A stretch of DNA of 64,000 nt from an uncultured bacterium (GTDB taxonomy: Bacteria > Babelota > Babeliae > Babelales > Vermiphilaceae), in contig OY970172.1 of assembly GCA_963707655.1 (NCBI GenBank), positions 288,001 to 352,000 on the forward strand. The letters run 5' to 3'. A program made the translations under genes and the position numbers. Every line of letters starts with the position of its first letter. Within the stretch, counting starts at the first letter, position 1. Below are positions 1 through 64,000 of this stretch, in pieces. The notes beneath the pieces were generated by a model. That model searched no databases. It had not been told where the DNA came from and saw only the letters and a program-made list of their open reading frames with translations.

Positions 1-255
1 GGCGTTTTTTTCGTTATTAAGAGCAATTTGAGTATCATGTAGCAGCTCCTCTGCGCGTTTTTTAGCCATTTGAAAATCAATTGCGCCGCCCTTGTTCATA
101 AACAGCTTTATCAAACTCGTAAATTCTTGGTGCAATGTTATCCAAGTGCGTGCAGCGTGCTCTGATATTGTTACTTTCGCTGTATCCATCGCTAAACTTT
201 GATGAAATGAAGGTGCTGTTGCCATTAAAAATAAAAGAAATATTTTAATTTTCAT
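1..255 (-). CDS. Secreted hypothetical protein, partial (runs off window start)
   Basis: Manual translation from ATG at 255: MKIKIFLLFLMATAPSFHQSLA-MDTAKV..., a Sec-type signal; frame open to the window edge. Confidence 0.6.
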   Translation of the reverse strand, partial: MKIKIFLLFLMATAPSFHQSLAMDTAKVTISEHAARTWITLHQEFTSLIKLFMNKGGAIDFQMAKKRAEELLHDTQIALNNEKNA

Positions 256-354
256 TGGTAGGGGTTCCAATTGGTTTTAAAATTGCGATTCATAGTAGCC
301 GTATCATGATTAAAGGAGATTCATATAGTGTTTGGTGAAAAAATATTATTTTTA

Positions 355-1281
355 TTATGGCAGCGGTAAGGCAGTTTTTCTTTTGTTGAGGGGGAGTAAT
401 CCCGCTTCATCAAACACAATAAGTGGCTGTATGCCATGCGCTTGGGCCCGTTGGTAGGCAATTGTATAGAGTGTGTAATAAAAAGAGCCGCGCGCTTTTT
501 CAAGAGCATCCCAAATAAGAATGCTGAGCTCTTGTGCGCCATTCAGGGCAGCCCAATTGCCATCGCTCACCTTAATAAAAAGATTATCGGCGAGGGTGAA
601 TGAACGCATGGTGCACGCGGGAATAGAATCAACAAGATATTCCATAAAGCCGGCACGCATTATTTCTTCTTCATCATTATCAAAAGAGAGTGCGCGTGTT
701 TGATTCAAATATTCAAGCAGGCTTGTGAGTTGCGATCTTACATCAAGCATCGCACCGATAGTAACTGATCGTGCATAGTCGCGCAAGAATATGAGGTGGT
801 TCTCTAGAAAGCGATTTTCAAGAATATTACCTTTTAGCACTTGTTCAAGCGCCGAGTCATAGATAGTGGTTATCGTTTCATGCATGATCAGATTTTTCTC
901 GTGCAACGCGCTCATATGAGCAATGTTATCTGCTGCGTGTGAGCAAGGAATCGGCTTGGAAGCATTGCGTCGGCGATGGGTAATATTCTGCCAGCCGCGC
1001 CATATTTTTTGCAGTGCATCCAGCGTTGTGCGTTGCGCCTCGCGTGTTGCTTGTGAGCGCGCACAGGAAAAATAAAGAATATTAAGAATAATTTGAAGAT
1101 CTGTTTCGGAACTGTGGAGCCATGATTGGCCATCTAAGAGCGGTGTTACCCATTCCTCCGCATACTGTTCATGAGCAGGATTAAGATTGAAAGATAGTGA
1201 GGGATATGAAATCTTTTTTGCAGTTGCGTATGAAGTGAAAGAAAGCACGAGGACTAAAAAATAGATTTCTTTTTTCAACAC
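355..1281 (-). CDS. Secreted hypothetical protein
   Basis: 308-aa ORF with an N-terminal signal-like segment; no recognised family. Confidence 0.7.
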   Translation of the reverse strand: MLKKEIYFLVLVLSFTSYATAKKISYPSLSFNLNPAHEQYAEEWVTPLLDGQSWLHSSETDLQIILNILYFSCARSQATREAQRTTLDALQKIWRGWQNITHRRRNASKPIPCSHAADNIAHMSALHEKNLIMHETITTIYDSALEQVLKGNILENRFLENHLIFLRDYARSVTIGAMLDVRSQLTSLLEYLNQTRALSFDNDEEEIMRAGFMEYLVDSIPACTMRSFTLADNLFIKVSDGNWAALNGAQELSILIWDALEKARGSFYYTLYTIAYQRAQAHGIQPLIVFDEAGLLPLNKRKTALPLP

Positions 1282-1309
1282 GGTTTGTTTCCTTTTTTTT
1301 TAAACAAAC

Positions 1310-1385
1310 TGGTCGGGGCGGCCAGACTCGAACTGGCAGCCCCTCGCTCCCAAAGCGAGTGCGCTACCAATTGCGCCACGCCCCG
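1310..1385 (-). tRNA. tRNA-Pro(TGG)
   Basis: Reverse complement CGGGGCGTGGCGCAATTGGTAGCGCACTCGC-TTTGGGA-GCGAGGGGCTGCCAGTTCGAGTCTGGCCGCCCCGACCA; full cloverleaf, encoded CCA. Confidence 0.97.
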
Positions 1386-1459
1386 AACCGAAATAATTTC
1401 AAGAAATAAAATAAGATAAGTACAAATAATTTATCTGTTTTTTTGACGCATTGCAAGCA

Positions 1460-1954
1460 TCAGTTTTGTTTTTCTATGACTTTTAATGATCCAAATAATA
1501 CTTGGGTGCTTATATCAATCACTGGCGGCTGTGTACTATTGGTGTAAATGTAGTTGCCATTCGTAATTGTGGTGCCATGGGGAAATTCGCTGCGGCCAAA
1601 AATGGTTTGGCTCACAATGCGGGTTGGTATTTCCGGATTGATAAAAAGAGTCGCAGAACCAAAGATTATGTTAAGATATTTTTCTTCTGTATTTGCGCTA
1701 TCTTGTGAAAAATCAAACTGTTTTTCACCAAAAACAACCGTATTTTTTGGCCAATTTTTGTTGCAATTAAATTGTTTTTTGAGAGTGGATGATGAGCCCT
1801 GAAGAATGGTATAGCCCACATAAAATAAGAAGAAAGCAAACAGTATCTTAAGCAAAGGTATGCTTATGCCAAAAAGCGCTTCAAAAAGGAGTACAACACC
1901 CCAGGTGATCAATATAACGGGCCAAATGAGTGAACAGTATGAGAAGAATGGCAT
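1460..1954 (-). CDS. Membrane protein, LiaF/DUF2154-like
   Basis: Two N-terminal TM helices (WPVILI..G) followed by repeated xxFG beta motifs (VVFG, IIFG, TIFG, VLFG). Confidence 0.55.
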   Translation of the reverse strand: MPFFSYCSLIWPVILITWGVVLLFEALFGISIPLLKILFAFFLFYVGYTILQGSSSTLKKQFNCNKNWPKNTVVFGEKQFDFSQDSANTEEKYLNIIFGSATLFINPEIPTRIVSQTIFGRSEFPHGTTITNGNYIYTNSTQPPVIDISTQVLFGSLKVIEKQN

Positions 1955-1969
1955 GAGAGTGGTCCTTGT

Positions 1970-2263
1970 TTAAAATTCGCCGATAAATAATAAAGAGGTA
2001 ATGAAATACCAAAAACCAAATAAAAGCGTACTGCTCACACCGAGCAAATAGAGCGATTTAGGCTGATAGAGGTAAATAAACGGCTCAAGGCTGGCGCTCA
2101 TAAGCAACATGGTCACTATAGTGCGATGAAACGGGATAGCTAAATCTATGATGCCGACCCAATGCAATGCGGTGAGGCCGATAAGCATAATTCCTAATAT
2201 GCCTAATGATATCGTTATCTGAGCGGTTTTTGAGTCGTTGGATATGGTTGGTATGGTATTCAT
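1970..2263 (-). CDS. Small membrane hypothetical protein
   Basis: Start MNTIPT at 2263 overlaps the upstream stop (ATGA); about 3 hydrophobic helices. Confidence 0.6.
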   Translation of the reverse strand: MNTIPTISNDSKTAQITISLGILGIMLIGLTALHWVGIIDLAIPFHRTIVTMLLMSASLEPFIYLYQPKSLYLLGVSSTLLFGFWYFITSLLFIGEF

Positions 2264-2667
2264 ATGCTCACGGAGTAAAAGTAGGAAAGTATCGCATGCA
2301 ATACTACTCCTATAAAAATTGGTAATGTAGGTAGTAGAAAGACAGTTATAACATTTTTTGTTTTCAGATGCAGTATGACATGATTGAGGATGCAAACTAT
2401 TAGCCCTCCAACCATAATGCATGATGCATAGGTCAAGCTGTAGAAATAAGTATAAGAGAGAGCAGCCAGTGTTATAGATCCGCTTAGAATATGGTTATAT
2501 GGAAAAAAACTGCTATTTTCCTCGAAACGCCTGTTAATGGAGAGCCCTACAGGGATAAAAAGTAAAAAGGGATTGCGCATAATAAGGGCGGTAATAACAT
2601 ATGCAAATACGAGAATCCCGTGACCTATTGCATTTGTATGTTTTGGCTTAAATGTTTTTAATTCCAT
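2260..2667 (-). CDS. Membrane hypothetical protein
   Basis: 135-aa hydrophobic ORF, translationally coupled to the downstream ORF. Confidence 0.6.
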   Translation of the reverse strand: MELKTFKPKHTNAIGHGILVFAYVITALIMRNPFLLFIPVGLSINRRFEENSSFFPYNHILSGSITLAALSYTYFYSLTYASCIMVGGLIVCILNHVILHLKTKNVITVFLLPTLPIFIGVVLHAILSYFYSVSI

Positions 2668-2707
2668 GATAATTAACCCTGACCCATTTTTCCGAAAGCT
2701 ACGCGGT

Positions 2708-2842
2708 CTGTTCGCCGGAGCTTTATGCGGAGAGGAACAACCTTCGCTTTTTTCTGCAAAGATTTTTATACCTAATATATTTCATTTGCTGGCGTCAGCC
2801 AGACGAAGCTTGCCGAGCCTGAAGGCACGGATAAGCGAAGAC
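2708..2842. repeat. Two copies of the tRNA-associated bulged palindrome family, immediately 3' of tRNA-His
   Basis: Minus strand CCAGTCTTCGC-TTATCCGTGCCTTCAGGCTCGGCAA-GCTTCGTCTGG begins at the tRNA CCA; a second copy CTCTCCGC-ATAAA-GCTCCGGCG lies at about 2708-2740. Confidence 0.75.
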
Positions 2843-2919
2843 TGGGGTGAATGATGGGAATCGAACCCACGGCCACCAGAGCCACAACCTGGCGCTCTAC
2901 CAACTGAGCTACATTCACC
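2843..2919 (-). tRNA. tRNA-His(GTG)
   Basis: Reverse complement GGTGAATGTAGCTCAGTTGGTAGAGCGCCAGG-TTGTGGC-TCTGGTGGCCGTGGGTTCGATTCCCATCATTCACCCCA, with G-1 and CCA. Confidence 0.97.
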
Positions 2920-3109
2920 ATAACTGATTTGATTGATCTCTAGTATAGAGCTTTTCGGGTAAAAATCAAAGAGATTGTGTGACTTATCTTTATACAGAGG
3001 GGTGGGGGTTCACAAAATTCAATTTTTATGCTATGTTTTCCTATATTCAATAATGCAATTTGAAATTTGATGCTATTTTCTCTGAAAAGCCATGATAGGG
3101 GGTTGAAAA

Positions 3110-5686
3110 ATGGAAAAAATAAGAGCACAGGATCGCATAACCATTGTTGGTGCCCGTGAGCACAATCTTAAGAATGTGACGGTTAGTCTGCCAAAAAACT
3201 CTTTAACGGTCATTACCGGGCCTTCCGGATCAGGTAAAAGCTCGTTGGCGCTTGATATTCTCTATACAGAGGGTAAGCGTCGGTATATGGAGTCACTTTC
3301 TTCCTACGCCCGTCAATTCTTGGGCATAGTCAAAAAACCTGAAGTTGATCGTATTGATGGCTTGTGTCCTTCAATTGCTATTGAACAAAAAACAGTCAGT
3401 GCCAATCCCCGCTCCACGGTGGGTACCATAACAGAGATTTATGACTATATGCGCGTGTTATATGCCCGGATTGGTCATGTATCGTGCCCTGATTGCTTTA
3501 TTCCAATCAAAGCCGAATCAGCTGAAAAAATCACCTCTATGCTTTTGGATAAGTTTGAAGATAGCCTTATAACAATAGCAGCCCCCTTGGCAGTAGAAAA
3601 AAAAGGGGAATTTCTTAATGTATTAACAGATCTTTTCAATCAGGGATATTATCGTTTTCGTATCGATGGTACTAATCACCGCTTTAGATCTGTTGATGAA
3701 ATCAATGGCTTAAAGCTTTCTAAGAATTATAAACATACTATCGATTTAATGGTCGATGCGCTTGATGTTGTTTCACATGAGCGTGCTCGTTTGCAAGAAG
3801 CGGTCGAAAGAGCATTTAAGCTTGCCGATGGCACGTGTAAAGTAATTGTAGGGCATGAGGAGTATCTTTATTCTTCAAAGCGTATGTGTTTGCAGTGCAC
3901 CGCTTCAATTCCTGAAGTTGAGCCGCGCTCTTTTTCATTCAACTCTCCTATTGGTGCTTGTACCGAGTGTCATGGCTTGGGAATTTTACATGAATGGCCA
4001 TGGGATGCAGATGACCCTGAGGCCTGGAAATCAAAATATCCTGATTTTTTTGGCAAATATGCTCAGGAAAAAAGCTGCGGTAGCTGTTATGGCAAGCGTT
4101 TAAACAAATATGTATTGGCAATAACAGTAGCTGATAAAGATATTTATGAAGTGGGTAATTTATCGGTAAAAGAGGCATTGCTGTTTTTTGCCACTCTTAA
4201 GCTTTCTCCAACAGAAAAAGAGATTGCTCAGGGGCTCATTGCCGAGATTGTAAATCGCCTTACCTTCTTAAAGGATGTTGGTCTTGGGTACCTTACTATT
4301 AACCGCTCGTCGCGCACACTGTCAGGCGGCGAGGGGCAGCGGATTCGTCTTGCTACGCAGATAGGATCAGCATTAAGTGGTGTGTTATATGTGCTTGATG
4401 AGCCAAGTATTGGGCTGCATCAGCGGGACAATGATCGCTTAATAGAGACCTTAAAAAAACTGCGTGACCAGGGTAATACCGTGGTGGTAGTTGAGCATGA
4501 TATGGAGACCATAGAGCAGGCAGATTATTTAATTGATATGGGTCCGGCGGCCGGCGTTTTGGGTGGCCAGATAACGGCTGTAGGAACACCGGTGGCGGTA
4601 GCCGCAAAGCCAGACTCTTTAACCGGTGCATTTCTGAGTGGTAGACGCTCTATAGCGGTGCCAAAAACAGTCCGAAAGGCACAAGGGTATCTCACCCTCA
4701 AACATGCGCGTAAAAACAATCTGAAAGATCTCACGGTAAAATTTCCTCTGGGAGTATTATGCGGGATTTCAGGAGTATCGGGCTCGGGCAAAAGTACTTT
4801 GATCATGCAAGAGTTGGTTCCTGCCCTGCAACGTGAAGTGGGCAGCAGAAAACCGAGCCAAAATACCGACCTGGTAGGGGCAGAATCTTTAGATCACACA
4901 GTAATTATTGATCAGACCGCCATCGGCAGAACACCACGATCAAATCCTGCTACGTACCTGGGTATTTTTGACGATATTCGTAAATTATTTGCGGCCTTGC
5001 CTGAAAGCGCGGCGCGTGGCTATAAAGTGGGCCGCTTTAGCTTTAATGTGAGTGAAGGGCGCTGTTTTGAATGTTCCGGTGATGGAACCATTACGGTAAC
5101 CATGCATTTTCTGCCCGAAGTGACTATGATATGCAAATCATGCAATGGGCAACGTTATAACCGAGAAACATTGCAAGTGACCTATAAAGGTAAAAATATT
5201 GCACAGGTTCTTGAAATGACCGCGTATGAAGCACTCACGTTCTTTAATGCGCATGCGCAGATTGGCAAACGGCTTGCTTTGTTATGTGACGTTGGTCTTG
5301 ATTATGTAAAATTGGGACAGGCATCAACTACGTTGTCAGGCGGTGAAGCTCAGCGCATTAAGCTTGTTGACGAGCTGGCAAAGCGCGGCAATAAAACCAT
5401 GTATATTCTTGACGAGCCAACGACCGGCTTGCATACCAGCGACATAGAAAAGCTGCTCAAAGTGCTTAATACCCTTATCGATAAAGGCAATTCTATGATT
5501 GTTATCGAACATAACCTTGATGTGCTCAAAACCGTTGATCATATTATTGATATGGGACCAGAAGGGGGCGATGGCGGTGGTACGGTAGTCGCACAAGGCA
5601 CGCCGGCCCAAGTAGCTCAAGCCAAAGAAAGTCATACCGGAAAATATCTTAAAAAAATGCTCGCATCTCATAAAGAGCGGTTATAA
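3110..5686 (+). CDS. uvrA: Excinuclease ABC subunit A
   Basis: GAREHNLKN; two Walker A motifs (GPSGSGKSS, GVSGSGKST); two LSGGE signatures; RRYMESLSSYARQFL; Zn fingers. Confidence 0.98.
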   Translation: MEKIRAQDRITIVGAREHNLKNVTVSLPKNSLTVITGPSGSGKSSLALDILYTEGKRRYMESLSSYARQFLGIVKKPEVDRIDGLCPSIAIEQKTVSANPRSTVGTITEIYDYMRVLYARIGHVSCPDCFIPIKAESAEKITSMLLDKFEDSLITIAAPLAVEKKGEFLNVLTDLFNQGYYRFRIDGTNHRFRSVDEINGLKLSKNYKHTIDLMVDALDVVSHERARLQEAVERAFKLADGTCKVIVGHEEYLYSSKRMCLQCTASIPEVEPRSFSFNSPIGACTECHGLGILHEWPWDADDPEAWKSKYPDFFGKYAQEKSCGSCYGKRLNKYVLAITVADKDIYEVGNLSVKEALLFFATLKLSPTEKEIAQGLIAEIVNRLTFLKDVGLGYLTINRSSRTLSGGEGQRIRLATQIGSALSGVLYVLDEPSIGLHQRDNDRLIETLKKLRDQGNTVVVVEHDMETIEQADYLIDMGPAAGVLGGQITAVGTPVAVAAKPDSLTGAFLSGRRSIAVPKTVRKAQGYLTLKHARKNNLKDLTVKFPLGVLCGISGVSGSGKSTLIMQELVPALQREVGSRKPSQNTDLVGAESLDHTVIIDQTAIGRTPRSNPATYLGIFDDIRKLFAALPESAARGYKVGRFSFNVSEGRCFECSGDGTITVTMHFLPEVTMICKSCNGQRYNRETLQVTYKGKNIAQVLEMTAYEALTFFNAHAQIGKRLALLCDVGLDYVKLGQASTTLSGGEAQRIKLVDELAKRGNKTMYILDEPTTGLHTSDIEKLLKVLNTLIDKGNSMIVIEHNLDVLKTVDHIIDMGPEGGDGGGTVVAQGTPAQVAQAKESHTGKYLKKMLASHKERL

Positions 5687-5690
5687 AAGA

Positions 5691-5729
5691 AAAAGGAAGG
5701 CTCCATCAAAATGGGGCCTTCCTTTTTTT
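5691..5729. terminator. Bidirectional intrinsic terminator
   Basis: AAAAGGAAGGCTCCAT-CAAA-ATGGGGCCTTCCTTTTTTT between convergent genes. Confidence 0.8.
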
Positions 5730-5755
5730 GTTCCATGAATTTCAGGTTGTACTCT

Positions 5756-7114
5756 TTAGTCTTCCCATGGTTTCGCGCCGCCATCAATTAATTCTTTGAG
5801 AGCCATACTAACGCGTCCAGGGGAGTTCCTTTTGGTGGTGGCAGCAAAATTCAGTGCTGTTTCGCCGTTACCATTCATTGCATTAACGTCAGCACCACGC
5901 GCCAACAGGCTACGTATAACACCACAATTGCAGTATTGGGCCGCACAATGCAGCAAAGTGTCGCCCGCAATGTTTCGGGCGCGGATGGTCTCTGGGGCAA
6001 TGGCGTTGTGATATCTCTTAAGCAGTGCATTCAAAGCAGCATAATGTTGGCGGAAAAGGCTCATCCGCACGGCGCCATTAATAAAATAGGGGTGCGTACG
6101 TGTTAATTCAAGAATATACTCAGGAGAGCGAAGCTCCCCTTCATCGTCTTCCAAGGAGTATGACACGATATCTATAAGTTGTTCCTCAGGCTCCATCCGC
6201 ATCCATAATTGGGCGTCATCTGTCTGGAGCTTTTTAACAAGTTTATCAACATCGGCTGTAGCAGCATCTTTTTGCAACCATTCGACGCATTCAAAACCAT
6301 CTGTTTGTAAACGTTCAATCGCGCTTTGTGGAGCATTGTGTGGCATTCTCTGAAAAGCAAATGTAAATTCTCGATCTGGTAGCTCTTCCGGCGGTGTATG
6401 TGAGACTAAATACTTGAATAAATTAAGGTTGTTTTTTCTCAGGGCCCAATACAACGGGTGCGTACAATACATCACTCCCTGATCTTCTTTTGGTTCATAA
6501 GTCACCGGAGTATCGATGTCAGCACCATATGCGTGTAATATTTTAACGGCAGGTAAATTTGCGAAATATAATGCTTCTCCTAGGGGGGTATGGCCATTAC
6601 CATCGATAATTTCTAACTCTGCGCCCTGGTTTATGAGTAGTTTTACTGCCTTATTTAGGATTATTTTTTCAGACGGTTTTTTTGGGTCCGACTGGCCTAT
6701 GTAGTGAAGCGGAGTTGACCCTTTATCGGCGGGTAAGTTAGCATAATCGGCGATGGTGGCAATGCCATGCATTGTATTAATTTTGAACCAGCGTTTCATC
6801 ACGGGCAAATCAAGGTGCTGCGCCGCGCGATGCAACACACTTGCGCGTTCAGGGGCATCATGAGGATGCGGTGCTTGTAGCAAATGGCGTTGAGCGCTAA
6901 AGTCATGACAGTACTCAGACACCGCTTTCATCTTGTCGACACAATGCTTAGGGGTTAGATTACCCTCGGCAATATAGTTGATGAGACTGCGCGTGGCGAT
7001 CGCCGTTAATGGCGGAACAATGTACGGTTGTTGTATGTCTGGGTTTCGCTGTTCTTCACCGGCTTGTACGCTAATTGAGCCCAACAGCGTTAAAATAAAT
7101 AAAATACTTTTCAT
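5756..7114 (-). CDS. Secreted ankyrin-repeat protein
   Basis: Signal peptide; ank motifs GSTPLHY, GHTPLGEA, GDTLLHCAA, GETALNFAA. Confidence 0.9.
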   Translation of the reverse strand: MKSILFILTLLGSISVQAGEEQRNPDIQQPYIVPPLTAIATRSLINYIAEGNLTPKHCVDKMKAVSEYCHDFSAQRHLLQAPHPHDAPERASVLHRAAQHLDLPVMKRWFKINTMHGIATIADYANLPADKGSTPLHYIGQSDPKKPSEKIILNKAVKLLINQGAELEIIDGNGHTPLGEALYFANLPAVKILHAYGADIDTPVTYEPKEDQGVMYCTHPLYWALRKNNLNLFKYLVSHTPPEELPDREFTFAFQRMPHNAPQSAIERLQTDGFECVEWLQKDAATADVDKLVKKLQTDDAQLWMRMEPEEQLIDIVSYSLEDDEGELRSPEYILELTRTHPYFINGAVRMSLFRQHYAALNALLKRYHNAIAPETIRARNIAGDTLLHCAAQYCNCGVIRSLLARGADVNAMNGNGETALNFAATTKRNSPGRVSMALKELIDGGAKPWED

Positions 7115-7222
7115 AAAGCCTCTATTTGTAATTGTTTGTGGTCGCGGTAGGTTGAATGCGCGACACCCTCTTAGGCAGGGTCGTTAGTTTTTCTCAGTTT
7201 TATTGGGATTCTTTATTATAAC

Positions 7223-7262
7223 AAAAAAAAGAGAGTGGCGATATAGCGTCACTCTCTTTTTT
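7223..7262. terminator. Intrinsic terminator
   Basis: AAAAAAAAGAGAGTGGCG-ATATAG-CGTCACTCTCTTTTTT. Confidence 0.75.
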
Positions 7263-7282
7263 GTTCGTGTATCGTGGGCTTT

Positions 7283-8605
7283 TTACCGGTTTCTCGAGCG
7301 TAAGGGTCGTCTAGCTTCTATTTCTTCATAAGTTAGGGCTCCTTTAGCGCGTAATATGACACGAGATTCAGCGGCATCAGGACCGGCAACAAGATTTACC
7401 ATGTCAAGGGGGGTTTGTAGCTCATCATTCACCGCGTTAACGGTGGCATTATGGGCCAATAGATATTCTATAGCGTTAATGTCGTCTGCTCCCGCAGCGT
7501 AGTGGAGCGCTGTATTGCCATTTCCATAGTTATTATTGATGTGGTCCGGGTAGGCATCAATCAAAGCGCGGGCGGCGGCATCATTGTGGGATTGAATACT
7601 GGTTGCGATAGCCGGCTCAATGGATTCAGGATGCGATTGGGTCAGTGCAATTATAAATTCAGGAGAGCGGGGGGGTTGGCCATTTTGCGATTGTAGGGCA
7701 AGCTCTATTATATTAAGCGTTACTCCTGTTTGGTGCGCCCATAGTTCCACATCGTGTGGTCGTTGTCCAGTAGGATAGTAATCGTCTTTAACGGGTGCAA
7801 AATTGTTTCTTGCCCATCCCGCAATAATATCCGGTGGTGCATTATTCGGTACCATGACGAGTAAAGGGACGGGGTTTGGGCGTATTTCTACATTGTGTGA
7901 GAGTAAATATTTGAATAACGCAAGATTGTTCTGGATAACCGCATAATGGGCAGGCCAGTAACGGGAGAAGAATTGTCCTTCGCCTACGTTTTGTACTCTG
8001 CGGAACAGGGGAACGTTGAGCTGAGCGCCATGCGTACGCAATGCTTCAATAATGGGCAAGTTCCCAGATGCTATCGCTTCTCCGATTGGAGTGTTGAGAA
8101 AAATATTGGTAGTGTCCACCTGCGCGCCATTTTGTATGAGTAGGCCTACTATTTGATCTATAGTTTGCTGATCGATGTTTATAGCGTTCGACGCACTTAA
8201 ATAGTGGAGCGGTGTATTGCGTGCGTGGTCGCGGATATCACCAAAATCGGGGATCACGAGGACACCATTCATGTTATTTATCGCGATAAGTTTTTTAATC
8301 AAAGGAAGGTTAAGGTCGAGTGCGGCTTTATGCAAAAGAGTTGCTCCTGCCCGCAAATTCCCTGGTATTGGTGCTTCCAATATGTTTTTTCTGGACCAAA
8401 AGTCTACGCGGCTCCAATTGATCTTTTCTAAATTGGCAAGAATATCTCCCTGCATAAGTTGAGTTACGATAGTCTTTGCAAGTATTGTGGTCAGTGCAGG
8501 AAGAGTGCGAGGTTCAGATCTCTGGGCAGGTGTTTGTTCTTCAGCACCATGTAGTTGCATTGCTAGTGCTATGCTGCATAAAAATAAAAAGCCATTCGTA
8601 TTCAT
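7283..8605 (-). CDS. Secreted ankyrin-repeat protein (paralog of 5756-7114)
   Basis: Signal peptide; GATLLHKAA, RNTPLHY, GNTALHYAA; shares RSPE(F/Y)I..LT..HP and PHNAP/PNNAP segments with its neighbour. Confidence 0.9.
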   Translation of the reverse strand: MNTNGFLFLCSIALAMQLHGAEEQTPAQRSEPRTLPALTTILAKTIVTQLMQGDILANLEKINWSRVDFWSRKNILEAPIPGNLRAGATLLHKAALDLNLPLIKKLIAINNMNGVLVIPDFGDIRDHARNTPLHYLSASNAINIDQQTIDQIVGLLIQNGAQVDTTNIFLNTPIGEAIASGNLPIIEALRTHGAQLNVPLFRRVQNVGEGQFFSRYWPAHYAVIQNNLALFKYLLSHNVEIRPNPVPLLVMVPNNAPPDIIAGWARNNFAPVKDDYYPTGQRPHDVELWAHQTGVTLNIIELALQSQNGQPPRSPEFIIALTQSHPESIEPAIATSIQSHNDAAARALIDAYPDHINNNYGNGNTALHYAAGADDINAIEYLLAHNATVNAVNDELQTPLDMVNLVAGPDAAESRVILRAKGALTYEEIEARRPLRSRNR

Positions 8606-10170
8606 AGGATATCCTTTTCTTGTAATTCTTTATAAGTTTTTGCGCCACGGGCAATCAGATCTTTTTTAATGAGTACCAGCTGTCTTCTGGTAGGAGATAG
8701 GGGGTCATATTCGTTTATATGCATTTGCACCATATCAAGGGCCGTTTGATTCATGCTGTTAATGTTATTTAAGGGGATTGCCGCGGTGTTAATGTCATCT
8801 GAGGGGATTCTCAATGTACTCAGATAGGACACACAAGCAAGCACATTATTTTGTATGGCAAGCTGCAAAACGGTATTATTGTTGTCATCGCGTACAGTTG
8901 CTAATGGAGCGCCGACTTCTTGTAATAATTGGATAACATGAAGGGCCCGATTCTCACGATCCGTTTTGTTATTGAGCGTTTGAATAACAAGTGGCGCCAA
9001 TAGTGTTGGTAGTGATGCTTTATGCTGCAGTAAAAAAATAACCATCCCAAGGTTGCCGGCAAGACTTGCCATTTCTAAGAGCGTATGACGACCAGTAACT
9101 GTTGTGAAAATTGCATTGATGTAGGCGGGTTGAGCATTCAAGAGGAAAGCAAGTAACTCATAATTGTTTGCATACAAAGCGAAGTAAATAGCTTGTTTTG
9201 TTAATAATATTTTAGATCTATCATTTTGTGCAGTGTTATTGATAAGAACAACTGTCAAAAGGGGATTTAAAAAATGATTATTTTCTGTAGGTACTGCGGC
9301 AATTTCTAGGAGTGTTCTTTTGTCTTCATCTACAAGAAATAGTCTGTTATCCGCTGGCGGATGAATGTTGTATCGTTCAGGATCACCATCGAACCAGCCC
9401 TCTGCGCGTAAACTGGGTATAATAGCTGTAGCTGGCTCAAGAAAAAGACCGTAGGTTGTCGTTTGATTGAGTGTTGCTCGTGTAGTATGGAGTAAATAGC
9501 CCATTCCTTCAACGTTTGCATCGAGCAGTAATTGAGTTATGAATGGAGTTGAAATCATTCTGTATTCATCGGGACGCCGAACTATGTTCAACGTGGGGTT
9601 GGCCCCATATTCTAAAAAGATATTTGCTGTATTGAAAAGGTGATTCTTAACAGCCCACATAAACGGAGTAAAATCGTTATGATCACGATTATCAATCAAT
9701 GCGCCATTTTGGGTCATGATCCGTACTAATTCTTCTACTTGCGCTTGATTTTTTGGATCATTTAATGATCCATCAAGAGCTAAATAATGTAAGGGAGTCA
9801 AACCCTCTTTATCTTCTTGATTCAAGAGATGGGCGATATCTTCTTCAGAGAACATTTTTTTATGGAAAAGAGTGATTATTTTGTTAAGCGCTTCAGGCTC
9901 TGTTATGAAGTGAAGGATAGTTGCGCCCATGTCGTCTTCTCTGGTAAATATTTTACTTATGACATGCGAATTCAAAGCATTTAAATCGGCCAAATGTTTG
10001 TCCATGTTTGATTGTTCATCGATGAGAAGTGGCGCAATCTTTACAATGAGCACGTCTTCCAACGTGGGAGCAATGAACGGTTTTGCTTTATTATTATCTT
10101 CGGCAGCATATATGCACATTATGCTTATGCTATAGAAGAGCAAAAAAACAACATTATTTTTTTTTGTCAT
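8602..10170 (-). CDS. Secreted ankyrin-repeat protein
   Basis: Signal peptide; GATILHF, GLTPLHY, DFTPFMWA, NQTALDM; C-terminal RGAKTYKE resembles neighbour KGALTYEE; ATGA overlap. Confidence 0.9.
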   Translation of the reverse strand: MTKKNNVVFLLFYSISIMCIYAAEDNNKAKPFIAPTLEDVLIVKIAPLLIDEQSNMDKHLADLNALNSHVISKIFTREDDMGATILHFITEPEALNKIITLFHKKMFSEEDIAHLLNQEDKEGLTPLHYLALDGSLNDPKNQAQVEELVRIMTQNGALIDNRDHNDFTPFMWAVKNHLFNTANIFLEYGANPTLNIVRRPDEYRMISTPFITQLLLDANVEGMGYLLHTTRATLNQTTTYGLFLEPATAIIPSLRAEGWFDGDPERYNIHPPADNRLFLVDEDKRTLLEIAAVPTENNHFLNPLLTVVLINNTAQNDRSKILLTKQAIYFALYANNYELLAFLLNAQPAYINAIFTTVTGRHTLLEMASLAGNLGMVIFLLQHKASLPTLLAPLVIQTLNNKTDRENRALHVIQLLQEVGAPLATVRDDNNNTVLQLAIQNNVLACVSYLSTLRIPSDDINTAAIPLNNINSMNQTALDMVQMHINEYDPLSPTRRQLVLIKKDLIARGAKTYKELQEKDIL

Positions 10171-10344
10171 GACAACGCCTTTTTTTGTCGCATGTGATTA
10201 TACTATTCTCATTCTATCAAAATACTCTATCTGAAATTAATAAAATTGACTAAAGTGATATAAAAAGCCGATTTTTGCTTTGTTTTATTGAACATGATAG
10301 GGTTGCACGGTTGATATGATTAAAGAATTGAAAAGGATAAAACT

Positions 10345-10704
10345 ATGACAGATAAAACAACCACTCTTGCGGAACTTAAAGAAAAAGTTGCACTTTTTAT
10401 GGGTGAACGTGAATGGGGGCAGTTTCATTCCCCTAAAAATATGAGCATGGCCATTGCAACTGAAGCAGCTGAGCTTATGGAGATTTTTCGTTGGCTCACT
10501 GAAGCTCAATCGTGGGATGCATTAAAGACGAATAAAAAAGAAATTGAGCATGAAATAGCCGATGTTGCCATGGCGATTATTGAATTTTGTAATCAGGCTA
10601 ATATTGATTTAACTACCGCACTTATTGAAAAATTGGATTTGGCCGCGAAAAAATATCCGATTGAGAAAGCAAAAGGAAATTGCGCCAAATACACTGATTT
10701 ATAA
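10345..10704 (+). CDS. MazG-like nucleotide pyrophosphohydrolase (dCTP pyrophosphatase type)
   Basis: EREWGQFHSPKNMSMAIATEAAELMEIFRW...EIADV...KYP. Confidence 0.9.
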   Translation: MTDKTTTLAELKEKVALFMGEREWGQFHSPKNMSMAIATEAAELMEIFRWLTEAQSWDALKTNKKEIEHEIADVAMAIIEFCNQANIDLTTALIEKLDLAAKKYPIEKAKGNCAKYTDL

Positions 10705-10835
10705 TCTATTGAGTAGCATCCGAGCAAGGTTTAACTTTGATGCTAAAATATTATCTTTTTCGCTTTTTGTTATACTAAAGCTCACGCGCTTAGTGCAGTA
10801 TTTAAAAAGATAATAAATTATTATATTGTGTTGCC

Positions 10836-13472
10836 ATGACAGAACAAATATCGGCTGATCTTACGCCATTAATGAGACAATATTTTCAGATAAAAAACGC
10901 CTATCCTGACATGTTAGTTTTGTTTCAGGTCGGCGATTTCTATGAACTTTTTTTTGATGACGCTAAAGCGGCGGCAACATTTTTGGGGATTGCTTTAACC
11001 AAGCGAGGCAAGAATAACGGAGAACCGATTCCTTTATGCGGTGTTCCCGTGCACGCGCTTGACCATTATTTAACTAAATTAGTTCGCGGCGGCTTTAAGG
11101 TAGCTATTTGTGATCAGCTTGAAGAAGCGCAAGCAGGCAAAGTGGTGGAGCGTGGTGTTACGCGAGTGCTCACACCCGGCACGTTAACTGAAGCACAATT
11201 ATTAGATGAAAAATCTGCTTCTTATCTGTTCTCATTCTTTCCGTTAGATAATCAGTGGGGGTTGTTGTTTGGTGAGCTGCTTACGGCGCAGCTTTTTGCA
11301 ACAATAGTGCCTGCCAATGCTGAAAAAATGTTGGATGCAGAATTATCCCGCTTTTTTCCTGATGAAATTCTGGTTCCCTCTACTGTTTTAGCCAAGCCGT
11401 TCCAGCAACAGTTTAAAAAAGCAGGTTATGTGACCACCGTTGTTGAGGGTGCGCCCGATCAGCTTGAAAATGCTCAACGTTGGCTCGAAAAGCAATTTAA
11501 GCCAGAAACGGTTGCACGTATACTTGGTCAGCAGGCTTTATCTTGCGCACTGCAAACCTTTCATGCATATCTGGATAAAAACCAACGCTTGGCGCTTGAT
11601 CAATTTAATTCTTTACATTTTTATCAACCGGAAGATTTTCTGGTTATTGATGCAGCTACCCAAAGAAATCTTGAACTAATAAAAAATAATCAAGACGGCA
11701 GTAGAAAAAGTACTTTGTTGAGTATACTTGACCATGCCGCCACTCCCATGGGATCGCGCATGATTAAAAAATGGATCATGCGTCCGCTTATTGTGCGTGA
11801 TGCCATTGTACAGCGCCAAGATGCTATTGCCTATGCGGTGCAATCGGTTGCTTTTTTACAACAGATAGAAGAGCTCCTTAAAAAAATAGGTGATGTGGAG
11901 CGGGTGATTGGCCGTATTGCATTGCAGCGCGGTTCATTGCACGATTACCTGATGCTTGCTGCCACTTTAGCAGCAGTTCCACCGATAAAAATTATGTTAC
12001 AGCATACAAAGAATGTCTCTTTGTTTCATCTTATTTCATCATTATTAGACGATTTTGTATCATTGCGTGAGCTGCTCGATGCTGCTTTAAATGATGATCA
12101 CTCTCAAGAGTGGCTAATAAAAGGCGGGTTCAATAAAGATTTAGATTCTATGCGCGTAGTCATTGAACAGGCGCAGCTTAAAATTATTGAGCTTGAACAA
12201 CAGGAGCAGCAAAAAACGGGCATAGGGTCGCTTAAAATCAGGTATAATCAGGTGCATGGTTATTATATAGAGGTGACCAAAACACATGCTGACTCAATTC
12301 CCGATTATTATAGACGGCAGCAAACATTGGTTGGGCGGGAGCGGTATACCATTCCGGCATTGCAACAGCTGGAGCGTGAAATTGTAACGGCACGCAATAC
12401 CATTGCGCAGAAAGAAAAAGAGCTTTTTGAAGAGGTAAAGCGATCGGTTGCGCGTTATAGTTCTTCATTGCGTAAAATGGCGCATGCTTTGGCATCGCTT
12501 GATGCGCTCTTTAGTTTATCAAAAGTGGCGTATGACCAAGGCTATGTGCGTCCACATTTAAATGAAGAAAGAATTATTAGTATTGAGCAGGGAAGACATC
12601 CGGTAATAGAACAGCAATTACAGCATAAATTTATAGCCAACTCAACGCATTTAACTGACGATGAATCATTATTAATTATTACCGGTCCCAACATGGGGGG
12701 TAAATCGACCTATTTGCGCCAAGTTGCACACGTGTGCATTCTAACCCATATGGGCGCATTTGTGCCGGCAAAAGGTGCCAATATTGCGCTTCTTGATCGC
12801 ATTTTTAGTCGTATTGGAGCGGGTGATAATCTGGCGGAAGGCAAAAGTACCTTCTTGGTAGAGATGGAAGAAACAGCGGCCATTTGTTTGCAAGCGACTG
12901 AAAAATCTTTAGTAATTTTGGATGAAGTTGGCCGGGGCACAAGCACCTTTGACGGGCTGGCCATAGCACAAGCGGTTGTGGAATATATGCATACAACAGT
13001 GCGTTCACGCTGCTTGTTTGCAACACATTATCATGAATTGGCCCTATTGCAAGATAGTTTTTCTGGCATTGCCAGCTACTATGCGGCGAGTAAAAAGATG
13101 AATGACGGCATATTGTTTCTGTACACCATGCAACGCGGCATTGCTGATGGCAGCTTTGGTATAGAAGTAGCTAAACTGGCGCAGGTGCCCGCTGCAATTA
13201 TTCATCGCTCGCAAGAAATTTTAGATGATTTATTGAGCGGCAATGAGACGCACCCAGCAACAGCAACTAATCCTGTTGGTGTAGTAAGCAGCGATGCACG
13301 ATATGACCAATTAGCGGCGCACTATCAACAGTTATTGGAACGTTATACCATTGCCCAGCAAAAACTTAAAGAATCAGATGAGCTTTCAAAAGAATTGTCT
13401 CATATTGATTATGAGCAGCTTTCACCCAAAGCGGCATTTGATCTGTTGTGGCGATTTAAAAACAGTCATTAA
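10836..13472 (+). CDS. mutS: DNA mismatch repair protein MutS
   Basis: TPLMRQYFQIK, GDFYELF, ITGPNMGGKSTYLRQ, STFLVEM, DEVGRGTST, FATHYHEL. Confidence 0.98.
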   Translation: MTEQISADLTPLMRQYFQIKNAYPDMLVLFQVGDFYELFFDDAKAAATFLGIALTKRGKNNGEPIPLCGVPVHALDHYLTKLVRGGFKVAICDQLEEAQAGKVVERGVTRVLTPGTLTEAQLLDEKSASYLFSFFPLDNQWGLLFGELLTAQLFATIVPANAEKMLDAELSRFFPDEILVPSTVLAKPFQQQFKKAGYVTTVVEGAPDQLENAQRWLEKQFKPETVARILGQQALSCALQTFHAYLDKNQRLALDQFNSLHFYQPEDFLVIDAATQRNLELIKNNQDGSRKSTLLSILDHAATPMGSRMIKKWIMRPLIVRDAIVQRQDAIAYAVQSVAFLQQIEELLKKIGDVERVIGRIALQRGSLHDYLMLAATLAAVPPIKIMLQHTKNVSLFHLISSLLDDFVSLRELLDAALNDDHSQEWLIKGGFNKDLDSMRVVIEQAQLKIIELEQQEQQKTGIGSLKIRYNQVHGYYIEVTKTHADSIPDYYRRQQTLVGRERYTIPALQQLEREIVTARNTIAQKEKELFEEVKRSVARYSSSLRKMAHALASLDALFSLSKVAYDQGYVRPHLNEERIISIEQGRHPVIEQQLQHKFIANSTHLTDDESLLIITGPNMGGKSTYLRQVAHVCILTHMGAFVPAKGANIALLDRIFSRIGAGDNLAEGKSTFLVEMEETAAICLQATEKSLVILDEVGRGTSTFDGLAIAQAVVEYMHTTVRSRCLFATHYHELALLQDSFSGIASYYAASKKMNDGILFLYTMQRGIADGSFGIEVAKLAQVPAAIIHRSQEILDDLLSGNETHPATATNPVGVVSSDARYDQLAAHYQQLLERYTIAQQKLKESDELSKELSHIDYEQLSPKAAFDLLWRFKNSH

Positions 13473-13489
13473 TACGAACAAGGTTGATT

Positions 13490-13966
13490 ATGCATACAAA
13501 AATAGTTGTTTTAAGCATTGCATTTTTAAATGCATCTTTATTGAGTATGGATAGCCAGCCGAAGCTCAATATGGACTGTGATACGAGCGAAACGGTTCAG
13601 GATGTGGTGATTGTTAAACGGTATACCTGTGAAGTATGTAAATTTTCTAGTGATAATTATGGCTCTTCTATGCAGCATAAAAATACGGTAAAACACCGCA
13701 CATTAACAGCAGAAAGCCCTACAGATGAAGAGCGTTTCCTACAAGAAGGCTGGAGTTCTGAGATGGGGCAATTTCTCTGCACAAGGTGTAATACCGCGAT
13801 AAGAAAGTGCAGCTTTCACATCGAAGTAAACTCCTATAAGAAGCACTGCCAAAAGCACGAAGAAAATGATTTAATAAGTATTCTCGCGAACATGAAAAAA
13901 ACAGCGAGCCTCACAAGAGATGCAGGGCCGACTCCACAGGATTATCATCCATACAAAAGTAATTAA
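13490..13966 (+). CDS. Secreted protein with two C2H2-type zinc fingers
   Basis: Signal MHTKIVVLSIAFLNASLLS-MD; YTCEVCKF...QHKNTVKH and FLCTRC...KKHCQKH. Confidence 0.7.
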   Translation: MHTKIVVLSIAFLNASLLSMDSQPKLNMDCDTSETVQDVVIVKRYTCEVCKFSSDNYGSSMQHKNTVKHRTLTAESPTDEERFLQEGWSSEMGQFLCTRCNTAIRKCSFHIEVNSYKKHCQKHEENDLISILANMKKTASLTRDAGPTPQDYHPYKSN

Positions 13967-14503
13967 TTATTCTGACTTGAATCGTTGCAGTGCAGCATGA
14001 ATTACTTCATAAGCTTTTTCTTTTGATTCCCAGCTGCGCACGTAGGTGACTTTGTTTTCTTCAAGTTGCTTGTATGTCTCAAAAAAGTGTTTGATTTCTC
14101 GCTTGAGGTGAATATTAACTTCATCAATGCTGTTAATATTTTTGTAATAGGGGTCTTTGTCTGCTACGGCAATAACTTTCCAATCTCTGCCCGCTTCGTC
14201 TTCAAGATCAAGAACGCCAATGGGGCGCGCTTGCAAGACACAGCCGGGAAATGTTGGTTGGGTGATCAATACTAAAATATCAAGATGGTCACCATCTTCT
14301 GATCGTGTGTGGGGGACAAAGCCATAATCGGTTGGATAAAAGAATGGAGAGTGAAGTACGCGATCAAGAGTCATTGCATCAAGATCTTCATTGTATTCAT
14401 ATTTATTGCGGGCACCACGAGGAATTTCAACAATAACGTTAATAATTTCAGGGGCTTTGTTTCCTATACCAATATGAGCAAATGACATCTTCTTTTTCTC
14501 CAT
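13967..14503 (-). CDS. ppa: Inorganic pyrophosphatase, family I
   Basis: EIPRG..NKYEY, LDRVL, YPTDYGF, DGDHLD, HFFETYK. Confidence 0.95.
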   Translation of the reverse strand: MEKKKMSFAHIGIGNKAPEIINVIVEIPRGARNKYEYNEDLDAMTLDRVLHSPFFYPTDYGFVPHTRSEDGDHLDILVLITQPTFPGCVLQARPIGVLDLEDEAGRDWKVIAVADKDPYYKNINSIDEVNIHLKREIKHFFETYKQLEENKVTYVRSWESKEKAYEVIHAALQRFKSE

Positions 14504-14565
14504 TTAGATGTGAATGTAAATTTACTTAGCCGTTGCCGGGTGACGAACGCGGTGGCTAAGTGGAC

Positions 14566-14597
14566 AAACAGGAGCAGGTAATACCCGCTCCTGTTTT
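14566..14597. terminator. Hairpin terminator downstream of the nucleotide translocase gene
   Basis: AAACAGGAGC-AGGTAATACCC-GCTCCTGTTTT. Confidence 0.65.
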
Positions 14598-14620
14598 AAA
14601 GTATCTAAAAAACTAATTGT

Positions 14621-16021
14621 TTATTCAACAATTTTACCTTCAGCGGTAAGTTTAGCGTTTTTACGGCCAACATACAGAGCTGCTGCAAACCAGATACCAA
14701 TCAAGCCGAAGCTGAGCAAGGTACCGTAGGTCATTAAGTCAGTCAGTGAGTGTTTAAACATATTGGATACTGAAGCTCCGCTTGCTTTAGCTGCGCGGCC
14801 ACCCAAGGTATCAATAACACCTTTTGCTTTAAACTTAACGTCTTTGCTGGTTGGAATATACATCATTTCTTTGGTTGGGTTACTGACTGCATAAGAAATA
14901 CCTTTTGCTAACATCATCACACCAAAGGTAGCCCAGAGCAATGCATTTGGTGTTGGTGAACCTTGGAAGAAGAGGTAGAGACCACCCAAAGCAAGGCCAA
15001 GTCCGATAGGGAAGAAGAGCAAGGCAAAGATTAAACCAAAACGTTTAATCAAGTAGCTGGTACCCAACAATGCCATGAATAATGCCAAGGTGTTTGTTGC
15101 CATACCGTAGAGTGACAAGAATTCTTGGAAGTGCGCTTTGTCGGCATAGTAAGGATGCATATCAGCTTGTGCCTTCATTTGGTAATCAACGATAGTATTT
15201 ACCACTTCATAGAAGGTGGAAACAACTAAAATACCAAGCAAATAGCTACGAGTTACCAGTAATTTAACACCGGCAAACAAACCTTCAAAAAAGCCTTCTT
15301 TTTCTTTTTCTGTTGCATGTGCAGTTTTATTACCTATCCGTTGTTCTGCAGGAATTACACGCATAAAGTATGAGATAACTGCCATGATAGCAACAACTGA
15401 AAGGGTACATACTGCAAACAATTTCCATGGAGCAAATACTGAGCTGAACCAGTTTAATGCTGATCCTAAGATAGCACCCACTTGCGCACCGGCAATAACC
15501 AAAGGATAGCCACGTTTTGCAGAGTCAGTAGCGGTGATAGAACTGGTAAATGACCAGAAGAATGCTACTAAGATAGAACCGAAGCTTTCAATTGCAAAGT
15601 ATGAAGCCCAGCCCATGGTTGCCAGTACTGTTTTACCCAAATACGCATCGCCAAGGGTTGCTTGTGCAAACAAGACGGCAGTAATACCGGTAAAGATGAT
15701 GGCGTAAGCGGTGCAGAGAATGTAGAATAATTTGTGTTTTTCAAACATGTCCACCAATTTAGTGTAAACAGCAACACAGGCAATCACCACAAATACAGAA
15801 TAGAATTTTGCGTCTGGCTGGAAATTTCTACCTTGGTTAGGAGCCCAGCCTAAGTCTGCGGGGAACGCATATTTAAAGAAAATTACATCTTTAAGAAGGC
15901 GTAGTGCCCAATATGCACCAATGGTGAAGAAGAAAGTGAGCGCGAGTAGACCAAATTTCTTAATCTCTTCTCGCTTGAGATCAGGATAAAAATAATGCAC
16001 CACTTGTGTAAACATAGACAC
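14621..16021 (-). CDS. Npt1/Npt2 (TLC) family nucleotide (ATP/ADP) translocase
   Basis: About 12 TM helices; EIKKF, YWALRLLKD, FFWSF, AKRGYP, YAVSNPTKEMMYIP..KDVKFKAKGVID.LGGR.AKA.G. Confidence 0.9.
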   Translation of the reverse strand: MSMFTQVVHYFYPDLKREEIKKFGLLALTFFFTIGAYWALRLLKDVIFFKYAFPADLGWAPNQGRNFQPDAKFYSVFVVIACVAVYTKLVDMFEKHKLFYILCTAYAIIFTGITAVLFAQATLGDAYLGKTVLATMGWASYFAIESFGSILVAFFWSFTSSITATDSAKRGYPLVIAGAQVGAILGSALNWFSSVFAPWKLFAVCTLSVVAIMAVISYFMRVIPAEQRIGNKTAHATEKEKEGFFEGLFAGVKLLVTRSYLLGILVVSTFYEVVNTIVDYQMKAQADMHPYYADKAHFQEFLSLYGMATNTLALFMALLGTSYLIKRFGLIFALLFFPIGLGLALGGLYLFFQGSPTPNALLWATFGVMMLAKGISYAVSNPTKEMMYIPTSKDVKFKAKGVIDTLGGRAAKASGASVSNMFKHSLTDLMTYGTLLSFGLIGIWFAAALYVGRKNAKLTAEGKIVE

Positions 16022-16345
16022 CTTTCTTTTAGATGTATATAGGTTAAAATTGTATCAACTTCAATTAGTCTAATGGTAAAATCCAATCGAGGCAATATTT
16101 TTATGGGAGAAGGGGCTTTCCTGTGCGCTTGCCCGGGACTTCTAAAGGGTTGTACCGTGACCCGCGCCGATCTTTTCAAATAGAATAAAAGCAAAAAAGG
16201 GCTATTTTAAGGGGGAAATAGAGAAAATTTTCTGGACGTTAGCCATATATCTGCTATGCTATGAGGAAACGTGTAAAAATTATATATGATTTGTGGTTTG
16301 ATTACCCAAAACATCTCGTACATCTCACCAAGCAGGATAGAGAAA

Positions 16346-16672
16346 ATGGAAACAGCAGTATTTGATAAATATGCGATTTTTCAAAATGGCAGCAAGCAAT
16401 ATCAAGCAATTGAAGGCAAAACAGTAGCCATTGAAAAAATTGAGGGTGAAGCGGGCGCTAAACTTGAATTTAAAGAAGTTTTGTTCCGCAAAACTGCCGA
16501 AAATACCTTTGAAATCGGTACCCCTTTCATTACCGGCCCGGTAAAAGCATCTATAGTTAAACAGATGAAGGGCCCTAAGGTTATTGCTTTTCGCTTTAAA
16601 CGTCGCCACAAAGTGCGCGTTAAACGCGGTCACCGTCAACAAATGACGATTATCCGTATCGAAGCGATCTAA
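16346..16672 (+). CDS. rplU: 50S ribosomal protein L21
   Basis: YAIFQNGSKQY..EG, IGTPFI, GPKVIAFRFKRR..RVKRGHRQQMT; ATG at 16346. Confidence 0.95.
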   Translation: METAVFDKYAIFQNGSKQYQAIEGKTVAIEKIEGEAGAKLEFKEVLFRKTAENTFEIGTPFITGPVKASIVKQMKGPKVIAFRFKRRHKVRVKRGHRQQMTIIRIEAI

Positions 16673-16706
16673 ATCAATATCCTCACACGGATAGATCCAA
16701 AAATAG

Positions 16707-16737
16707 AAAAGGCACGGCTTTAAAACCGTGCCTTTTT
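16707..16737. terminator. Bidirectional intrinsic terminator
   Basis: AAAAGGCACGG-CTTTAAAA-CCGTGCCTTTTT. Confidence 0.8.
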
Positions 16738-16764
16738 GCTTTGTCGCAAAAAACATCAAAAAAA

Positions 16765-17406
16765 TTACTCTTGAGCAGCTTCTTCCAAGTCTTTGGTGCT
16801 GCCAGCGCATACCAGTTTGTCGCCCGGCATAATCACATATTCGGGGTGGGCAGTAATAATTTTGTCATCTTTTTTGATGCCCAGACAGTTAATTTGATAG
16901 TGGTGAGAGAGATCGAGTTCGTTGATTGTTCTGCCTACAAATCTATCGGGCGCATTAAAAGGGGTAACGGAGAAATTTTTTGACAGGCGCACCAGATCAG
17001 GAAACGGTGAGCTCAGGCTATCGGCAAGGCCGCGGCCAATCTCTTTTTCCGGCAATATGGTGCGATCAGCGCCGACCAACATAAGAATTTCTGAATGCAT
17101 ATCGCTAATAGCCCGGGCGATGACATTACGTACCCCCAATCTTTTTTTAACCAATGCGGTGATTAAAATGGATTGGGCAAAGTTTTCTGCCATGGCCACA
17201 ACCACGGTTTCCATCTCGTCAATGCCCACATTGCGCATTGCCGCTTCGTCGGTAACATGCATGCAAATTGCCTGGGTAACATTATCACGAATTGAGGCAA
17301 CGATCGATTCATTGCTATCAATTGCCATGACTTCAACCCCGTTTTCTGCCAGGCCGGTTGCTACTTCGTAGCCAAAACGGCCCAGTCCAATAACACAAAC
17401 TTTCAT
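16765..17406 (-). CDS. ktrA: KtrA/TrkA potassium uptake regulatory (RCK) subunit
   Basis: VIGLGRFG Rossmann motif, VGAD..ILPE, C-terminal TrkA-C domain. Confidence 0.9.
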   Translation of the reverse strand: MKVCVIGLGRFGYEVATGLAENGVEVMAIDSNESIVASIRDNVTQAICMHVTDEAAMRNVGIDEMETVVVAMAENFAQSILITALVKKRLGVRNVIARAISDMHSEILMLVGADRTILPEKEIGRGLADSLSSPFPDLVRLSKNFSVTPFNAPDRFVGRTINELDLSHHYQINCLGIKKDDKIITAHPEYVIMPGDKLVCAGSTKDLEEAAQE

Positions 17407-17442
17407 AATAAAAATTCCTCTATTCTTCGCGATATCATTTTT

Positions 17443-18798
17443 TTAGCTTAACATGACTCGTTCTTCGGGATAATTAATTTTATCGGCAGCCTGAACCTGC
17501 ATAGTTGTTTTGCGGAAGGCCAAGATGAGGGTTAAAGAACCTATTCTTCCGGCGATCATGCTGAGCATGATAAAAATTTTACTGCTGATGGCAAGTAAGG
17601 GGGTAATGCCAAGGCTGAGCCCTAAATTAGTCAAGGCCGATATTGTTTCAAAGGTAAGATCCATAAAATCAATGTTGGTTTGTGTGATGAGCAGGCAAAA
17701 GAGGACGCTGATGATCCAGCATGCGCTCAACGTGACAATGGTGATCGCTTTTAATACCTGATCTTTTGGTATTCTTCTTCCCTTAATGTTTACCGATGTA
17801 TAGCCACTGATTGCTGATTTAATGGTAGAAAAGAGAATAAAGAGAGAGGTAAGTTTAATACCGCTGCCGGTTGACCCGGGGGCTGAACCAATAAATGCCA
17901 TTACCATAATAAAAAGGAGAGAAGGCATTTGTAATGCGGTTATTGGGACAGAAAGCAATCCGGTACTGCGCAATGAAACGGCGTTAAAAATCGCATTTAT
18001 TATTTTTCCTATAGGACTCATATGGGCAAAGGCATTGGCTCCTTCCAGGATCAGAAATAACAAGGTGCCAATGATGGTTAAGGTAATTGACCCGTAAAGC
18101 GCAATTTTGCTTACCAAAGAAAATGAAAATCGCTTTTTATTATACAATGCTTTGCAATACCCGATAATTTCTATCCAGGTGATAAAACCCAAGCTACCGC
18201 TAAACATTAAAAGTGTAGTTATTATGAGTAAAGGATAATGCGCCTCAAGCATGATATGGGGATGTGCCGCGTGGTCAAGGATTGATATGCCGGCGTTGCA
18301 AAATGATGAAACGGAATGAAAGAGTGAAAGAAAGAGGGCATCGCGAAGCGTATAATGCGCATGAATGCATATAAAAGTAACAATGGCGCCAATAATTTCT
18401 GCGGCCAGGGTTATGCTTATAATAAAGACGATAATTTTACGAATGTTTTTCCATGTTTCTATTTCCATAACGTGACCGGCAAAAAGCTGTGCAGCAAATC
18501 CCAAATCAACAAAGAGGGATAGTACAAATACGGTCAGCGTAATTAAGCCAAGACCACCAATTTGTATAAGCGCGAGCAGCACCGCTTTGCCAAACAGGGT
18601 GAATAGAGTGAGATTTATGGTAAAAAGACCGGTAACGCACGCGGCAGAGGTTGCGGTAAATATGAGATCAAGAAAAGGTATGGGTGCGGTGCGTGCAATG
18701 GGCAAAGCAAGAAGCAGGGTGCCCATTGCTATGGTAATGAATACCGAAAGTAAAATGATTCGTCCGGGAGAAAGATGAGCCAAGCTCGTACTACTCAT
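17443..18798 (-). CDS. ktrB: KtrB/TrkH potassium uptake membrane subunit
   Basis: FTATSAACVTGL, IQIGGLG, FHSVSSFCNAG, FIGSAPGSTGSGIK, FETISAL, YPEERVM. Confidence 0.9.
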   Translation of the reverse strand: MSSTSLAHLSPGRIILLSVFITIAMGTLLLALPIARTAPIPFLDLIFTATSAACVTGLFTINLTLFTLFGKAVLLALIQIGGLGLITLTVFVLSLFVDLGFAAQLFAGHVMEIETWKNIRKIIVFIISITLAAEIIGAIVTFICIHAHYTLRDALFLSLFHSVSSFCNAGISILDHAAHPHIMLEAHYPLLIITTLLMFSGSLGFITWIEIIGYCKALYNKKRFSFSLVSKIALYGSITLTIIGTLLFLILEGANAFAHMSPIGKIINAIFNAVSLRSTGLLSVPITALQMPSLLFIMVMAFIGSAPGSTGSGIKLTSLFILFSTIKSAISGYTSVNIKGRRIPKDQVLKAITIVTLSACWIISVLFCLLITQTNIDFMDLTFETISALTNLGLSLGITPLLAISSKIFIMLSMIAGRIGSLTLILAFRKTTMQVQAADKINYPEERVMLS

Positions 18799-18938
18799 AA
18801 AGTACCTTCTTTAAAAATTTTATTGTCTATCATAGCTAAGCACAGGAGAAGCATGACTGTCTAGCCATGACAATAAAATAGTGGCGAATGAGGATTCAAT
18901 ACGCATGGGCAGAAGGTTCATTTGTTACCGTGCGAACA

Positions 18939-20258
18939 TTAACTTTTAAGCAAAGATTGTAAATAACTTTCAAGTTGATCAATCGCAATGCGTTCTTGCG
19001 TCAATGTATCGCGATTGCGCGCCGTAACTTTATGATCTTGTTCGCTATCAAAATCGTACGTAAAACAGACTGGTGTCCCAATTTCATCTTGACGACGATA
19101 GCGTTTACCAATCGATCCCGATTCATCGAATTGAACCTGGTATCCCTTTGCGCGGAAATCGTTATATATTTTTTCAGTTGCTTCTGTTTGCTTTTTAGTT
19201 AACGGCATGAATGCAGCCTTAATCGGCGCAATTTTTGGGGAAAAGCGCAATACAATGCGCGTTTCATTATCAATAACATCTTCATGATATGCATCAAAAA
19301 GCAGCGTTAAAAAGAGACGATCGGCACCGACAGAAGATTCAACGACATCGGGCAAATATGACTGTTTGGTTTCTTCATCAAAAACAGCCAAATCTTTTCC
19401 TGAGAATTTACTGTGTTGTGAAAGATCGTAATTGCCGCGATGTGCTATGCCTTCAAGCTCTTTCCAGCCGAAGGGGAAGTTGTATTCAACATCATTGCAG
19501 GCAACAGAATAATGCGCCAATTCATTTTTTTCATGGGGGCGCAGGTGGATTCTTTCGGCATTAATGCCAATGCTTGCAAAGAAGTCTTTGCGTGCTTGTG
19601 ACCAGCGTTCAAAGTAATAGGCAGAATTTTCTGGTTTGCAGAACCATTCAAGTTCCATTTGTTCAAATTCGCGCATGCGGAAAAGAAATTGTTTTGGGGT
19701 AATTTCATTACGAAACGCTTTACCGATCTGCGCAATGCCAAAAGGAACTTTCACGCGATTTGTTGAAAGGACATTTTTGAAGTTAACAAAAATTGATTGA
19801 GCAGTTTCCGGGCGCAGATAGGCTATGGATGATTGATTGGCAGCCGCACCCAGATGAGTTTCAAACATCATATTGAACTGACGGGATTCGGTCCATGCTT
19901 TTTTGCCGCAATGAGGGCACGCGCGTTCCAAATCAATATCATCGGTGCGATAGCGATGTTTACAGTTTAGGCAATCAACCATCGGATCACTAAAGTGCTC
20001 AACATGGCCCGATGCTTTCCATACATCGGCAGAGCCAAGCAGCGAACCGTCAAGAAAAATAATGTTTGGTTCGGTCGTGGTGATTGATTGCTTCCATGCG
20101 TTCTTTATGTTTTCTTTTAAAAGGTAGCCGAGATGGCCAAAATCATATACCCCATTTAATCCCCCATAAATCTCAGCTGACTGATAAACAAATCCGCGCC
20201 GTTTGCACAACGCTACCAATTTATCTAAAGTTGCAACTGAATGAGTGGATGTGGTCAT
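18939..20258 (-). CDS. glyQS: Glycine--tRNA ligase (homodimeric type)
   Basis: LCKRRGFVYQSAEIYGG, YLRPETAQSIF, FRNEITP..FLFRMREFEQME, SIGKRYRRQDEIGTP. Confidence 0.96.
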   Translation of the reverse strand: MTTSTHSVATLDKLVALCKRRGFVYQSAEIYGGLNGVYDFGHLGYLLKENIKNAWKQSITTTEPNIIFLDGSLLGSADVWKASGHVEHFSDPMVDCLNCKHRYRTDDIDLERACPHCGKKAWTESRQFNMMFETHLGAAANQSSIAYLRPETAQSIFVNFKNVLSTNRVKVPFGIAQIGKAFRNEITPKQFLFRMREFEQMELEWFCKPENSAYYFERWSQARKDFFASIGINAERIHLRPHEKNELAHYSVACNDVEYNFPFGWKELEGIAHRGNYDLSQHSKFSGKDLAVFDEETKQSYLPDVVESSVGADRLFLTLLFDAYHEDVIDNETRIVLRFSPKIAPIKAAFMPLTKKQTEATEKIYNDFRAKGYQVQFDESGSIGKRYRRQDEIGTPVCFTYDFDSEQDHKVTARNRDTLTQERIAIDQLESYLQSLLKS

Positions 20259-20448
20259 GGAATATTCCTCGATAAAGCCAAAGATATAGTGAAAACTTTA
20301 TACAAAACTTTGTATTAGAATACTCGATTGTCAGATATTTATCAAACGGCCGCCGTGCTTGTTCTGTCGGCTAGCGTTTTATATCAATTACTATAAACTT
20401 TGCAGGTAATTAAAATAGTGGATATGAGTAATAATTTTTTATATAAGG

Positions 20449-22137
20449 TTGAGTGCTATGGTAGATATGTACGAATCAAAATTGTGGCGGTTGTCGTTTT
20501 TTATGATAGTTATAGTCGTGGTAGGTGGCTATGGCTTGTATAGCTTGCGCAATGAGCAGCGGCGGCTTGTCAAAAAAGTTGAATATTTACAAACACGTGA
20601 CCTTGAGCTTTCAACCAACATCGCAGTTCCGCAAAATCAGAATACCGTTACCGAGCGTTTGGTCACTAAAAGTGACGTATGGCGCCCAATACAAGATAAA
20701 ATTAAAGACACGGTAGTACAGGTCTTTGCGCAAATCGCAGAGCAGGATATTTTGCAGCCGTATAGAACACCAAATCAGGGTGCCAGTTGTGGCAGTGGTT
20801 TTTTTATTAGCGAACAGGGCTATTTGCTTACCAATGCTCATGTGGTGAATCAGGCAAAAGCTATCTGGATTCAGATTCCTTCATTGGGCAAATGCATCAT
20901 TGATGCTGAGCTGATTGGCATGAGCGAGCGTGATATTGCTTTATTGCGCGTGCGCCCGGAAGGCCTCAATTTAATAAAAACAGTCTTGGGCAAAATTCCT
21001 TATCTTGTCTTGGGAGATTCAGATGCGGTACGCCGCGCTGACGACGTATTGGCTGTTGGTTATCCTCTTGGCCAACAATCATTAAAGAGTACCACTGGCG
21101 TAATTAGTGGACGCGAGCAGGGAATGATTCAGATCAGTGCAGCAATTAATCCGGGCAGTTCTGGCGGACCTTTAATTAATAATAACGGCGAAGTTATCGG
21201 TATTAATACGGCCAAGATTATGGGTGCCGATAACGTTGGCTATAGCACAGCGATTAATGATTTTAAAATTATTTCCAACGATTTGTACACCACTAAAGTT
21301 TTACGCAAACCTCATTTGGGCGTTGCTATCACCAACGCGTCCGATGCGATGACCGAATTTTTGGGCAACCCGGCACCGGGTGGTTGTTATGTTGCCGTGG
21401 TCGTTAAAGGAAGCCCGCTGTACAAAGCGGGAGTAGAGCGTGGTGATATGATTTATTCTATCAATGGCCTTCAGCTTGATATTTTTGGTGAAATGAACGT
21501 GCCTTGGCATGAAGACAAGATTTCATTGATTGATTACGTGGCGCGCCTTTCTATTGGGCAAGATGTAAACTTGGTCGTGTATCGCAATGGGGAGCGTAAA
21601 GAGTTTACCGTTGCATTTAATCAGACTGAATTGCCACCCGTTCATATGATATATCCGGGATACGAGCCTCTTGATTATGAAATTATTGCCGGTATGGTGG
21701 TGATGCCACTTACCTTAAACCACATTCATACATTAATGAGTGTAGCGCCGGGGCTTTCACAATATGCAGAAGTGCATTCTCAAGGCGAGCCAACACTGAT
21801 TATTACGCACATCTTCCCGAACTCGCAAATATACCGCACCCGCAGCGTGTTGCCTGGATCAACATTAAAAGAAATAAATGGCATTAAAGTAGGCACACTT
21901 GCCGATTTGCGCGCCGCCATTAACAAAGGTGCCAAAGAGAAGTTCTTGACCATTAAGGCCGCCGATAATATGATGCGCGCCGCTGACCATGTTTTTGTTG
22001 CCTTGTCTTTGGATAAAGTGCTTGATGAAGAACAAAACTTGTCGCGCGATTATAAATATCCGATTTCATCATCGGTAAAAGAATTGCTGGCGCAGCGCAC
22101 TAAAAAAGAAGAACAAAAAACTTCACACGTCGTATAA
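20449..22137 (+). CDS. HtrA/DegP-like trypsin serine protease with PDZ domains and N-terminal TM anchor
   Basis: GSGF, LTNAHVV, DIAL, AAINPGSSGGPL catalytic motifs; PDZ-like GDMIYSING. Confidence 0.92.
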   Translation: MSAMVDMYESKLWRLSFFMIVIVVVGGYGLYSLRNEQRRLVKKVEYLQTRDLELSTNIAVPQNQNTVTERLVTKSDVWRPIQDKIKDTVVQVFAQIAEQDILQPYRTPNQGASCGSGFFISEQGYLLTNAHVVNQAKAIWIQIPSLGKCIIDAELIGMSERDIALLRVRPEGLNLIKTVLGKIPYLVLGDSDAVRRADDVLAVGYPLGQQSLKSTTGVISGREQGMIQISAAINPGSSGGPLINNNGEVIGINTAKIMGADNVGYSTAINDFKIISNDLYTTKVLRKPHLGVAITNASDAMTEFLGNPAPGGCYVAVVVKGSPLYKAGVERGDMIYSINGLQLDIFGEMNVPWHEDKISLIDYVARLSIGQDVNLVVYRNGERKEFTVAFNQTELPPVHMIYPGYEPLDYEIIAGMVVMPLTLNHIHTLMSVAPGLSQYAEVHSQGEPTLIITHIFPNSQIYRTRSVLPGSTLKEINGIKVGTLADLRAAINKGAKEKFLTIKAADNMMRAADHVFVALSLDKVLDEEQNLSRDYKYPISSSVKELLAQRTKKEEQKTSHVV

Positions 22138-22143
22138 ATTATC

Positions 22144-22204
22144 GGAAAGAACACAATGAAAAAGGCCCTGATTAAAATAGGGCCTTTTTCATTGTGTTCT
22201 TTCC
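22144..22204. terminator. Long hairpin (26-bp perfect arms), probable terminator
   Basis: GGAAAGAACACAATGAAAAAGGCCCT-9 nt-AGGGCCTTTTTCATTGTGTTCTTTCC. Confidence 0.7.
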
Positions 22205-22245
22205 TCCTGAAGTGTTATCTTTTAAATAAAAAAAGGGGCATTTTC

Positions 22246-23169
22246 ATGATGAAAAAGATTGTATGTTTTTCTGCGTTTTTGGTTTTTATCCCGACACAGA
22301 GCGCTGAGCTTAACCCGAGAAAAAGAACATTCGCCTCGCTGAGTCAGGAGGATCAGCAGGCGGCTCTTGCCGTCGCGCAAGACTATGCAGATAATCCTTT
22401 TGTCTTGCCGCAACACAATCTATCTGACATTGTTGCCCCTGCGGCTAAAAGACGGGCATTAGTCGGTGCTGCTCCTGATAATCAAGTAATAGATCTTACC
22501 GTTACTTCTCCAAATGAAAATATTCAGGAGATACCTCGTGCTGCATCGCCGATGCAACAGTCAATGGCAGCGGCCCCGCATATTTTTGTGGAAACATTAT
22601 TTTCGCCCCGCGATAACATCAAAGATCATTTAGTAAAGCTCATCCATTCGGAGTTGAAGGGAATTTTAGTAACCTCATATACCTTTACCGACGAAGATAT
22701 CGCCCAAGCACTCATAGAGGCATCTCGCAGAGGGGTGAATGTAGAAGTAATTGTTGATGGGGAGCAGACATGCAAGTTTTTCAATATGTGGAAGATTGTC
22801 AGAAGGATTGCCAACAATCGCATTTCAGTATGGACATATGCTCGAGCGCGTGGCATTATGCATGACAAATTCATTATATTTCAGGATAATGTATATCGTA
22901 CTTTTTCTTCATTGTTGTGGACCGGTTCATTTAATTTGACGCAAAAAGCAAATAAGAATAATAGAGAAAATGTGGTGATTGCGAATGGCGCGGAGGTGAC
23001 GAATGCTTTTCAAAATGAGTTTACTACGTTGAAACGGCAGAGCGATCAAGAGATACCACCTCTGAGTTTCGTTTCGTGTCCACAGTGCAATGAAGATAGA
23101 CTTAAGGCAATTAATGGGGCTATTAAATGTACAAACTGTGGTTTTACACATCCCTATATTTATCAATGA
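22246..23169 (+). CDS. Secreted single-HKD phospholipase D/Nuc-family nuclease with C-terminal zinc ribbon
   Basis: FSP, YTFTD..IAQAL..A.RRGV.V.VIVD, MHDKFIIFQD, TGSFNLT..A...NRENV; CPQC..CTNC; ATG 22246 after an AGGGG RBS. Confidence 0.88.
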   Translation: MMKKIVCFSAFLVFIPTQSAELNPRKRTFASLSQEDQQAALAVAQDYADNPFVLPQHNLSDIVAPAAKRRALVGAAPDNQVIDLTVTSPNENIQEIPRAASPMQQSMAAAPHIFVETLFSPRDNIKDHLVKLIHSELKGILVTSYTFTDEDIAQALIEASRRGVNVEVIVDGEQTCKFFNMWKIVRRIANNRISVWTYARARGIMHDKFIIFQDNVYRTFSSLLWTGSFNLTQKANKNNRENVVIANGAEVTNAFQNEFTTLKRQSDQEIPPLSFVSCPQCNEDRLKAINGAIKCTNCGFTHPYIYQ

Positions 23170-23203
23170 TTATCAACTTCAATAGCTTTTCATCAGGTAT
23201 ATT

Positions 23204-23935
23204 ATGGCTAAAAAACGATTAGATCAATTATTACAAGAATTATTGCCCGCGTATAGTCGCCAGCAGATTCAAAGTTGGATTATGCAAGGCAAGGTTAAAG
23301 TAGGTGGGGCCGTTGTCACCAAGCCGGGCGTTGCAACGGCAGATGATGCAAAAATTGAATATGATATTCAAGAACCAAAATATGTGAGCCGTGCCGGATT
23401 TAAGCTTGAAAAAGCGCTGGATGAATTCAATATTGATGTTGCGGGATTGACCGCATTGGACGCGGGTCTTTCAACTGGCGGCTTTTCTGATTGTTTATTA
23501 CAACGTGGCATTGCAAAAATTTATGGGGTTGATGTTGGCTATGGCCAGGCACATGAAAAAATACGAGCCAATCCACGTGTGCTGGTGATGGAGCGCACCA
23601 ACCTGCGTGATCTGCACGATTTGGGCCAAAAGGTTGATATAGTAACTCTTGATCTCTCATTTATTTCAGTGTTGAAAGTTATGGATGCGGTGAGTGAGCT
23701 ACTCAAAGATAATGGCAAACTGGTAGTATTAATAAAGCCACAATTTGAAGCGCAAAAGCATGAAGTCGGCAAAGGTGGTATTGTGCGCGATGATACAGTG
23801 CGTGAATATGTAGTAGCGCAAGTGACCAATGGCATTGTTGCTCATGGCTATGTATTGCAGGGCCTTGTTGAATCACCCATTACCGGAACTGACGGTAATA
23901 GAGAATTCTTGGCTTATTTCCTCAAGAAACAATAG
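23204..23935 (+). CDS. tlyA: TlyA family rRNA methyltransferase/hemolysin
   Basis: S4 domain; YVSRAGFKLEKAL, DAGLSTGGFSDCLLQ, DVGYGQ, DLSFIS, LIKPQFE, SPITG.DGN.EF. Confidence 0.95.
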   Translation: MAKKRLDQLLQELLPAYSRQQIQSWIMQGKVKVGGAVVTKPGVATADDAKIEYDIQEPKYVSRAGFKLEKALDEFNIDVAGLTALDAGLSTGGFSDCLLQRGIAKIYGVDVGYGQAHEKIRANPRVLVMERTNLRDLHDLGQKVDIVTLDLSFISVLKVMDAVSELLKDNGKLVVLIKPQFEAQKHEVGKGGIVRDDTVREYVVAQVTNGIVAHGYVLQGLVESPITGTDGNREFLAYFLKKQ

Positions 23936-23975
23936 TCAAAAGCTGCTTTTTTTGATACAAATTAAATAACACTAT

Positions 23976-24049
23976 GCACCCGTGCTTTTAGCCGTCGCTG
24001 CTAAAGCTGCTATGGCGTAACAAATCAAAATTTACGGGCCTGCTCCAAG
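23976..24049. repeat. Bulged palindrome family copy upstream of tRNA-Arg(TCG)
   Basis: CCGTCGC-TGCTAAAGCT-GCTATGGCG inside outer CCCGT...ACGGG arms. Confidence 0.6.
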
Positions 24050-24061
24050 GGCTCAGCACAT

Positions 24062-24089
24062 TTGAAATAAAATGCATAAGATATAAGTT
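24062..24089 (+). promoter_or_regulatory. Putative sigma70 promoter of tRNA-Arg(TCG)
   Basis: TTGAAA-16 nt-TAAGTT; similar sequence precedes tRNA-Arg(CCT). Confidence 0.5.
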
Positions 24090-24097
24090 ATTAACAT

Positions 24098-24174
24098 GCG
24101 CCTGTAGCTCAATTGGATAGAGTACCGGACTTCGAATCCGTTGGTTGTAGGTTCGACTCCTACCAGGCGCACCA
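24098..24174 (+). tRNA. tRNA-Arg(TCG)
   Basis: GCGCCTGTAGCTCAATTGGATAGAGTACCGGA-CTTCGAA-TCCGTTGGTTGTAGGTTCGACTCCTACCAGGCGCACCA. Confidence 0.96.
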
Positions 24175-24331
24175 GCCTTCGCCAAGGCTACGGCTGGCGG
24201 GTCAATACTGGAGGAAAAAGAATTAATATCGATAGAAAAAAAGCGTAGGCTGTTCCTCCGTCGCTAAAGCTATGGCGAGACAAGCCGGCCCCCGTGCCGA
24301 CAAAGCTTCTAGCGAAGTCGCACGGCACGCC
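24172..24331. mobile_element. ORF-less (MITE-like) palindrome cluster at the tRNA 3' end, homologous to the left end of the GIY-YIG unit
   Basis: CCAGCCTTCGC-CAAG-GCTACGGCTGG...GAGGAAAAAGA...GATAG...GCGTAGGCTGT aligns by eye with 27553-27647; two more palindromes follow. Confidence 0.65.
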
Positions 24332-24384
24332 AGTTTTTTAATTAATAGAAGTAAGTTATATCCACAAACTCGTCAGGTCTTTTT

Positions 24385-24744
24385 ATGAAAAATCAATTTT
24401 TTTTGATGATAATTTTTTGTTCAATCTCAACTATTGTTCACCCGATGTCCTTAGACAAGGCAAGTGAGGTTAAGTTAATAGAGCAAGTAAAGAAAGAGAA
24501 TGTTGAGAGAAAGTATTGGCCCAGTGATGCAGTTGTAACGTTGGAAGAATTTTATAAGATGTCAGATAATAATGCTCCTAATCCAAGATATTTTGTCAGA
24601 GCTTGCGGGCGTTGGGCAGTAGTTGTTTGCCCCCTGGACGCCGACCCCATGTCACAGGGTAAGCTAGCATTGGCTAGCAGGGGGGCGCAGGGATCTTTTG
24701 ATAAAAAAGAGCTAGAGTCATTTGGTGTTCAGCTACCAGAATAA
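24385..24744 (+). CDS. Secreted hypothetical protein
   Basis: 119 aa; signal MKNQFFLMIIFCSISTIVHP-M. Confidence 0.65.
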   Translation: MKNQFFLMIIFCSISTIVHPMSLDKASEVKLIEQVKKENVERKYWPSDAVVTLEEFYKMSDNNAPNPRYFVRACGRWAVVVCPLDADPMSQGKLALASRGAQGSFDKKELESFGVQLPE

Positions 24745-24802
24745 AATAATGAAAGCGTTCAAATTTAAAAATATTCCATAACAATATCGACGAAGTTTTA
24801 TC

Positions 24803-25534
24803 ATGTTTATGTTAATTATAACCATTATTATGATGGCATCTTTTTTTGTTTTCACATCTGTCTTTACGGCACGTTATTGTTTTGGTTTTTTGGCGCGCAG
24901 ATTTTATACTGTTGGGGAGCTTTCAGCTGAATTTCGTGCTCAGTTTGCTTCACAATTGGCGCAATGTCCGTTGCCGTGTAAGCGATTTATTAGTTCTAAA
25001 ATTTCAGAAATTTGGAAAGGCCCTGATAATCGCCCGATAATTTATGCTGCTGGTGAAATTTATATTAATGAGGATTTTTGTAAACATTTTTCACCTGAAG
25101 TATTTGCTGCGGGATTGGCATATGAGCAAGCGCATCATGATTCCGGTTTTTATATATATGCAGAGTTAATGATGTTTATACTTTTTGTTGGCTGTGTTCC
25201 TTTAATTACCATTTTAAATAGTACATTGCAGTCGATGGTTGCAACCGACCATCCGTGGATGATAGTATCTGCCATTGCTTATATAGTTAATCTCTTGTAT
25301 GTATGGCCATTATTGCAATTTATTATACTAATTGGCTGCGCGATACTTTTAGAATATGCACTGGGCGAATCAGTGGTGAATTTTTATGCAGCAAGAGGCT
25401 ATGATCTTAAGGGTTTATTGAGGTATTTAAAATATGTTGAAAGCCACGTAACAATTGGTGTGAATAGAGCATTCAACATTACTTCAAACCGCAAGCATTG
25501 TGAAAAGCTTTTAGAAGATAAATCTACGCTATAA
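24803..25534 (+). CDS. Membrane protein, degenerate M48-peptidase-like
   Basis: TM helices; EIYINEDF...EVFAAGLAYEQAHH resembles the M48 'AVLAHElgH' helix but lacks the first His. Confidence 0.55.
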   Translation: MFMLIITIIMMASFFVFTSVFTARYCFGFLARRFYTVGELSAEFRAQFASQLAQCPLPCKRFISSKISEIWKGPDNRPIIYAAGEIYINEDFCKHFSPEVFAAGLAYEQAHHDSGFYIYAELMMFILFVGCVPLITILNSTLQSMVATDHPWMIVSAIAYIVNLLYVWPLLQFIILIGCAILLEYALGESVVNFYAARGYDLKGLLRYLKYVESHVTIGVNRAFNITSNRKHCEKLLEDKSTL

Positions 25535-25674
25535 ATTGACTTATAAAGATGCATAATTCACGACAACAAAATCAGATTACACAACTATTGATCTATAAAG
25601 ATTTATTATATTAAGTTAAAATTTGAGAACTAATAGCAAATATCAAGATTTATTAAATAAAATGGATTTTACCT

Positions 25675-25893
25675 ATGGCATGGTACGATATACCCTCGGT
25701 TAAACTCGAAGATATTCAAGAAAACGGTGAAATCGTTGGTGTTCAAATGAGTGCGAAAGACTTTAATCGACTCATTGAAACAATGGAAGACCTTTTAGAC
25801 AACCTAGCTGTTGAAAAAGTAAAAAAAGAAAAAAATCCCAAATTCTATAGCCATGAAGAAATAAAACAGTTAATCGCAAGAAAAAAACGATGA
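25675..25893 (+). CDS. Putative type II antitoxin
   Basis: 72-aa acidic protein (V.MSAKDFNRLIETMEDLLD...YSHEEIK) overlapping the downstream RelE gene via ATGA. Confidence 0.75.
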   Translation: MAWYDIPSVKLEDIQENGEIVGVQMSAKDFNRLIETMEDLLDNLAVEKVKKEKNPKFYSHEEIKQLIARKKR

Positions 25894-26174
25894 CGTTTAT
25901 CAATCATTTAAAAGGCTATCAATTGAGTTATGCTTTAAAAGCTAAAAAATACCTTGAAAAGCTTGATAAAAAAACCGCTTTGCATATTTACAAAAAATTG
26001 GAACTGCTGGTAAGTGGCAACGAAAATCTCGATGTAAAAAAACTAGTTGGCAAAGCAGAACCTCAGTATAGACTGCGCATCGGTGATATTAGAGTGATAT
26101 ATGAAGTCAGGGAACACGAAGTAATTGTGTACGTTATTGAAATTGGGCATAGAAAAGAAATATATAGAGACTAA
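25890..26174 (+). CDS. RelE/ParE family type II toxin
   Basis: AKKYLEKLDK, KKLVG, YRLRIGDIRVIYEV, VIEIGHRKEIYR. Confidence 0.9.
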   Translation: MTFINHLKGYQLSYALKAKKYLEKLDKKTALHIYKKLELLVSGNENLDVKKLVGKAEPQYRLRIGDIRVIYEVREHEVIVYVIEIGHRKEIYRD

Positions 26175-26176
26175 TT

Positions 26177-26338
26177 ATGAATAAAAAAAAGAAGATTATA
26201 AAACCAACTTTTTACTACAATGACAAAAAAGAACCGGTCCTCGTGCGACTTTCTAAAGAAGATTTCGATTATTTTTATAAAGAACTTACCAAACTATCAA
26301 ACGCTGCAAAAAAAATAGTAACTCGTAAAAAGGGTTAA
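26177..26338 (+). CDS. Small 53-aa protein resembling the antitoxin N-terminal region (not in ORF track)
   Basis: MNKKKKIIKPTFYYNDKKEPVLVRLSKEDFDYFYKELTKLSNAAKKIVTRKKG; starts 2 nt after the toxin stop. Confidence 0.55.
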   Translation: MNKKKKIIKPTFYYNDKKEPVLVRLSKEDFDYFYKELTKLSNAAKKIVTRKKG

Positions 26339-26420
26339 TTTATACGCAGCCTGCTACTGGCTCTACTCTTCATGCGTAAATTCGCACAAGTTTTGGCCGG
26401 GATTAAACAATCCGTGCTTT

Positions 26421-27236
26421 TCAGTTTATCTCCAAAATCAACTGCCCGGCTTCTATAGCATAGCCACCGACCTTAATGCCATTGCTCGGATCAACATAAA
26501 TTTGCCCTACTTTGCCAAGCATGTGCCCCTGTTCAACTATGATAGGTGTCTCAAGCGCATAATGCTTGTTAAGATAAGCTCCAAGCGCACCTGCTGCTAC
26601 CCCTGTAACGGGGTCTTCATTTACGCCCGTTGAAGGATTAAATTGTCGCGCATTATAAAAATGATTATTTATTTTTACAAAAGCGTATATGCCTGTCGGA
26701 ACCAGCTCTTTTATTAATTCAAAATTTGGCCTCAAGCTCCATAGCGCTGCTATATCTTTTAACTCTACCAACAATTTTGGTGTTCCCGTAGAAACACGTA
26801 GAGGGGTATTAATTATGAATTCAGAAGCAATACCAAGCATTTGAGCAATGTCATGAGTATCATACTCTTGTTGATAAAATATCGGATTTGCTTGCTCCAT
26901 TTCTATCATACCGTCATCTTTTTTTGAGACGGATAAGATACCTGCTAGAGTTTCTTGCGTTAACGTTTTTACCGATTCATCATGATCCAGCAAATGAAAC
27001 AATGCTATAGTAGCGTGCCCACAAAGATTCATTTCTTTTTTTGGGGTAAAAAACCTTACTTTGACAGTGGCAATAGCTGATTTTTGGATAAAAGCACATT
27101 CTGAATAACCAGTTTTCTGGACAATACTCATCATCTGTTCATCTGTTAAACTATCAGCATCAAATACAATTCCTACAGGATTTCCCTGGGAACTATCGTT
27201 AGTAAATGATTTTAAAACATGTACTTTTATTTGCAT
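26421..27236 (-). CDS. PhzF family epimerase-like protein
   Basis: SFT...GNPVG, YSECAF, VRFFTP..EMNLCGHATIA, STG, EDPVTGVAAGALG, EQG; ATG at 27236. Confidence 0.92.
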   Translation of the reverse strand: MQIKVHVLKSFTNDSSQGNPVGIVFDADSLTDEQMMSIVQKTGYSECAFIQKSAIATVKVRFFTPKKEMNLCGHATIALFHLLDHDESVKTLTQETLAGILSVSKKDDGMIEMEQANPIFYQQEYDTHDIAQMLGIASEFIINTPLRVSTGTPKLLVELKDIAALWSLRPNFELIKELVPTGIYAFVKINNHFYNARQFNPSTGVNEDPVTGVAAGALGAYLNKHYALETPIIVEQGHMLGKVGQIYVDPSNGIKVGGYAIEAGQLILEIN

Positions 27237-27530
27237 ATTCTTGATCTGTTCTTGAAAGCAAGGGGTTTCGCTACTGAGACAATAACAATAAATCAAACTT
27301 ATAAAAAAATACCTTGCAGGAAGGTTGAGGCTAAAGTATACCAAGATATCCCCCAAAAGTAATTTTTAAATTATCTTTTCCCTATTAGGACAAGGCATAT
27401 TGCAGGAGAAGATGTCCTCATATCTATCAATACCATAAAGAAGAGGGGGTCTAAAAGACTTAGGTTTACCAAGTTTGGGATGCAAGCAGTAGTCGCTTAA
27501 TAGCATACATTGTGCTATTTTCTATAAAAG

Positions 27531-27562
27531 AGTTGCTGAAATAGACCGATAGGGCGCACCAG
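27531..27562 (+). repeat. Direct repeat R1 copy 1 (ends in a tRNA-Arg 3'-end copy GGGCGCACCA)
   Basis: AGTTGCTGAAATAGACCGATAGGGCGCACCAG; 31/32 identical to 30537-30568. Confidence 0.9.
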
Positions 27563-28061
27563 CCTACGCTCCAAGAGAGCTCCGGCTGGCGGTGCCAACA
27601 CTTGAGGAAAAAGAGCCACGATTGATAGCAAGAAGCGTAGGCTGTCCGCCGTAACTTGCCAAGCCGGAAGGCATGGATAAGTGCAGGCTGGACTGGCTGG
27701 CCACTCATGAAGCAAAATAGTTGCAGTCTTTATCTCACATACTTCAGTTTTCGAAAAATGGCATGTATTTTGTCTATATAATTCAATCTATTAATCATCC
27801 AGACCAAGTATATGTTGGAAAAACAACGAATCTAAAGAAGCGCTTATCTGATCATAACTGCGGAACTACTGCGCACACAGAAAAATATAAGCCTTGGAAA
27901 TTAGTAGTATATATTTGTTTTAATGATCAATTAAAAGCAATTGAATTTGAGAAATACCTTAAATCCGGCTCAGGAAGAGAGTTTAGGAATAAAAAGATTG
28001 CTATAGCTTGTGAGAGCGAAGACAGGCAAGCTTCGTCTGACTTACGTCAACAGCTCCCCTC
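27563..28061 (+). mobile_element. Candidate GIY-YIG-carrying, palindrome-flanked insertion unit
   Basis: Lies between R1 and R2, which are 3 nt apart at 30537-30601; palindromes at 27559-27589, 27641-27693 and ~28001-28050 flank the GIY-YIG ORF. Confidence 0.6.
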
Positions 28062-28086
28062 TTACCCATTCTTTGCATCTTCATAA
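27763..28086 (+). CDS. Small GIY-YIG endonuclease
   Basis: MYFVYIIQS...YVGKTTNLKKRLSDHN.G...HT.KYKPWKLV.Y..F....KA..FEKYLKSGSGR; ATG at 27763; C-terminus reads into the flanking palindrome. Confidence 0.92.
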   Translation: MYFVYIIQSINHPDQVYVGKTTNLKKRLSDHNCGTTAHTEKYKPWKLVVYICFNDQLKAIEFEKYLKSGSGREFRNKKIAIACESEDRQASSDLRQQLPSYPFFASS

Positions 28087-28091
28087 ATCCT
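28062..28091 (+). repeat. Direct repeat R2 copy 1
   Basis: TTACCCATTCTTTGCATCTTCATAAATCCT vs TTACCCATTCTTTCAATCTTGATAAATCCT at 30572-30601 (27/30). Confidence 0.85.
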
Positions 28092-28141
28092 TGGTATATC
28101 TACTAAGATTTTTTATAGGAATCTAACCTTTAGGAAGAGCT

Positions 28142-30043
28142 ATGAAGATTATTATTTTGATCAGCATTCTACTACAATCAGTAGCTATACAGGCGGTGCA
28201 TCCCAATAGAGAGTTAACAACAAACGGGGATACATCAACGCGAAATTACGGCATATCACACAATAGTTTTGATATGAATCGTGCTCAATATATAAAAAAC
28301 ATTGCCGGCATTAGTAATCATTCTTCTTTCACGCCCTCTCACATTACATCCGGAACATCAGCCTACACGATGTTGTATGAACCGCACAAATGCGCATCGT
28401 GGCAGGTAAATGACTACTGGAATGCGGTCGTTTGGGCATTCGGGCTTAAAGCACCAGTAGACAAAAATCACTACATTCCGTTCGGGCTACGCGCGTATGG
28501 CTATACCAATGATTCGCAGATTTTGTATATTCATGACGACAATATAATCCGTGTCATGAACAATGTGAAACTCTATGATTACGATAATTTCTGGCATTTT
28601 ATCAGTAGGTTTAATTTGTATGAAGATACCCTTCAGCGAATACTTAACGATAGCACGCAACGCACATTGCTTTCTCAAAAAGCGTTGCAGAAAATGCGGC
28701 AACAATGCGCGCGCATTACGGAAAAACAACTGGCAAAAGAGCGTGAGCAACGGCAGCGTGATCATGAAAAATCGGTACGTACATACTTTCAGAAAGAGTT
28801 GCCGGATACACAAGATTCAGTTAATGAGCAACAAGAATTGCATGAAATTGCCCATACATATAATTTGCATAACAAAAATCATTATGAAACTCGTCTGGCT
28901 GCGCTTGAAGATGTGGTAAGTAATAGCAAATATACCCATGAATCATACACTCTCGATGATGATGTGATGAGCTTGCTTTCGCAGTCAGAGTGTGATTCCA
29001 AACAGTATAAAACTAATTATGGCAATCAATTGCAGCAAGTCATTCACCGTGAATGCATCGATATCATCGCGCAGACAGCGCAGCTCTCTGCGCATTCTCC
29101 TCTGTATGATTATAAAAAATCATTAGTTGATTTTACTGATTCAGCCCGTTCATATAATCAAGAGGGCATATCTGGTAAGGCGATGCAGATTAATAATTTT
29201 TGTTACGCATTACTCGATTATGGCTCGGCCATTGTTGAGGGCATTGCCTGCGGCGTTATTGGCGCAGCTAAAGACATGATTAATCATCCAGTTCAAACAG
29301 CGTTGTGCGTTGTTGCCGGTGAATATGTGTTGGCCTATCAATTACTTAAAGTTACTACCAACCTTGTCTCTATTGGCATAAACTGTGCTTTCGATAAAGA
29401 AGCTGGATCGCAACAATGGCATGATTATATTGAGCCGATAACGAGTGTGATCAGCGCTATCAGTAATAAAGAGTTGACTCTGCGAGACGGCGTTAAAGGA
29501 GCCGTTGCCCTTGGCACCGGTATGTATGCGCAAGGTAAGATGCTTAAAGGGCTGAACTCTTTTTATAAGACAACACAAGCAAAAGCTCTTGAGTTCGCTA
29601 AAAATAATCCGTTGGCAACTCCTGCTGAGTATATGACTACTCCCGAGGGAGGATTGTTTAAAGCAATAAAAAAAGCAGCACATAATCAATCGGCTTATAA
29701 TGAAAAGACATCAATAAAAGGTTTTAACGGCCTTGCTAATAAAATAAGTATGAAGGGATTGATAAAGAAAAAGCGATTACCCACAAAAGGGAAAATTCGC
29801 TATGTTCCACCAAAAAAATTACATGTATCAGAGGGATTGCCAAGGGTTCCAATGCCAGATGGCTCAGAAGGAATTGTAGATAGATTTGGCAATATATGGA
29901 CACAAGGTGAAAGCCGAACCAAGGGTCAACCATTTGAATGGGATGTTCAATTGTCTGAACAAGGCAAAAGACAACTAGGATGGATGACTCGCGATAATAC
30001 GCATCTTAATGTTAGTTTAGACGGAAGGGTTACACACAAATGA
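28142..30043 (+). CDS. Secreted polymorphic toxin with C-terminal Ntox17-like predicted RNase domain
   Basis: Signal peptide; helical stalk; hydrophobic pre-toxin-like segment; C-terminus LPTKGKIRYVPPK...DRFGNIW..G.SRT.GQPFEWDVQLS..G..QLGW..RD..HLNVSLDGRVTHK matches my recollection of the Ntox17 domain. Confidence 0.8.
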   Translation: MKIIILISILLQSVAIQAVHPNRELTTNGDTSTRNYGISHNSFDMNRAQYIKNIAGISNHSSFTPSHITSGTSAYTMLYEPHKCASWQVNDYWNAVVWAFGLKAPVDKNHYIPFGLRAYGYTNDSQILYIHDDNIIRVMNNVKLYDYDNFWHFISRFNLYEDTLQRILNDSTQRTLLSQKALQKMRQQCARITEKQLAKEREQRQRDHEKSVRTYFQKELPDTQDSVNEQQELHEIAHTYNLHNKNHYETRLAALEDVVSNSKYTHESYTLDDDVMSLLSQSECDSKQYKTNYGNQLQQVIHRECIDIIAQTAQLSAHSPLYDYKKSLVDFTDSARSYNQEGISGKAMQINNFCYALLDYGSAIVEGIACGVIGAAKDMINHPVQTALCVVAGEYVLAYQLLKVTTNLVSIGINCAFDKEAGSQQWHDYIEPITSVISAISNKELTLRDGVKGAVALGTGMYAQGKMLKGLNSFYKTTQAKALEFAKNNPLATPAEYMTTPEGGLFKAIKKAAHNQSAYNEKTSIKGFNGLANKISMKGLIKKKRLPTKGKIRYVPPKKLHVSEGLPRVPMPDGSEGIVDRFGNIWTQGESRTKGQPFEWDVQLSEQGKRQLGWMTRDNTHLNVSLDGRVTHK

Positions 30044-30435
30044 ATTGCGAACCATACATCATCATACATTGCATTGCCTGGTTTGAAGAAAGTGTTGAAG
30101 ACAGATTATTAACTATTTTAAATGTATTTGTAAAAAATAATTGGCCTGCAGCATGTGTTCTTTTGAAGTCAAGTAAGCCATATTGGAAAATAGAAGGGAA
30201 GCAGGCAATCATATATGGTCTATACAACTTTGAAATGATTACTGTTAATGACTTTATTAAAAAAATAGATGTGCTATGGCACTATACTGAATCAATGTCG
30301 TATAGTGTTCCCTATAATTACAGCTATCAAGACGAAAGCGCTATATGGGACAAAGAAGATGAATCAAAAGAGATATTCTTTTTGCCAAGTGTTAGCTGGG
30401 CACACGTGTACACTGCGCAACGAAAACACAAATAA
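30040..30435 (+). CDS. Putative cognate immunity protein
   Basis: 131 aa; ATGA-coupled directly downstream of the toxin. Confidence 0.7.
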   Translation: MNCEPYIIIHCIAWFEESVEDRLLTILNVFVKNNWPAACVLLKSSKPYWKIEGKQAIIYGLYNFEMITVNDFIKKIDVLWHYTESMSYSVPYNYSYQDESAIWDKEDESKEIFFLPSVSWAHVYTAQRKHK

Positions 30436-30536
30436 CATACAAATGAAAGCTTTTTATTATCAGATATTGGAATATAAAATGTTATTTTCAAAAACCATTT
30501 TCTTGACCTGGCTGAGAACGCCAACTTCAAAAGAAA

Positions 30537-30601
30537 AGTTGCTGAAATAGACCGATAGGGTGCACCAGTCTTTACCCATTCTTTCAATCTTGATAAATCC
30601 T
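30537..30601 (+). repeat. R1 copy 2 + R2 copy 2 (contiguous 'empty site')
   Basis: AGTTGCTGAAATAGACCGATAGGGTGCACCAG-TCT-TTACCCATTCTTTCAATCTTGATAAATCCT. Confidence 0.85.
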
Positions 30602-30627
30602 GTTTTTTTAATTAACTATTTTTCCTC

Positions 30628-31133
30628 TCATCTCAAGCATCCATTGTGCCTGCTGGCCATAATCTTTATTAGAGCTATTTTTTTGATTTCCTCTAGCCGT
30701 TGTTGAAATTGGTCATCAAAAACTTTAGCGGCTAGTTTACAATAATCACGAAATTCTCTGTGCTTTTCGCGTTGCACCGCTTCGATTAGAATGTCTTGAA
30801 TCTCTTTTATTTGAGTTTTGCTCAAGGGGCATTGTTTGAGCAATTGAGCAAGGCTTGCTTTTATGAAGCCAGAGCGAAAACAATACGGGTTAGCTTTTAA
30901 ATAAGTAATAGCAGTGTCGATGGCAGATGAATCATGTTTTTTTAGCAATGTTAAGCCATTTCTAAGCCGCCAGGAAAAGCTAAAAGATCATATCTTTCAT
31001 GAAACTCTTGTGTAGCATTGTGCCAGGCATCAGGATCTTCTTTTTTATGCTTAAACGTTGCGTCGATAGCTTTTTTAAGATTAGTAATAGTTTGTGCATT
31101 GTTTGTAATAAGAGCTATTCGATTTTTGTTCAT
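30628..31133 (-). pseudogene. Frameshifted hypothetical gene (ORFs 30951-31133 and 30628-30948)
   Basis: Adding one A in GAAATGGC joins ...AFPGGLE-NGLTLLKKHD... into a single reading frame. Confidence 0.6.
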
Positions 31134-31195
31134 ACCATCCTCAGCTTTTAGTGAAAAAATTCATATTCGATCTTATCATCTTATGTTTTCAGGCA

Positions 31196-31228
31196 ATCCG
31201 CCGTTGCTAAAGCTATGGCAGACGTAGC
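31196..31228. repeat. Bulged palindrome family copy
   Basis: TCCGCCGTTGC-TAAA-GCTATGGCAGAC. Confidence 0.7.
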
Positions 31229-31230
31229 TG

Positions 31231-32850
31231 CTATGAATCTTGCGATGGGCGATCGCTTTTGAATGGTATATCAAATCTTTTAAAAAGTAATTCTGCAGGA
31301 ATTTCAGGGGTGTATACTTCTTCTGGGTTTATAGCAGTATAAGGATGGTCAAGCAAAGCCTCTTTAAGCATTTTATCGAGGTCATTTTGACTGAACTCTA
31401 TCTCTAAAGCGATTTTCTTTTCCGCATGAGCATTATATCCTGATAATGTTACTACGCATCCTGTGCTCCCCGGCTTTGGATTTTTATGTAAAACCAGGTG
31501 ACAATTTTTGAGCTGGGTTCTTTTTTCTTGCAGCTTGAAAATGAGTGAATCTATATAAATCATGATTGATAAAACCGGCCCCAGTGGCATGAATACATAG
31601 CATATCTGCTGAAATGTTAACTCAGATGCGTCAATCTCGGCGATATGTAGCTTTCTCATTTTATCCATAATAATAATCTTTGGCAGAGAAAGATTATTAT
31701 TTTTAAAAATAAGGGGAAAGGGAATGGTAGGGCTATAAATAAAGATCCCTTTAGTATTATCAGAAATGGTCAATGGTTTTTCGCGTGTTTTGCTTTGCGT
31801 TTTAGAGATAACAACATAATCTTTTTCAATCAGACTTTTATCTAAATTTGCGATAGAAAACCATTGCGTGTTGGGTAATCTTATCTGAGGCATGTTTAAA
31901 AGAGGATTAAAATTGTTACTCATGAAATTTGCGGTGGTAAAAATAGCATAATAATTGGGTGTTGATCGGCTCTCTTTAGACAATTCGGCAAATAAATAGT
32001 CAAAATCTATTGATTGATCCAACTTCATGGCGCTCTGGGTGCCATAATTGCTCGTGCCAAAAAAAACAATGGGAAAGGAAAAGGTAGTTTGATATATACT
32101 GTTTTTGTCATTTTCAAATTGCTTCTTATCTTGCTCTTCAAATGCTTTAATTTTATTTTCACTCGCAGCATAACAAGACATACAGATCAATATTTTTGTA
32201 CGTAGTTTATACTGCAGAAAATGAGTAAATGTTTTAAATTCTTCGATAGTTGAATCGGCTATGATGTCGCGCGCGCCATGGCCAACCAGATAAACTATCC
32301 AGTCTATGACATTTGATGCATCTTCTTGTTTAGAGAAAAAGAAATTTGAAATAGTTTGTTCAAAAGAAGGGTAGATCTTTGATAGGGATGCTACGGCATT
32401 TTCGCTCACCTCGTCCCAAGTAACTTTTTTCAAATTGCCTAGTTTTATACCGTGCGCAGCGGCCGTCTCTTCCCAGTTTTTATCATACATGCAATACAAG
32501 CCATCGATTTCTCTTATAATGAAATGCTCTTTCATTATGGCGACATGTTTGCTGGCTTGCAGTTTTTTAAATACATGAATTGCTAATGATTTGGAAAACA
32601 AAATGGGGGCCGAGGGGCTGCGTAGAATAGTAAAGTATAGTTGTTTAGTAAGAGGAATAGGCTTAAGTTTTTCCGGGATTTCTTTGTTTTGACTCATGGC
32701 ATATTCTTTGTTCGTTCGATCGAGCATTATGATAATACCCTGTGTTACTTTGGTGGTTCGTATTTCTTCAATTTCAGCCGCTTTATTGCTGAACTCGAAA
32801 ATGAATATGATGAGTGTTAGCGATAGCCATGGTATACAATTGTTATTCAT
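31231..32850 (-). CDS. Secreted hypothetical protein, possible clan CD (caspase-fold) cysteine peptidase
   Basis: Signal peptide; WIVYLVGHG...KILICMSCY His-Cys dyad pattern. Confidence 0.6.
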   Translation of the reverse strand: MNNNCIPWLSLTLIIFIFEFSNKAAEIEEIRTTKVTQGIIIMLDRTNKEYAMSQNKEIPEKLKPIPLTKQLYFTILRSPSAPILFSKSLAIHVFKKLQASKHVAIMKEHFIIREIDGLYCMYDKNWEETAAAHGIKLGNLKKVTWDEVSENAVASLSKIYPSFEQTISNFFFSKQEDASNVIDWIVYLVGHGARDIIADSTIEEFKTFTHFLQYKLRTKILICMSCYAASENKIKAFEEQDKKQFENDKNSIYQTTFSFPIVFFGTSNYGTQSAMKLDQSIDFDYLFAELSKESRSTPNYYAIFTTANFMSNNFNPLLNMPQIRLPNTQWFSIANLDKSLIEKDYVVISKTQSKTREKPLTISDNTKGIFIYSPTIPFPLIFKNNNLSLPKIIIMDKMRKLHIAEIDASELTFQQICYVFMPLGPVLSIMIYIDSLIFKLQEKRTQLKNCHLVLHKNPKPGSTGCVVTLSGYNAHAEKKIALEIEFSQNDLDKMLKEALLDHPYTAINPEEVYTPEIPAELLFKRFDIPFKSDRPSQDS

Positions 32851-33098
32851 ATGAACCCCATAAAAAAGTAGATTGCTCCTTCTTTTTAACCTAGCATTGA
32901 CGAAGAGACTAAAGATAGAATATCAATCTATTATTTTAATGAAAAACCATATGTTATTGTATGTTCCTTTTAAGTGATGCAAAAATGCATCAAATGAGGT
33001 AAAATCAATTATGAGCATCGCTTATTCTTATTTTCGTGATAAAGAGACGCGAGCCGATCTGTAGAATAAAGAACAATTCATGAAAAGGGCTCAGATAG

Positions 33099-33602
33099 AT
33101 GGATTATGAAATCATAGATTATGTTGATGATAATGATTGCGTAGTTGGTTCAATACTGCGTTCTGAATATAAGACCGTCTGTCCTCCCTATCATATCCGC
33201 GGTGTTCAGGGTTTTATTAGAAATGATGAAGGCAAACTCTGGATTCCTCGCCGCACATTTACCAAAAAACTTTTGCCTGGGGGGTTGGATTCTGCTGTTG
33301 GTGGTTTTGTGCAAGCAGGTGAAACGTATGATCAAGCCTTTGCGCGAGAACTGAAAGAAGAATTAAACCTTATAGCAGAAAAGATTACGGTACAGAAAAT
33401 TGCGACATTGACCCCTTTTCAAGGGCTCCCTGCTTTTTTGCACGTCTATGAAATTCAGATGAATGAAGCCCCCGATTATAACACAGAAGATTTCTGCGAA
33501 TATGCATGGATGACTCCCGATGAAATTCTTGCGCATCTTGCCCAGGGAGCATTGGCCAAGAAAGTGTTATCGCATGTCAAAACACTGTTTCCTGACCGCT
33601 GA
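33099..33602 (+). CDS. NUDIX hydrolase (YfcD/Idi-like)
   Basis: DYVDDND, RRT..KKLLPG.LD, GGFVQAGETYDQAFARELKEEL Nudix box. Confidence 0.9.
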   Translation: MDYEIIDYVDDNDCVVGSILRSEYKTVCPPYHIRGVQGFIRNDEGKLWIPRRTFTKKLLPGGLDSAVGGFVQAGETYDQAFARELKEELNLIAEKITVQKIATLTPFQGLPAFLHVYEIQMNEAPDYNTEDFCEYAWMTPDEILAHLAQGALAKKVLSHVKTLFPDR

Positions 33603-33611
33603 TCACTATGC

Positions 33612-34205
33612 TTAGTAAGAGTATCCTATGCCCGCTCTGAAATCAAAGCCGCCGACATCATGTTTTTGCCCGCGTATCTTTTCGCGCGGAAACAAGTATC
33701 TGAATGCGCCAGTTATATCAAGGTCACCACACGTCTGATAGTTAAAGCCGAGCTCTAATTCTCCAATACCTTTAGTGCGCTTTACTCGCCCTAAATAGCT
33801 CTTTTCTTTAATGAATATCGCCCCGGCACCTAATGAGGCGTACCCTTGCAGCCCCTCATAGCAAGAATCAAACAATCGGCGTAAATAAAAGGTGAGGGGT
33901 ATTTCTCGTAAGCAGGTGCATTGTTTATAAAAGGTTGTTTTGCCTCGCGCGCGCCAATAACTTAACTTTGCACCGATGCCCCATAGCTCTTTAGGGTAAT
34001 AGCATGCATCCGCGGTTATCACGTTTTGTATCCCATGGCCATACACTTCTTTAAATATATGATCATGTTTAAAAACATAGCCGGTGGTGAAGGCGACTGA
34101 AGAGAATGAGCAGTTTTCCTCCTCTTCTTGGGCAGCTAAACAGAATGATGATGTGCAGAGAGCGGATACAGTAAAGAGGAAAATTGTAAAGATGTTTTTT
34201 TTCAT
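33612..34205 (-). CDS. Outer-membrane beta-barrel protein
   Basis: Signal peptide; amphipathic strands; YASLGAG; C-terminal FRAGIGYSY beta-signal. Confidence 0.7.
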   Translation of the reverse strand: MKKNIFTIFLFTVSALCTSSFCLAAQEEEENCSFSSVAFTTGYVFKHDHIFKEVYGHGIQNVITADACYYPKELWGIGAKLSYWRARGKTTFYKQCTCLREIPLTFYLRRLFDSCYEGLQGYASLGAGAIFIKEKSYLGRVKRTKGIGELELGFNYQTCGDLDITGAFRYLFPREKIRGQKHDVGGFDFRAGIGYSY

Positions 34206-34213
34206 TTTCGTTC

Positions 34214-35962
34214 CTAGTTTTGATTAAGTGATGCTAGCCACATTCTTTCATAGGCGGTGTTAAGAGCACCGTCAGGATATATTGCCATGACTCTATAATC
34301 TTTATAGTAATTGGGGGTCGCAAATGACCAGGTGTTGGTACCTTGTGAATCGGTGAAGGTGCCGCCGAGTAAAACATCACCGCCAAAAATATATACTTTT
34401 GATGGGTTTTGCGCCGTGCCGGATAGAATGGCCCCTTGTGAGGTTCTATTGACATAGTGAAGAGTAGTTGGTGTCAACGCCGGCCCTCCTATGTAGCGGG
34501 CGATTTGCGCAATAGTGTATGCTGAATTTGAGCCGACAGCAACAATTCTGCCATTTTGCTGCAGCGCACCGCTAAAGGCAACTGCTCCGGGTGGCGCTTC
34601 CACAATGCCTGCTGTGCCGAATGAGGTATCAAGGGTGCCATTGCTGTTATAGCGTATTATTTGAAATGTTGGACCCTGGTCACTCGGTAGACCAACAAGA
34701 ATGATTTTTCCGTCAGGCTGTAAGAATGCATCGTTCATAATGCCTGTGGGGCCAGTAATTACGCCGCCACCAAAAGTAGTATCAAGAGAACCATCAGTAT
34801 TAAATCGTGCTAGCATAATGCTCAGGCCCAATGTGTTGCCTGCTACAATTATTTTTCCGTTCGGCTGCAGAAGTAAGCCTGACCATAAACCTGCTGGAGC
34901 TGCCCCCGCAATAAAGCTAGGATCAAGAGTGCCATCAGTGTTATAGCGTACCAAGGTTAAATCAAAAGTGCTGCTATTGCCGGAAACAATGATTTTACCA
35001 TCGCTTTGGATTTGTACGGCTTGGGCAAATTCCTCAGGTCCACTTTCAAATACGATATCAATGCTGCCATTGCTGTTATAGCGCACAACTTCAAATAATT
35101 CGGTATCGTTATTGGTGCCGACAAAGAGAATTTTGCTATCTGTTTGTAGCGTAAGCATGCTGCCAACGCCGACGGGTCCAACTACAGAACCACCGCTAAA
35201 TGTTGTATCAATCGTGCCATTGGCGGTATACCGAATCATTTGAAAATTTTCAGATAAGGAATCTGTTCCACCTATGATAATTTTTTCATCAGGTTGTATG
35301 ATGATGGTGAAGCCAAATATTCCCGTTGTATCGGTAACAATACCGGCGAAACCAAAAGATGAATCAAGCGTTCCGTCGATATTGTATCGTATTGTTACTG
35401 TTGCCCCGTTATCATTCGGTCCAACGGTCACAATTTTTCCATCGGGTTGAATGGCAGATGCAAATGCAGAAAAGGCGCTTGGGGGAGTAGCTACAAATCC
35501 TGCTCCATTGCCAAATGATGGATCAAGGCTTCCGCTCTGTAATTGTGAATATGCTTGATTCGCAGAAGCAGTAAGTAGTATTTGTGTGGCTGAAAAAGCC
35601 CCATTTCTGAGCAAAAATTCTATCATAAATTTAGCATTCACGGGATTGCTGATCGCCGCTCGTAATGGGGTAACGCCAGCAGTATTAGGTGTATTTACAA
35701 TTGTTGCAAAAGCAGGGGCATTGACGTTATATAATTGCGTAGTGAAATAGGATTGGCTGTTTTGCGCAGCGAGCATGAGCATGGTGTTTCCGTCCGTATC
35801 AGTATTGGTGATATTGGCAGAATCACTTGCATACGTGACGAGTGTTGGTGTCAGATCGCTTGTTACGATATCGTTGATAATATTAGGCGGCAGCGGTGCG
35901 CTTTCAGATGTTGCATGGGCGAATACTAAGCAGCACAGAATGTTTTTATACCATTGCTTCAT
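34214..35962 (-). CDS. Secreted protein with N-terminal ankyrin repeats and delta-60 repeats
   Basis: GNTMLMLAA and GVTPLRAA; about 7 repeats of IQPDGKI...G...RYN.DG.LD.SFG. Confidence 0.85.
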   Translation of the reverse strand: MKQWYKNILCCLVFAHATSESAPLPPNIINDIVTSDLTPTLVTYASDSANITNTDTDGNTMLMLAAQNSQSYFTTQLYNVNAPAFATIVNTPNTAGVTPLRAAISNPVNAKFMIEFLLRNGAFSATQILLTASANQAYSQLQSGSLDPSFGNGAGFVATPPSAFSAFASAIQPDGKIVTVGPNDNGATVTIRYNIDGTLDSSFGFAGIVTDTTGIFGFTIIIQPDEKIIIGGTDSLSENFQMIRYTANGTIDTTFSGGSVVGPVGVGSMLTLQTDSKILFVGTNNDTELFEVVRYNSNGSIDIVFESGPEEFAQAVQIQSDGKIIVSGNSSTFDLTLVRYNTDGTLDPSFIAGAAPAGLWSGLLLQPNGKIIVAGNTLGLSIMLARFNTDGSLDTTFGGGVITGPTGIMNDAFLQPDGKIILVGLPSDQGPTFQIIRYNSNGTLDTSFGTAGIVEAPPGAVAFSGALQQNGRIVAVGSNSAYTIAQIARYIGGPALTPTTLHYVNRTSQGAILSGTAQNPSKVYIFGGDVLLGGTFTDSQGTNTWSFATPNYYKDYRVMAIYPDGALNTAYERMWLASLNQN

Positions 35963-36167
35963 TCAAAATTCCTTCTTTCTTTAACGGTCGGGATTTTAAA
36001 ACTTCCGTTAATCTATCGCATCTCTTTATGCATTTGCAACATATTTAATTTCTGAACTTGTTTTATGGCCAAAGAATGAGACAAGAAGAAAATGAGAATT
36101 TTTTTAGCGTGATACCAGAAAAATAGTGTCAAAAAAACGAATTAAGGTACAATAATTAATATTTTTG

Positions 36168-36265
36168 GCGCCCGTAGCTTCCTCCTATGCTTATCCATGC
36201 CCGGTGCTCTTTGAAGGAGCACTGTTTTCGGCTTGGCAAGCTACGGCGGACAGGACGCAACGGGA
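36168..36265. repeat. Nested palindrome family copy upstream of tRNA-Arg(CCT), starting with a 12-nt match to the tRNA 5' end
   Basis: GCGCCCGTAGCT-TCCTCCTATGC-TTATCCATGC-[GTGCTC..GAGCAC]-CGGCTTGGCAA-GCTACGGCGGACAGG..ACGGG; inverted homolog of 27641-27693. Confidence 0.8.
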
Positions 36266-36273
36266 TCCTCGCT

Positions 36274-36301
36274 TTGAAATAAAATGAACGAGAGATAAAA
36301 T
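36274..36301 (+). promoter_or_regulatory. Putative sigma70 promoter of tRNA-Arg(CCT)
   Basis: TTGAAA-16 nt-TAAAAT. Confidence 0.55.
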
Positions 36302-36310
36302 GATTAGTAT

Positions 36311-36387
36311 GCGCCCGTAGCTCAGATGGATAGAGCGATAGATTCCTAATCTGTAGGCCATGGGTTCGAATCCCGTCGGGCGCACCA
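36311..36387 (+). tRNA. tRNA-Arg(CCT)
   Basis: GCGCCCGTAGCTCAGATGGATAGAGCGATAGA-TTCCTAA-TCTGTAGGCCATGGGTTCGAATCCCGTCGGGCGCACCA. Confidence 0.96.
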
Positions 36388-36494
36388 CTCTTCGTCTATT
36401 CGGGCCATCAGCCCCTGTATCGGCGAAGCATTCTCCCTTATAATTTTCTGAAGTTATTGAGGTTATTCATGTTTATTGTGTTATTAAAAACATA

Positions 36495-36821
36495 TTGAGT
36501 ATAATTTTTTTCATCTTTGCACTATTAATTATTCTAGGCATATACTTTTTGAAAAAAAGTGATGAAAGAAAACAAATTTTACAGCAGGCGTACAGCGACG
36601 CCACTCAAACATGTAGCGTGAGACTTGTGTCTGTAGGTCCAGAAAAAATTAAAATCATCAAAACTTTTCGAAATTATGTGGATTGGGATTTGACACTTGC
36701 TAAGCAAAAATTGCTAGACACGCCGTTACCTACCGTTGTTGTTTGGAAAATGCCATTATCATTGGGAAAGCAGCTTCAGGAAGATTTGCTAAAGTACGAT
36801 ACTATTATTGAAATATTGTAG
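36495..36821 (+). CDS. Membrane-anchored protein with ribosomal L7/L12 C-terminal-like domain
   Basis: N-terminal TM helix; VRLVSVGPEKIKIIKTFRNY..WDL..AKQ....P.V. Confidence 0.65.
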   Translation: MSIIFFIFALLIILGIYFLKKSDERKQILQQAYSDATQTCSVRLVSVGPEKIKIIKTFRNYVDWDLTLAKQKLLDTPLPTVVVWKMPLSLGKQLQEDLLKYDTIIEIL

Positions 36822-36931
36822 ATCAGTATTCACAGTCTTCATGCAAATTCCGTCTTTTCTCTGTTCATAAATTCTTGATTATAACCCCACTATATCACTA
36901 TCATATACACCGTGTAGAGCTGAAATGACTC

Positions 36932-36983
36932 ATTGTTAAAAGGAGTTGATATGCCTTATAAAGTTGGTAAGAAGACAAAAACA
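36932..36983 (+). repeat. 52-bp perfect direct repeat, copy 1 (RBS + first 11 codons of a small gene)
   Basis: ATTGTTAAAAGGAGTTGATATGCCTTATAAAGTTGGTAAGAAGACAAAAACA identical to 37617-37668. Confidence 0.92.
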
Positions 36984-37077
36984 GGTTGTGTTGGTAGTAA
37001 TTGGGTAAAATCTTAATGTTCTTGTTCAACGGTTACAATGTACATTACAACCGTTGATTTTTTATTTATGGAAAATC

Positions 37078-37575
37078 ATGATCAAAAAAATAATATTTTT
37101 CATAGCATTTGTGTTATTGGCCCTCGTTTATTCTTATCACTATGCATTTGGGCAGAGAGCGGATAACGAGACACTTATAAAAAACATTATGATGTATCCC
37201 ATGCCCCACATCCTTGCAAGATGTCAAAAGGATTATAATTATACTGATGAGGATATGATTATTCTCGAAAAAGAACTTAAACGATATCTCATTCTCTCAT
37301 TCGTTAATGATGAAGCGGATTTAGATACAGGGATGTATAGTGAAGATGTTGATAATCTTTGGCACACATTCATTCTATTTACCAATGAATATGCCGCATT
37401 TTGCAATAAACATTTTAATCGATTCATGCATCACATCCCGGAAATTGATACACAATCTACTCCGGAAGAATTAGAAGAAGATCGTAAAGACTTTCAAGCA
37501 TTTATAAAAGGCTATCAAGAAGTTTTTAAGGAGGAAATCCACCCTGTATGGTATCTTGGTATTCGCGAGGGGTAA
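37078..37575 (+). CDS. Glycine-rich-domain-containing-protein (GRDP/DUF1399)-like hypothetical protein
   Basis: ELKRYLIL...S.DVD.LWH.FIL.T.EY..FC...F.RF.HH.P pattern; N-terminal signal/TM. Confidence 0.65.
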   Translation: MIKKIIFFIAFVLLALVYSYHYAFGQRADNETLIKNIMMYPMPHILARCQKDYNYTDEDMIILEKELKRYLILSFVNDEADLDTGMYSEDVDNLWHTFILFTNEYAAFCNKHFNRFMHHIPEIDTQSTPEELEEDRKDFQAFIKGYQEVFKEEIHPVWYLGIREG

Positions 37576-37616
37576 TGAACGATCGATAAAATTACGAATG
37601 AGTCATGAGACGACTG

Positions 37617-37668
37617 ATTGTTAAAAGGAGTTGATATGCCTTATAAAGTTGGTAAGAAGACAAAAACA
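37617..37668 (+). repeat. 52-bp perfect direct repeat, copy 2
   Basis: Identical to 36932-36983. Confidence 0.92.
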
Positions 37669-37788
37669 AAAGGTTGGCCCATATTAAAATTTGAAAATGG
37701 AAAATGGAGTGTTATTGCACATTCAGATTCTAAATCAAACGCAGAAGCGAGCATTAGGGCTCGCCATGTGGGTGCGCATAAAAAATAA
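37636..37788 (+). CDS. Small basic 50-aa protein (not in ORF track)
   Basis: AAGGAG RBS; MPYKVGKKTKTKGWPILKFENGKWSVIAHSDSKSNAEASIRARHVGAHKK. Confidence 0.6.
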   Translation: MPYKVGKKTKTKGWPILKFENGKWSVIAHSDSKSNAEASIRARHVGAHKK

Positions 37789-37836
37789 TGGTGCAGGACG
37801 CACTCACTTTGAAAAAGGCTGTTGTTTATTACGAAT

Positions 37837-38247
37837 TTATATCCAGAAATTGTAGAGCAGCAAGCCAAAAATTAATAGATTAATAATGTAGAGAGATGTG
37901 CACAAAAGGCAGAGCGATTTTATTTTGAAATATAATAAATACGCCAATCCCGCTGATATGATACATGCTCCTAGTGCAAGGATGAAAAGAAGTTGTGTCA
38001 TATTAAAATATGCCAAAAAAATAACTGCTGTATAATATGTCGTGCTGATGAGAGCGTTAGAGAAAAAGAATATATTCGCATAAGGACTGAGCATTGGTTT
38101 GCTGCACGAAATGCGATCAGATAAATCACACACCGGTTTATATGCAGAATCACGCTTAATTTTCTGTTCAACCCAATACGTATATAACGAGATAAAAAAG
38201 CCAATAGTCGCAAGAATAATAATTATTTGCATCATGATATTCCTCAT
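37837..38247 (-). CDS. Vitamin K epoxide reductase (VKOR) family protein
   Basis: CDLSDRISCSKPMLSPYA, TM helices, CLLC active-site CxxC. Confidence 0.88.
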   Translation of the reverse strand: MRNIMMQIIIILATIGFFISLYTYWVEQKIKRDSAYKPVCDLSDRISCSKPMLSPYANIFFFSNALISTTYYTAVIFLAYFNMTQLLFILALGACIISAGLAYLLYFKIKSLCLLCTSLYIINLLIFGLLLYNFWI

Positions 38248-38468
38248 TTTTTAAAATGTGCAATGGTCTTTTGCCAAAGAATATCTCTTTTTTCTTCTGA
38301 AACTCAATATATGGGTCGAATAAGGTGCATGGTGAGATTAAGAAAACGATCAAAAATTAAGATACGAATAAGCCCCCAAGGAAACAGGTATTTTTGACAA
38401 ATAGAGTAATTTTTATTAGCATTAATTGACTAAGGCTAGTTGTTAATAAATCAAATGGAGTCTACATT

Positions 38469-39410
38469 ATGAAATTATTATATTCAGCCCTTTTAGGGCT
38501 ATCTTTACTCGCCGCTCCCTCTATTCGGGGGATGGATGCTGCCACCAAAGCAACGGCTAAAAAGTTGTTTTCTCGGGTAATGACAGGGGCGCATTGGGGC
38601 TTAACGACTCTTCCTTTTTGGGAAAAATCATATAAGTTTGGAAAAGCGTATTGGAATGGCGATGAAATGGTTGCCCAAAGGTGTGATGCTCCTGCAGACA
38701 TTCAAGCATTTGTTCGTAGTGAATTAAAAAAGAGTGGTATTGAGCGCGCTGATTCAATTTCGGTTAAGCAGTTGAATCATGCAGCAACATGGTCCGCCAT
38801 CTTTGATAAAGCTATCGCCATCAGTACCCACGATTCGGTCCAAAAATATCCGGGCTGTAACCTCAAAAACCTACAAAAGGCACTTGCCGGAGATGCCGCT
38901 TATCGTGATGATCTTGATGCAGCTTGTTTTGCTATTCATCACGAGGCCGGGCATTTAAAAAGCAATGACGGTCTTAAAGGTGGGATCGCTTATGCGATTG
39001 CCCCTATAGCAATACATGCGGTCACCACGAGCCTATCGTTCGGTCGATTAAAATTATTGCAAAAACTTGGCAGAGAAATGCCTCAGCAGAGCTATTCCAT
39101 TGTCAAAAGCCTGCTCAAATTGCCTTCTGCGTTAGGAAAAGTTCTTGCAACTCATCTATCTGTACGTCAATATATTCAACATCAAGAATGGGCTGCTGAT
39201 GAGAATGTCCCTGCGCAAAAGCAGTTACTCAATGCGGGTAAAAAGTATTTTTTGACGCTCGATGAGCAATCAGAACATGCTAGACAGATGAAGGCACAAC
39301 CTGCTCTGCAGTTTTTTCAAAGGCATCCATCTAATGCTGCTCGCATCGCGCGTTTGGATGAGCGTATTGCTGAACTTGATGCTCGAGAGGCTCAACAAAA
39401 GCAATTATAA
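38469..39410 (+). CDS. Secreted M48-like zinc metallopeptidase
   Basis: HHEAGH, QEWAADE, HPSNAARIARL. Confidence 0.75.
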   Translation: MKLLYSALLGLSLLAAPSIRGMDAATKATAKKLFSRVMTGAHWGLTTLPFWEKSYKFGKAYWNGDEMVAQRCDAPADIQAFVRSELKKSGIERADSISVKQLNHAATWSAIFDKAIAISTHDSVQKYPGCNLKNLQKALAGDAAYRDDLDAACFAIHHEAGHLKSNDGLKGGIAYAIAPIAIHAVTTSLSFGRLKLLQKLGREMPQQSYSIVKSLLKLPSALGKVLATHLSVRQYIQHQEWAADENVPAQKQLLNAGKKYFLTLDEQSEHARQMKAQPALQFFQRHPSNAARIARLDERIAELDAREAQQKQL

Positions 39411-39470
39411 AAGATACACTGGAATGTGTATCAAAATATTTTTTTAATTAATCGGGCTAGTAATTCATTA

Positions 39471-40652
39471 ATGAATAAAAGACATATTATTATCGGTGCT
39501 TCTGCAGCTGCTGTTGGAGCCATTAATGGCATTCGCCGTATTGATCCCCAGGCAGAAATTATATGCATTTCCGCTGAACAAGAGGCGCCTTACAATAAAT
39601 GTTTTTTGGCTGACTATCTTGCCGGTAAAAAACAGGCTGAACAGATTTCTATTTTTGATTCTGCACAACAACAGGCAAAGAATGTGCAGCTGATATTAAA
39701 TACACCCATCACTACCATTGATCCGCACAATAAACAGATTGTTGCCCAAGATGGTACACTATTTTCTTATGATTCCCTTTTGATTGCAACCGGAAGCTCT
39801 CCATGGATTCCACCCATTGCCGGGATACAAGATATACAGGGTATTTTTACTTTTCATACACATGCAGATGCGCAAGCCATTGCGCGCTATTGCGCAGAAC
39901 GGGCCATACAAAAAGCGATCATCGTGGGCGCAGGATTGAGCGGTCTTGAATGTGCCGACTCACTGCTCCAAAGAGGAATCGCGGTCGACATGGTTGTGCG
40001 TTCTCATGTTCTGAGCAGCCAATTTGATATTGAATCGGCCGATTTAGTTGCTTACCACGCACGCAACGCCGGCGTAAATTTTTATTTTAATGAGCGAGTA
40101 TCTACGTTGGTAGAAAAAGAAGGTAGAGTTTCAGGGGTGAATCTAGACAGTGGGCAGGAGTTGAGCGCAGAGCTTGTTGTTTTTGCTACTGGCTTGCGTC
40201 CCAATAGTCAGCTTGCTCGCGATGCCAGTATAGCAATTGAGCAGGGGGGTATAGTAACAAATCAGTATATGCAAACCTCAATGCCCTTTATTTACGCGGC
40301 AGGTGATGTTGCCTTGGTCCATGACCAGATTAGCAAGAAAGCGATGCTCAGTTGCTTGTGGCCCGATGCTATGCTGCAAGGATTAATAGCCGGTCAGGCC
40401 ATGGCGGGTCAATTTAAACCATATCCAGGGGTAGTACCCGTAATCAGTTCTGCCTTTTTTGGGCATAAAATCGCCAGCTATAATGCCTCGACACCTTCAC
40501 CCGCTTGGCACGTTATCCGTTCAACAGGGACTGATTTTTATAAGATTTATACAGAAGAAGATAGAGTTCGCGCCTTTTCTTTAGTCGGTTCAATTACCCT
40601 TTTGGGGCAACTCAAACGTGCTCTTTTAACCAATGAACCTTTCAATATTTAA
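39471..40652 (+). CDS. NAD(P)/FAD-dependent oxidoreductase (rubredoxin-reductase/NirB N-terminal-like)
   Basis: IIGASAAA, YDSLLIATGS, VGAGLSGLE, YMQTS...IYAAGDVA. Confidence 0.9.
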   Translation: MNKRHIIIGASAAAVGAINGIRRIDPQAEIICISAEQEAPYNKCFLADYLAGKKQAEQISIFDSAQQQAKNVQLILNTPITTIDPHNKQIVAQDGTLFSYDSLLIATGSSPWIPPIAGIQDIQGIFTFHTHADAQAIARYCAERAIQKAIIVGAGLSGLECADSLLQRGIAVDMVVRSHVLSSQFDIESADLVAYHARNAGVNFYFNERVSTLVEKEGRVSGVNLDSGQELSAELVVFATGLRPNSQLARDASIAIEQGGIVTNQYMQTSMPFIYAAGDVALVHDQISKKAMLSCLWPDAMLQGLIAGQAMAGQFKPYPGVVPVISSAFFGHKIASYNASTPSPAWHVIRSTGTDFYKIYTEEDRVRAFSLVGSITLLGQLKRALLTNEPFNI

Positions 40653-40791
40653 TTAATTCCTTTGTTAGCGCCCTGATGCCATTTTTCCCGATATAGAGCC
40701 GTTTGACAATACCCTGGCTACGCGTATAATTAATACTATAATTACAAATGGAATTAATAAATGGGTATAAATACCCTAAATGGAGGTTTCT

Positions 40792-41310
40792 ATGAAAACT
40801 ATACGAAATATTACTTTAGCTATCAGCTTGTTGGCTGGTATGTCTGCTTTTAACGTTTCGGCCATGTATCGGGATATGGCGACCATTCAGCGAGAAGCGA
40901 ACGAGTTTTTAGCTCCTGCTAAATTAACTTCTGTAGCGATTCCTGTTACATTAGCTCCTGCTGGAGAGACTTTGATTCAGAAATTAGGTTCAAATATATT
41001 TGCGGGCGCAAAAGTAGCTTGTGCCGCTACTAAAGATGCTGCGATTTCTGCTGCATCTTTTGCAAAGGATATAGGTATTAACTTGGCAGCGAAGACAGGA
41101 AGGCAGATGTTGAAAGAAGCAGTTGTGCTGACTGAAGGGCTTTCGCAAACCCCTCTTTTTACCACATGTGTATTGGGTGGTATAGGTATTGCAACGTATA
41201 AAGTTCTTTCAGCTAGGTGTTTTAGATTATCAAATACAGTAAAAATTGGTATTTCTGCCGCTGTACCCACAGCTCTTGTAGGCTTGGCGTATGTGTTGTC
41301 TCATAAATAA
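40792..41310 (+). CDS. Secreted/membrane hypothetical protein
   Basis: GGAGG RBS; signal peptide; two C-terminal hydrophobic helices. Confidence 0.65.
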   Translation: MKTIRNITLAISLLAGMSAFNVSAMYRDMATIQREANEFLAPAKLTSVAIPVTLAPAGETLIQKLGSNIFAGAKVACAATKDAAISAASFAKDIGINLAAKTGRQMLKEAVVLTEGLSQTPLFTTCVLGGIGIATYKVLSARCFRLSNTVKIGISAAVPTALVGLAYVLSHK

Positions 41311-41330
41311 TGAGATTTAGGTAAAATGAT

Positions 41331-41363
41331 TATAGAAGCCGAGAAATCGGCCTTCTATTTTTT
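41331..41363 (+). terminator. Intrinsic terminator
   Basis: ATAGAAGCCGA-GAAA-TCGGCCTTCTATTTTTT. Confidence 0.6.
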
Positions 41364-41380
41364 CAATAAGAGGTGGATCT

Positions 41381-41845
41381 ATGAAGAATAGTACACGATT
41401 AATGACCTTAGTTTTTGCTTTGTCTTGTCTTTTTGGCTTTACATATGCGGCAGAAATAGAACAATCATCGATGGCAACGGAACAAGTGCAGCAATCATCA
41501 TCATTGCTTGCTCCATTAGCTCAGTGGACGGCTTCTGCTTTTATAAGTAGCTACCTGTCTCAGTTTGTACCCTGTGCCATGGCTAAAGTGGGAGCAGGAT
41601 TATCATTATCTGTTGTGGGTAATGTGTACGAAAATTATAAAAACGGTGATATGACCAGCACTAAAGCAATGGCAAATCTCATTCCTGTCTCGGTAAGATC
41701 CTTTCTCGCCAATGCTTCTTCAAAGCCTGCTTTAACGCTCGCAACAGGGGCATGCTTTGTAGCGGCGGCATATGCGCCGTCTTTTGGTATCTCTCCTTTA
41801 TGTCCGATGTTCGCAAGCTTTATTTTGCAGAATGCTATTGCTTGA
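41381..41845 (+). CDS. Secreted/membrane hypothetical protein
   Basis: GAGG RBS; signal peptide; hydrophobic helices. Confidence 0.65.
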   Translation: MKNSTRLMTLVFALSCLFGFTYAAEIEQSSMATEQVQQSSSLLAPLAQWTASAFISSYLSQFVPCAMAKVGAGLSLSVVGNVYENYKNGDMTSTKAMANLIPVSVRSFLANASSKPALTLATGACFVAAAYAPSFGISPLCPMFASFILQNAIA

Positions 41846-41975
41846 TGCAATAATCGCGATTAAAATTGACCCATTTTCACCCACTCATTGATTGACAAAT
41901 AGAATTAAATAAGGTTATGATTATTTTTGAGCATGACGTGTTTCAATCTGTTTAGAAAATCGATAGAGAATCTTT

Positions 41976-42686
41976 ATGATGAAAAATAAATCATTACGAA
42001 ACCCCATTTTTGGCATATTGCTCATATTTACTTGCATGAATGCCATGGAAGAAGCGCCGGCTCGTAAAGAATCATCAACGAGTTATATTCAAACGGTTAC
42101 TCAATATCTCAAGCAGCTTTTTAACAATGGCTCTTACGATAAAGTGTCTGAATTAGTTGATAAAATGGCGATTATTAGTGTTTCCAATGCCGCTTCAAAT
42201 CTCATAAATCAATATTTTGGTAATACGTTTCATGGATACGCGCTTAGTGCGACGGCTAATGTATTTTTATTGACCCTTATTCGCATGTATGAGTGTTATC
42301 AAGAAGGGGATTGGTCCGAGCTGATGAATCTTAGCAAGGTGTTCCCTCGGTCGTATTGGTCTCAAAGTAAACTTTTAACCATTGCGGCCCAGCTGTGTAG
42401 TGCAGGAGCGTATGTAGGCATTTGTCCGACGTATGCATTGAATTTCGGGTTATTCATCAAAGCCCTGCAGTATGATAACGCATTAAAAGAATCAATTATC
42501 GCTAACTTGTATGGGGCTCTTGGGGCCGCTTCTTTTCAGATTTTTAACTCTTATATACACAAGCTGCCTCAGGAAATGCAGGCTGCAGTTGAAAATAAAA
42601 CATACGAGCAGGTTAAAGATTTTACGATTAATTTAAATCATCTTTTTAACATGACACCGATTAACACGGCACCAATACCACAATAA
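41976..42686 (+). CDS. Secreted/membrane hypothetical protein
   Basis: Signal ending CMNA-MEE; hydrophobic segments loosely similar to 41381-41845 (VYENYKNGD / MYECYQEGD). Confidence 0.65.
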   Translation: MMKNKSLRNPIFGILLIFTCMNAMEEAPARKESSTSYIQTVTQYLKQLFNNGSYDKVSELVDKMAIISVSNAASNLINQYFGNTFHGYALSATANVFLLTLIRMYECYQEGDWSELMNLSKVFPRSYWSQSKLLTIAAQLCSAGAYVGICPTYALNFGLFIKALQYDNALKESIIANLYGALGAASFQIFNSYIHKLPQEMQAAVENKTYEQVKDFTINLNHLFNMTPINTAPIPQ

Positions 42687-42715
42687 TAGTCTCAAAAAGC
42701 GCTTGTATAATTTTA

Positions 42716-43903
42716 TTACATCAGTGACAAAAAGGTATACCGAGTCAATTCTTCTTTGCTGTTTCCATTATTATCAATACGTACTATTGGTTTTTTTGTG
42801 CGCCATGCATCAAATAATTCTTCGTATGTTTTAATGTTTTTAAAAACATTTTCCAATGCTATTTCTTGTACTTTTCCATATCCATGATGATACGATCGGG
42901 CTTCAATCAAAAGATTGTTTTTAATATCACTGACTATCATGACATGTCCGGGAATCCATAACAAATCACCGATCTGCAATGCAGTAAGTTGTGTAATTGG
43001 CTTTAAGGATTGCATGAGAGTACTGGTGTTTTTATAAAAATAGGGAATGCCGGCTATCTGTGCTGCGCGAGATACCAGGCCGGCACAATCAAAGCCACTT
43101 TTTGGTGAATCTTGGCAATCAGCAAGTGAAAAATAAGCTTTCGGCGTATTGATTTCTTTTTCTTCTATAACGGGTGAGTGTGAACAGGAAACAAAACTTG
43201 ATCCTCCCCATACATAGGGAATAAAGCAATCGGTAGAAACCCAACTGTGCAAAAGATGTATAAAATACTTTCTCTTCTCACCCGGTTCCATTGGCGGATT
43301 GATTAAGCATATATTTTTATCAATGAGTATCGTTTCCATGCATAAGGTTTGGGGATGTAGCACAAATACTTCTATCTGATTGTTGTGCATTGCCGCACTT
43401 TTTTTATTAATTACAAAGCGCGTTCCGGCAGAAAAAAACAAGTTCGTATGAGAATCGAACCAAGGGTTGGTTAACGTGACAATGTTTTTTTGCTGTGTGT
43501 GAGGAGATTTGAATGAAAGGGGAGCAGGTATTTTTGTTATATCAACCCCTCTTTTTTTTAGTTCTTTACAAGTGACAATGTTATTTTTGCGGGTCCAATA
43601 CACGGTCTGCTTTTTATGATTTGCAAGGTAAAAAAGCTGTGGAATGCTTATGCATACTTCATTTTCTCTCGTCTCCAGCACCGTTACTTTTTCATTGTAG
43701 AGTGATTGATGCAGTCGCGGGCAGCCATTATAGCTATTGTTCAATTGGCGACAGCACAAAGGAAAATCTTGATAAGAGGATAATTCATAAGAAGAAAGTG
43801 GCTGACCGATAAGATCGGCAACCGGCACGATAATAACTGCTTCTTCATGAATTGAGCATATCTTAAAAGAAAATAAAAAGAGCATGATTAAGATGTGACG
43901 CAT
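42716..43903 (-). CDS. NlpC/P60 (C40) family peptidase
   Basis: IPYVWGG, GFDCAGLV, GDLL...GHVMI; SH3-like N-terminal HQSLYNEKV. Confidence 0.88.
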   Translation of the reverse strand: MRHILIMLFLFSFKICSIHEEAVIIVPVADLIGQPLSSYELSSYQDFPLCCRQLNNSYNGCPRLHQSLYNEKVTVLETRENEVCISIPQLFYLANHKKQTVYWTRKNNIVTCKELKKRGVDITKIPAPLSFKSPHTQQKNIVTLTNPWFDSHTNLFFSAGTRFVINKKSAAMHNNQIEVFVLHPQTLCMETILIDKNICLINPPMEPGEKRKYFIHLLHSWVSTDCFIPYVWGGSSFVSCSHSPVIEEKEINTPKAYFSLADCQDSPKSGFDCAGLVSRAAQIAGIPYFYKNTSTLMQSLKPITQLTALQIGDLLWIPGHVMIVSDIKNNLLIEARSYHHGYGKVQEIALENVFKNIKTYEELFDAWRTKKPIVRIDNNGNSKEELTRYTFLSLM

Positions 43904-44119
43904 TTTATTCTCACTGTTATAAAATTATACCTTCTTGCTATCTTCTGACTTATGGTATCATTATTTTGCTGCTGCTGTGAATGAATCACACATTGTTGCG
44001 CAAATACTTTTGTCGCAAGCGGTTTTTTACAAATAGAATAATAATTTATTGAAAATTTATGTTATTCTATCTATTATGAAAGAGAAGAGAGAACATTGTA
44101 TGATGATAGAGAATGAGTT

Positions 44120-45142
44120 ATGAAGCACACATATTTTTTACCATTATTGTTACTTATTGCCCTGTTCAACGGCACAGCTGCCGTGGAATGGACATGGCTG
44201 CATCGCAAAATTTTTTCAGAACAAGAAATGGCCAATAATAAAGTAAAAAAAAATATTGTGTATACAAAAAGCGATCTTCCCAATTTTACTCAATTAATCT
44301 TTTCATGGAATGCGGCACGTTCTGCGCGAGGCTATTTAACTTTTTCCGCGCAAGTGCGCGATGCTCAAACAAAAAAATGGACCCCGTGGTATAAAATGAT
44401 GGAGTGGGGATCGGGCGTACAACGCTCATTTAAAAGCGATGTGTGTAAAGGAATTGGCTATATTCATGTGCGTTTGGAAACGGGAAAACGGCGTGCCGAT
44501 GCCTTTCGCATAAAAGTTGAACCAAGAGAAGGAGCTTCATTATCATCGGTCTATAATTGCTCCGTAGCTCTTTCTGATTTTACCTCTTTTGCCGCTGAAA
44601 ATCCCGCGCTTTATTATTTGCCGTCAGTTGCGGTGGAGGGAGTTCCTACGTTTTCACAGTTTCTCTTAGATCATCCGCGCAATGCAGCGCTGTGTTCGCC
44701 TACCTCTGCCGCTATGGTAGGCAGCTATTTATTACAACGAACGCTAGATCCGCTTGAATTTGCAGAAAGTTCTTACGATTATGGGCTTGAAGTATATGGT
44801 AGTTGGCCCTTTAATACGGCACATATGTTTGAAGTTTCACACGGATTAATAAAAAGCTGTGTCTGCAGGTTGCCATCTTTTAAGCATCTCTATAAACAAT
44901 TAAACAGGGGTTTTCCCGTGATAGTGAGTGTACGTGGGCCACTTCTTGGCTCGGCAACTCCGTATGCCAATGGTCACTTGTTAGTTGTTGTTGGATGGGA
45001 TTTGGACACGCGCGAAGTAATTTGCCATGATCCTGCATTTGATTCTTCATCAGCTGTTGTGAAACGATATCCATTGGCTCAATTTCTGCTTGCGTGGGAG
45101 CGTTCTCATCGTCTTGCTTACGTAGCAGAACTGAGTACATAA
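44120..45142 (+). CDS. C39-like cysteine peptidase
   Basis: FSQ...CSPTSAAMV, YGSWPFNTA, GHLLVVVG, CHDPA. Confidence 0.85.
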   Translation: MKHTYFLPLLLLIALFNGTAAVEWTWLHRKIFSEQEMANNKVKKNIVYTKSDLPNFTQLIFSWNAARSARGYLTFSAQVRDAQTKKWTPWYKMMEWGSGVQRSFKSDVCKGIGYIHVRLETGKRRADAFRIKVEPREGASLSSVYNCSVALSDFTSFAAENPALYYLPSVAVEGVPTFSQFLLDHPRNAALCSPTSAAMVGSYLLQRTLDPLEFAESSYDYGLEVYGSWPFNTAHMFEVSHGLIKSCVCRLPSFKHLYKQLNRGFPVIVSVRGPLLGSATPYANGHLLVVVGWDLDTREVICHDPAFDSSSAVVKRYPLAQFLLAWERSHRLAYVAELST

Positions 45143-45258
45143 CAGTGCGATTGTTTCTACCTGATACGTATATTTCTGTTTTTCATATCCCTGTGTGTTT
45201 TATTGACAATTTGATATTTTGAGTGATAGGATGAAATGCGTAAGGGTGGGATTAAAAA

Positions 45259-46425
45259 ATGAAAGGGTATACCATGAATCATTTGATCAAATCGCATATA
45301 TCAATATTAATAGCATTTTTATTATCTTCGCATATTGAAGCCGCTGAAAATCAGTTACAAAAAGTTTTTTGTCATAAAGGATCAGAAAAATTTGCGCTTG
45401 ATTTAGGAAAAATTGTTTTTTATTTTGCACATAAGCCCATTATTAAGCAGGTTTTACCTGAAAACAATAAAAATAAAAAGCAAACTCAAGTACTGTTTTC
45501 TATTGATCAGACAAAGATCACTTCTGCAGAATGTGAACAGATGGTAGAGGAATGCAATCGATCCAAAAACCCTTTGTATGCGATTAATATTAAGCAAGTG
45601 GTCAAGCCTGCCCCCAGCATTCAAATGACCATTAGTTACGATCCTGAATTAGTCAGCTTTGCGTATGAATCATTCGAAGCAATTACCAAGCAGCCGGGAC
45701 TTGTCTTTACTTTTTATAATAAAAAAAATATAGATAAGCTCAAAAATAAACCAAGTGCAGTTCTCACCACGGTATCAAATAATGCAGTTCCTACCATTGT
45801 CATTGATGCTGGCCATGGAGGTCACGATATCGGCGCAAGCGGTTTTTTTAATATACAGGAAAAAAATTTAACCAAAACAATGGGAGATTTGCTTGCGCAA
45901 TATTTGCAGACCAAAGGGTGGCACGTGGTATTAACGCGCAAGGCAGATGATTTTGTTGCGCTTGGCGAGCGTACAACATGCGCCAATAAAAGCGGCGCTG
46001 ATATGATGATCTCATTACATGCCAATTATTCAGTGAACGAGCAGGCATCAGGTATAGAAACTTTTTGCCTTGATTCATCACTTTTTACTTTTTTAGGTTC
46101 TTCAAATAAAAATGGTAATTCTTTTAGAAAAGTAACGTCTGATAACTCTATGAAATTAAGTAATCTCTTGGCGAGTTCAATCCATCGAAACGTCATAGAG
46201 TTGGCACATCAAAAAAGAGATTCAGTCGTTGATCGTAAAGTTAAGCATGCGGTATCCCAAATTCTCTTGGGCAGTGCTATTCCTACAGTGCTCATTGAGC
46301 TTGGCTTTATTTCAAACAAGCAAGATGCCTATTGGCTCGTTTCTCCTGCGTATCAACTAGCGTTGATAGAAGGAATATATGCAGGAATAAAAAATTACCT
46401 TGATCAGAAGCAGATGGTTCTTTGA
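45259..46425 (+). CDS. N-acetylmuramoyl-L-alanine amidase (Amidase_3)
   Basis: IVIDAGHGGHD.GA, EK, LTR..D.FV.L.ER, ISLHAN, GIETF, LIELGFISN. Confidence 0.92.
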   Translation: MKGYTMNHLIKSHISILIAFLLSSHIEAAENQLQKVFCHKGSEKFALDLGKIVFYFAHKPIIKQVLPENNKNKKQTQVLFSIDQTKITSAECEQMVEECNRSKNPLYAINIKQVVKPAPSIQMTISYDPELVSFAYESFEAITKQPGLVFTFYNKKNIDKLKNKPSAVLTTVSNNAVPTIVIDAGHGGHDIGASGFFNIQEKNLTKTMGDLLAQYLQTKGWHVVLTRKADDFVALGERTTCANKSGADMMISLHANYSVNEQASGIETFCLDSSLFTFLGSSNKNGNSFRKVTSDNSMKLSNLLASSIHRNVIELAHQKRDSVVDRKVKHAVSQILLGSAIPTVLIELGFISNKQDAYWLVSPAYQLALIEGIYAGIKNYLDQKQMVL

Positions 46426-46563
46426 GAACTTGTGTTTGATCAAGATAATGTCTGGTAACATTAAAAAGTCAAAAATTACACCAAAACAAAATCTTTTACC
46501 TTACTGCAACAACAAAATTGCGCTCGCGTTATTGCGACGTACATTGTTATGATAGAGTGTTGA

Positions 46564-47319
46564 TTGTTAAACATTATTAACACTGTGGCCGGGCAAGCTC
46601 CCCTAAAAACATTTTTAGCTTTAGCCCAAAGGGATGCCTATGAACAGAATTACCAAAATACTCTTGCTTCTAGCATTGATGAGTGGCTTACACGGCGCCG
46701 AAGACAGCCGAGGAAAAGCATTAGCGTTATGGAGTCCCGACAGCAAAAAATTAGTATTGACTCAATCGAAAAATGTAAAGTTCTAGATTGTGTAAATTAT
46801 AGACCGTTATATGAATTGTCTTGTCCCCATGCGACGCTGGGTACTGATGGAATCTTTCCGGATCCGATCTGGTGCAATAAAGGAGACCATATTTTTGAGC
46901 ACTCATTATCGACTGATTGGGGTGTGCCAGAGCACGGTTTTATTGCTTATGATGCTGAAAGCGGCATTCGTTTAGCTATTTTGCATTCTCATATGCCTAA
47001 TGAAGAGCAAAAGATTGCATGGCAAGAGCAAGAAGCCAGCTCTATTATGCGTGAAGAAATAAGCCAGCTGCGATTGATAACAACTATCCCGCAGGCTTTA
47101 GTGCTGAAATATGTTCAAAGGCACCATGCTTTGCCCTTGTATGAAGATCATGCGCAACGGGATTGTTTAGATGAAATTTGGTCGAGTATTCCGGAAGAAT
47201 TGGCAAAGCCCCTTGCCCTTGCGCCAAGCGGATTTATAAATGCTGCCAAAACTATGCTGGCGTTGCTATGGGGCCCGGTAAGTATACTTTCTGGCAAATA
47301 TAGTCTCCGTAAAGAGTGA
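46564..47319 (+). CDS. Hypothetical protein
   Basis: 251-aa ORF filling the gap between amidase and dnaA; start codon uncertain. Confidence 0.5.
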   Translation: MLNIINTVAGQAPLKTFLALAQRDAYEQNYQNTLASSIDEWLTRRRRQPRKSISVMESRQQKISIDSIEKCKVLDCVNYRPLYELSCPHATLGTDGIFPDPIWCNKGDHIFEHSLSTDWGVPEHGFIAYDAESGIRLAILHSHMPNEEQKIAWQEQEASSIMREEISQLRLITTIPQALVLKYVQRHHALPLYEDHAQRDCLDEIWSSIPEELAKPLALAPSGFINAAKTMLALLWGPVSILSGKYSLRKE

Positions 47320-47337
47320 ATTGAGAAATTCTTTTGA

Positions 47338-47346
47338 TGGGGATAA
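47338..47346 (-). promoter_or_regulatory. Possible DnaA box upstream of dnaA
   Basis: TTATCCCCA, one mismatch to TTATCCACA; single copy only. Confidence 0.35.
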
Positions 47347-47420
47347 ACTTCTTTCAAAAAATCACTCGTTATGTTACCGTAGATTACTTATGTTTATAAT
47401 AATTTTAGCAGACGCGATGC

Positions 47421-48803
47421 ATGAAGATTAATACAATTTGGGAAGAATTTTTAACGATCATCAAAGAAGAAGCGGGAAGCCGTGTTGTTGACACATGGTT
47501 CAAAGCGGTAACTCTTTGTCGCTGGGATGTAACAACGCAGACCGCGTCTTTGGAAGTTCCCAATCAATTTGCACTTGATTGGATTAAAAATAATTATTCT
47601 GTGCTTATTCAAACCCATTTGAGTCGCTTATTGCATGTTGATAAACTCAAGTTGCTCTTTTTTTTGCATGGAAACGAAAAAGAGCAGATACAACCGCAAC
47701 TATCTACTCAGGCAGTGGTTGTTAAAAAAGAAGTTGCTCCTCCGGTAGAAAATCAGATAATTCTTGCCAAGCCACGGGGCACGCTCAATGTGAGTCAGAC
47801 TTTTAGCAGTTTTGTTGTTGGTCCCAGTAATTCTTTGGCGTATGCCGCAGCTCAAGCCGTTGCAGAAAAACCGGGCAATTTATATAACCCACTGTTTTTT
47901 TATGGCGGTTCGGGATTGGGCAAAACTCATTTACTGCATGCGATTGGCAATGAGATTAAGCGGCTATACCCCAAGGCTATTGTTTTGTATCAGACAGCAG
48001 ATCGTTTTGTGAATGAATTTATTCATGCCATTCGTTTTGACAAGATACATAAATTTCAGGAAAAATATAAAGCCGTTGATGTCTTGTTGGTTGATGACAT
48101 TCAGTTCATCTCTAATAAAGAACAGACGCAAGAAGCTTTTTTCCATATTTTCAATACGTTATATGATTTGCGCAAACAGATTATCTTTTCAAGCGACGTG
48201 GTACCTCAAGACATTAAGGGGTTAGCAGAGCGGTTGCGTTCTCGCCTTGCGTGGGGACTTGTTGCCGACATTCGTTCTCCGGCATTGGAAACGAAGATTG
48301 CTATCTTAAAAAAGAAAGCGGAATTGAGTAATGAACATCTTCCCGATGATGTTGCACATTTTATTGGGTCACGCGTTGTTTCTAATATTCGTGAATTAGA
48401 GGGGGCATTAATTCGGGTGATGGCCTTTGCTTCTTTAACGAGCCAAAAAATGAGTTTAGCATTAGCGGAAAAAGTGCTGGAAAAAAATGTTGAAACGCGC
48501 TCGGAACCAATTGGTTTTGATGGCATTGTTAAGTGTCTGAGCAACTATTATCCATATAAATTAGAGCAACTGCGTTCAAAAGATCGCAGTAAAGATCTCG
48601 CGTGTGTACGACAAATTGCCATGTTTCTTATGAAAAAAATGACTGACAAATCATTGCGTGACATCGGTGTTTTTTTAGGCGGTCGCGATCATTCTACGGT
48701 TGTGCATGCACTAACAAAAGTACAAGAGCAATGTGAGAGCGACACGGTGTTTAAAGGACATCTTCAGCAGCTTGAAGATGATATTTTACGCGTTCGGCGC
48801 TAA
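47421..48803 (+). CDS. dnaA: Chromosomal replication initiator DnaA
   Basis: FVVGPSN, YNPLFFYGGSGLGKTHLLHAIGN, DDIQF, TQEAFFHIFN, NIRELEGAL, GRDHSTVVHA. Confidence 0.98.
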   Translation: MKINTIWEEFLTIIKEEAGSRVVDTWFKAVTLCRWDVTTQTASLEVPNQFALDWIKNNYSVLIQTHLSRLLHVDKLKLLFFLHGNEKEQIQPQLSTQAVVVKKEVAPPVENQIILAKPRGTLNVSQTFSSFVVGPSNSLAYAAAQAVAEKPGNLYNPLFFYGGSGLGKTHLLHAIGNEIKRLYPKAIVLYQTADRFVNEFIHAIRFDKIHKFQEKYKAVDVLLVDDIQFISNKEQTQEAFFHIFNTLYDLRKQIIFSSDVVPQDIKGLAERLRSRLAWGLVADIRSPALETKIAILKKKAELSNEHLPDDVAHFIGSRVVSNIRELEGALIRVMAFASLTSQKMSLALAEKVLEKNVETRSEPIGFDGIVKCLSNYYPYKLEQLRSKDRSKDLACVRQIAMFLMKKMTDKSLRDIGVFLGGRDHSTVVHALTKVQEQCESDTVFKGHLQQLEDDILRVRR

Positions 48804-49862
48804 TTCATCTTCATACCTTAAATGGTAGGCGTTGTGAGATTTTTGTGCCATACGACGCTGTCTTTTGGTTTGAAACATTGAATCGAATATAAATTTATTT
48901 GCCAGGTAAGAGTAAAAATCTACATAGCTACTAAACTTTTTTCTTTCTTTGATTCCCACCATCGAGGGAAAATGCTCTGTGTCAATAATAGTCAGCGCAC
49001 CGGTTCTTTGTTCTATTCTAAAATTACTTATGTTCGCATCAATGATCATGTTTGAGTCATGACTCAATTGCAGAGCTATTTTTCTATCTTCTTTATTGTA
49101 TAAAGAGAATACTCGTTCAGGTTTAATTTCATCGGCAATTATCGCGTATATACCCGGTATTTCTATATACTGATGTTCTTTATTGCCTATGTTGATGCCC
49201 TCAAGCGCGATCCATTGCGAAGATGAGGGAATAAAAAACCATTTTCGGGGTAATTTTACTTTTCCTCGCCATTGGGGAGAGTCTTTTATTGTTTGTTCTA
49301 TTAATTCACGATTTCGCAATCGCGTAAATCCGGTTAAATGGCGATTGACTCCGCCTCCCATAAAGAAAAAAAAGCAGGGTTCCAATCCTTTGTTCAAAGG
49401 GAGCGTTAAGCTTTTGGGATTTTCGAAAAAAAGTTTAAGTATCAGTGGATAATTTTTAAATTTTAATACGAGCATGCCGCAATGCTCTTTTTCATTAAAA
49501 TCACGATTTTTGACGATATCAAAGTTTGTGTACCATCTTTTATTTTCTATAATTTCAAGAATAAGGTCGTTGATAAGTTTTTTGATATGCGTACCTTCAA
49601 GAGTGCTTTTTTGCTGATTTTTCAAGATAGGAATATGATCAGGCAAAGCATATTTTTCGAAATATTGTTTATTGAAAGTTTTGAAATACGCGTATTCTTC
49701 AAGACAATTGTTGCGCAAAAGATATTTCTTTTGCGGGTCATCTTTCCAATAGAAGGTTATTTGAGGCATGAGTGGATCTATTGGACGATGAATGCTGCGC
49801 GCTTGACAGGATAGTGCGCAGATGATTAAAAATAGGAAAAAAATAATACTGTTGTGCTTCAT
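48786..49862 (-). CDS. Secreted hypothetical protein with kinase-like motifs
   Basis: Signal peptide; LILKLF, IIDANISNF, IIDTE. Confidence 0.6.
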   Translation of the reverse strand: MKHNSIIFFLFLIICALSCQARSIHRPIDPLMPQITFYWKDDPQKKYLLRNNCLEEYAYFKTFNKQYFEKYALPDHIPILKNQQKSTLEGTHIKKLINDLILEIIENKRWYTNFDIVKNRDFNEKEHCGMLVLKFKNYPLILKLFFENPKSLTLPLNKGLEPCFFFFMGGGVNRHLTGFTRLRNRELIEQTIKDSPQWRGKVKLPRKWFFIPSSSQWIALEGINIGNKEHQYIEIPGIYAIIADEIKPERVFSLYNKEDRKIALQLSHDSNMIIDANISNFRIEQRTGALTIIDTEHFPSMVGIKERKKFSSYVDFYSYLANKFIFDSMFQTKRQRRMAQKSHNAYHLRYEDELAPNA

Positions 49863-50100
49863 ACTTAATCTCGTATTAAAATTTTTTTATTTATTCTACA
49901 AACATGGATTGGCGCGGTCAAATGTTTGTGCTTTCTTTGTAAGAATTCATAGGTAATTGAGCTGAAAATAGATTAAAGCCTGCCTCGATTTCCATTTTTT
50001 TTAAAGCTGTTGATGTTAACTGATAAGTGCGCTATGGTTTTAAATAAGAAGCATTTTTTTAAGTAATGAAAGCAAACACACTAGTATAAGAAAGGATAGT

Positions 50101-50634
50101 ATGAACAGAGAGGAAATGCTCCATAAACAATATGGAATGCTTAAGCAATTAAGCTCGTTGCCGCGCAAGATGGTATCTTTGCACGGGGCTGATAAAATTG
50201 CCGATTTAGTATTGCATGAATTGTGCCAACCCGATTGCTTTAATTTAGTTAAAGCCGCCTATTTTGTAGATAACCCGGATTTCAATTGCTTTAAAGGAGT
50301 AAGTGGTCTTTTGCGCTCAGAGCTCAAAGATGATCATGTAATATCTTGGGATGATCCGGCATTATTTTTATCATATACGTTTGATTTGCCTTTTAATAAA
50401 CAAGTAAGACAGGTAACCAAGCCAAGCTACAAAAAACAGCAGTGTCGTGATCAGGAAATGGCAGAAGAGATTGCCTCTGACCTGGGGTTTAATGATCATG
50501 CCTTTTGTTCATGGAATATGAAACATGACAATCACGGTCTGTTTATTTATGAAAAAGCCAATTTAGCCGACTACCCAATAGAAGAACATTTAGCAGATGC
50601 GCTTTCTTTGCTCAGCTTCTGCCCTATATCTTAA
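50101..50634 (+). CDS. Hypothetical protein (possibly GAF-like)
   Basis: AAGGA RBS; 177 aa. Confidence 0.65.
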   Translation: MNREEMLHKQYGMLKQLSSLPRKMVSLHGADKIADLVLHELCQPDCFNLVKAAYFVDNPDFNCFKGVSGLLRSELKDDHVISWDDPALFLSYTFDLPFNKQVRQVTKPSYKKQQCRDQEMAEEIASDLGFNDHAFCSWNMKHDNHGLFIYEKANLADYPIEEHLADALSLLSFCPIS

Positions 50635-50638
50635 AATA

Positions 50639-51871
50639 TTACTCTCCTTTTAAAACTGATGAGATGAGTAATTTTTTACTTCTTTGTACAGAAAAAAAAC
50701 TGGCACAAATGCTTATGGTAATAACCACCATGAATACTAATAAGAAGGTTTTGTATTCTATGCAAATAGGCAAATGGGATACATAATAGGTGTCAGGCAG
50801 GCTGATAAAGGGATATCTTTTTAGCAAAAGACAGATAGCATAGGCGATCAATTCTCCGCTGATCGCGGCGCAACCGCTTATCCCAATACCGATTGTCATA
50901 AAGAGAGCATTAATACTTTTTTGAGATGCTCCACACGCTTTTAAAATGGCAATATCTTTTTGTTTTTGGGTAACGTACATAAAAAGTAATGAAATAATAT
51001 TCATGCTCGCAACGATAATAATAAGCATTAACACAAAAAACATCGCATATTTTTCTAACTTAAGGGCGGATACCAACGCGGGATACAGATCTTTCCATGA
51101 ATGAGTATCAAGATGAAAGCGCTGCTTGAGTTTAGTTATCGTGGTACGGTCATCTGCGCCGGGGGTAAGATTGATATTAATTTCGCTTATGCCTTGATTA
51201 AAAATCGTTTTTAAGCAATCAAGCGAGCAGTAGAGTAACCCCGTATCAAATTCATCTATTCCCGTGTCAAAAAGTGCCGAAACGGTAACGGTGACTTTAT
51301 CAAAAGTCATATCTTCCCCATATTCTTCCGTTGCGCTGCTCCAAATTGTCATTGAATCACCAACGGTAAGATGTAACATTTCAGCCAATTTTTTTCCTAT
51401 GATGAATTGATTATTGGCAAGCAATATCGAAAGGTCATCGCCAGATGCGGGAGGAATAATTTTTTGAGCGATAGTCTTTACCCGCATTTCATGAACAGGG
51501 TGAATTCCTTTAAGCACAACAATACTATTGGTGTCATGCGCGTCGGATGTGTGAATGAGGGCGTGTTTAAAGCCGGTGGGTCCACAGGCCTCTATTTCAG
51601 GAAATTCTGAATCTAAAATTTCTTTAATACGATCAAATTTAAGATTGCCCTGTGCGGTGCGCATAATAATTTGTGAATGAATGCCGCGTAGTTTTTCGTG
51701 TGTCGCTTGTTCAAAGCCATTCATAACGCATGATACGAGAGTAAGCGCCCCTGATCCGATTAAAATTGCACAAAAACAGATTATAGCCATAACGGAGAGC
51801 GATTGCTCTTTGTTTCCTTTGATATATCGCCATGCCAGAAGGGTAACAAGGGTACGTGTAGTTGTTATCAT
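50639..51871 (-). CDS. LolC/E-type (FtsX-like) ABC transporter permease
   Basis: LAWRY, SCVMNGF, SWKDLY..L.SALKLEK, ASMNIIS, KDIAILKACGA, LPDTYY; ATG at 51871. Confidence 0.9.
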   Translation of the reverse strand: MITTTRTLVTLLAWRYIKGNKEQSLSVMAIICFCAILIGSGALTLVSCVMNGFEQATHEKLRGIHSQIIMRTAQGNLKFDRIKEILDSEFPEIEACGPTGFKHALIHTSDAHDTNSIVVLKGIHPVHEMRVKTIAQKIIPPASGDDLSILLANNQFIIGKKLAEMLHLTVGDSMTIWSSATEEYGEDMTFDKVTVTVSALFDTGIDEFDTGLLYCSLDCLKTIFNQGISEININLTPGADDRTTITKLKQRFHLDTHSWKDLYPALVSALKLEKYAMFFVLMLIIIVASMNIISLLFMYVTQKQKDIAILKACGASQKSINALFMTIGIGISGCAAISGELIAYAICLLLKRYPFISLPDTYYVSHLPICIEYKTFLLVFMVVITISICASFFSVQRSKKLLISSVLKGE

Positions 51872-52103
51872 GCGTGTAGTTCTTTTTTCCTTGTAAATTA
51901 GAACAGTTTTTTTTAGGCTACTACTAGTATCATCTATTTTAATAAAAAGAGGCGCACTTATGAAGCAAGCTGTAGAGTTTGCGGTGCTCTTTTTATCATG
52001 TTGATAGTGCCCGGTTGTGGTGGTACGGTAACCGTGCATTGCCGAATATTCGTGATGGGTATGTTGATAAAAAAGTATATGTGCCAATTATCTGGGGGTA
52101 ATT

Positions 52104-52550
52104 ATGAAAATCGCCTTAGGAACGGATCACCGCGGTTTTGAACAAAAAGAATTTGTTAAAAGTAGATTGTCTGTATCATCGGTAGAATGCATTGATCTTG
52201 GCTGTTTTTCTGATCAGCCATCAGATTATCCGTTGTTTGCCAAAGAAGTCTGCGCTGCGATTCAGAAAGGATATGCGCAGTATGGCATACTCTGGTGCGG
52301 TACTGGCATTGGTATGTCTATAGCTGCCAATAGATTTGCAGGGATTTATGCGGCGCTTGTCTGGAATGAAGAGATGGCGAAGTTAAGCAAAAGTGATGAT
52401 AATGCCAATGTGCTGGTATTTCCAGCCGATTTTATTTCAACAGAGCGGGTAATGGCTTGCATAGAATCATGGTTGGGAACAACGTTTAAAGGCGATCGTT
52501 ATGAGCGTCGCTTGCACATTATTGATTCATGGAGCGGTGTAAAGGGATGA
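52104..52550 (+). CDS. rpiB: Ribose-5-phosphate isomerase B (RpiB/LacA/LacB)
   Basis: IALGTDHRG, DYP, CGTGIGMSIAANR, NANVL. Confidence 0.92.
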   Translation: MKIALGTDHRGFEQKEFVKSRLSVSSVECIDLGCFSDQPSDYPLFAKEVCAAIQKGYAQYGILWCGTGIGMSIAANRFAGIYAALVWNEEMAKLSKSDDNANVLVFPADFISTERVMACIESWLGTTFKGDRYERRLHIIDSWSGVKG

Positions 52551-52551
52551 A

Positions 52552-52589
52552 AAAAGAGAGAGGCGCATTTAAATGCGCCTCTCTCTTTT
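52552..52589. terminator. Bidirectional terminator (38-bp perfect palindrome)
   Basis: AAAAGAGAGAGGCGCATTT|AAATGCGCCTCTCTCTTTT between convergent genes. Confidence 0.8.
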
Positions 52590-52609
52590 AGCTGTTTAGG
52601 CTATATTTA

Positions 52610-53044
52610 TTACTGTTGCTTTAGTTGCATTTCTAAAAGTGTCGGCAGCACTTTTTCTTGAAAATATTCTGATACGTCATTTCGTGATAATGTTTTTGGT
52701 AAAAATTCTTCGAGGTATTCAAGGAGTTCAAGTATTTGTTCTTCTGTTAGTTTGAGGTCTCGTAGTGTTAGGGAATAGATCTCTAGCAGGATTTGGAGTA
52801 GTTTTTGTTCTTTTTCTTTGCCTTGAGGTTGTTTTTGTAATACTTCTATCAGTTCGCCTGTTATTCTTTTGTGTTCTTGTGGTAAATGTGAGCTTGCTTC
52901 TTCCAGCCATGTTGCTGTCGCGATGATGAGTACCATGTCTTCGTCATAACGCCTTTGCCACTCTTCTTGGCATGAGTCATTGTTAGATTTCACAGACGCT
53001 GTGCCTGAGATGAGCAGTAAAAGAGCTAATATTGTTTTATTCAT
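52610..53044 (-). CDS. Secreted helical hypothetical protein
   Basis: GGAGG RBS; signal peptide; Glu/Leu-rich. Confidence 0.7.
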   Translation of the reverse strand: MNKTILALLLLISGTASVKSNNDSCQEEWQRRYDEDMVLIIATATWLEEASSHLPQEHKRITGELIEVLQKQPQGKEKEQKLLQILLEIYSLTLRDLKLTEEQILELLEYLEEFLPKTLSRNDVSEYFQEKVLPTLLEMQLKQQ

Positions 53045-53072
53045 AAGAAAACCTCCATTTCTTCAGTTATAC

Positions 53073-55535
53073 TTATTTCTTCTTCACTATTTCCGCTACT
53101 TCTTGGCCGGAAAGGCTTTTGCGCTCTTTGAGCGCAGCAACCAAGGCGGTCAATGCATCTTTATTGCTTTCAAGTAATGCGATAATTTCTTGTTCGCATG
53201 CTGCCAATATTTGCAACGCAGCAGTGCGTAATTCTTGAACGCGCTGCTTTGGCAGCTGTTGAGGGTCAATGCCTTCAAAAGCAATGCTTTGAGCAATATT
53301 TAAAGCCTGTTGTCTATAGCCGCTATGATATGATCCACCCGTTGAGCCCAGGAGCATTTTTTCTGCTGCGGCACCGGCAAGCAATAGTTTGCATTGAGCC
53401 ATTTTTTCTGTATTGCTGATAACATTCAAGGTATCATTTTCACGGTAGGTAAATACTTTACCATAGATAATAGGGCTTTGTTTCGCCTCATTTTTCTGGT
53501 CATGATATTGCATCCATACCGATTCTTCTTTGAGTTTTGCAACAATAGGCTGAATGGTTACTTTGGCAACTTTGTCTTCCGTTTCAAGAAGAACGTGTGT
53601 TAATGCGGCTGCTGCCTGGTGGGTTGCAATTACCGCCATTTCTTTGTCGGTAATCTGCTTTTCATCAACACCAATAATATTGCGCACTTCTTCATCAAAG
53701 CTCATTTCAAGCAGCTCTTGAGAAAGGGTTACGCCCAATATTTTTGATTTTTGGAATGCGGCCTTAATAATGGCATTAATATCTTCATAAGTGCAGCCAG
53801 TTGTTTCTAGCGCCAATTTTTCTACATCAAATTGCGCAATGTCGACTGAAAGATCACCAAGACGTTTGCAGAGAAACTCGATGCGATTTTCCAACGTTGG
53901 CAAATCAAAGAAGATTGACTTACCAAAGCGACCATGTTGGCGCAGGGCAAAATCAATATTTTCCGGCTTATTGGTAGCAGCCAAAAGAATCACTTGTTTT
54001 TTAGGGTCAGTATCCATAAAGCCACTTAATGTTGATAAGAATTGGCTCAACATGTTTTTGTTACCAATGCGCTGCAAGTCAAGGAGATCTATCTCATCGA
54101 TGAATATTACACAAGGTCCTGCTTCTTGGGCAAGATGCATAATATAATCAAATCCGGCTTCAGAAATTTTATCAGCTTTGATTTCATAGAAACCAAATTC
54201 ATCGGCAGGTTTACCCATTGCACGCATTAATTTCTGAATTTCTCCGCAGAGTGCTTTGGCAAAGTGTGATTTTCCGGTTCGTGTTGGACCGTAAAGGAGA
54301 TAGCCTTTTTCAGGAATAAGGTTTTTACGGGCAAAGCGTTCTGGATCTTCTAAATATTTTAAAATTTTGTAAGCAATTTCTTTGGCATGTTCTTTACCAA
54401 CCACATTATCAAAATTAACTTTGCTCTGCATGTCGGTAACGCCATCGGGTCTATTGCGATATTCGCCACCTTTGAGAAAGTTAACTGCTTTGGTAAGTTG
54501 TTTGCCTACCGCATTTTTTGCTTGCACAAATGCTGATTTGTATGCTGTTAAAGCAAGTGGCACCAATACGGTAGCAAATGGCCAATAGCCTTGCCCATAT
54601 CGTCTAATGAAATGTTCCGGCACGCCTAAATACCATTTTAATGGATGGCCCGCGACTAAAGCCGCAATCTCTTTTTTGGATTGTTCACCCTGAAGATACA
54701 GATCGATGCTTAAATCATCCATTTCTGCTGCCTTCATTACTTGCTTTAGGTACTCAACTGCTTTTTGCTCAGTAGCAAGACCATTATGATAGATGTCATT
54801 AAGGTTTCCTGCGTTATCTAATCGCGGTGGCCAGCCTAAAATATTGCGTAAACTCGTGTTTTTGCTATCTGATTGGTACCAACAATAGAGCGCAAGCAGT
54901 CCGGTGATACCCCCAACCATTGCTACTTTATCAAGATGATATTTGTGAGCAGGTTGCAGCACATTATCATCAAGCTTGCGATAGAGTTTGTTGTACCAGG
55001 TAAGACCGGCAGTTTTTGCTTGCTCTTTGACCAATTCAAGTATGACACTATTTTCTTGAGCAGCTTTCATCAGATTTTCAAAAGTAATATCATCTTCTGT
55101 TAAAGCGCTTCGCGGCACCTGGAAAGATGGAATATTGTGCAACCCTTTATCAAGTGCATTTTTAAAATGAGTGATAAGATGTTTCTCAAGCTGGAGCAAG
55201 ATGGCTAAAGTTGGCTCGTTAATATCGGCGAAAGCGTCATTTTTAATAGCGGAGGTGAATGCGCGGAGTTCTTTAATGGCAGCAATAGCTTTAGCTTTAT
55301 CTGTCTGTATGGCCTTGTTATTCACATCAAGGGCAATATCTTCCAAGATGATATCAAGGGTGTTTGCATTGTCGATGACAAGTTTGAGAATAAATTCAAG
55401 CTTGTCTTGGCGTTGCTCTGCCATTTGTGCCATAATAGACTCATCAATGGCAGGTTGTGCCGGTTGATTGGCATAAGAAAAACTGAATGGCATTATGAGC
55501 AAGAGGGTTATTCGTAGACAATTTGAAAATTTCAT
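53073..55535 (-). CDS. FtsH-like AAA+ ATPase with degenerate protease site
   Basis: FDNVVG, KGYLLYGPTRTGKS, IFIDEID, AATNKPENIDFALRQHGRF; M41-like C-terminus with THQAAA in place of HExGH. Confidence 0.88.
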   Translation of the reverse strand: MKFSNCLRITLLLIMPFSFSYANQPAQPAIDESIMAQMAEQRQDKLEFILKLVIDNANTLDIILEDIALDVNNKAIQTDKAKAIAAIKELRAFTSAIKNDAFADINEPTLAILLQLEKHLITHFKNALDKGLHNIPSFQVPRSALTEDDITFENLMKAAQENSVILELVKEQAKTAGLTWYNKLYRKLDDNVLQPAHKYHLDKVAMVGGITGLLALYCWYQSDSKNTSLRNILGWPPRLDNAGNLNDIYHNGLATEQKAVEYLKQVMKAAEMDDLSIDLYLQGEQSKKEIAALVAGHPLKWYLGVPEHFIRRYGQGYWPFATVLVPLALTAYKSAFVQAKNAVGKQLTKAVNFLKGGEYRNRPDGVTDMQSKVNFDNVVGKEHAKEIAYKILKYLEDPERFARKNLIPEKGYLLYGPTRTGKSHFAKALCGEIQKLMRAMGKPADEFGFYEIKADKISEAGFDYIMHLAQEAGPCVIFIDEIDLLDLQRIGNKNMLSQFLSTLSGFMDTDPKKQVILLAATNKPENIDFALRQHGRFGKSIFFDLPTLENRIEFLCKRLGDLSVDIAQFDVEKLALETTGCTYEDINAIIKAAFQKSKILGVTLSQELLEMSFDEEVRNIIGVDEKQITDKEMAVIATHQAAAALTHVLLETEDKVAKVTIQPIVAKLKEESVWMQYHDQKNEAKQSPIIYGKVFTYRENDTLNVISNTEKMAQCKLLLAGAAAEKMLLGSTGGSYHSGYRQQALNIAQSIAFEGIDPQQLPKQRVQELRTAALQILAACEQEIIALLESNKDALTALVAALKERKSLSGQEVAEIVKKK

Positions 55536-55649
55536 ATAGAAATACTCCACTTTTGTTAATGGTAAAATAGTACTAGATATGTCTATTGTACGTTTTTTTA
55601 ATTTTTTGTCGATAAGTTTAAGGTAAAATCCCCATAAAAAAGGACAAAT

Positions 55650-57107
55650 GTGAATAAAATAAGAATATTGACCACCGTTTTGATTTCGGCTTGTGTTGCA
55701 TCGTTAGTTGTTTATCGTGTCGGATTACCAAAAAAGGGTATTACGGTAAACATGAATGAATTTCTTGCACGTGATCATGCCGGCAAGATTTATATTCCCA
55801 TCGCCGTTCTTGGATCGGGTCCTGCTGGAGCGAGTGCCGCAATTTATGGTGCGCGTTCAAACATGACAACGGTAGTGTTTCAGGGCAGCCGTCCCGGAGG
55901 GTTATTGACGCAGACTTCCGAGGTAGAAAATTGGCCCGGCATTCCCAAGCGCCAGGGACCGGTGATTATGCAATCTGTGCGTGAACAAGCGGAGCATTTT
56001 GGGGCGATTTTTATTGATGATACTATTGATAAAGTTGATCTTGCGCAATGGCCATTTGCGTTGCACACAGAGGGGGGCGACACCTACTATGCATTTTCTT
56101 TGGTGGTGGCAACGGGGGCAAATCCTACACTCCTGGGAGTGCCCGGTGAGCAAGAGCATTTTGGCATGGGGGTACATACCTGTGCAACGTGTGATGCCGC
56201 TTTTTACAAAGGTAAAGAGGTGTTTATAGTTGGCGGCGGGGATTCTGCCATCGAAGAAGCCACCCAGCTTTCCGGTTACGCTAAAAAGGTAACTATCTTG
56301 GTACGTAAAGATAAAATGCGTGCCGCTGAGAGTATGCAGGGTTTGCTGAAGGGTTATCCAACCATTTCTGTACAATACAATGTTGAAGTGAAAAAGGTTA
56401 TCGGTGATGGCAAAAAGGTTAACGCCGTTGAAATCTTTAACAATAAAGATCAGCAAACCAAAGAGGTTGCCATAGATGGGTTGTTCCTCGCCATAGGTCA
56501 TGAGCCGAATACCACCTTGTTCAAATCAAAACTAACCATGGATGGCAATGGGTTCCTGATTTTACAGGGAAGAACACAACACACCTCCAAAGAAGGGGTA
56601 TTTGCTGCGGGCGACTGCCACGACACCCAGTATCGTCAAGCAGGCACTGCGGCCGGATTTGGTATTGCGGCCGGGAAAGAAGCCGATGCTTTCTTAAAAG
56701 AAGTGATAGGGTTCAACGCAGAGGTGCAAGCCGCTTTGATTGACCGTATTTTTAAGCCAAAAAAGGCTGAGCAGTCTATGGTGACTACCATAGAAACGGC
56801 ACAGGAATTTGAGAAAGAAGTTTTAAAAAATGAGATGCCCGTTCTCATTGATTTTTATGCTAATTATTGTCCAACCTGCATGCAAATGTTGCCTACATAT
56901 GAACTGGTGGCCCAAGAATATGCCGATCGCATGAAATTTATCAAAGTGAATCATGAAACATCGGAATTGGCGAAGCAGTTAAATGTGGCAAAAGTGCCTT
57001 GTTTATTGGTTTATTATCAAGGGAAACAGATGGCGCAGATCTATAAAACGATGGGCAGAAAAGAACTTGTCGAATTTATTCAAAAATATCTTGTTCCTGC
57101 GCATTAA
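55650..57107 (+). CDS. trxB: Thioredoxin reductase fused to C-terminal thioredoxin, with N-terminal hydrophobic segment
   Basis: GSGPAG, VENWPG, CATCD, GGGDSA.EEA, GVFAAGD, YRQA; C-terminal DFYANYCPTC...VP. Confidence 0.92.
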   Translation: MNKIRILTTVLISACVASLVVYRVGLPKKGITVNMNEFLARDHAGKIYIPIAVLGSGPAGASAAIYGARSNMTTVVFQGSRPGGLLTQTSEVENWPGIPKRQGPVIMQSVREQAEHFGAIFIDDTIDKVDLAQWPFALHTEGGDTYYAFSLVVATGANPTLLGVPGEQEHFGMGVHTCATCDAAFYKGKEVFIVGGGDSAIEEATQLSGYAKKVTILVRKDKMRAAESMQGLLKGYPTISVQYNVEVKKVIGDGKKVNAVEIFNNKDQQTKEVAIDGLFLAIGHEPNTTLFKSKLTMDGNGFLILQGRTQHTSKEGVFAAGDCHDTQYRQAGTAAGFGIAAGKEADAFLKEVIGFNAEVQAALIDRIFKPKKAEQSMVTTIETAQEFEKEVLKNEMPVLIDFYANYCPTCMQMLPTYELVAQEYADRMKFIKVNHETSELAKQLNVAKVPCLLVYYQGKQMAQIYKTMGRKELVEFIQKYLVPAH

Positions 57108-57117
57108 TCTCTAGTTT

Positions 57118-57160
57118 TTATCCCCGGTTTGACGATTATATCGCCCCGGGGATAATTTTT
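57118..57160 (+). terminator. Hairpin downstream of trxB
   Basis: TTATCCCCGG...CCGGGGATAA followed by a T-run. Confidence 0.55.
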
Positions 57161-57255
57161 TTATAAAAATATTGCAGATTGAAATGTTTTAATGATAGTA
57201 TTTTATTAAGACTAACAGAACAAGGGTAGAAAAACTAAAAAAGTAAGGAACTATT

Positions 57256-58365
57256 ATGAAATGCAGATCGTCATCTAAGGGTTTTGTGCTTGTTTGCACG
57301 CTTTTGGTGGTGGTTGGCCTGGTTCGTTCCCGCTTTATTCATTCTAATAACGATCAATTACATAAGCGCATTCAGCGACGAGAGTGCTCCTCTTATTTAA
57401 GCTACAATTCATATGGCGCGGTGGTTGATTCTTCGACCGACTATGCTCCGGGAGCAACTATTGAAAAAATCGTATTATTTCCCCAAAAAGATTCTTGTTG
57501 CCAGGAGCAATGTTTTGAGCGGAACGGCATACTAATTCGTTATCCACAGGCAGAAGCGACCATTCTTATGTGTCACGGTTTTATGTGCGATAAATTTGAT
57601 GTTGGTTTGTTGCGGCTCATGTTTGGACAGGGAAAATATAATATCATGACTTTTGATTTTCGCGCCCACGGAGAAGAAATTGATTGTCAAAAATGCACTT
57701 TGGGACGCGATGAGGCATATGATGTGATTGCGGCAGCTCGCTTTCTTAAAGAGCATGAGGGAATCAAAGATAAACCACTTCTTGTCTATGGATTTTCTAT
57801 GGGGGCGGTTGCGGCTATAGAAGCCCAGGCAAAGGATCCTTTATTTAAAGCAATGATTCTTGATTGTCCTTTTGATTCCAGTGAACGAGTTTTGCGACAT
57901 AATCTTGGCAATATAAAGTTTTCATTAATGGGATACGAGTTTACTATGCCGGGTAATAATTTGTTGCAGCGCTATGTATTGCATCCTCATGTGCAGTCTG
58001 GGATAAAGTTTATTTTAAAAACAGTGGCGCATTTACGCTTCAAAGATATAAAATTGCAAATTCCTCGGTTCCAGCCGGCAGAATCAATAAAAAACATTTC
58101 TGTTCCCTGTTTCTTTATTCATTGTAAAAATGATGAAACGGTGCCGCTGGATGCAATTAAATCGGTGTATGAAGGTGCACAAGGATATAAAAAATTATGG
58201 CTCACTCACGGACGGCGTCATTATGATTCCTGTTTTTACAATCCCGAGCAATACGTTGCCCGCGTGAGAAGCTTTATTTCTCAGATATTATCAGACTCTT
58301 TAGATGCCTCTGCTGCGGGAATTTCTGAAGATACTAATGATTTATTTGCGATGGATACAAACTGA
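57256..58365 (+). CDS. Alpha/beta hydrolase
   Basis: CHGF, FDFRAHGE, GFSMG nucleophile elbow, IH...DETVP, His near C-terminus. Confidence 0.88.
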   Translation: MKCRSSSKGFVLVCTLLVVVGLVRSRFIHSNNDQLHKRIQRRECSSYLSYNSYGAVVDSSTDYAPGATIEKIVLFPQKDSCCQEQCFERNGILIRYPQAEATILMCHGFMCDKFDVGLLRLMFGQGKYNIMTFDFRAHGEEIDCQKCTLGRDEAYDVIAAARFLKEHEGIKDKPLLVYGFSMGAVAAIEAQAKDPLFKAMILDCPFDSSERVLRHNLGNIKFSLMGYEFTMPGNNLLQRYVLHPHVQSGIKFILKTVAHLRFKDIKLQIPRFQPAESIKNISVPCFFIHCKNDETVPLDAIKSVYEGAQGYKKLWLTHGRRHYDSCFYNPEQYVARVRSFISQILSDSLDASAAGISEDTNDLFAMDTN

Positions 58366-58458
58366 GTAAAATATTCATCGATGAATTAGCGGAAGATGAA
58401 TTTTTTTATCAATCCATTATACTGCTTTAAAACTACAATTTTTACAAAGGGGTATATT

Positions 58459-59970
58459 GTGATTGATATTCAGATTAGTGAAAAACCAATCTTGCAACAT
58501 ACAACGCGCTGCCGCGTGCTTATTGTTGAGCAAGATTTTGATTTTGATACGGTACTCAAGCCGCTCGTCCAAGACTTACCCATATCGGTACATGCTATTA
58601 TTAAAGAGGCTCATTTTACCGGCAAGTTAATGAGCAGCGTCTTTGTTCCGATAGTAAATAATGAGACAGTTTCCTATCTTGTGTGTATCGGAATCGGCAA
58701 ACGTGATGGGAAAAAGCCGCTGTCAATTGAAACATATCGCCGTGTGGTCGGCAAAATAATTCGTATTGCCGAGCAGCATAAATGGCACACCGTTTCATTG
58801 CAACTGCCGCCATCAGCATGGTTCGGGGTTAATGATCTGTACATGGCACAACAAACAGCGGAAATAGCAAAAATCGCTGCATATAATTTTGATCAATATA
58901 TCACCGATCATGAGCGCAAAAGTCACCTTAAAGAGCTTGTTATTGCTTCCCACGGTTATGAAAAACGTTCACTAGAAGACGGCATACTGCAAGGCAGACA
59001 AGTTGCTCATGCGGTGAATCAGGCGCGTCATTGGGTTGATTTGCCTCCTATTGCGTTGCATCCGCAAGAAATGGTTTCTCTTGCGCAGGGTATTGCAAAA
59101 GAGAACAATCTCAAAATTACGATATTTAATGAAAAACAAATTAACGAAATGGGAATGGGTGGTCTGAGCGCTGTCTCCAGTGGCTCTGAACGTGACGCGC
59201 AATTTATTATTCTTGAATATAATTGTGGTGACAAAAATGCACCGACTTTAGGTTTTGTGGGCAAAGGTATTACTTTTGATTCGGGCGGATTGAGTTTGAA
59301 ACCGGCTGAATCAATGGAAACAATGAAAGATGATATGGCCGGCGCAGCTGCGGTGCTGGCATCACTGGATGTTATTGCCAAACAAAAAGCACCGGTGAGT
59401 GTTATTGGTTTTATGCCACTTTCAGAAAACTTGCCCAGTGGTAAGGCAATTAAGCCGGGCGACATAGTAACTTTCTATAATGGAAAAACTGCAGAAATTA
59501 AAAATACCGATGCAGAAGGTCGCTTAATATTGGCCGATGCACTTTCATACGCAGAAAAAAACTACAAGCTTGACGCTATAGTTGATCTCGCAACGCTTAC
59601 CGGCGCTTGCGCGTACGCACTGGGGCCCTATTTCAGCGGACTGATGAGCAAGGATGAAGAAATAGTCAGCAAGTTAATGCACGCATCCCAAATCTCGGGC
59701 GACACGCTCTGGCGTTTGCCTTTGACTGATGATTATCTCCCCGCGATAAAATCACCGGTTGCCGATATTGCAAATATTGGGAGCAAGCGTTATATGGCAG
59801 GTGCTATTACTGCCGGATTGTTTTTAGCACACTTTGTTGAAAAAACACCGTGGGCTCACATAGACATAGCAGGAAGTGCATTTAATGTTCCCGATCTCTC
59901 TTACTATCGAAATGAGGGTGCAACCGGAGTCGGCGTTCGGCTCTTGGTTCAATTGGCAATGAATTGGTAA
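58459..59970 (+). CDS. pepA: Leucyl aminopeptidase (M17)
   Basis: VGKGITFDSGG, MKDDMAGAA, NTDAEGRLILADAL, DLATLTGA, WAHIDIAG; GTG start after AAGGGG assumed. Confidence 0.95.
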   Translation: MIDIQISEKPILQHTTRCRVLIVEQDFDFDTVLKPLVQDLPISVHAIIKEAHFTGKLMSSVFVPIVNNETVSYLVCIGIGKRDGKKPLSIETYRRVVGKIIRIAEQHKWHTVSLQLPPSAWFGVNDLYMAQQTAEIAKIAAYNFDQYITDHERKSHLKELVIASHGYEKRSLEDGILQGRQVAHAVNQARHWVDLPPIALHPQEMVSLAQGIAKENNLKITIFNEKQINEMGMGGLSAVSSGSERDAQFIILEYNCGDKNAPTLGFVGKGITFDSGGLSLKPAESMETMKDDMAGAAAVLASLDVIAKQKAPVSVIGFMPLSENLPSGKAIKPGDIVTFYNGKTAEIKNTDAEGRLILADALSYAEKNYKLDAIVDLATLTGACAYALGPYFSGLMSKDEEIVSKLMHASQISGDTLWRLPLTDDYLPAIKSPVADIANIGSKRYMAGAITAGLFLAHFVEKTPWAHIDIAGSAFNVPDLSYYRNEGATGVGVRLLVQLAMNW

Positions 59971-60001
59971 CAATCTCATTCAAAAATGAAATATTTCGCT
60001 G

Positions 60002-60042
60002 TAGACAATAATATTCTTGAATTTAAAGAATATTATTGTCTA
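60002..60042. promoter_or_regulatory. 17-bp AT-rich inverted repeat (operator-like or terminator)
   Basis: TAGACAATAATATTCTT-7 nt-AAGAATATTATTGTCTA. Confidence 0.45.
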
Positions 60043-60089
60043 TATCAGAATAAGATACTGTTTTTTAATCCATTGTTAAGAGGAGTTGT

Positions 60090-60317
60090 ATGAAGCATCA
60101 TTTAAAACATATTAATAAGCATGATATTGCTAAAGTATTGGTTGGTTTTTCTGCCAGCGAAATTATTTCTCATCTTGTGCTTGGCGTTAGCGGTTTTTTT
60201 GCAAAATTACAAGCGCTTGGCTTGCCGGTGAGTCCTTCACTCAATATAGTAATGCTCGTTATCTGGGCCGTTGTGGGTGTGGGTTCAGCTCACTATGCAT
60301 GGTTTAAGAAAAAATAA
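60090..60317 (+). CDS. Small two-TM membrane protein
   Basis: AGGAG RBS; 75 aa; two hydrophobic helices. Confidence 0.7.
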   Translation: MKHHLKHINKHDIAKVLVGFSASEIISHLVLGVSGFFAKLQALGLPVSPSLNIVMLVIWAVVGVGSAHYAWFKKK

Positions 60318-60329
60318 AGAAGAACTTCT

Positions 60330-60375
60330 AAAAAATGAAAGCGCATGTTATCGATAACATGCGCTTTCATTTTTT
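60330..60375. terminator. Bidirectional terminator (46-bp perfect palindrome)
   Basis: AAAAAATGAAAGCGCATGTTATC|GATAACATGCGCTTTCATTTTTT. Confidence 0.8.
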
Positions 60376-61155
60376 TTATTTTTCCACCGCTTGGGTAAAG
60401 TTGCTGGTGAATGAATCAAATTCTAAATCAAGCTCATTCATATATTTTTCTTTCCATGCGCCCAGAGACACGGGAAAATGAGGGAGCGCCAGTGTGAGCA
60501 TTGCCTGCGCATAGCGTCTGATCTCATATTGTGCTCCTGCATGTAAACGTAGGCGTAAAAAATGCATGAGTGAATGAAGATTGCAGGTAAAAATAAATTG
60601 TGTGTAGGTGCATGTCGGTAAGATGCCGCGTGCAATTTCTCTGCCAATACCGGCATTTAACAACTGTTCATATACCTGAGTTGCCTTTTCAATCGCTTCT
60701 TTGTAAGAGGCGGTTAATTGGGCGTCATCAAATGAGCCGATTGAAGCTTGCTTGTTTTTGGTGTCTTGCGAGCGCCATTTTGGGGGCAAGTAAAATTCGA
60801 GAGGTGCTTTCACATACCGATAACTTATTTCATTATAAGAATTCATGCGATGGCGCATCCATTGGCGCCCCACGAAAAGGGGACATTTTACCCGAAAAGA
60901 AAATTGATTGTGCTCAAATGGACTGGTGTGTGAATGATCCATCAAAAATTTTATTAGCCCAACATCGCGATCAGAAATTTCTTTTACAAATTTGCCGTAT
61001 GAAACGCGTGCTGCATTTACCACGTCAACATCAGAGCCGGAAACACGCACCAATTCAATGGAACTTATGCCATCGCCTAGTGGGTCAATCTGTTGCTCGA
61101 TTGACGGTATTTCTTCATTAATATAAGACGTTTTTAGCCTGCTTTGTTCTAGCAT
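60376..61155 (-). CDS. thyX: FAD-dependent thymidylate synthase
   Basis: NAARVSY, HTSPFEH, RQWMRHR..SYNEISYRY, REIARGILP, LRL...AQYEIR. Confidence 0.96.
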   Translation of the reverse strand: MLEQSRLKTSYINEEIPSIEQQIDPLGDGISSIELVRVSGSDVDVVNAARVSYGKFVKEISDRDVGLIKFLMDHSHTSPFEHNQFSFRVKCPLFVGRQWMRHRMNSYNEISYRYVKAPLEFYLPPKWRSQDTKNKQASIGSFDDAQLTASYKEAIEKATQVYEQLLNAGIGREIARGILPTCTYTQFIFTCNLHSLMHFLRLRLHAGAQYEIRRYAQAMLTLALPHFPVSLGAWKEKYMNELDLEFDSFTSNFTQAVEK

Positions 61156-61319
61156 AAATAATCCTTAAAAACATTTTTTTTACCTATGATTACCGTACTT
61201 TTTTTTGCTTGTTTTGTATAGCAGAAAAAGTGTGAGCCGTTGCAACATAGTAATACGTTTCTCTGGCTTTATAATACGATACATAACAAGGAGTGGCAAC
61301 AGGCGAGTGGGGTCTTTGA

Positions 61320-61838
61320 TTATTGCATGTTATCGCTTGATGCTGCTTGAGGCTTTGCCAGTGAAAACGAATGGCTTTTTGTTTTTTGAGAAGTCTCGCA
61401 AGCGCTGTTATGAGATTGATTGCTGAGTTTTTGCGACACAGTAGACAAGAGAAATGAGTTGACCACGCATCCGGCATTGGCCCATTCGCCAATATCTTCA
61501 TCGGAATCGCTATAAGAAGCATAATCTTGGAGGGCTCCCTGATTTTTTTCATCGTCAGCAGAAGGGTCATCCTCCGCGTGTGATTCTTGAATAGTTTGCG
61601 GGATGCTCAGTTTTTTGAATGGTGTTAGCTCTGTTCTGTGCCGATGCGCCACATGCCCAAAAACCTTTTTGAGTGCTATTATCTGTTCTTGGGCTTCAGG
61701 GCTGTTGCCATTTAGTTGTGCAAGTATATCCGTTGCTGTTGCCGCTTGGCTCGCAGAGCTGGCAAGTGCGGGCGCACGCTGCTCGGCCGCGTGTAGCCAG
61801 AAGCTGATAAAAAGAATGAAAACTATATTTTTTTTCAT
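61320..61838 (-). CDS. Secreted low-complexity hypothetical protein
   Basis: Signal MKKNIVFILFISFWLHA-AEQ; acidic/Ser-rich tract. Confidence 0.6.
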   Translation of the reverse strand: MKKNIVFILFISFWLHAAEQRAPALASSASQAATATDILAQLNGNSPEAQEQIIALKKVFGHVAHRHRTELTPFKKLSIPQTIQESHAEDDPSADDEKNQGALQDYASYSDSDEDIGEWANAGCVVNSFLLSTVSQKLSNQSHNSACETSQKTKSHSFSLAKPQAASSDNMQ

Positions 61839-62169
61839 GGGCAACGGCTCTATCCTGTTGTGTGTTCAAAAAACTTTTACAAAGATTTTTTTATGGTATA
61901 AAAAACAGGGTCAAAAAGCACTACTTGTAAAAAAGATCACGCTGTTTGTAGCTGCTTGAACCCTCGTGGATAATGATATGCTTTGGTGGAATAAATGCAA
62001 GCGTGTCGGTATTTTTTCTTGCATTCATGGACGCCTTTTGTTCATTCTGTTAGGATTATTGCTAATAAAAATTCAATTGTGTTCAATGTCTCAGTACGCC
62101 TGTTTAAAGGCGTTGGGGCATCGGCAGACAATAACTCCCCAAAAAGTATAAAAATATATGGAGAAATTT

Positions 62170-63042
62170 ATGAATATTAAAATAAGTTTTTTGGTAATTT
62201 TATGTGTTGTGTGCAATGAAGCTATGGACGGACGATTGCTACCGCCAGCGCACGCCGGAATAGCACCTATAGTGATGCGACCTCCCGCTGCGCCGTACTA
62301 CTGGCACACTGTGGTAAGACCGATTCCGATGAGGCACTTGAGATCGCAATTTTTGCACGCTGCTACCGGGTTGCCGACATCATTGAGGTCGCGCATGGCT
62401 ATTAATAATCCAGTGCAACTGACGCCAGGTTATTCTGCTTTTGTACGATTGACCCATTCTGCCCCCGCGCTTTCTCGCGCTGCAGCACGCGTTGTTGTGC
62501 CCGCTCGCTCTTTCAGCGCCTTACCGCTGCCGCAAGAAAGCGGCGTTACTTTCACCAATTCCTCTCTTGAGTTGACCAGAGCAGAGCTCGAAGCGCTCAG
62601 TGGCCTTGCGGGAATGAACAAAGTGCGCCATGGCATGAAAAAAGTTAGAGCGAGTTCATTGCCGAAACGGGCTCAAATTTTAATGTCTGACTCTGACTGC
62701 GACGAATTTTGCTCGCCGGAATTAGTACGGCATGAGTTACCGCCATTGGATGAGGATAACTGGAGTGTCACACTGGTTAAGAGACGCTTGCGATACACGT
62801 GCAAGTTTTGCGATGTTGTTTGTATGGACCTTTTCCATGCAGAGTGTCACGCATCGAGTAATAAGCATCGGAAAAACTTTAATCTTCCATTATCAGCATG
62901 GAACGAAAAAACATATCGGTGTACGCCGTGCCGGTATGGATCTATAGAGTCGCAACCAATGAGACAACATCTGAAAACCCCCGAGCACAAGAACGCCAAG
63001 CGTAAAGCAAAGAAAGCGAATGAAAATTTTGTGCAGAATTGA
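62170..63042 (+). CDS. Secreted protein with two C-terminal C2H2 (matrin/JAZ-like) zinc fingers
   Basis: GGAGA RBS; signal ending CNEA-MDG; YTCKFCDV...HASSNKH; YRCTPCRY...HLKTPEH; basic tail KRKAKK. Confidence 0.72.
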   Translation: MNIKISFLVILCVVCNEAMDGRLLPPAHAGIAPIVMRPPAAPYYWHTVVRPIPMRHLRSQFLHAATGLPTSLRSRMAINNPVQLTPGYSAFVRLTHSAPALSRAAARVVVPARSFSALPLPQESGVTFTNSSLELTRAELEALSGLAGMNKVRHGMKKVRASSLPKRAQILMSDSDCDEFCSPELVRHELPPLDEDNWSVTLVKRRLRYTCKFCDVVCMDLFHAECHASSNKHRKNFNLPLSAWNEKTYRCTPCRYGSIESQPMRQHLKTPEHKNAKRKAKKANENFVQN

Positions 63043-63124
63043 GACGCTCGACTAAAAAAAATCGAGTTGCGTGTTCATATCGATAACATCGATACAGATC
63101 AGGATGTTGTGCATTTTGTTGGCA

Positions 63125-64000
63125 CTATAGTGTCTTTTTGTCATTGCGTACCATATTCATGATAAGGCCGATTATTATTAAATTACACATTAAGGCACTA
63201 TTGCCATAACTGATGAATGGCAAGCCAATTCCTTTTGTTGGCGCAAGGCCGGTGGCTACTGCAATGTTAATTCCCGTTTCAAGGCCTATAAGAGTAATAA
63301 AACCGGTAGTTGCAAAGAATGAGAATTGATCATTAAGATGTGCCGCTATGCGCAGCCCAAAATAGAGCAACAAGATAAATAATATAATAATGGTGCACGA
63401 GCCGACAAAACCTGTCTCTTCAGCGATTATGGAAAAAATAAAATCGGTATGTTGCATAGGCAAGTAAAAAAACTTTTGTTTTGATTGTCCAACGCCAACA
63501 CCCCAAAAACCACCCGAGCCAATAGCAATTAATGATTGAATAATCTGAAAACCGCTCCCTTGTGGATCGTTCCATGGATTCAAAAAAGAAAGAATTCTGT
63601 TCAAGCGATAAGGACGCATGATAACAAGTATGATGAGTGCCGGTAATGATGCCGCGATGGTGCCGGCCAGATAGGTAAGGGGGATGTGAGCGATAAAAAG
63701 CATAATCCCTGCTGTTACAAGCAGCGTGACCGTTAGGCCAAAATCAGGTTGTTTAAGCAGAATAAGGCTCACGATTCCCATGATCATTAAGAATGGTAGA
63801 TAGCAGTGAGTAAAAGATTTTTTTTTGAATTCTTTTTTGGTTAAGAATGAAGCCAGGTAGAGAATAAGGCCAATTTTTAATAATTCACTGGGCTGAAATG
63901 AAAATCCGGCTATGCCTAACCAGCGGCTTGAGCCGTGAATGTGATGTGACAGTCCGGGAACAAGTGTCAGCGCGGTGAGTAATAAGCTGCCTATAAAAGC
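63125..64000 (-). CDS. ftsW: FtsW/RodA (SEDS) family protein, partial (5' end beyond window)
   Basis: GSSRWL, FQPSELLK, KQPDFG, FLNPW.DP.GSGFQ, GSGG..G.G.GQS.QK..YLP..HTDFIF, LPFISYG. Confidence 0.9.
   Translation of the reverse strand, partial: AFIGSLLLTALTLVPGLSHHIHGSSRWLGIAGFSFQPSELLKIGLILYLASFLTKKEFKKKSFTHCYLPFLMIMGIVSLILLKQPDFGLTVTLLVTAGIMLFIAHIPLTYLAGTIAASLPALIILVIMRPYRLNRILSFLNPWNDPQGSGFQIIQSLIAIGSGGFWGVGVGQSKQKFFYLPMQHTDFIFSIIAEETGFVGSCTIIILFILLLYFGLRIAAHLNDQFSFFATTGFITLIGLETGINIAVATGLAPTKGIGLPFISYGNSALMCNLIIIGLIMNMVRNDKKTL

Follow-up and report, generated by a model that had tools for sequence, protein, structure and literature searches.

A candidate tRNA-end element of hairpin modules and an 80-aa GIY-YIG nuclease beside serine-integrase islands in an uncultured Vermiphilaceae bacterium

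Does a gene for a very small nuclease, lying among palindromes next to a copy of a tRNA 3′ end, form part of a mobile element? The question is raised by a locus in the window, the whole 64,000-nt stretch that we analyzed (contig OY970172.1, 288,001-352,000). A first-pass annotation had described two repeats, R1 and R2, close together at 30537-30601 and 500 bp apart at 27531-28091, where a GIY-YIG gene lies between them, and had read the former as the empty site of the latter. Both pairs are real, with R1 and R2 spaced by 3-4 nt at the short site. The R1 copies (at 27531 and 30537) are 87% identical over 46 nt and the R2 copies (at 28062 and 30572) 90% identical over 30 nt; the genome, however, holds R1 seven times and R2 six times, so these are not the two-copy repeats they had been taken for.

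We consider it fairly probable that two mobile systems are superimposed here, a tRNA-end element of hairpins and nuclease and a set of serine-integrase islands at tRNA-Arg. The left R1 (27531-27561, plus strand) is an attR-type island arm ending in a copy of the tRNA-Arg 3′ end with its CCA; on the minus strand lies a detached integrase C-terminal tail of 31 codons (27466-27561), the first of which is a Trp encoded by the reverse of CCA. There follow hairpin unit A (27559-27589, plus), whose outer stem is the CCA, with the three bases behind it paired to the three that precede the closing TGG, and, on the minus strand (27635-27693), an extra arm B0 that complements the first arm together with unit B, which repeats unit A in inverted orientation and has its own minus-strand CCA. 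Behind the nuclease gene (27763-28006, plus) stands a right palindrome (28005-28054, plus), left over as the 3′ half of a gene-less module of an older type, which is found intact at genome positions 1006374, 1009339 and 1012192 and behind tRNA-Tyr. The region to 30601 also holds a 633-aa polymorphic toxin with an Ntox17 tip (28142-30043, plus) and, judged by position, a putative immunity gene (30040-30435, plus), both of which had gone unmentioned.

Upstream, tRNA-Arg(TCG) (24098-24174, plus) is likely the attL end of an integrase-less island covering 24175-27561 and continuing to 30567. Its CCA is followed by a gene-less hairpin module (24175-24330, plus), and the resemblance first noticed by eye between this DNA and the left end of the nuclease unit holds on alignment (27553-27652 against 24166-24261, 78% over 102 nt, E 6e-13). 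Another gene-less module stands at the CCA of tRNA-His (2693-2842, minus) and a degenerate module start at that of tRNA-Arg(CCT) (36388-36430, plus), with a solo hairpin unit upstream at 36200-36257. Across 23000-38000, Rfam matched tRNAs alone.

The nuclease and its hairpin module

The ORF from the ATG at 27763 consists of one GIY-YIG domain (PF01541, E 1.5e-17) and, at 80 aa in orthologs, is single-domain in the manner of the Ssn proteins of about 95 aa. It is the sole small GIY-YIG gene in the genome, the other PF01541 match being a UvrC-like N-terminus. Relative to the orthologs L167 and L168 and a Logan contig, the window gene has one extra A near 27991, so that it misses the normal stop (28004-28006) and reads through into a 27-aa tail ending at 28086. 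Among 90 sequences, Y5, Y17, G19 and E63 are present in 100% and R27 and H31 in 98%, and the crude dN/dS is 0.15-0.21; by these measures the nuclease is intact and under selection. The fold predicted from the alignment has a pLDDT of 94 (46 from the single sequence), and HIGLE and Slx1 are the best matches in both sequence and fold (TM 0.71-0.75, E 8e-5 to 1e-3), the family carrying the Slx1-type catalytic set Y-Y-G-R-H-E.

The module is a REPIN-like inverted doublet of bulged hairpins, 110-170 nt long, that starts at the base after CCA. Its first arm and the near arm complement each other in 73 of 114 modules; for the first arm and the far arm B0 the figure is 17 of 20. Of 6 cases in which the near arm fails to match, B0 supplies the complement in 5. 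Pairing into nested long hairpins found no support (A1:B2 in 6/20, A2:B1 in 4/20), and the window leader folds moderately better than its shuffles (z -1.55 as DNA, -2.57 as RNA). Right module ends are not conserved. We saw no GTAG/CGTC tag at module starts and no terminal inverted repeats with target-site duplication of the MITE or class II IS kind; the Thr(TGT) pair described below has no duplication beyond a 1-nt ambiguity.

Anchoring at tRNA ends extends well beyond this genome, with the family occurring in 156 of 251 genomes of the phylum. Our script placed a same-strand tRNA or tmRNA within 600 bp upstream of 67 of 89 homolog loci in the phylum and an att-like tRNA-end copy at 14 (8 unassigned), and the module arm begins at +1 in 60 of the 67; counted by eye across phyla, 25 of 34 loci have a tRNA or tmRNA within about 420 bp. 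The survey thus agrees with the proposed linkage of a small GIY-YIG gene to a palindrome family at tRNA CCA ends. The description "palindrome-flanked" stands for the upstream side, where 72 of 86 loci have the arm motif, but not for the downstream side (13 of 86), so the arrangement is mostly one-sided, and, read in the direction of transcription, the gene invariably comes after the module.

Gene-less copies are abundant, as had been supposed: between 12 (strict) and about 20 of the 38 tRNAs in this genome carry them, the strict pattern matching 12 of 38 tRNAs against 21 of 5000 random CCA sites. Of the 30 module-like clusters that BLAST delimited in the genome, 25 lie at tRNA ends or att copies and 5 elsewhere; this clustering was adopted because a minimal hairpin pattern was not discriminating (26 matches, 11-18 in shuffles). 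Gene-less modules at tRNA-Arg(TCG/CCT) occur in 14 of 21 nuclease-positive and 2 of 9 nuclease-negative genomes, and the nuclease tree requires 20 changes of tRNA class against 44.9 when shuffled (minimum 40) and 39 changes of host family against 49.9, contrasts that the shuffle and Fisher tests overstate because kin and paralogs were counted as if independent. On trees built from 80 alignment columns by a quick method, the nuclease phylogeny is seen to track tRNA class more than host family, with switches. Our search of openly available papers, which took in the main text of the Ssn article, brought up no description of a tRNA-anchored family; the association of GIY-YIG nuclease and hairpin module at tRNA ends is widespread and apparently undescribed.

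Movement of the modules and the possible part of the nuclease

In a congener (G001), a 95-bp insertion sits exactly at the CCA of tRNA-Thr(TGT) between flanks 85% identical to those of the empty site, which is found in this genome (G000) and in three others (G193, G172, G076); the triplet after CCA derives from the module and not from the target. Less clean pairs of presence and absence occur at Cys, Gly(GCC), Leu(TAG) and Met; of the three Met comparisons, two were left out as pairing non-orthologous tRNAs. The filled and empty sites expected by the first-pass annotation thus exist between congeners, for gene-less modules. Within this genome, four modules, those behind Ser(GGA), Ser(GCT), Phe and Lys(CTT), each have a paralog at 88-91% identity, and BLAST matched none of them to the module that follows the orthologous tRNA in G001; the nuclease's own leader is 76-78% identical to these four. 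Because four modules are so alike across different tRNAs and one insertion is clean at CCA, we conclude that modules move: as read from these alignments, recent spread within the genome and turnover between relatives are shown.

For the nuclease-bearing unit, genera g50 and g29 yielded no clean pair of presence and absence whose unique flanks are conserved. The flanks in G193, G172 and G076 are rearranged at this comparison, and L167, L168 and L171 differ by whole cassettes, which an integrase or homologous recombination at R1 explains equally well. The association of the nuclease with att copies can be passive, as would happen if an island integrated directly behind a tRNA and so parted it from its module, and the site fidelity on the nuclease tree is compatible with vertical inheritance at a small number of tRNA loci as well.

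We infer that the nuclease probably moves the modules. The element would consist of a hairpin doublet from the base after CCA, sometimes followed by the SLX1-like gene. By analogy with Ssn, which cuts just upstream of its own hairpin, and SLX1, which cuts branched DNA, the nuclease would recognize the hairpin extruded in single-stranded or cruciform DNA and nick beside CCA. GIY-YIG enzymes are hydrolytic and cannot rejoin strands alone. Host recombination, with the shared tRNA 3′ end as homology, would give an exact CCA junction and a ragged far end, and this would account for the stacking of modules, the displacement of older ones and flanks on one side; gene-less modules would be mobilized in trans. 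Neither a Y1 transposase (PF01797) nor a reverse transcriptase (PF00078), as in Penelope-like or other retroelements, was found in this genome, which is 88.6% complete, so that a transposase may have been missed. That modules are still present in two of the nine nuclease-negative genomes counts against nuclease-driven movement. In its full form we hold the idea tentatively: a self-propagating element of ~400 bp whose nuclease reads a CCA-stemmed hairpin, nicks, and homes itself and gene-less doublets into nearly any tRNA or tmRNA 3′ end, with sub-clades specialized by tRNA class, and which may also promote the shuffling of toxin-immunity cassettes in integron-like Dependentiae arrays by nicking att CCA copies.

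Alternatively, the module could be a transcribed tRNA-trailer structure (an attenuator or processing signal) or an Ssn-like restriction tag, spread by gene conversion among tRNA ends and by integrase-driven cassette shuffling, the nuclease being carried along, regulated or domesticated, with no part in driving the movement. This we judge rather unlikely. A first arm with two mutually exclusive partners, the near arm and B0, is switch-like, the constant position 5′ of the gene fits a trailer or regulatory role, nuclease clades keep to one tRNA class across many families, and SsnA acts on incoming ssDNA, with no transposase activity shown in the main text of its description (PMC11893778). However, gene conversion alone does not readily account for junctions that fall exactly at CCA behind unrelated tRNAs, behind tmRNA and at att copies, nor for rapid replacement; the majority of module copies have no gene to regulate, and module and nuclease are both absent from many relatives.

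Were the nuclease to move the modules, few known autonomous mobile elements would be as small, and short palindromic repeats would have a second way of spreading, beside RAYT. The universal CCA end would serve as a safe harbour, the abundant tiny "GIY-YIG family" genes of uncultured bacteria would gain a function, and an 80-aa candidate hairpin-specific nuclease distinct from Ssn would have a substrate defined to the base.

Serine-integrase islands, R1 and R2

At two other loci (L166 and L078) the R1 arm is joined to the C-terminus of a serine integrase and ends in the target tRNA 3′ end; the integrase has Resolvase, Recombinase and Zn-ribbon domains and is located at tRNA-Arg(TCT). Judged from this arrangement, R1 is the att arm and C-terminal integrase tail of tRNA-Arg islands. 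R2, a conserved non-coding stretch (28062-28141, plus), leads polymorphic toxin-immunity cassettes; here it precedes the Ntox17 toxin, four paralogs of which, with other tips, lie in an array at genome 1006585-1017355. An origin of R2 as a decayed integrase end was rejected, HMMs from 49 integrase-side arms giving three R2 copies E > 0.9 (control L166, E 1.6e-17). A scan found no sigma-70 promoter in R2, the R1 pattern had 0 matches in viral contigs, and no description of Dependentiae toxin arrays came up in our search of non-subscription literature. In line with the first-pass annotation, which had recognized no integrase in the window, integrase matches numbered 0 among 14 ORFs scanned in 22-33 kb; the cognate serine integrase as query gave two matches genome-wide, both outside the window.

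We now regard as improbable the original model, in which R1 and R2 delimit a self-contained autonomous unit and 30537-30601 is its target before insertion. Unit-less R1-R2 junctions do exist in other populations (X4, with 8 nt between, and X2), and the R1 of the short site is filled in the close ortholog L168; there, however, a further whole toxin cassette follows and not the window's downstream gene. The repeats are not halves of a target, since R1 has the integrase as its native partner and R2 leads toxin cassettes, and the right palindrome is that of another type of module. Fillings between the same R1 and R2 flanks measure 6, 35, 97, 130, 134, 134, 338 and 502 (three times) nt. The module-derived triplet of the Thr(TGT) pair likewise speaks against a pre-insertion target.

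At the short site, a second detached integrase tail (30460-30567, minus), which includes the second R1 (30537-30567 on the plus strand), abuts 4 module-like bases and a truncated, degenerate R2 (30568-30601, plus). Two other short junctions (L170 and run X4) also begin with the first module bases, the first 8 nt of the module are kept in L170 and X3, and the junctions differ from one another. Starting as they do with module bases, they point to deletion, which the first-pass annotation had itself listed among the outcomes that would refute it, and the supposed empty site is probably a deletion remnant at a virus-like integration boundary and not an untouched target.

With two superimposed systems, the tRNA-Arg islands would leave attR tRNA-end copies (R1) between tandem toxin-immunity cassettes, and every R1 CCA would be an additional landing site for modules. 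In the window, one R1 would have gained module and nuclease in place of the left half of a gene-less module that was there before; at the next R1, the module and following cassette would have been almost wholly deleted, bringing R1 beside an R2 stub. An assembly artefact, named beforehand as a refuting outcome, or chance repeats are a negligible explanation: the window nuclease gene does differ from its orthologs by 1 nt in a homopolymer, but the unit, toxin cassette and both R1 contexts recur in independent contigs, which differ little from the window over the GIY-YIG/R2 part and over the toxin tip as far as 30566 (L168 is 96.5% identical across 1.2 kb), and 156 of the 251 phylum genomes hold the family.

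Comparison with known systems

The Ssn nucleases with their NTS/SRM hairpin repeats were likened by their authors to IS200/IS605 transposases with REPs (Chenal et al. 2025, PMC11893778, main text). The concept of a RAYT/REP analog with a GIY-YIG nuclease, proposed for our locus, was already in print, whereas the protein, repeat and tRNA targeting seen here are different. Both systems have a single-domain GIY-YIG protein of about 80-95 aa beside a repeated, oriented hairpin, with gene-less hairpins scattered elsewhere (PMC11893778, main text). Two NTS-adjacent GIY-YIG proteins from 80/133 viral loci, compared as stand-ins for SsnA itself, scored 23-34 bits on our family HMM against 124-148 for members and fell on a long separate branch, which places the family outside the SsnA/cd10448 clade as so represented; the NTS core, allowing up to 3 mismatches, has 0 matches in this genome. 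Our family has tens of repeats where Ssn has hundreds, keeps its module mainly on one gene side, and is anchored at tRNA/tmRNA CCA, while the word "tRNA" is absent from the main text of that article.

REP/REPIN-RAYT systems (REPtrons) share short bulged palindromes in inverted doublets and non-autonomous copies that far outnumber the enzyme gene (PMC3733652, in the passages on these repeats). Imperfect palindromes, inverted doublets and many extragenic copies are all found here, but the associated gene is a GIY-YIG nuclease in place of a PF01797 transposase, the position at tRNA ends is strict, and the GTAG/CGTC tag was not seen. Free-standing GIY-YIG homing endonucleases such as T4 SegB also have their genes in tRNA regions and spread via host recombination. 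Our nuclease differs in lacking a DNA-binding C-terminal domain, in having a hairpin doublet with gene-less copies, and in belonging to the Slx1 lineage and not to that of I-TevI (Foldseek E 0.32 for I-TevI). For the prokaryotic Slx1-family proteins, to which its best matches belong, roles in repair or restriction-modification were proposed, and the pertinent passages mention no linkage to repeats or tRNA genes (Dunin-Horkawicz 2006, PMC1564403). Finally, R1 is an att arm of the kind found in tRNA islands of large serine recombinases (SCC/Ccr-like), in which att copies separate tandem cassettes; here, in contrast, att splits the integrase gene, the cassettes are polymorphic toxin-immunity pairs, and hairpin modules lie at each CCA copy.

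tRNA 3′ ends carry a hairpin module

We observe at many tRNAs of this genome (G000, a single contig of 1.09 Mb in which the window spans C1:288001-352000) a module consisting of an inverted doublet of bulged hairpins that starts at the base immediately after CCA. The first hairpin, unit A, is closed by CCA itself; beyond it lie an AT-rich linker, an additional arm and then unit B, which repeats unit A in inverted orientation and has its own CCA on the opposite strand. The triplet after CCA is variable (13 kinds) and is complemented in the near arm of 73 of 114 modules (11.7 in shuffles) and in the far arm of 17 of 20 (4.3 in shuffles), both counts being inflated by related copies. A strict regular expression places modules at 12 of the 38 tRNAs versus 21 of 5000 random CCA sites, and by eye the count is about 20 of 38. 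Module-like clusters lie at tRNA ends or att copies in 25 of 30 cases and elsewhere in 5. Solo units or modules without a called tRNA 3′ end were observed at G000:C1:285897, 480228, 622942, 644819 and 966190 and at window positions 31197-31223 and 36200-36257; no tmRNA was predicted in G000 by ARAGORN. The window also contains two perfect inverted repeats, one of 26 bp (22144-22204) and one of 23 bp (60330-60375).

Comparison with the congener G001, covering 29 tRNAs, revealed a 95-bp module difference at tRNA-Thr(TGT), exactly at CCA and without duplication. Since this site is empty in three other genomes, the module there is a gain. Less clean differences were seen at Cys, Gly(GCC), Leu(TAG) and one Met tRNA. 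Additionally, four G000 modules (Ser, Ser, Phe, Lys) share 88-91% identity with a paralog, and none matched the orthologous G001 module. Filled and empty sites in related genomes, anticipated by the first-pass annotation, are thus found for the module at tRNA-Thr(TGT) but not for the nuclease-bearing unit, which gave no clean presence/absence pair between unique flanks in the genomes compared.

The nuclease gene and its linkage to tRNAs

In the window, the repeats R1 (27531 and 30537, ending in a tRNA-Arg 3′-end copy) and R2 (28062 and 30572), the 500-bp insert with its small GIY-YIG gene (from 27763), and the likeness of this unit to the DNA behind tRNA-Arg(TCG) were all found as first described. 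Compared with the related loci L167 and L168 and one Logan contig, the gene contains a surplus A near 27991, so the true nuclease length is 80 aa. Its predicted structure is a minimal Slx1-type domain, its catalytic residues are intact and sequence comparison indicates purifying selection. The right palindrome of the unit is the 3′ half of a module type present whole in a toxin array, and the left half of that older type is here replaced by a module plus the gene.

Of 251 genomes of the phylum, 156 encode a homolog of the nuclease. We studied 89 loci of about 330 (the 29 top matches and 60 chosen by hand among the next matches listed); of these 89, 67 lie behind a tRNA or tmRNA, 14 behind an att-like tRNA-end copy and 8 are without assignment, which bears out the suggested tRNA proximity. 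Among the 86 loci with full flanks, arm motifs are upstream in 72 versus downstream in 13; the unit is therefore not symmetrically flanked, and its earlier description as palindrome-flanked has to be corrected to a mostly one-sided arrangement. In other phyla, 25 of 34 homolog loci adjoin a tRNA or tmRNA; among the loci listed there, the CCA-anchored hairpin layout is found in closer homologs (at least 51% identity), and many distant homologs lie within duplicated tRNA fragments. Eight distant homologs (L013, L014, L015, L020, L026, L027, L030, L031) terminate at, or within, the 5′ end of a tRNA gene; together with their position in duplicated tRNA fragments, this represents a second architecture. 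Two small GIY-YIG genes (L028:3001-3258, L029:3001-3260) lie, by eye, within the 5′ end of apparent Yanofskybacteria 16S rRNA genes, and L092 and L142 have a different repeat, a tandem duplication of the tRNA-Arg 3′ end with an internal palindrome.

Gene-less modules at tRNA-Arg(TCG/CCT) were found in 14 of 21 nuclease-bearing versus 2 of 9 nuclease-free genomes, a count in which the regular expression missed three by-eye modules among the positives and kin are not independent. On a quick nuclease tree (80 columns; 80 labelled rows, with 10 rows lacking a clear site omitted), tRNA class changes 20 times (at least 40 in shuffles) and host family 39 times (at least 44), tRNA class tracking the clades better. 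Sister rows nevertheless lie at different tRNAs.

Toxin-immunity arrays and the R1-R2 junction

R1 has 7 copies in G000, five of them in an array that follows an island in tRNA-Arg(TCT), where a large serine recombinase gene extends into the tRNA 3′ end. Between these five are four toxin-immunity pairs with a common N-terminus and different tips; between the two window copies sit an Ntox17 polymorphic toxin and a putative immunity gene. Read on the minus strand, every R1 encodes one and the same short peptide start, which in L078 and the metagenomic locus L166 extends the integrase in frame at its C-terminus. As judged by sequence, R1 is therefore an integrase att arm together with the tail that has become separated from that enzyme, and in the native, undisturbed state R1 adjoins the integrase and not R2. 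The toxin genes have R2 as their conserved leader, in which no promoter was detected and for which an integrase origin was ruled out. Another genus shows the same arrangement at a tRNA-Glu island, where a module and a broken nuclease gene separate toxin cassettes.

Integron-like polymorphic toxin-immunity arrays were observed at G000:C1:1006342-1017448 (L055, L056), window 27531-30567 and L176:6352-12138. Their cassettes share an N-terminus, swap tips (including Ntox17 and Colicin D-like) and each close with an additional serine-integrase tail and a copy of the tRNA end; we found no paper linking "polymorphic toxin" with "Dependentiae". Behind tRNA-Arg(TCG), window 24175-27561 forms an island that lacks an integrase; it contains a ParE/RelB-like toxin-antitoxin pair as well as a gene of the PhzF family, the latter having an 88% paralog near the second array. 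In L175 (around 1077), the N-terminal 60 integrase codons are joined to R1, the remainder being deleted.

The short R1-R2 junction at 30537-30601 had been taken for the empty site. R2 lies downstream of R1 in 10 of 17 copies surveyed (7 genomic, 10 metagenomic), at 6, 35, 97, 130, 134, 134, 338, 502, 502 and 502 nt. Logan contigs of four runs contain further joints: one of 8 nt, one of 23 nt followed by the initial 8 bases of a module, and one whose intervening letters were not read; joints at 82% likeness may derive from paralogous cassettes or related organisms. The short forms are unlike one another and open in the manner of modules. At 30568 stands the most frequent module-start triplet (30 of 114), the triplet after CCA was supplied by the module in the one clean insertion pair, and the R2 at 30572 is both degenerate and truncated. 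With the integrase as the native partner of R1, these features argue that the junction is probably a deletion remnant instead.

L168, 96.5% identical to window 29368-30571, has a full unit after the equivalent R1 and then a further toxin cassette. In the orthologs of the left window R1, L169 and L171, a different module is present, accompanied in L171 by a decayed, distant nuclease. At the sequence level these loci show turnover at CCA, with which module movement and cassette exchange would fit alike.

Possible mechanism and comparison with Ssn

No Y1 transposase and no reverse transcriptase were found in G000. SsnA, a published small GIY-YIG nuclease, cleaves ssDNA at a site a few bases upstream of its hairpin (PMC11893778). 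By analogy, we infer that the nuclease may nick at the CCA-hairpin junction, after which host recombination would proceed via the common tRNA end. This pathway predicts an exact left end, a ragged right end, stacking and class fidelity, all of which were seen. A passenger or regulatory role for the nuclease is a live rival to nicking and recombination.

A RAYT/REP analog built on a GIY-YIG nuclease had been proposed as new. The combination of a small GIY-YIG protein with a repeated hairpin, likened to RAYT/REP, is already published for Ssn (PMC11893778). Our literature search found no description of a tRNA-anchored GIY-YIG/hairpin family. The family in the window is distinct from Ssn, differing in its protein group, its repeat and its strict position at the tRNA end.
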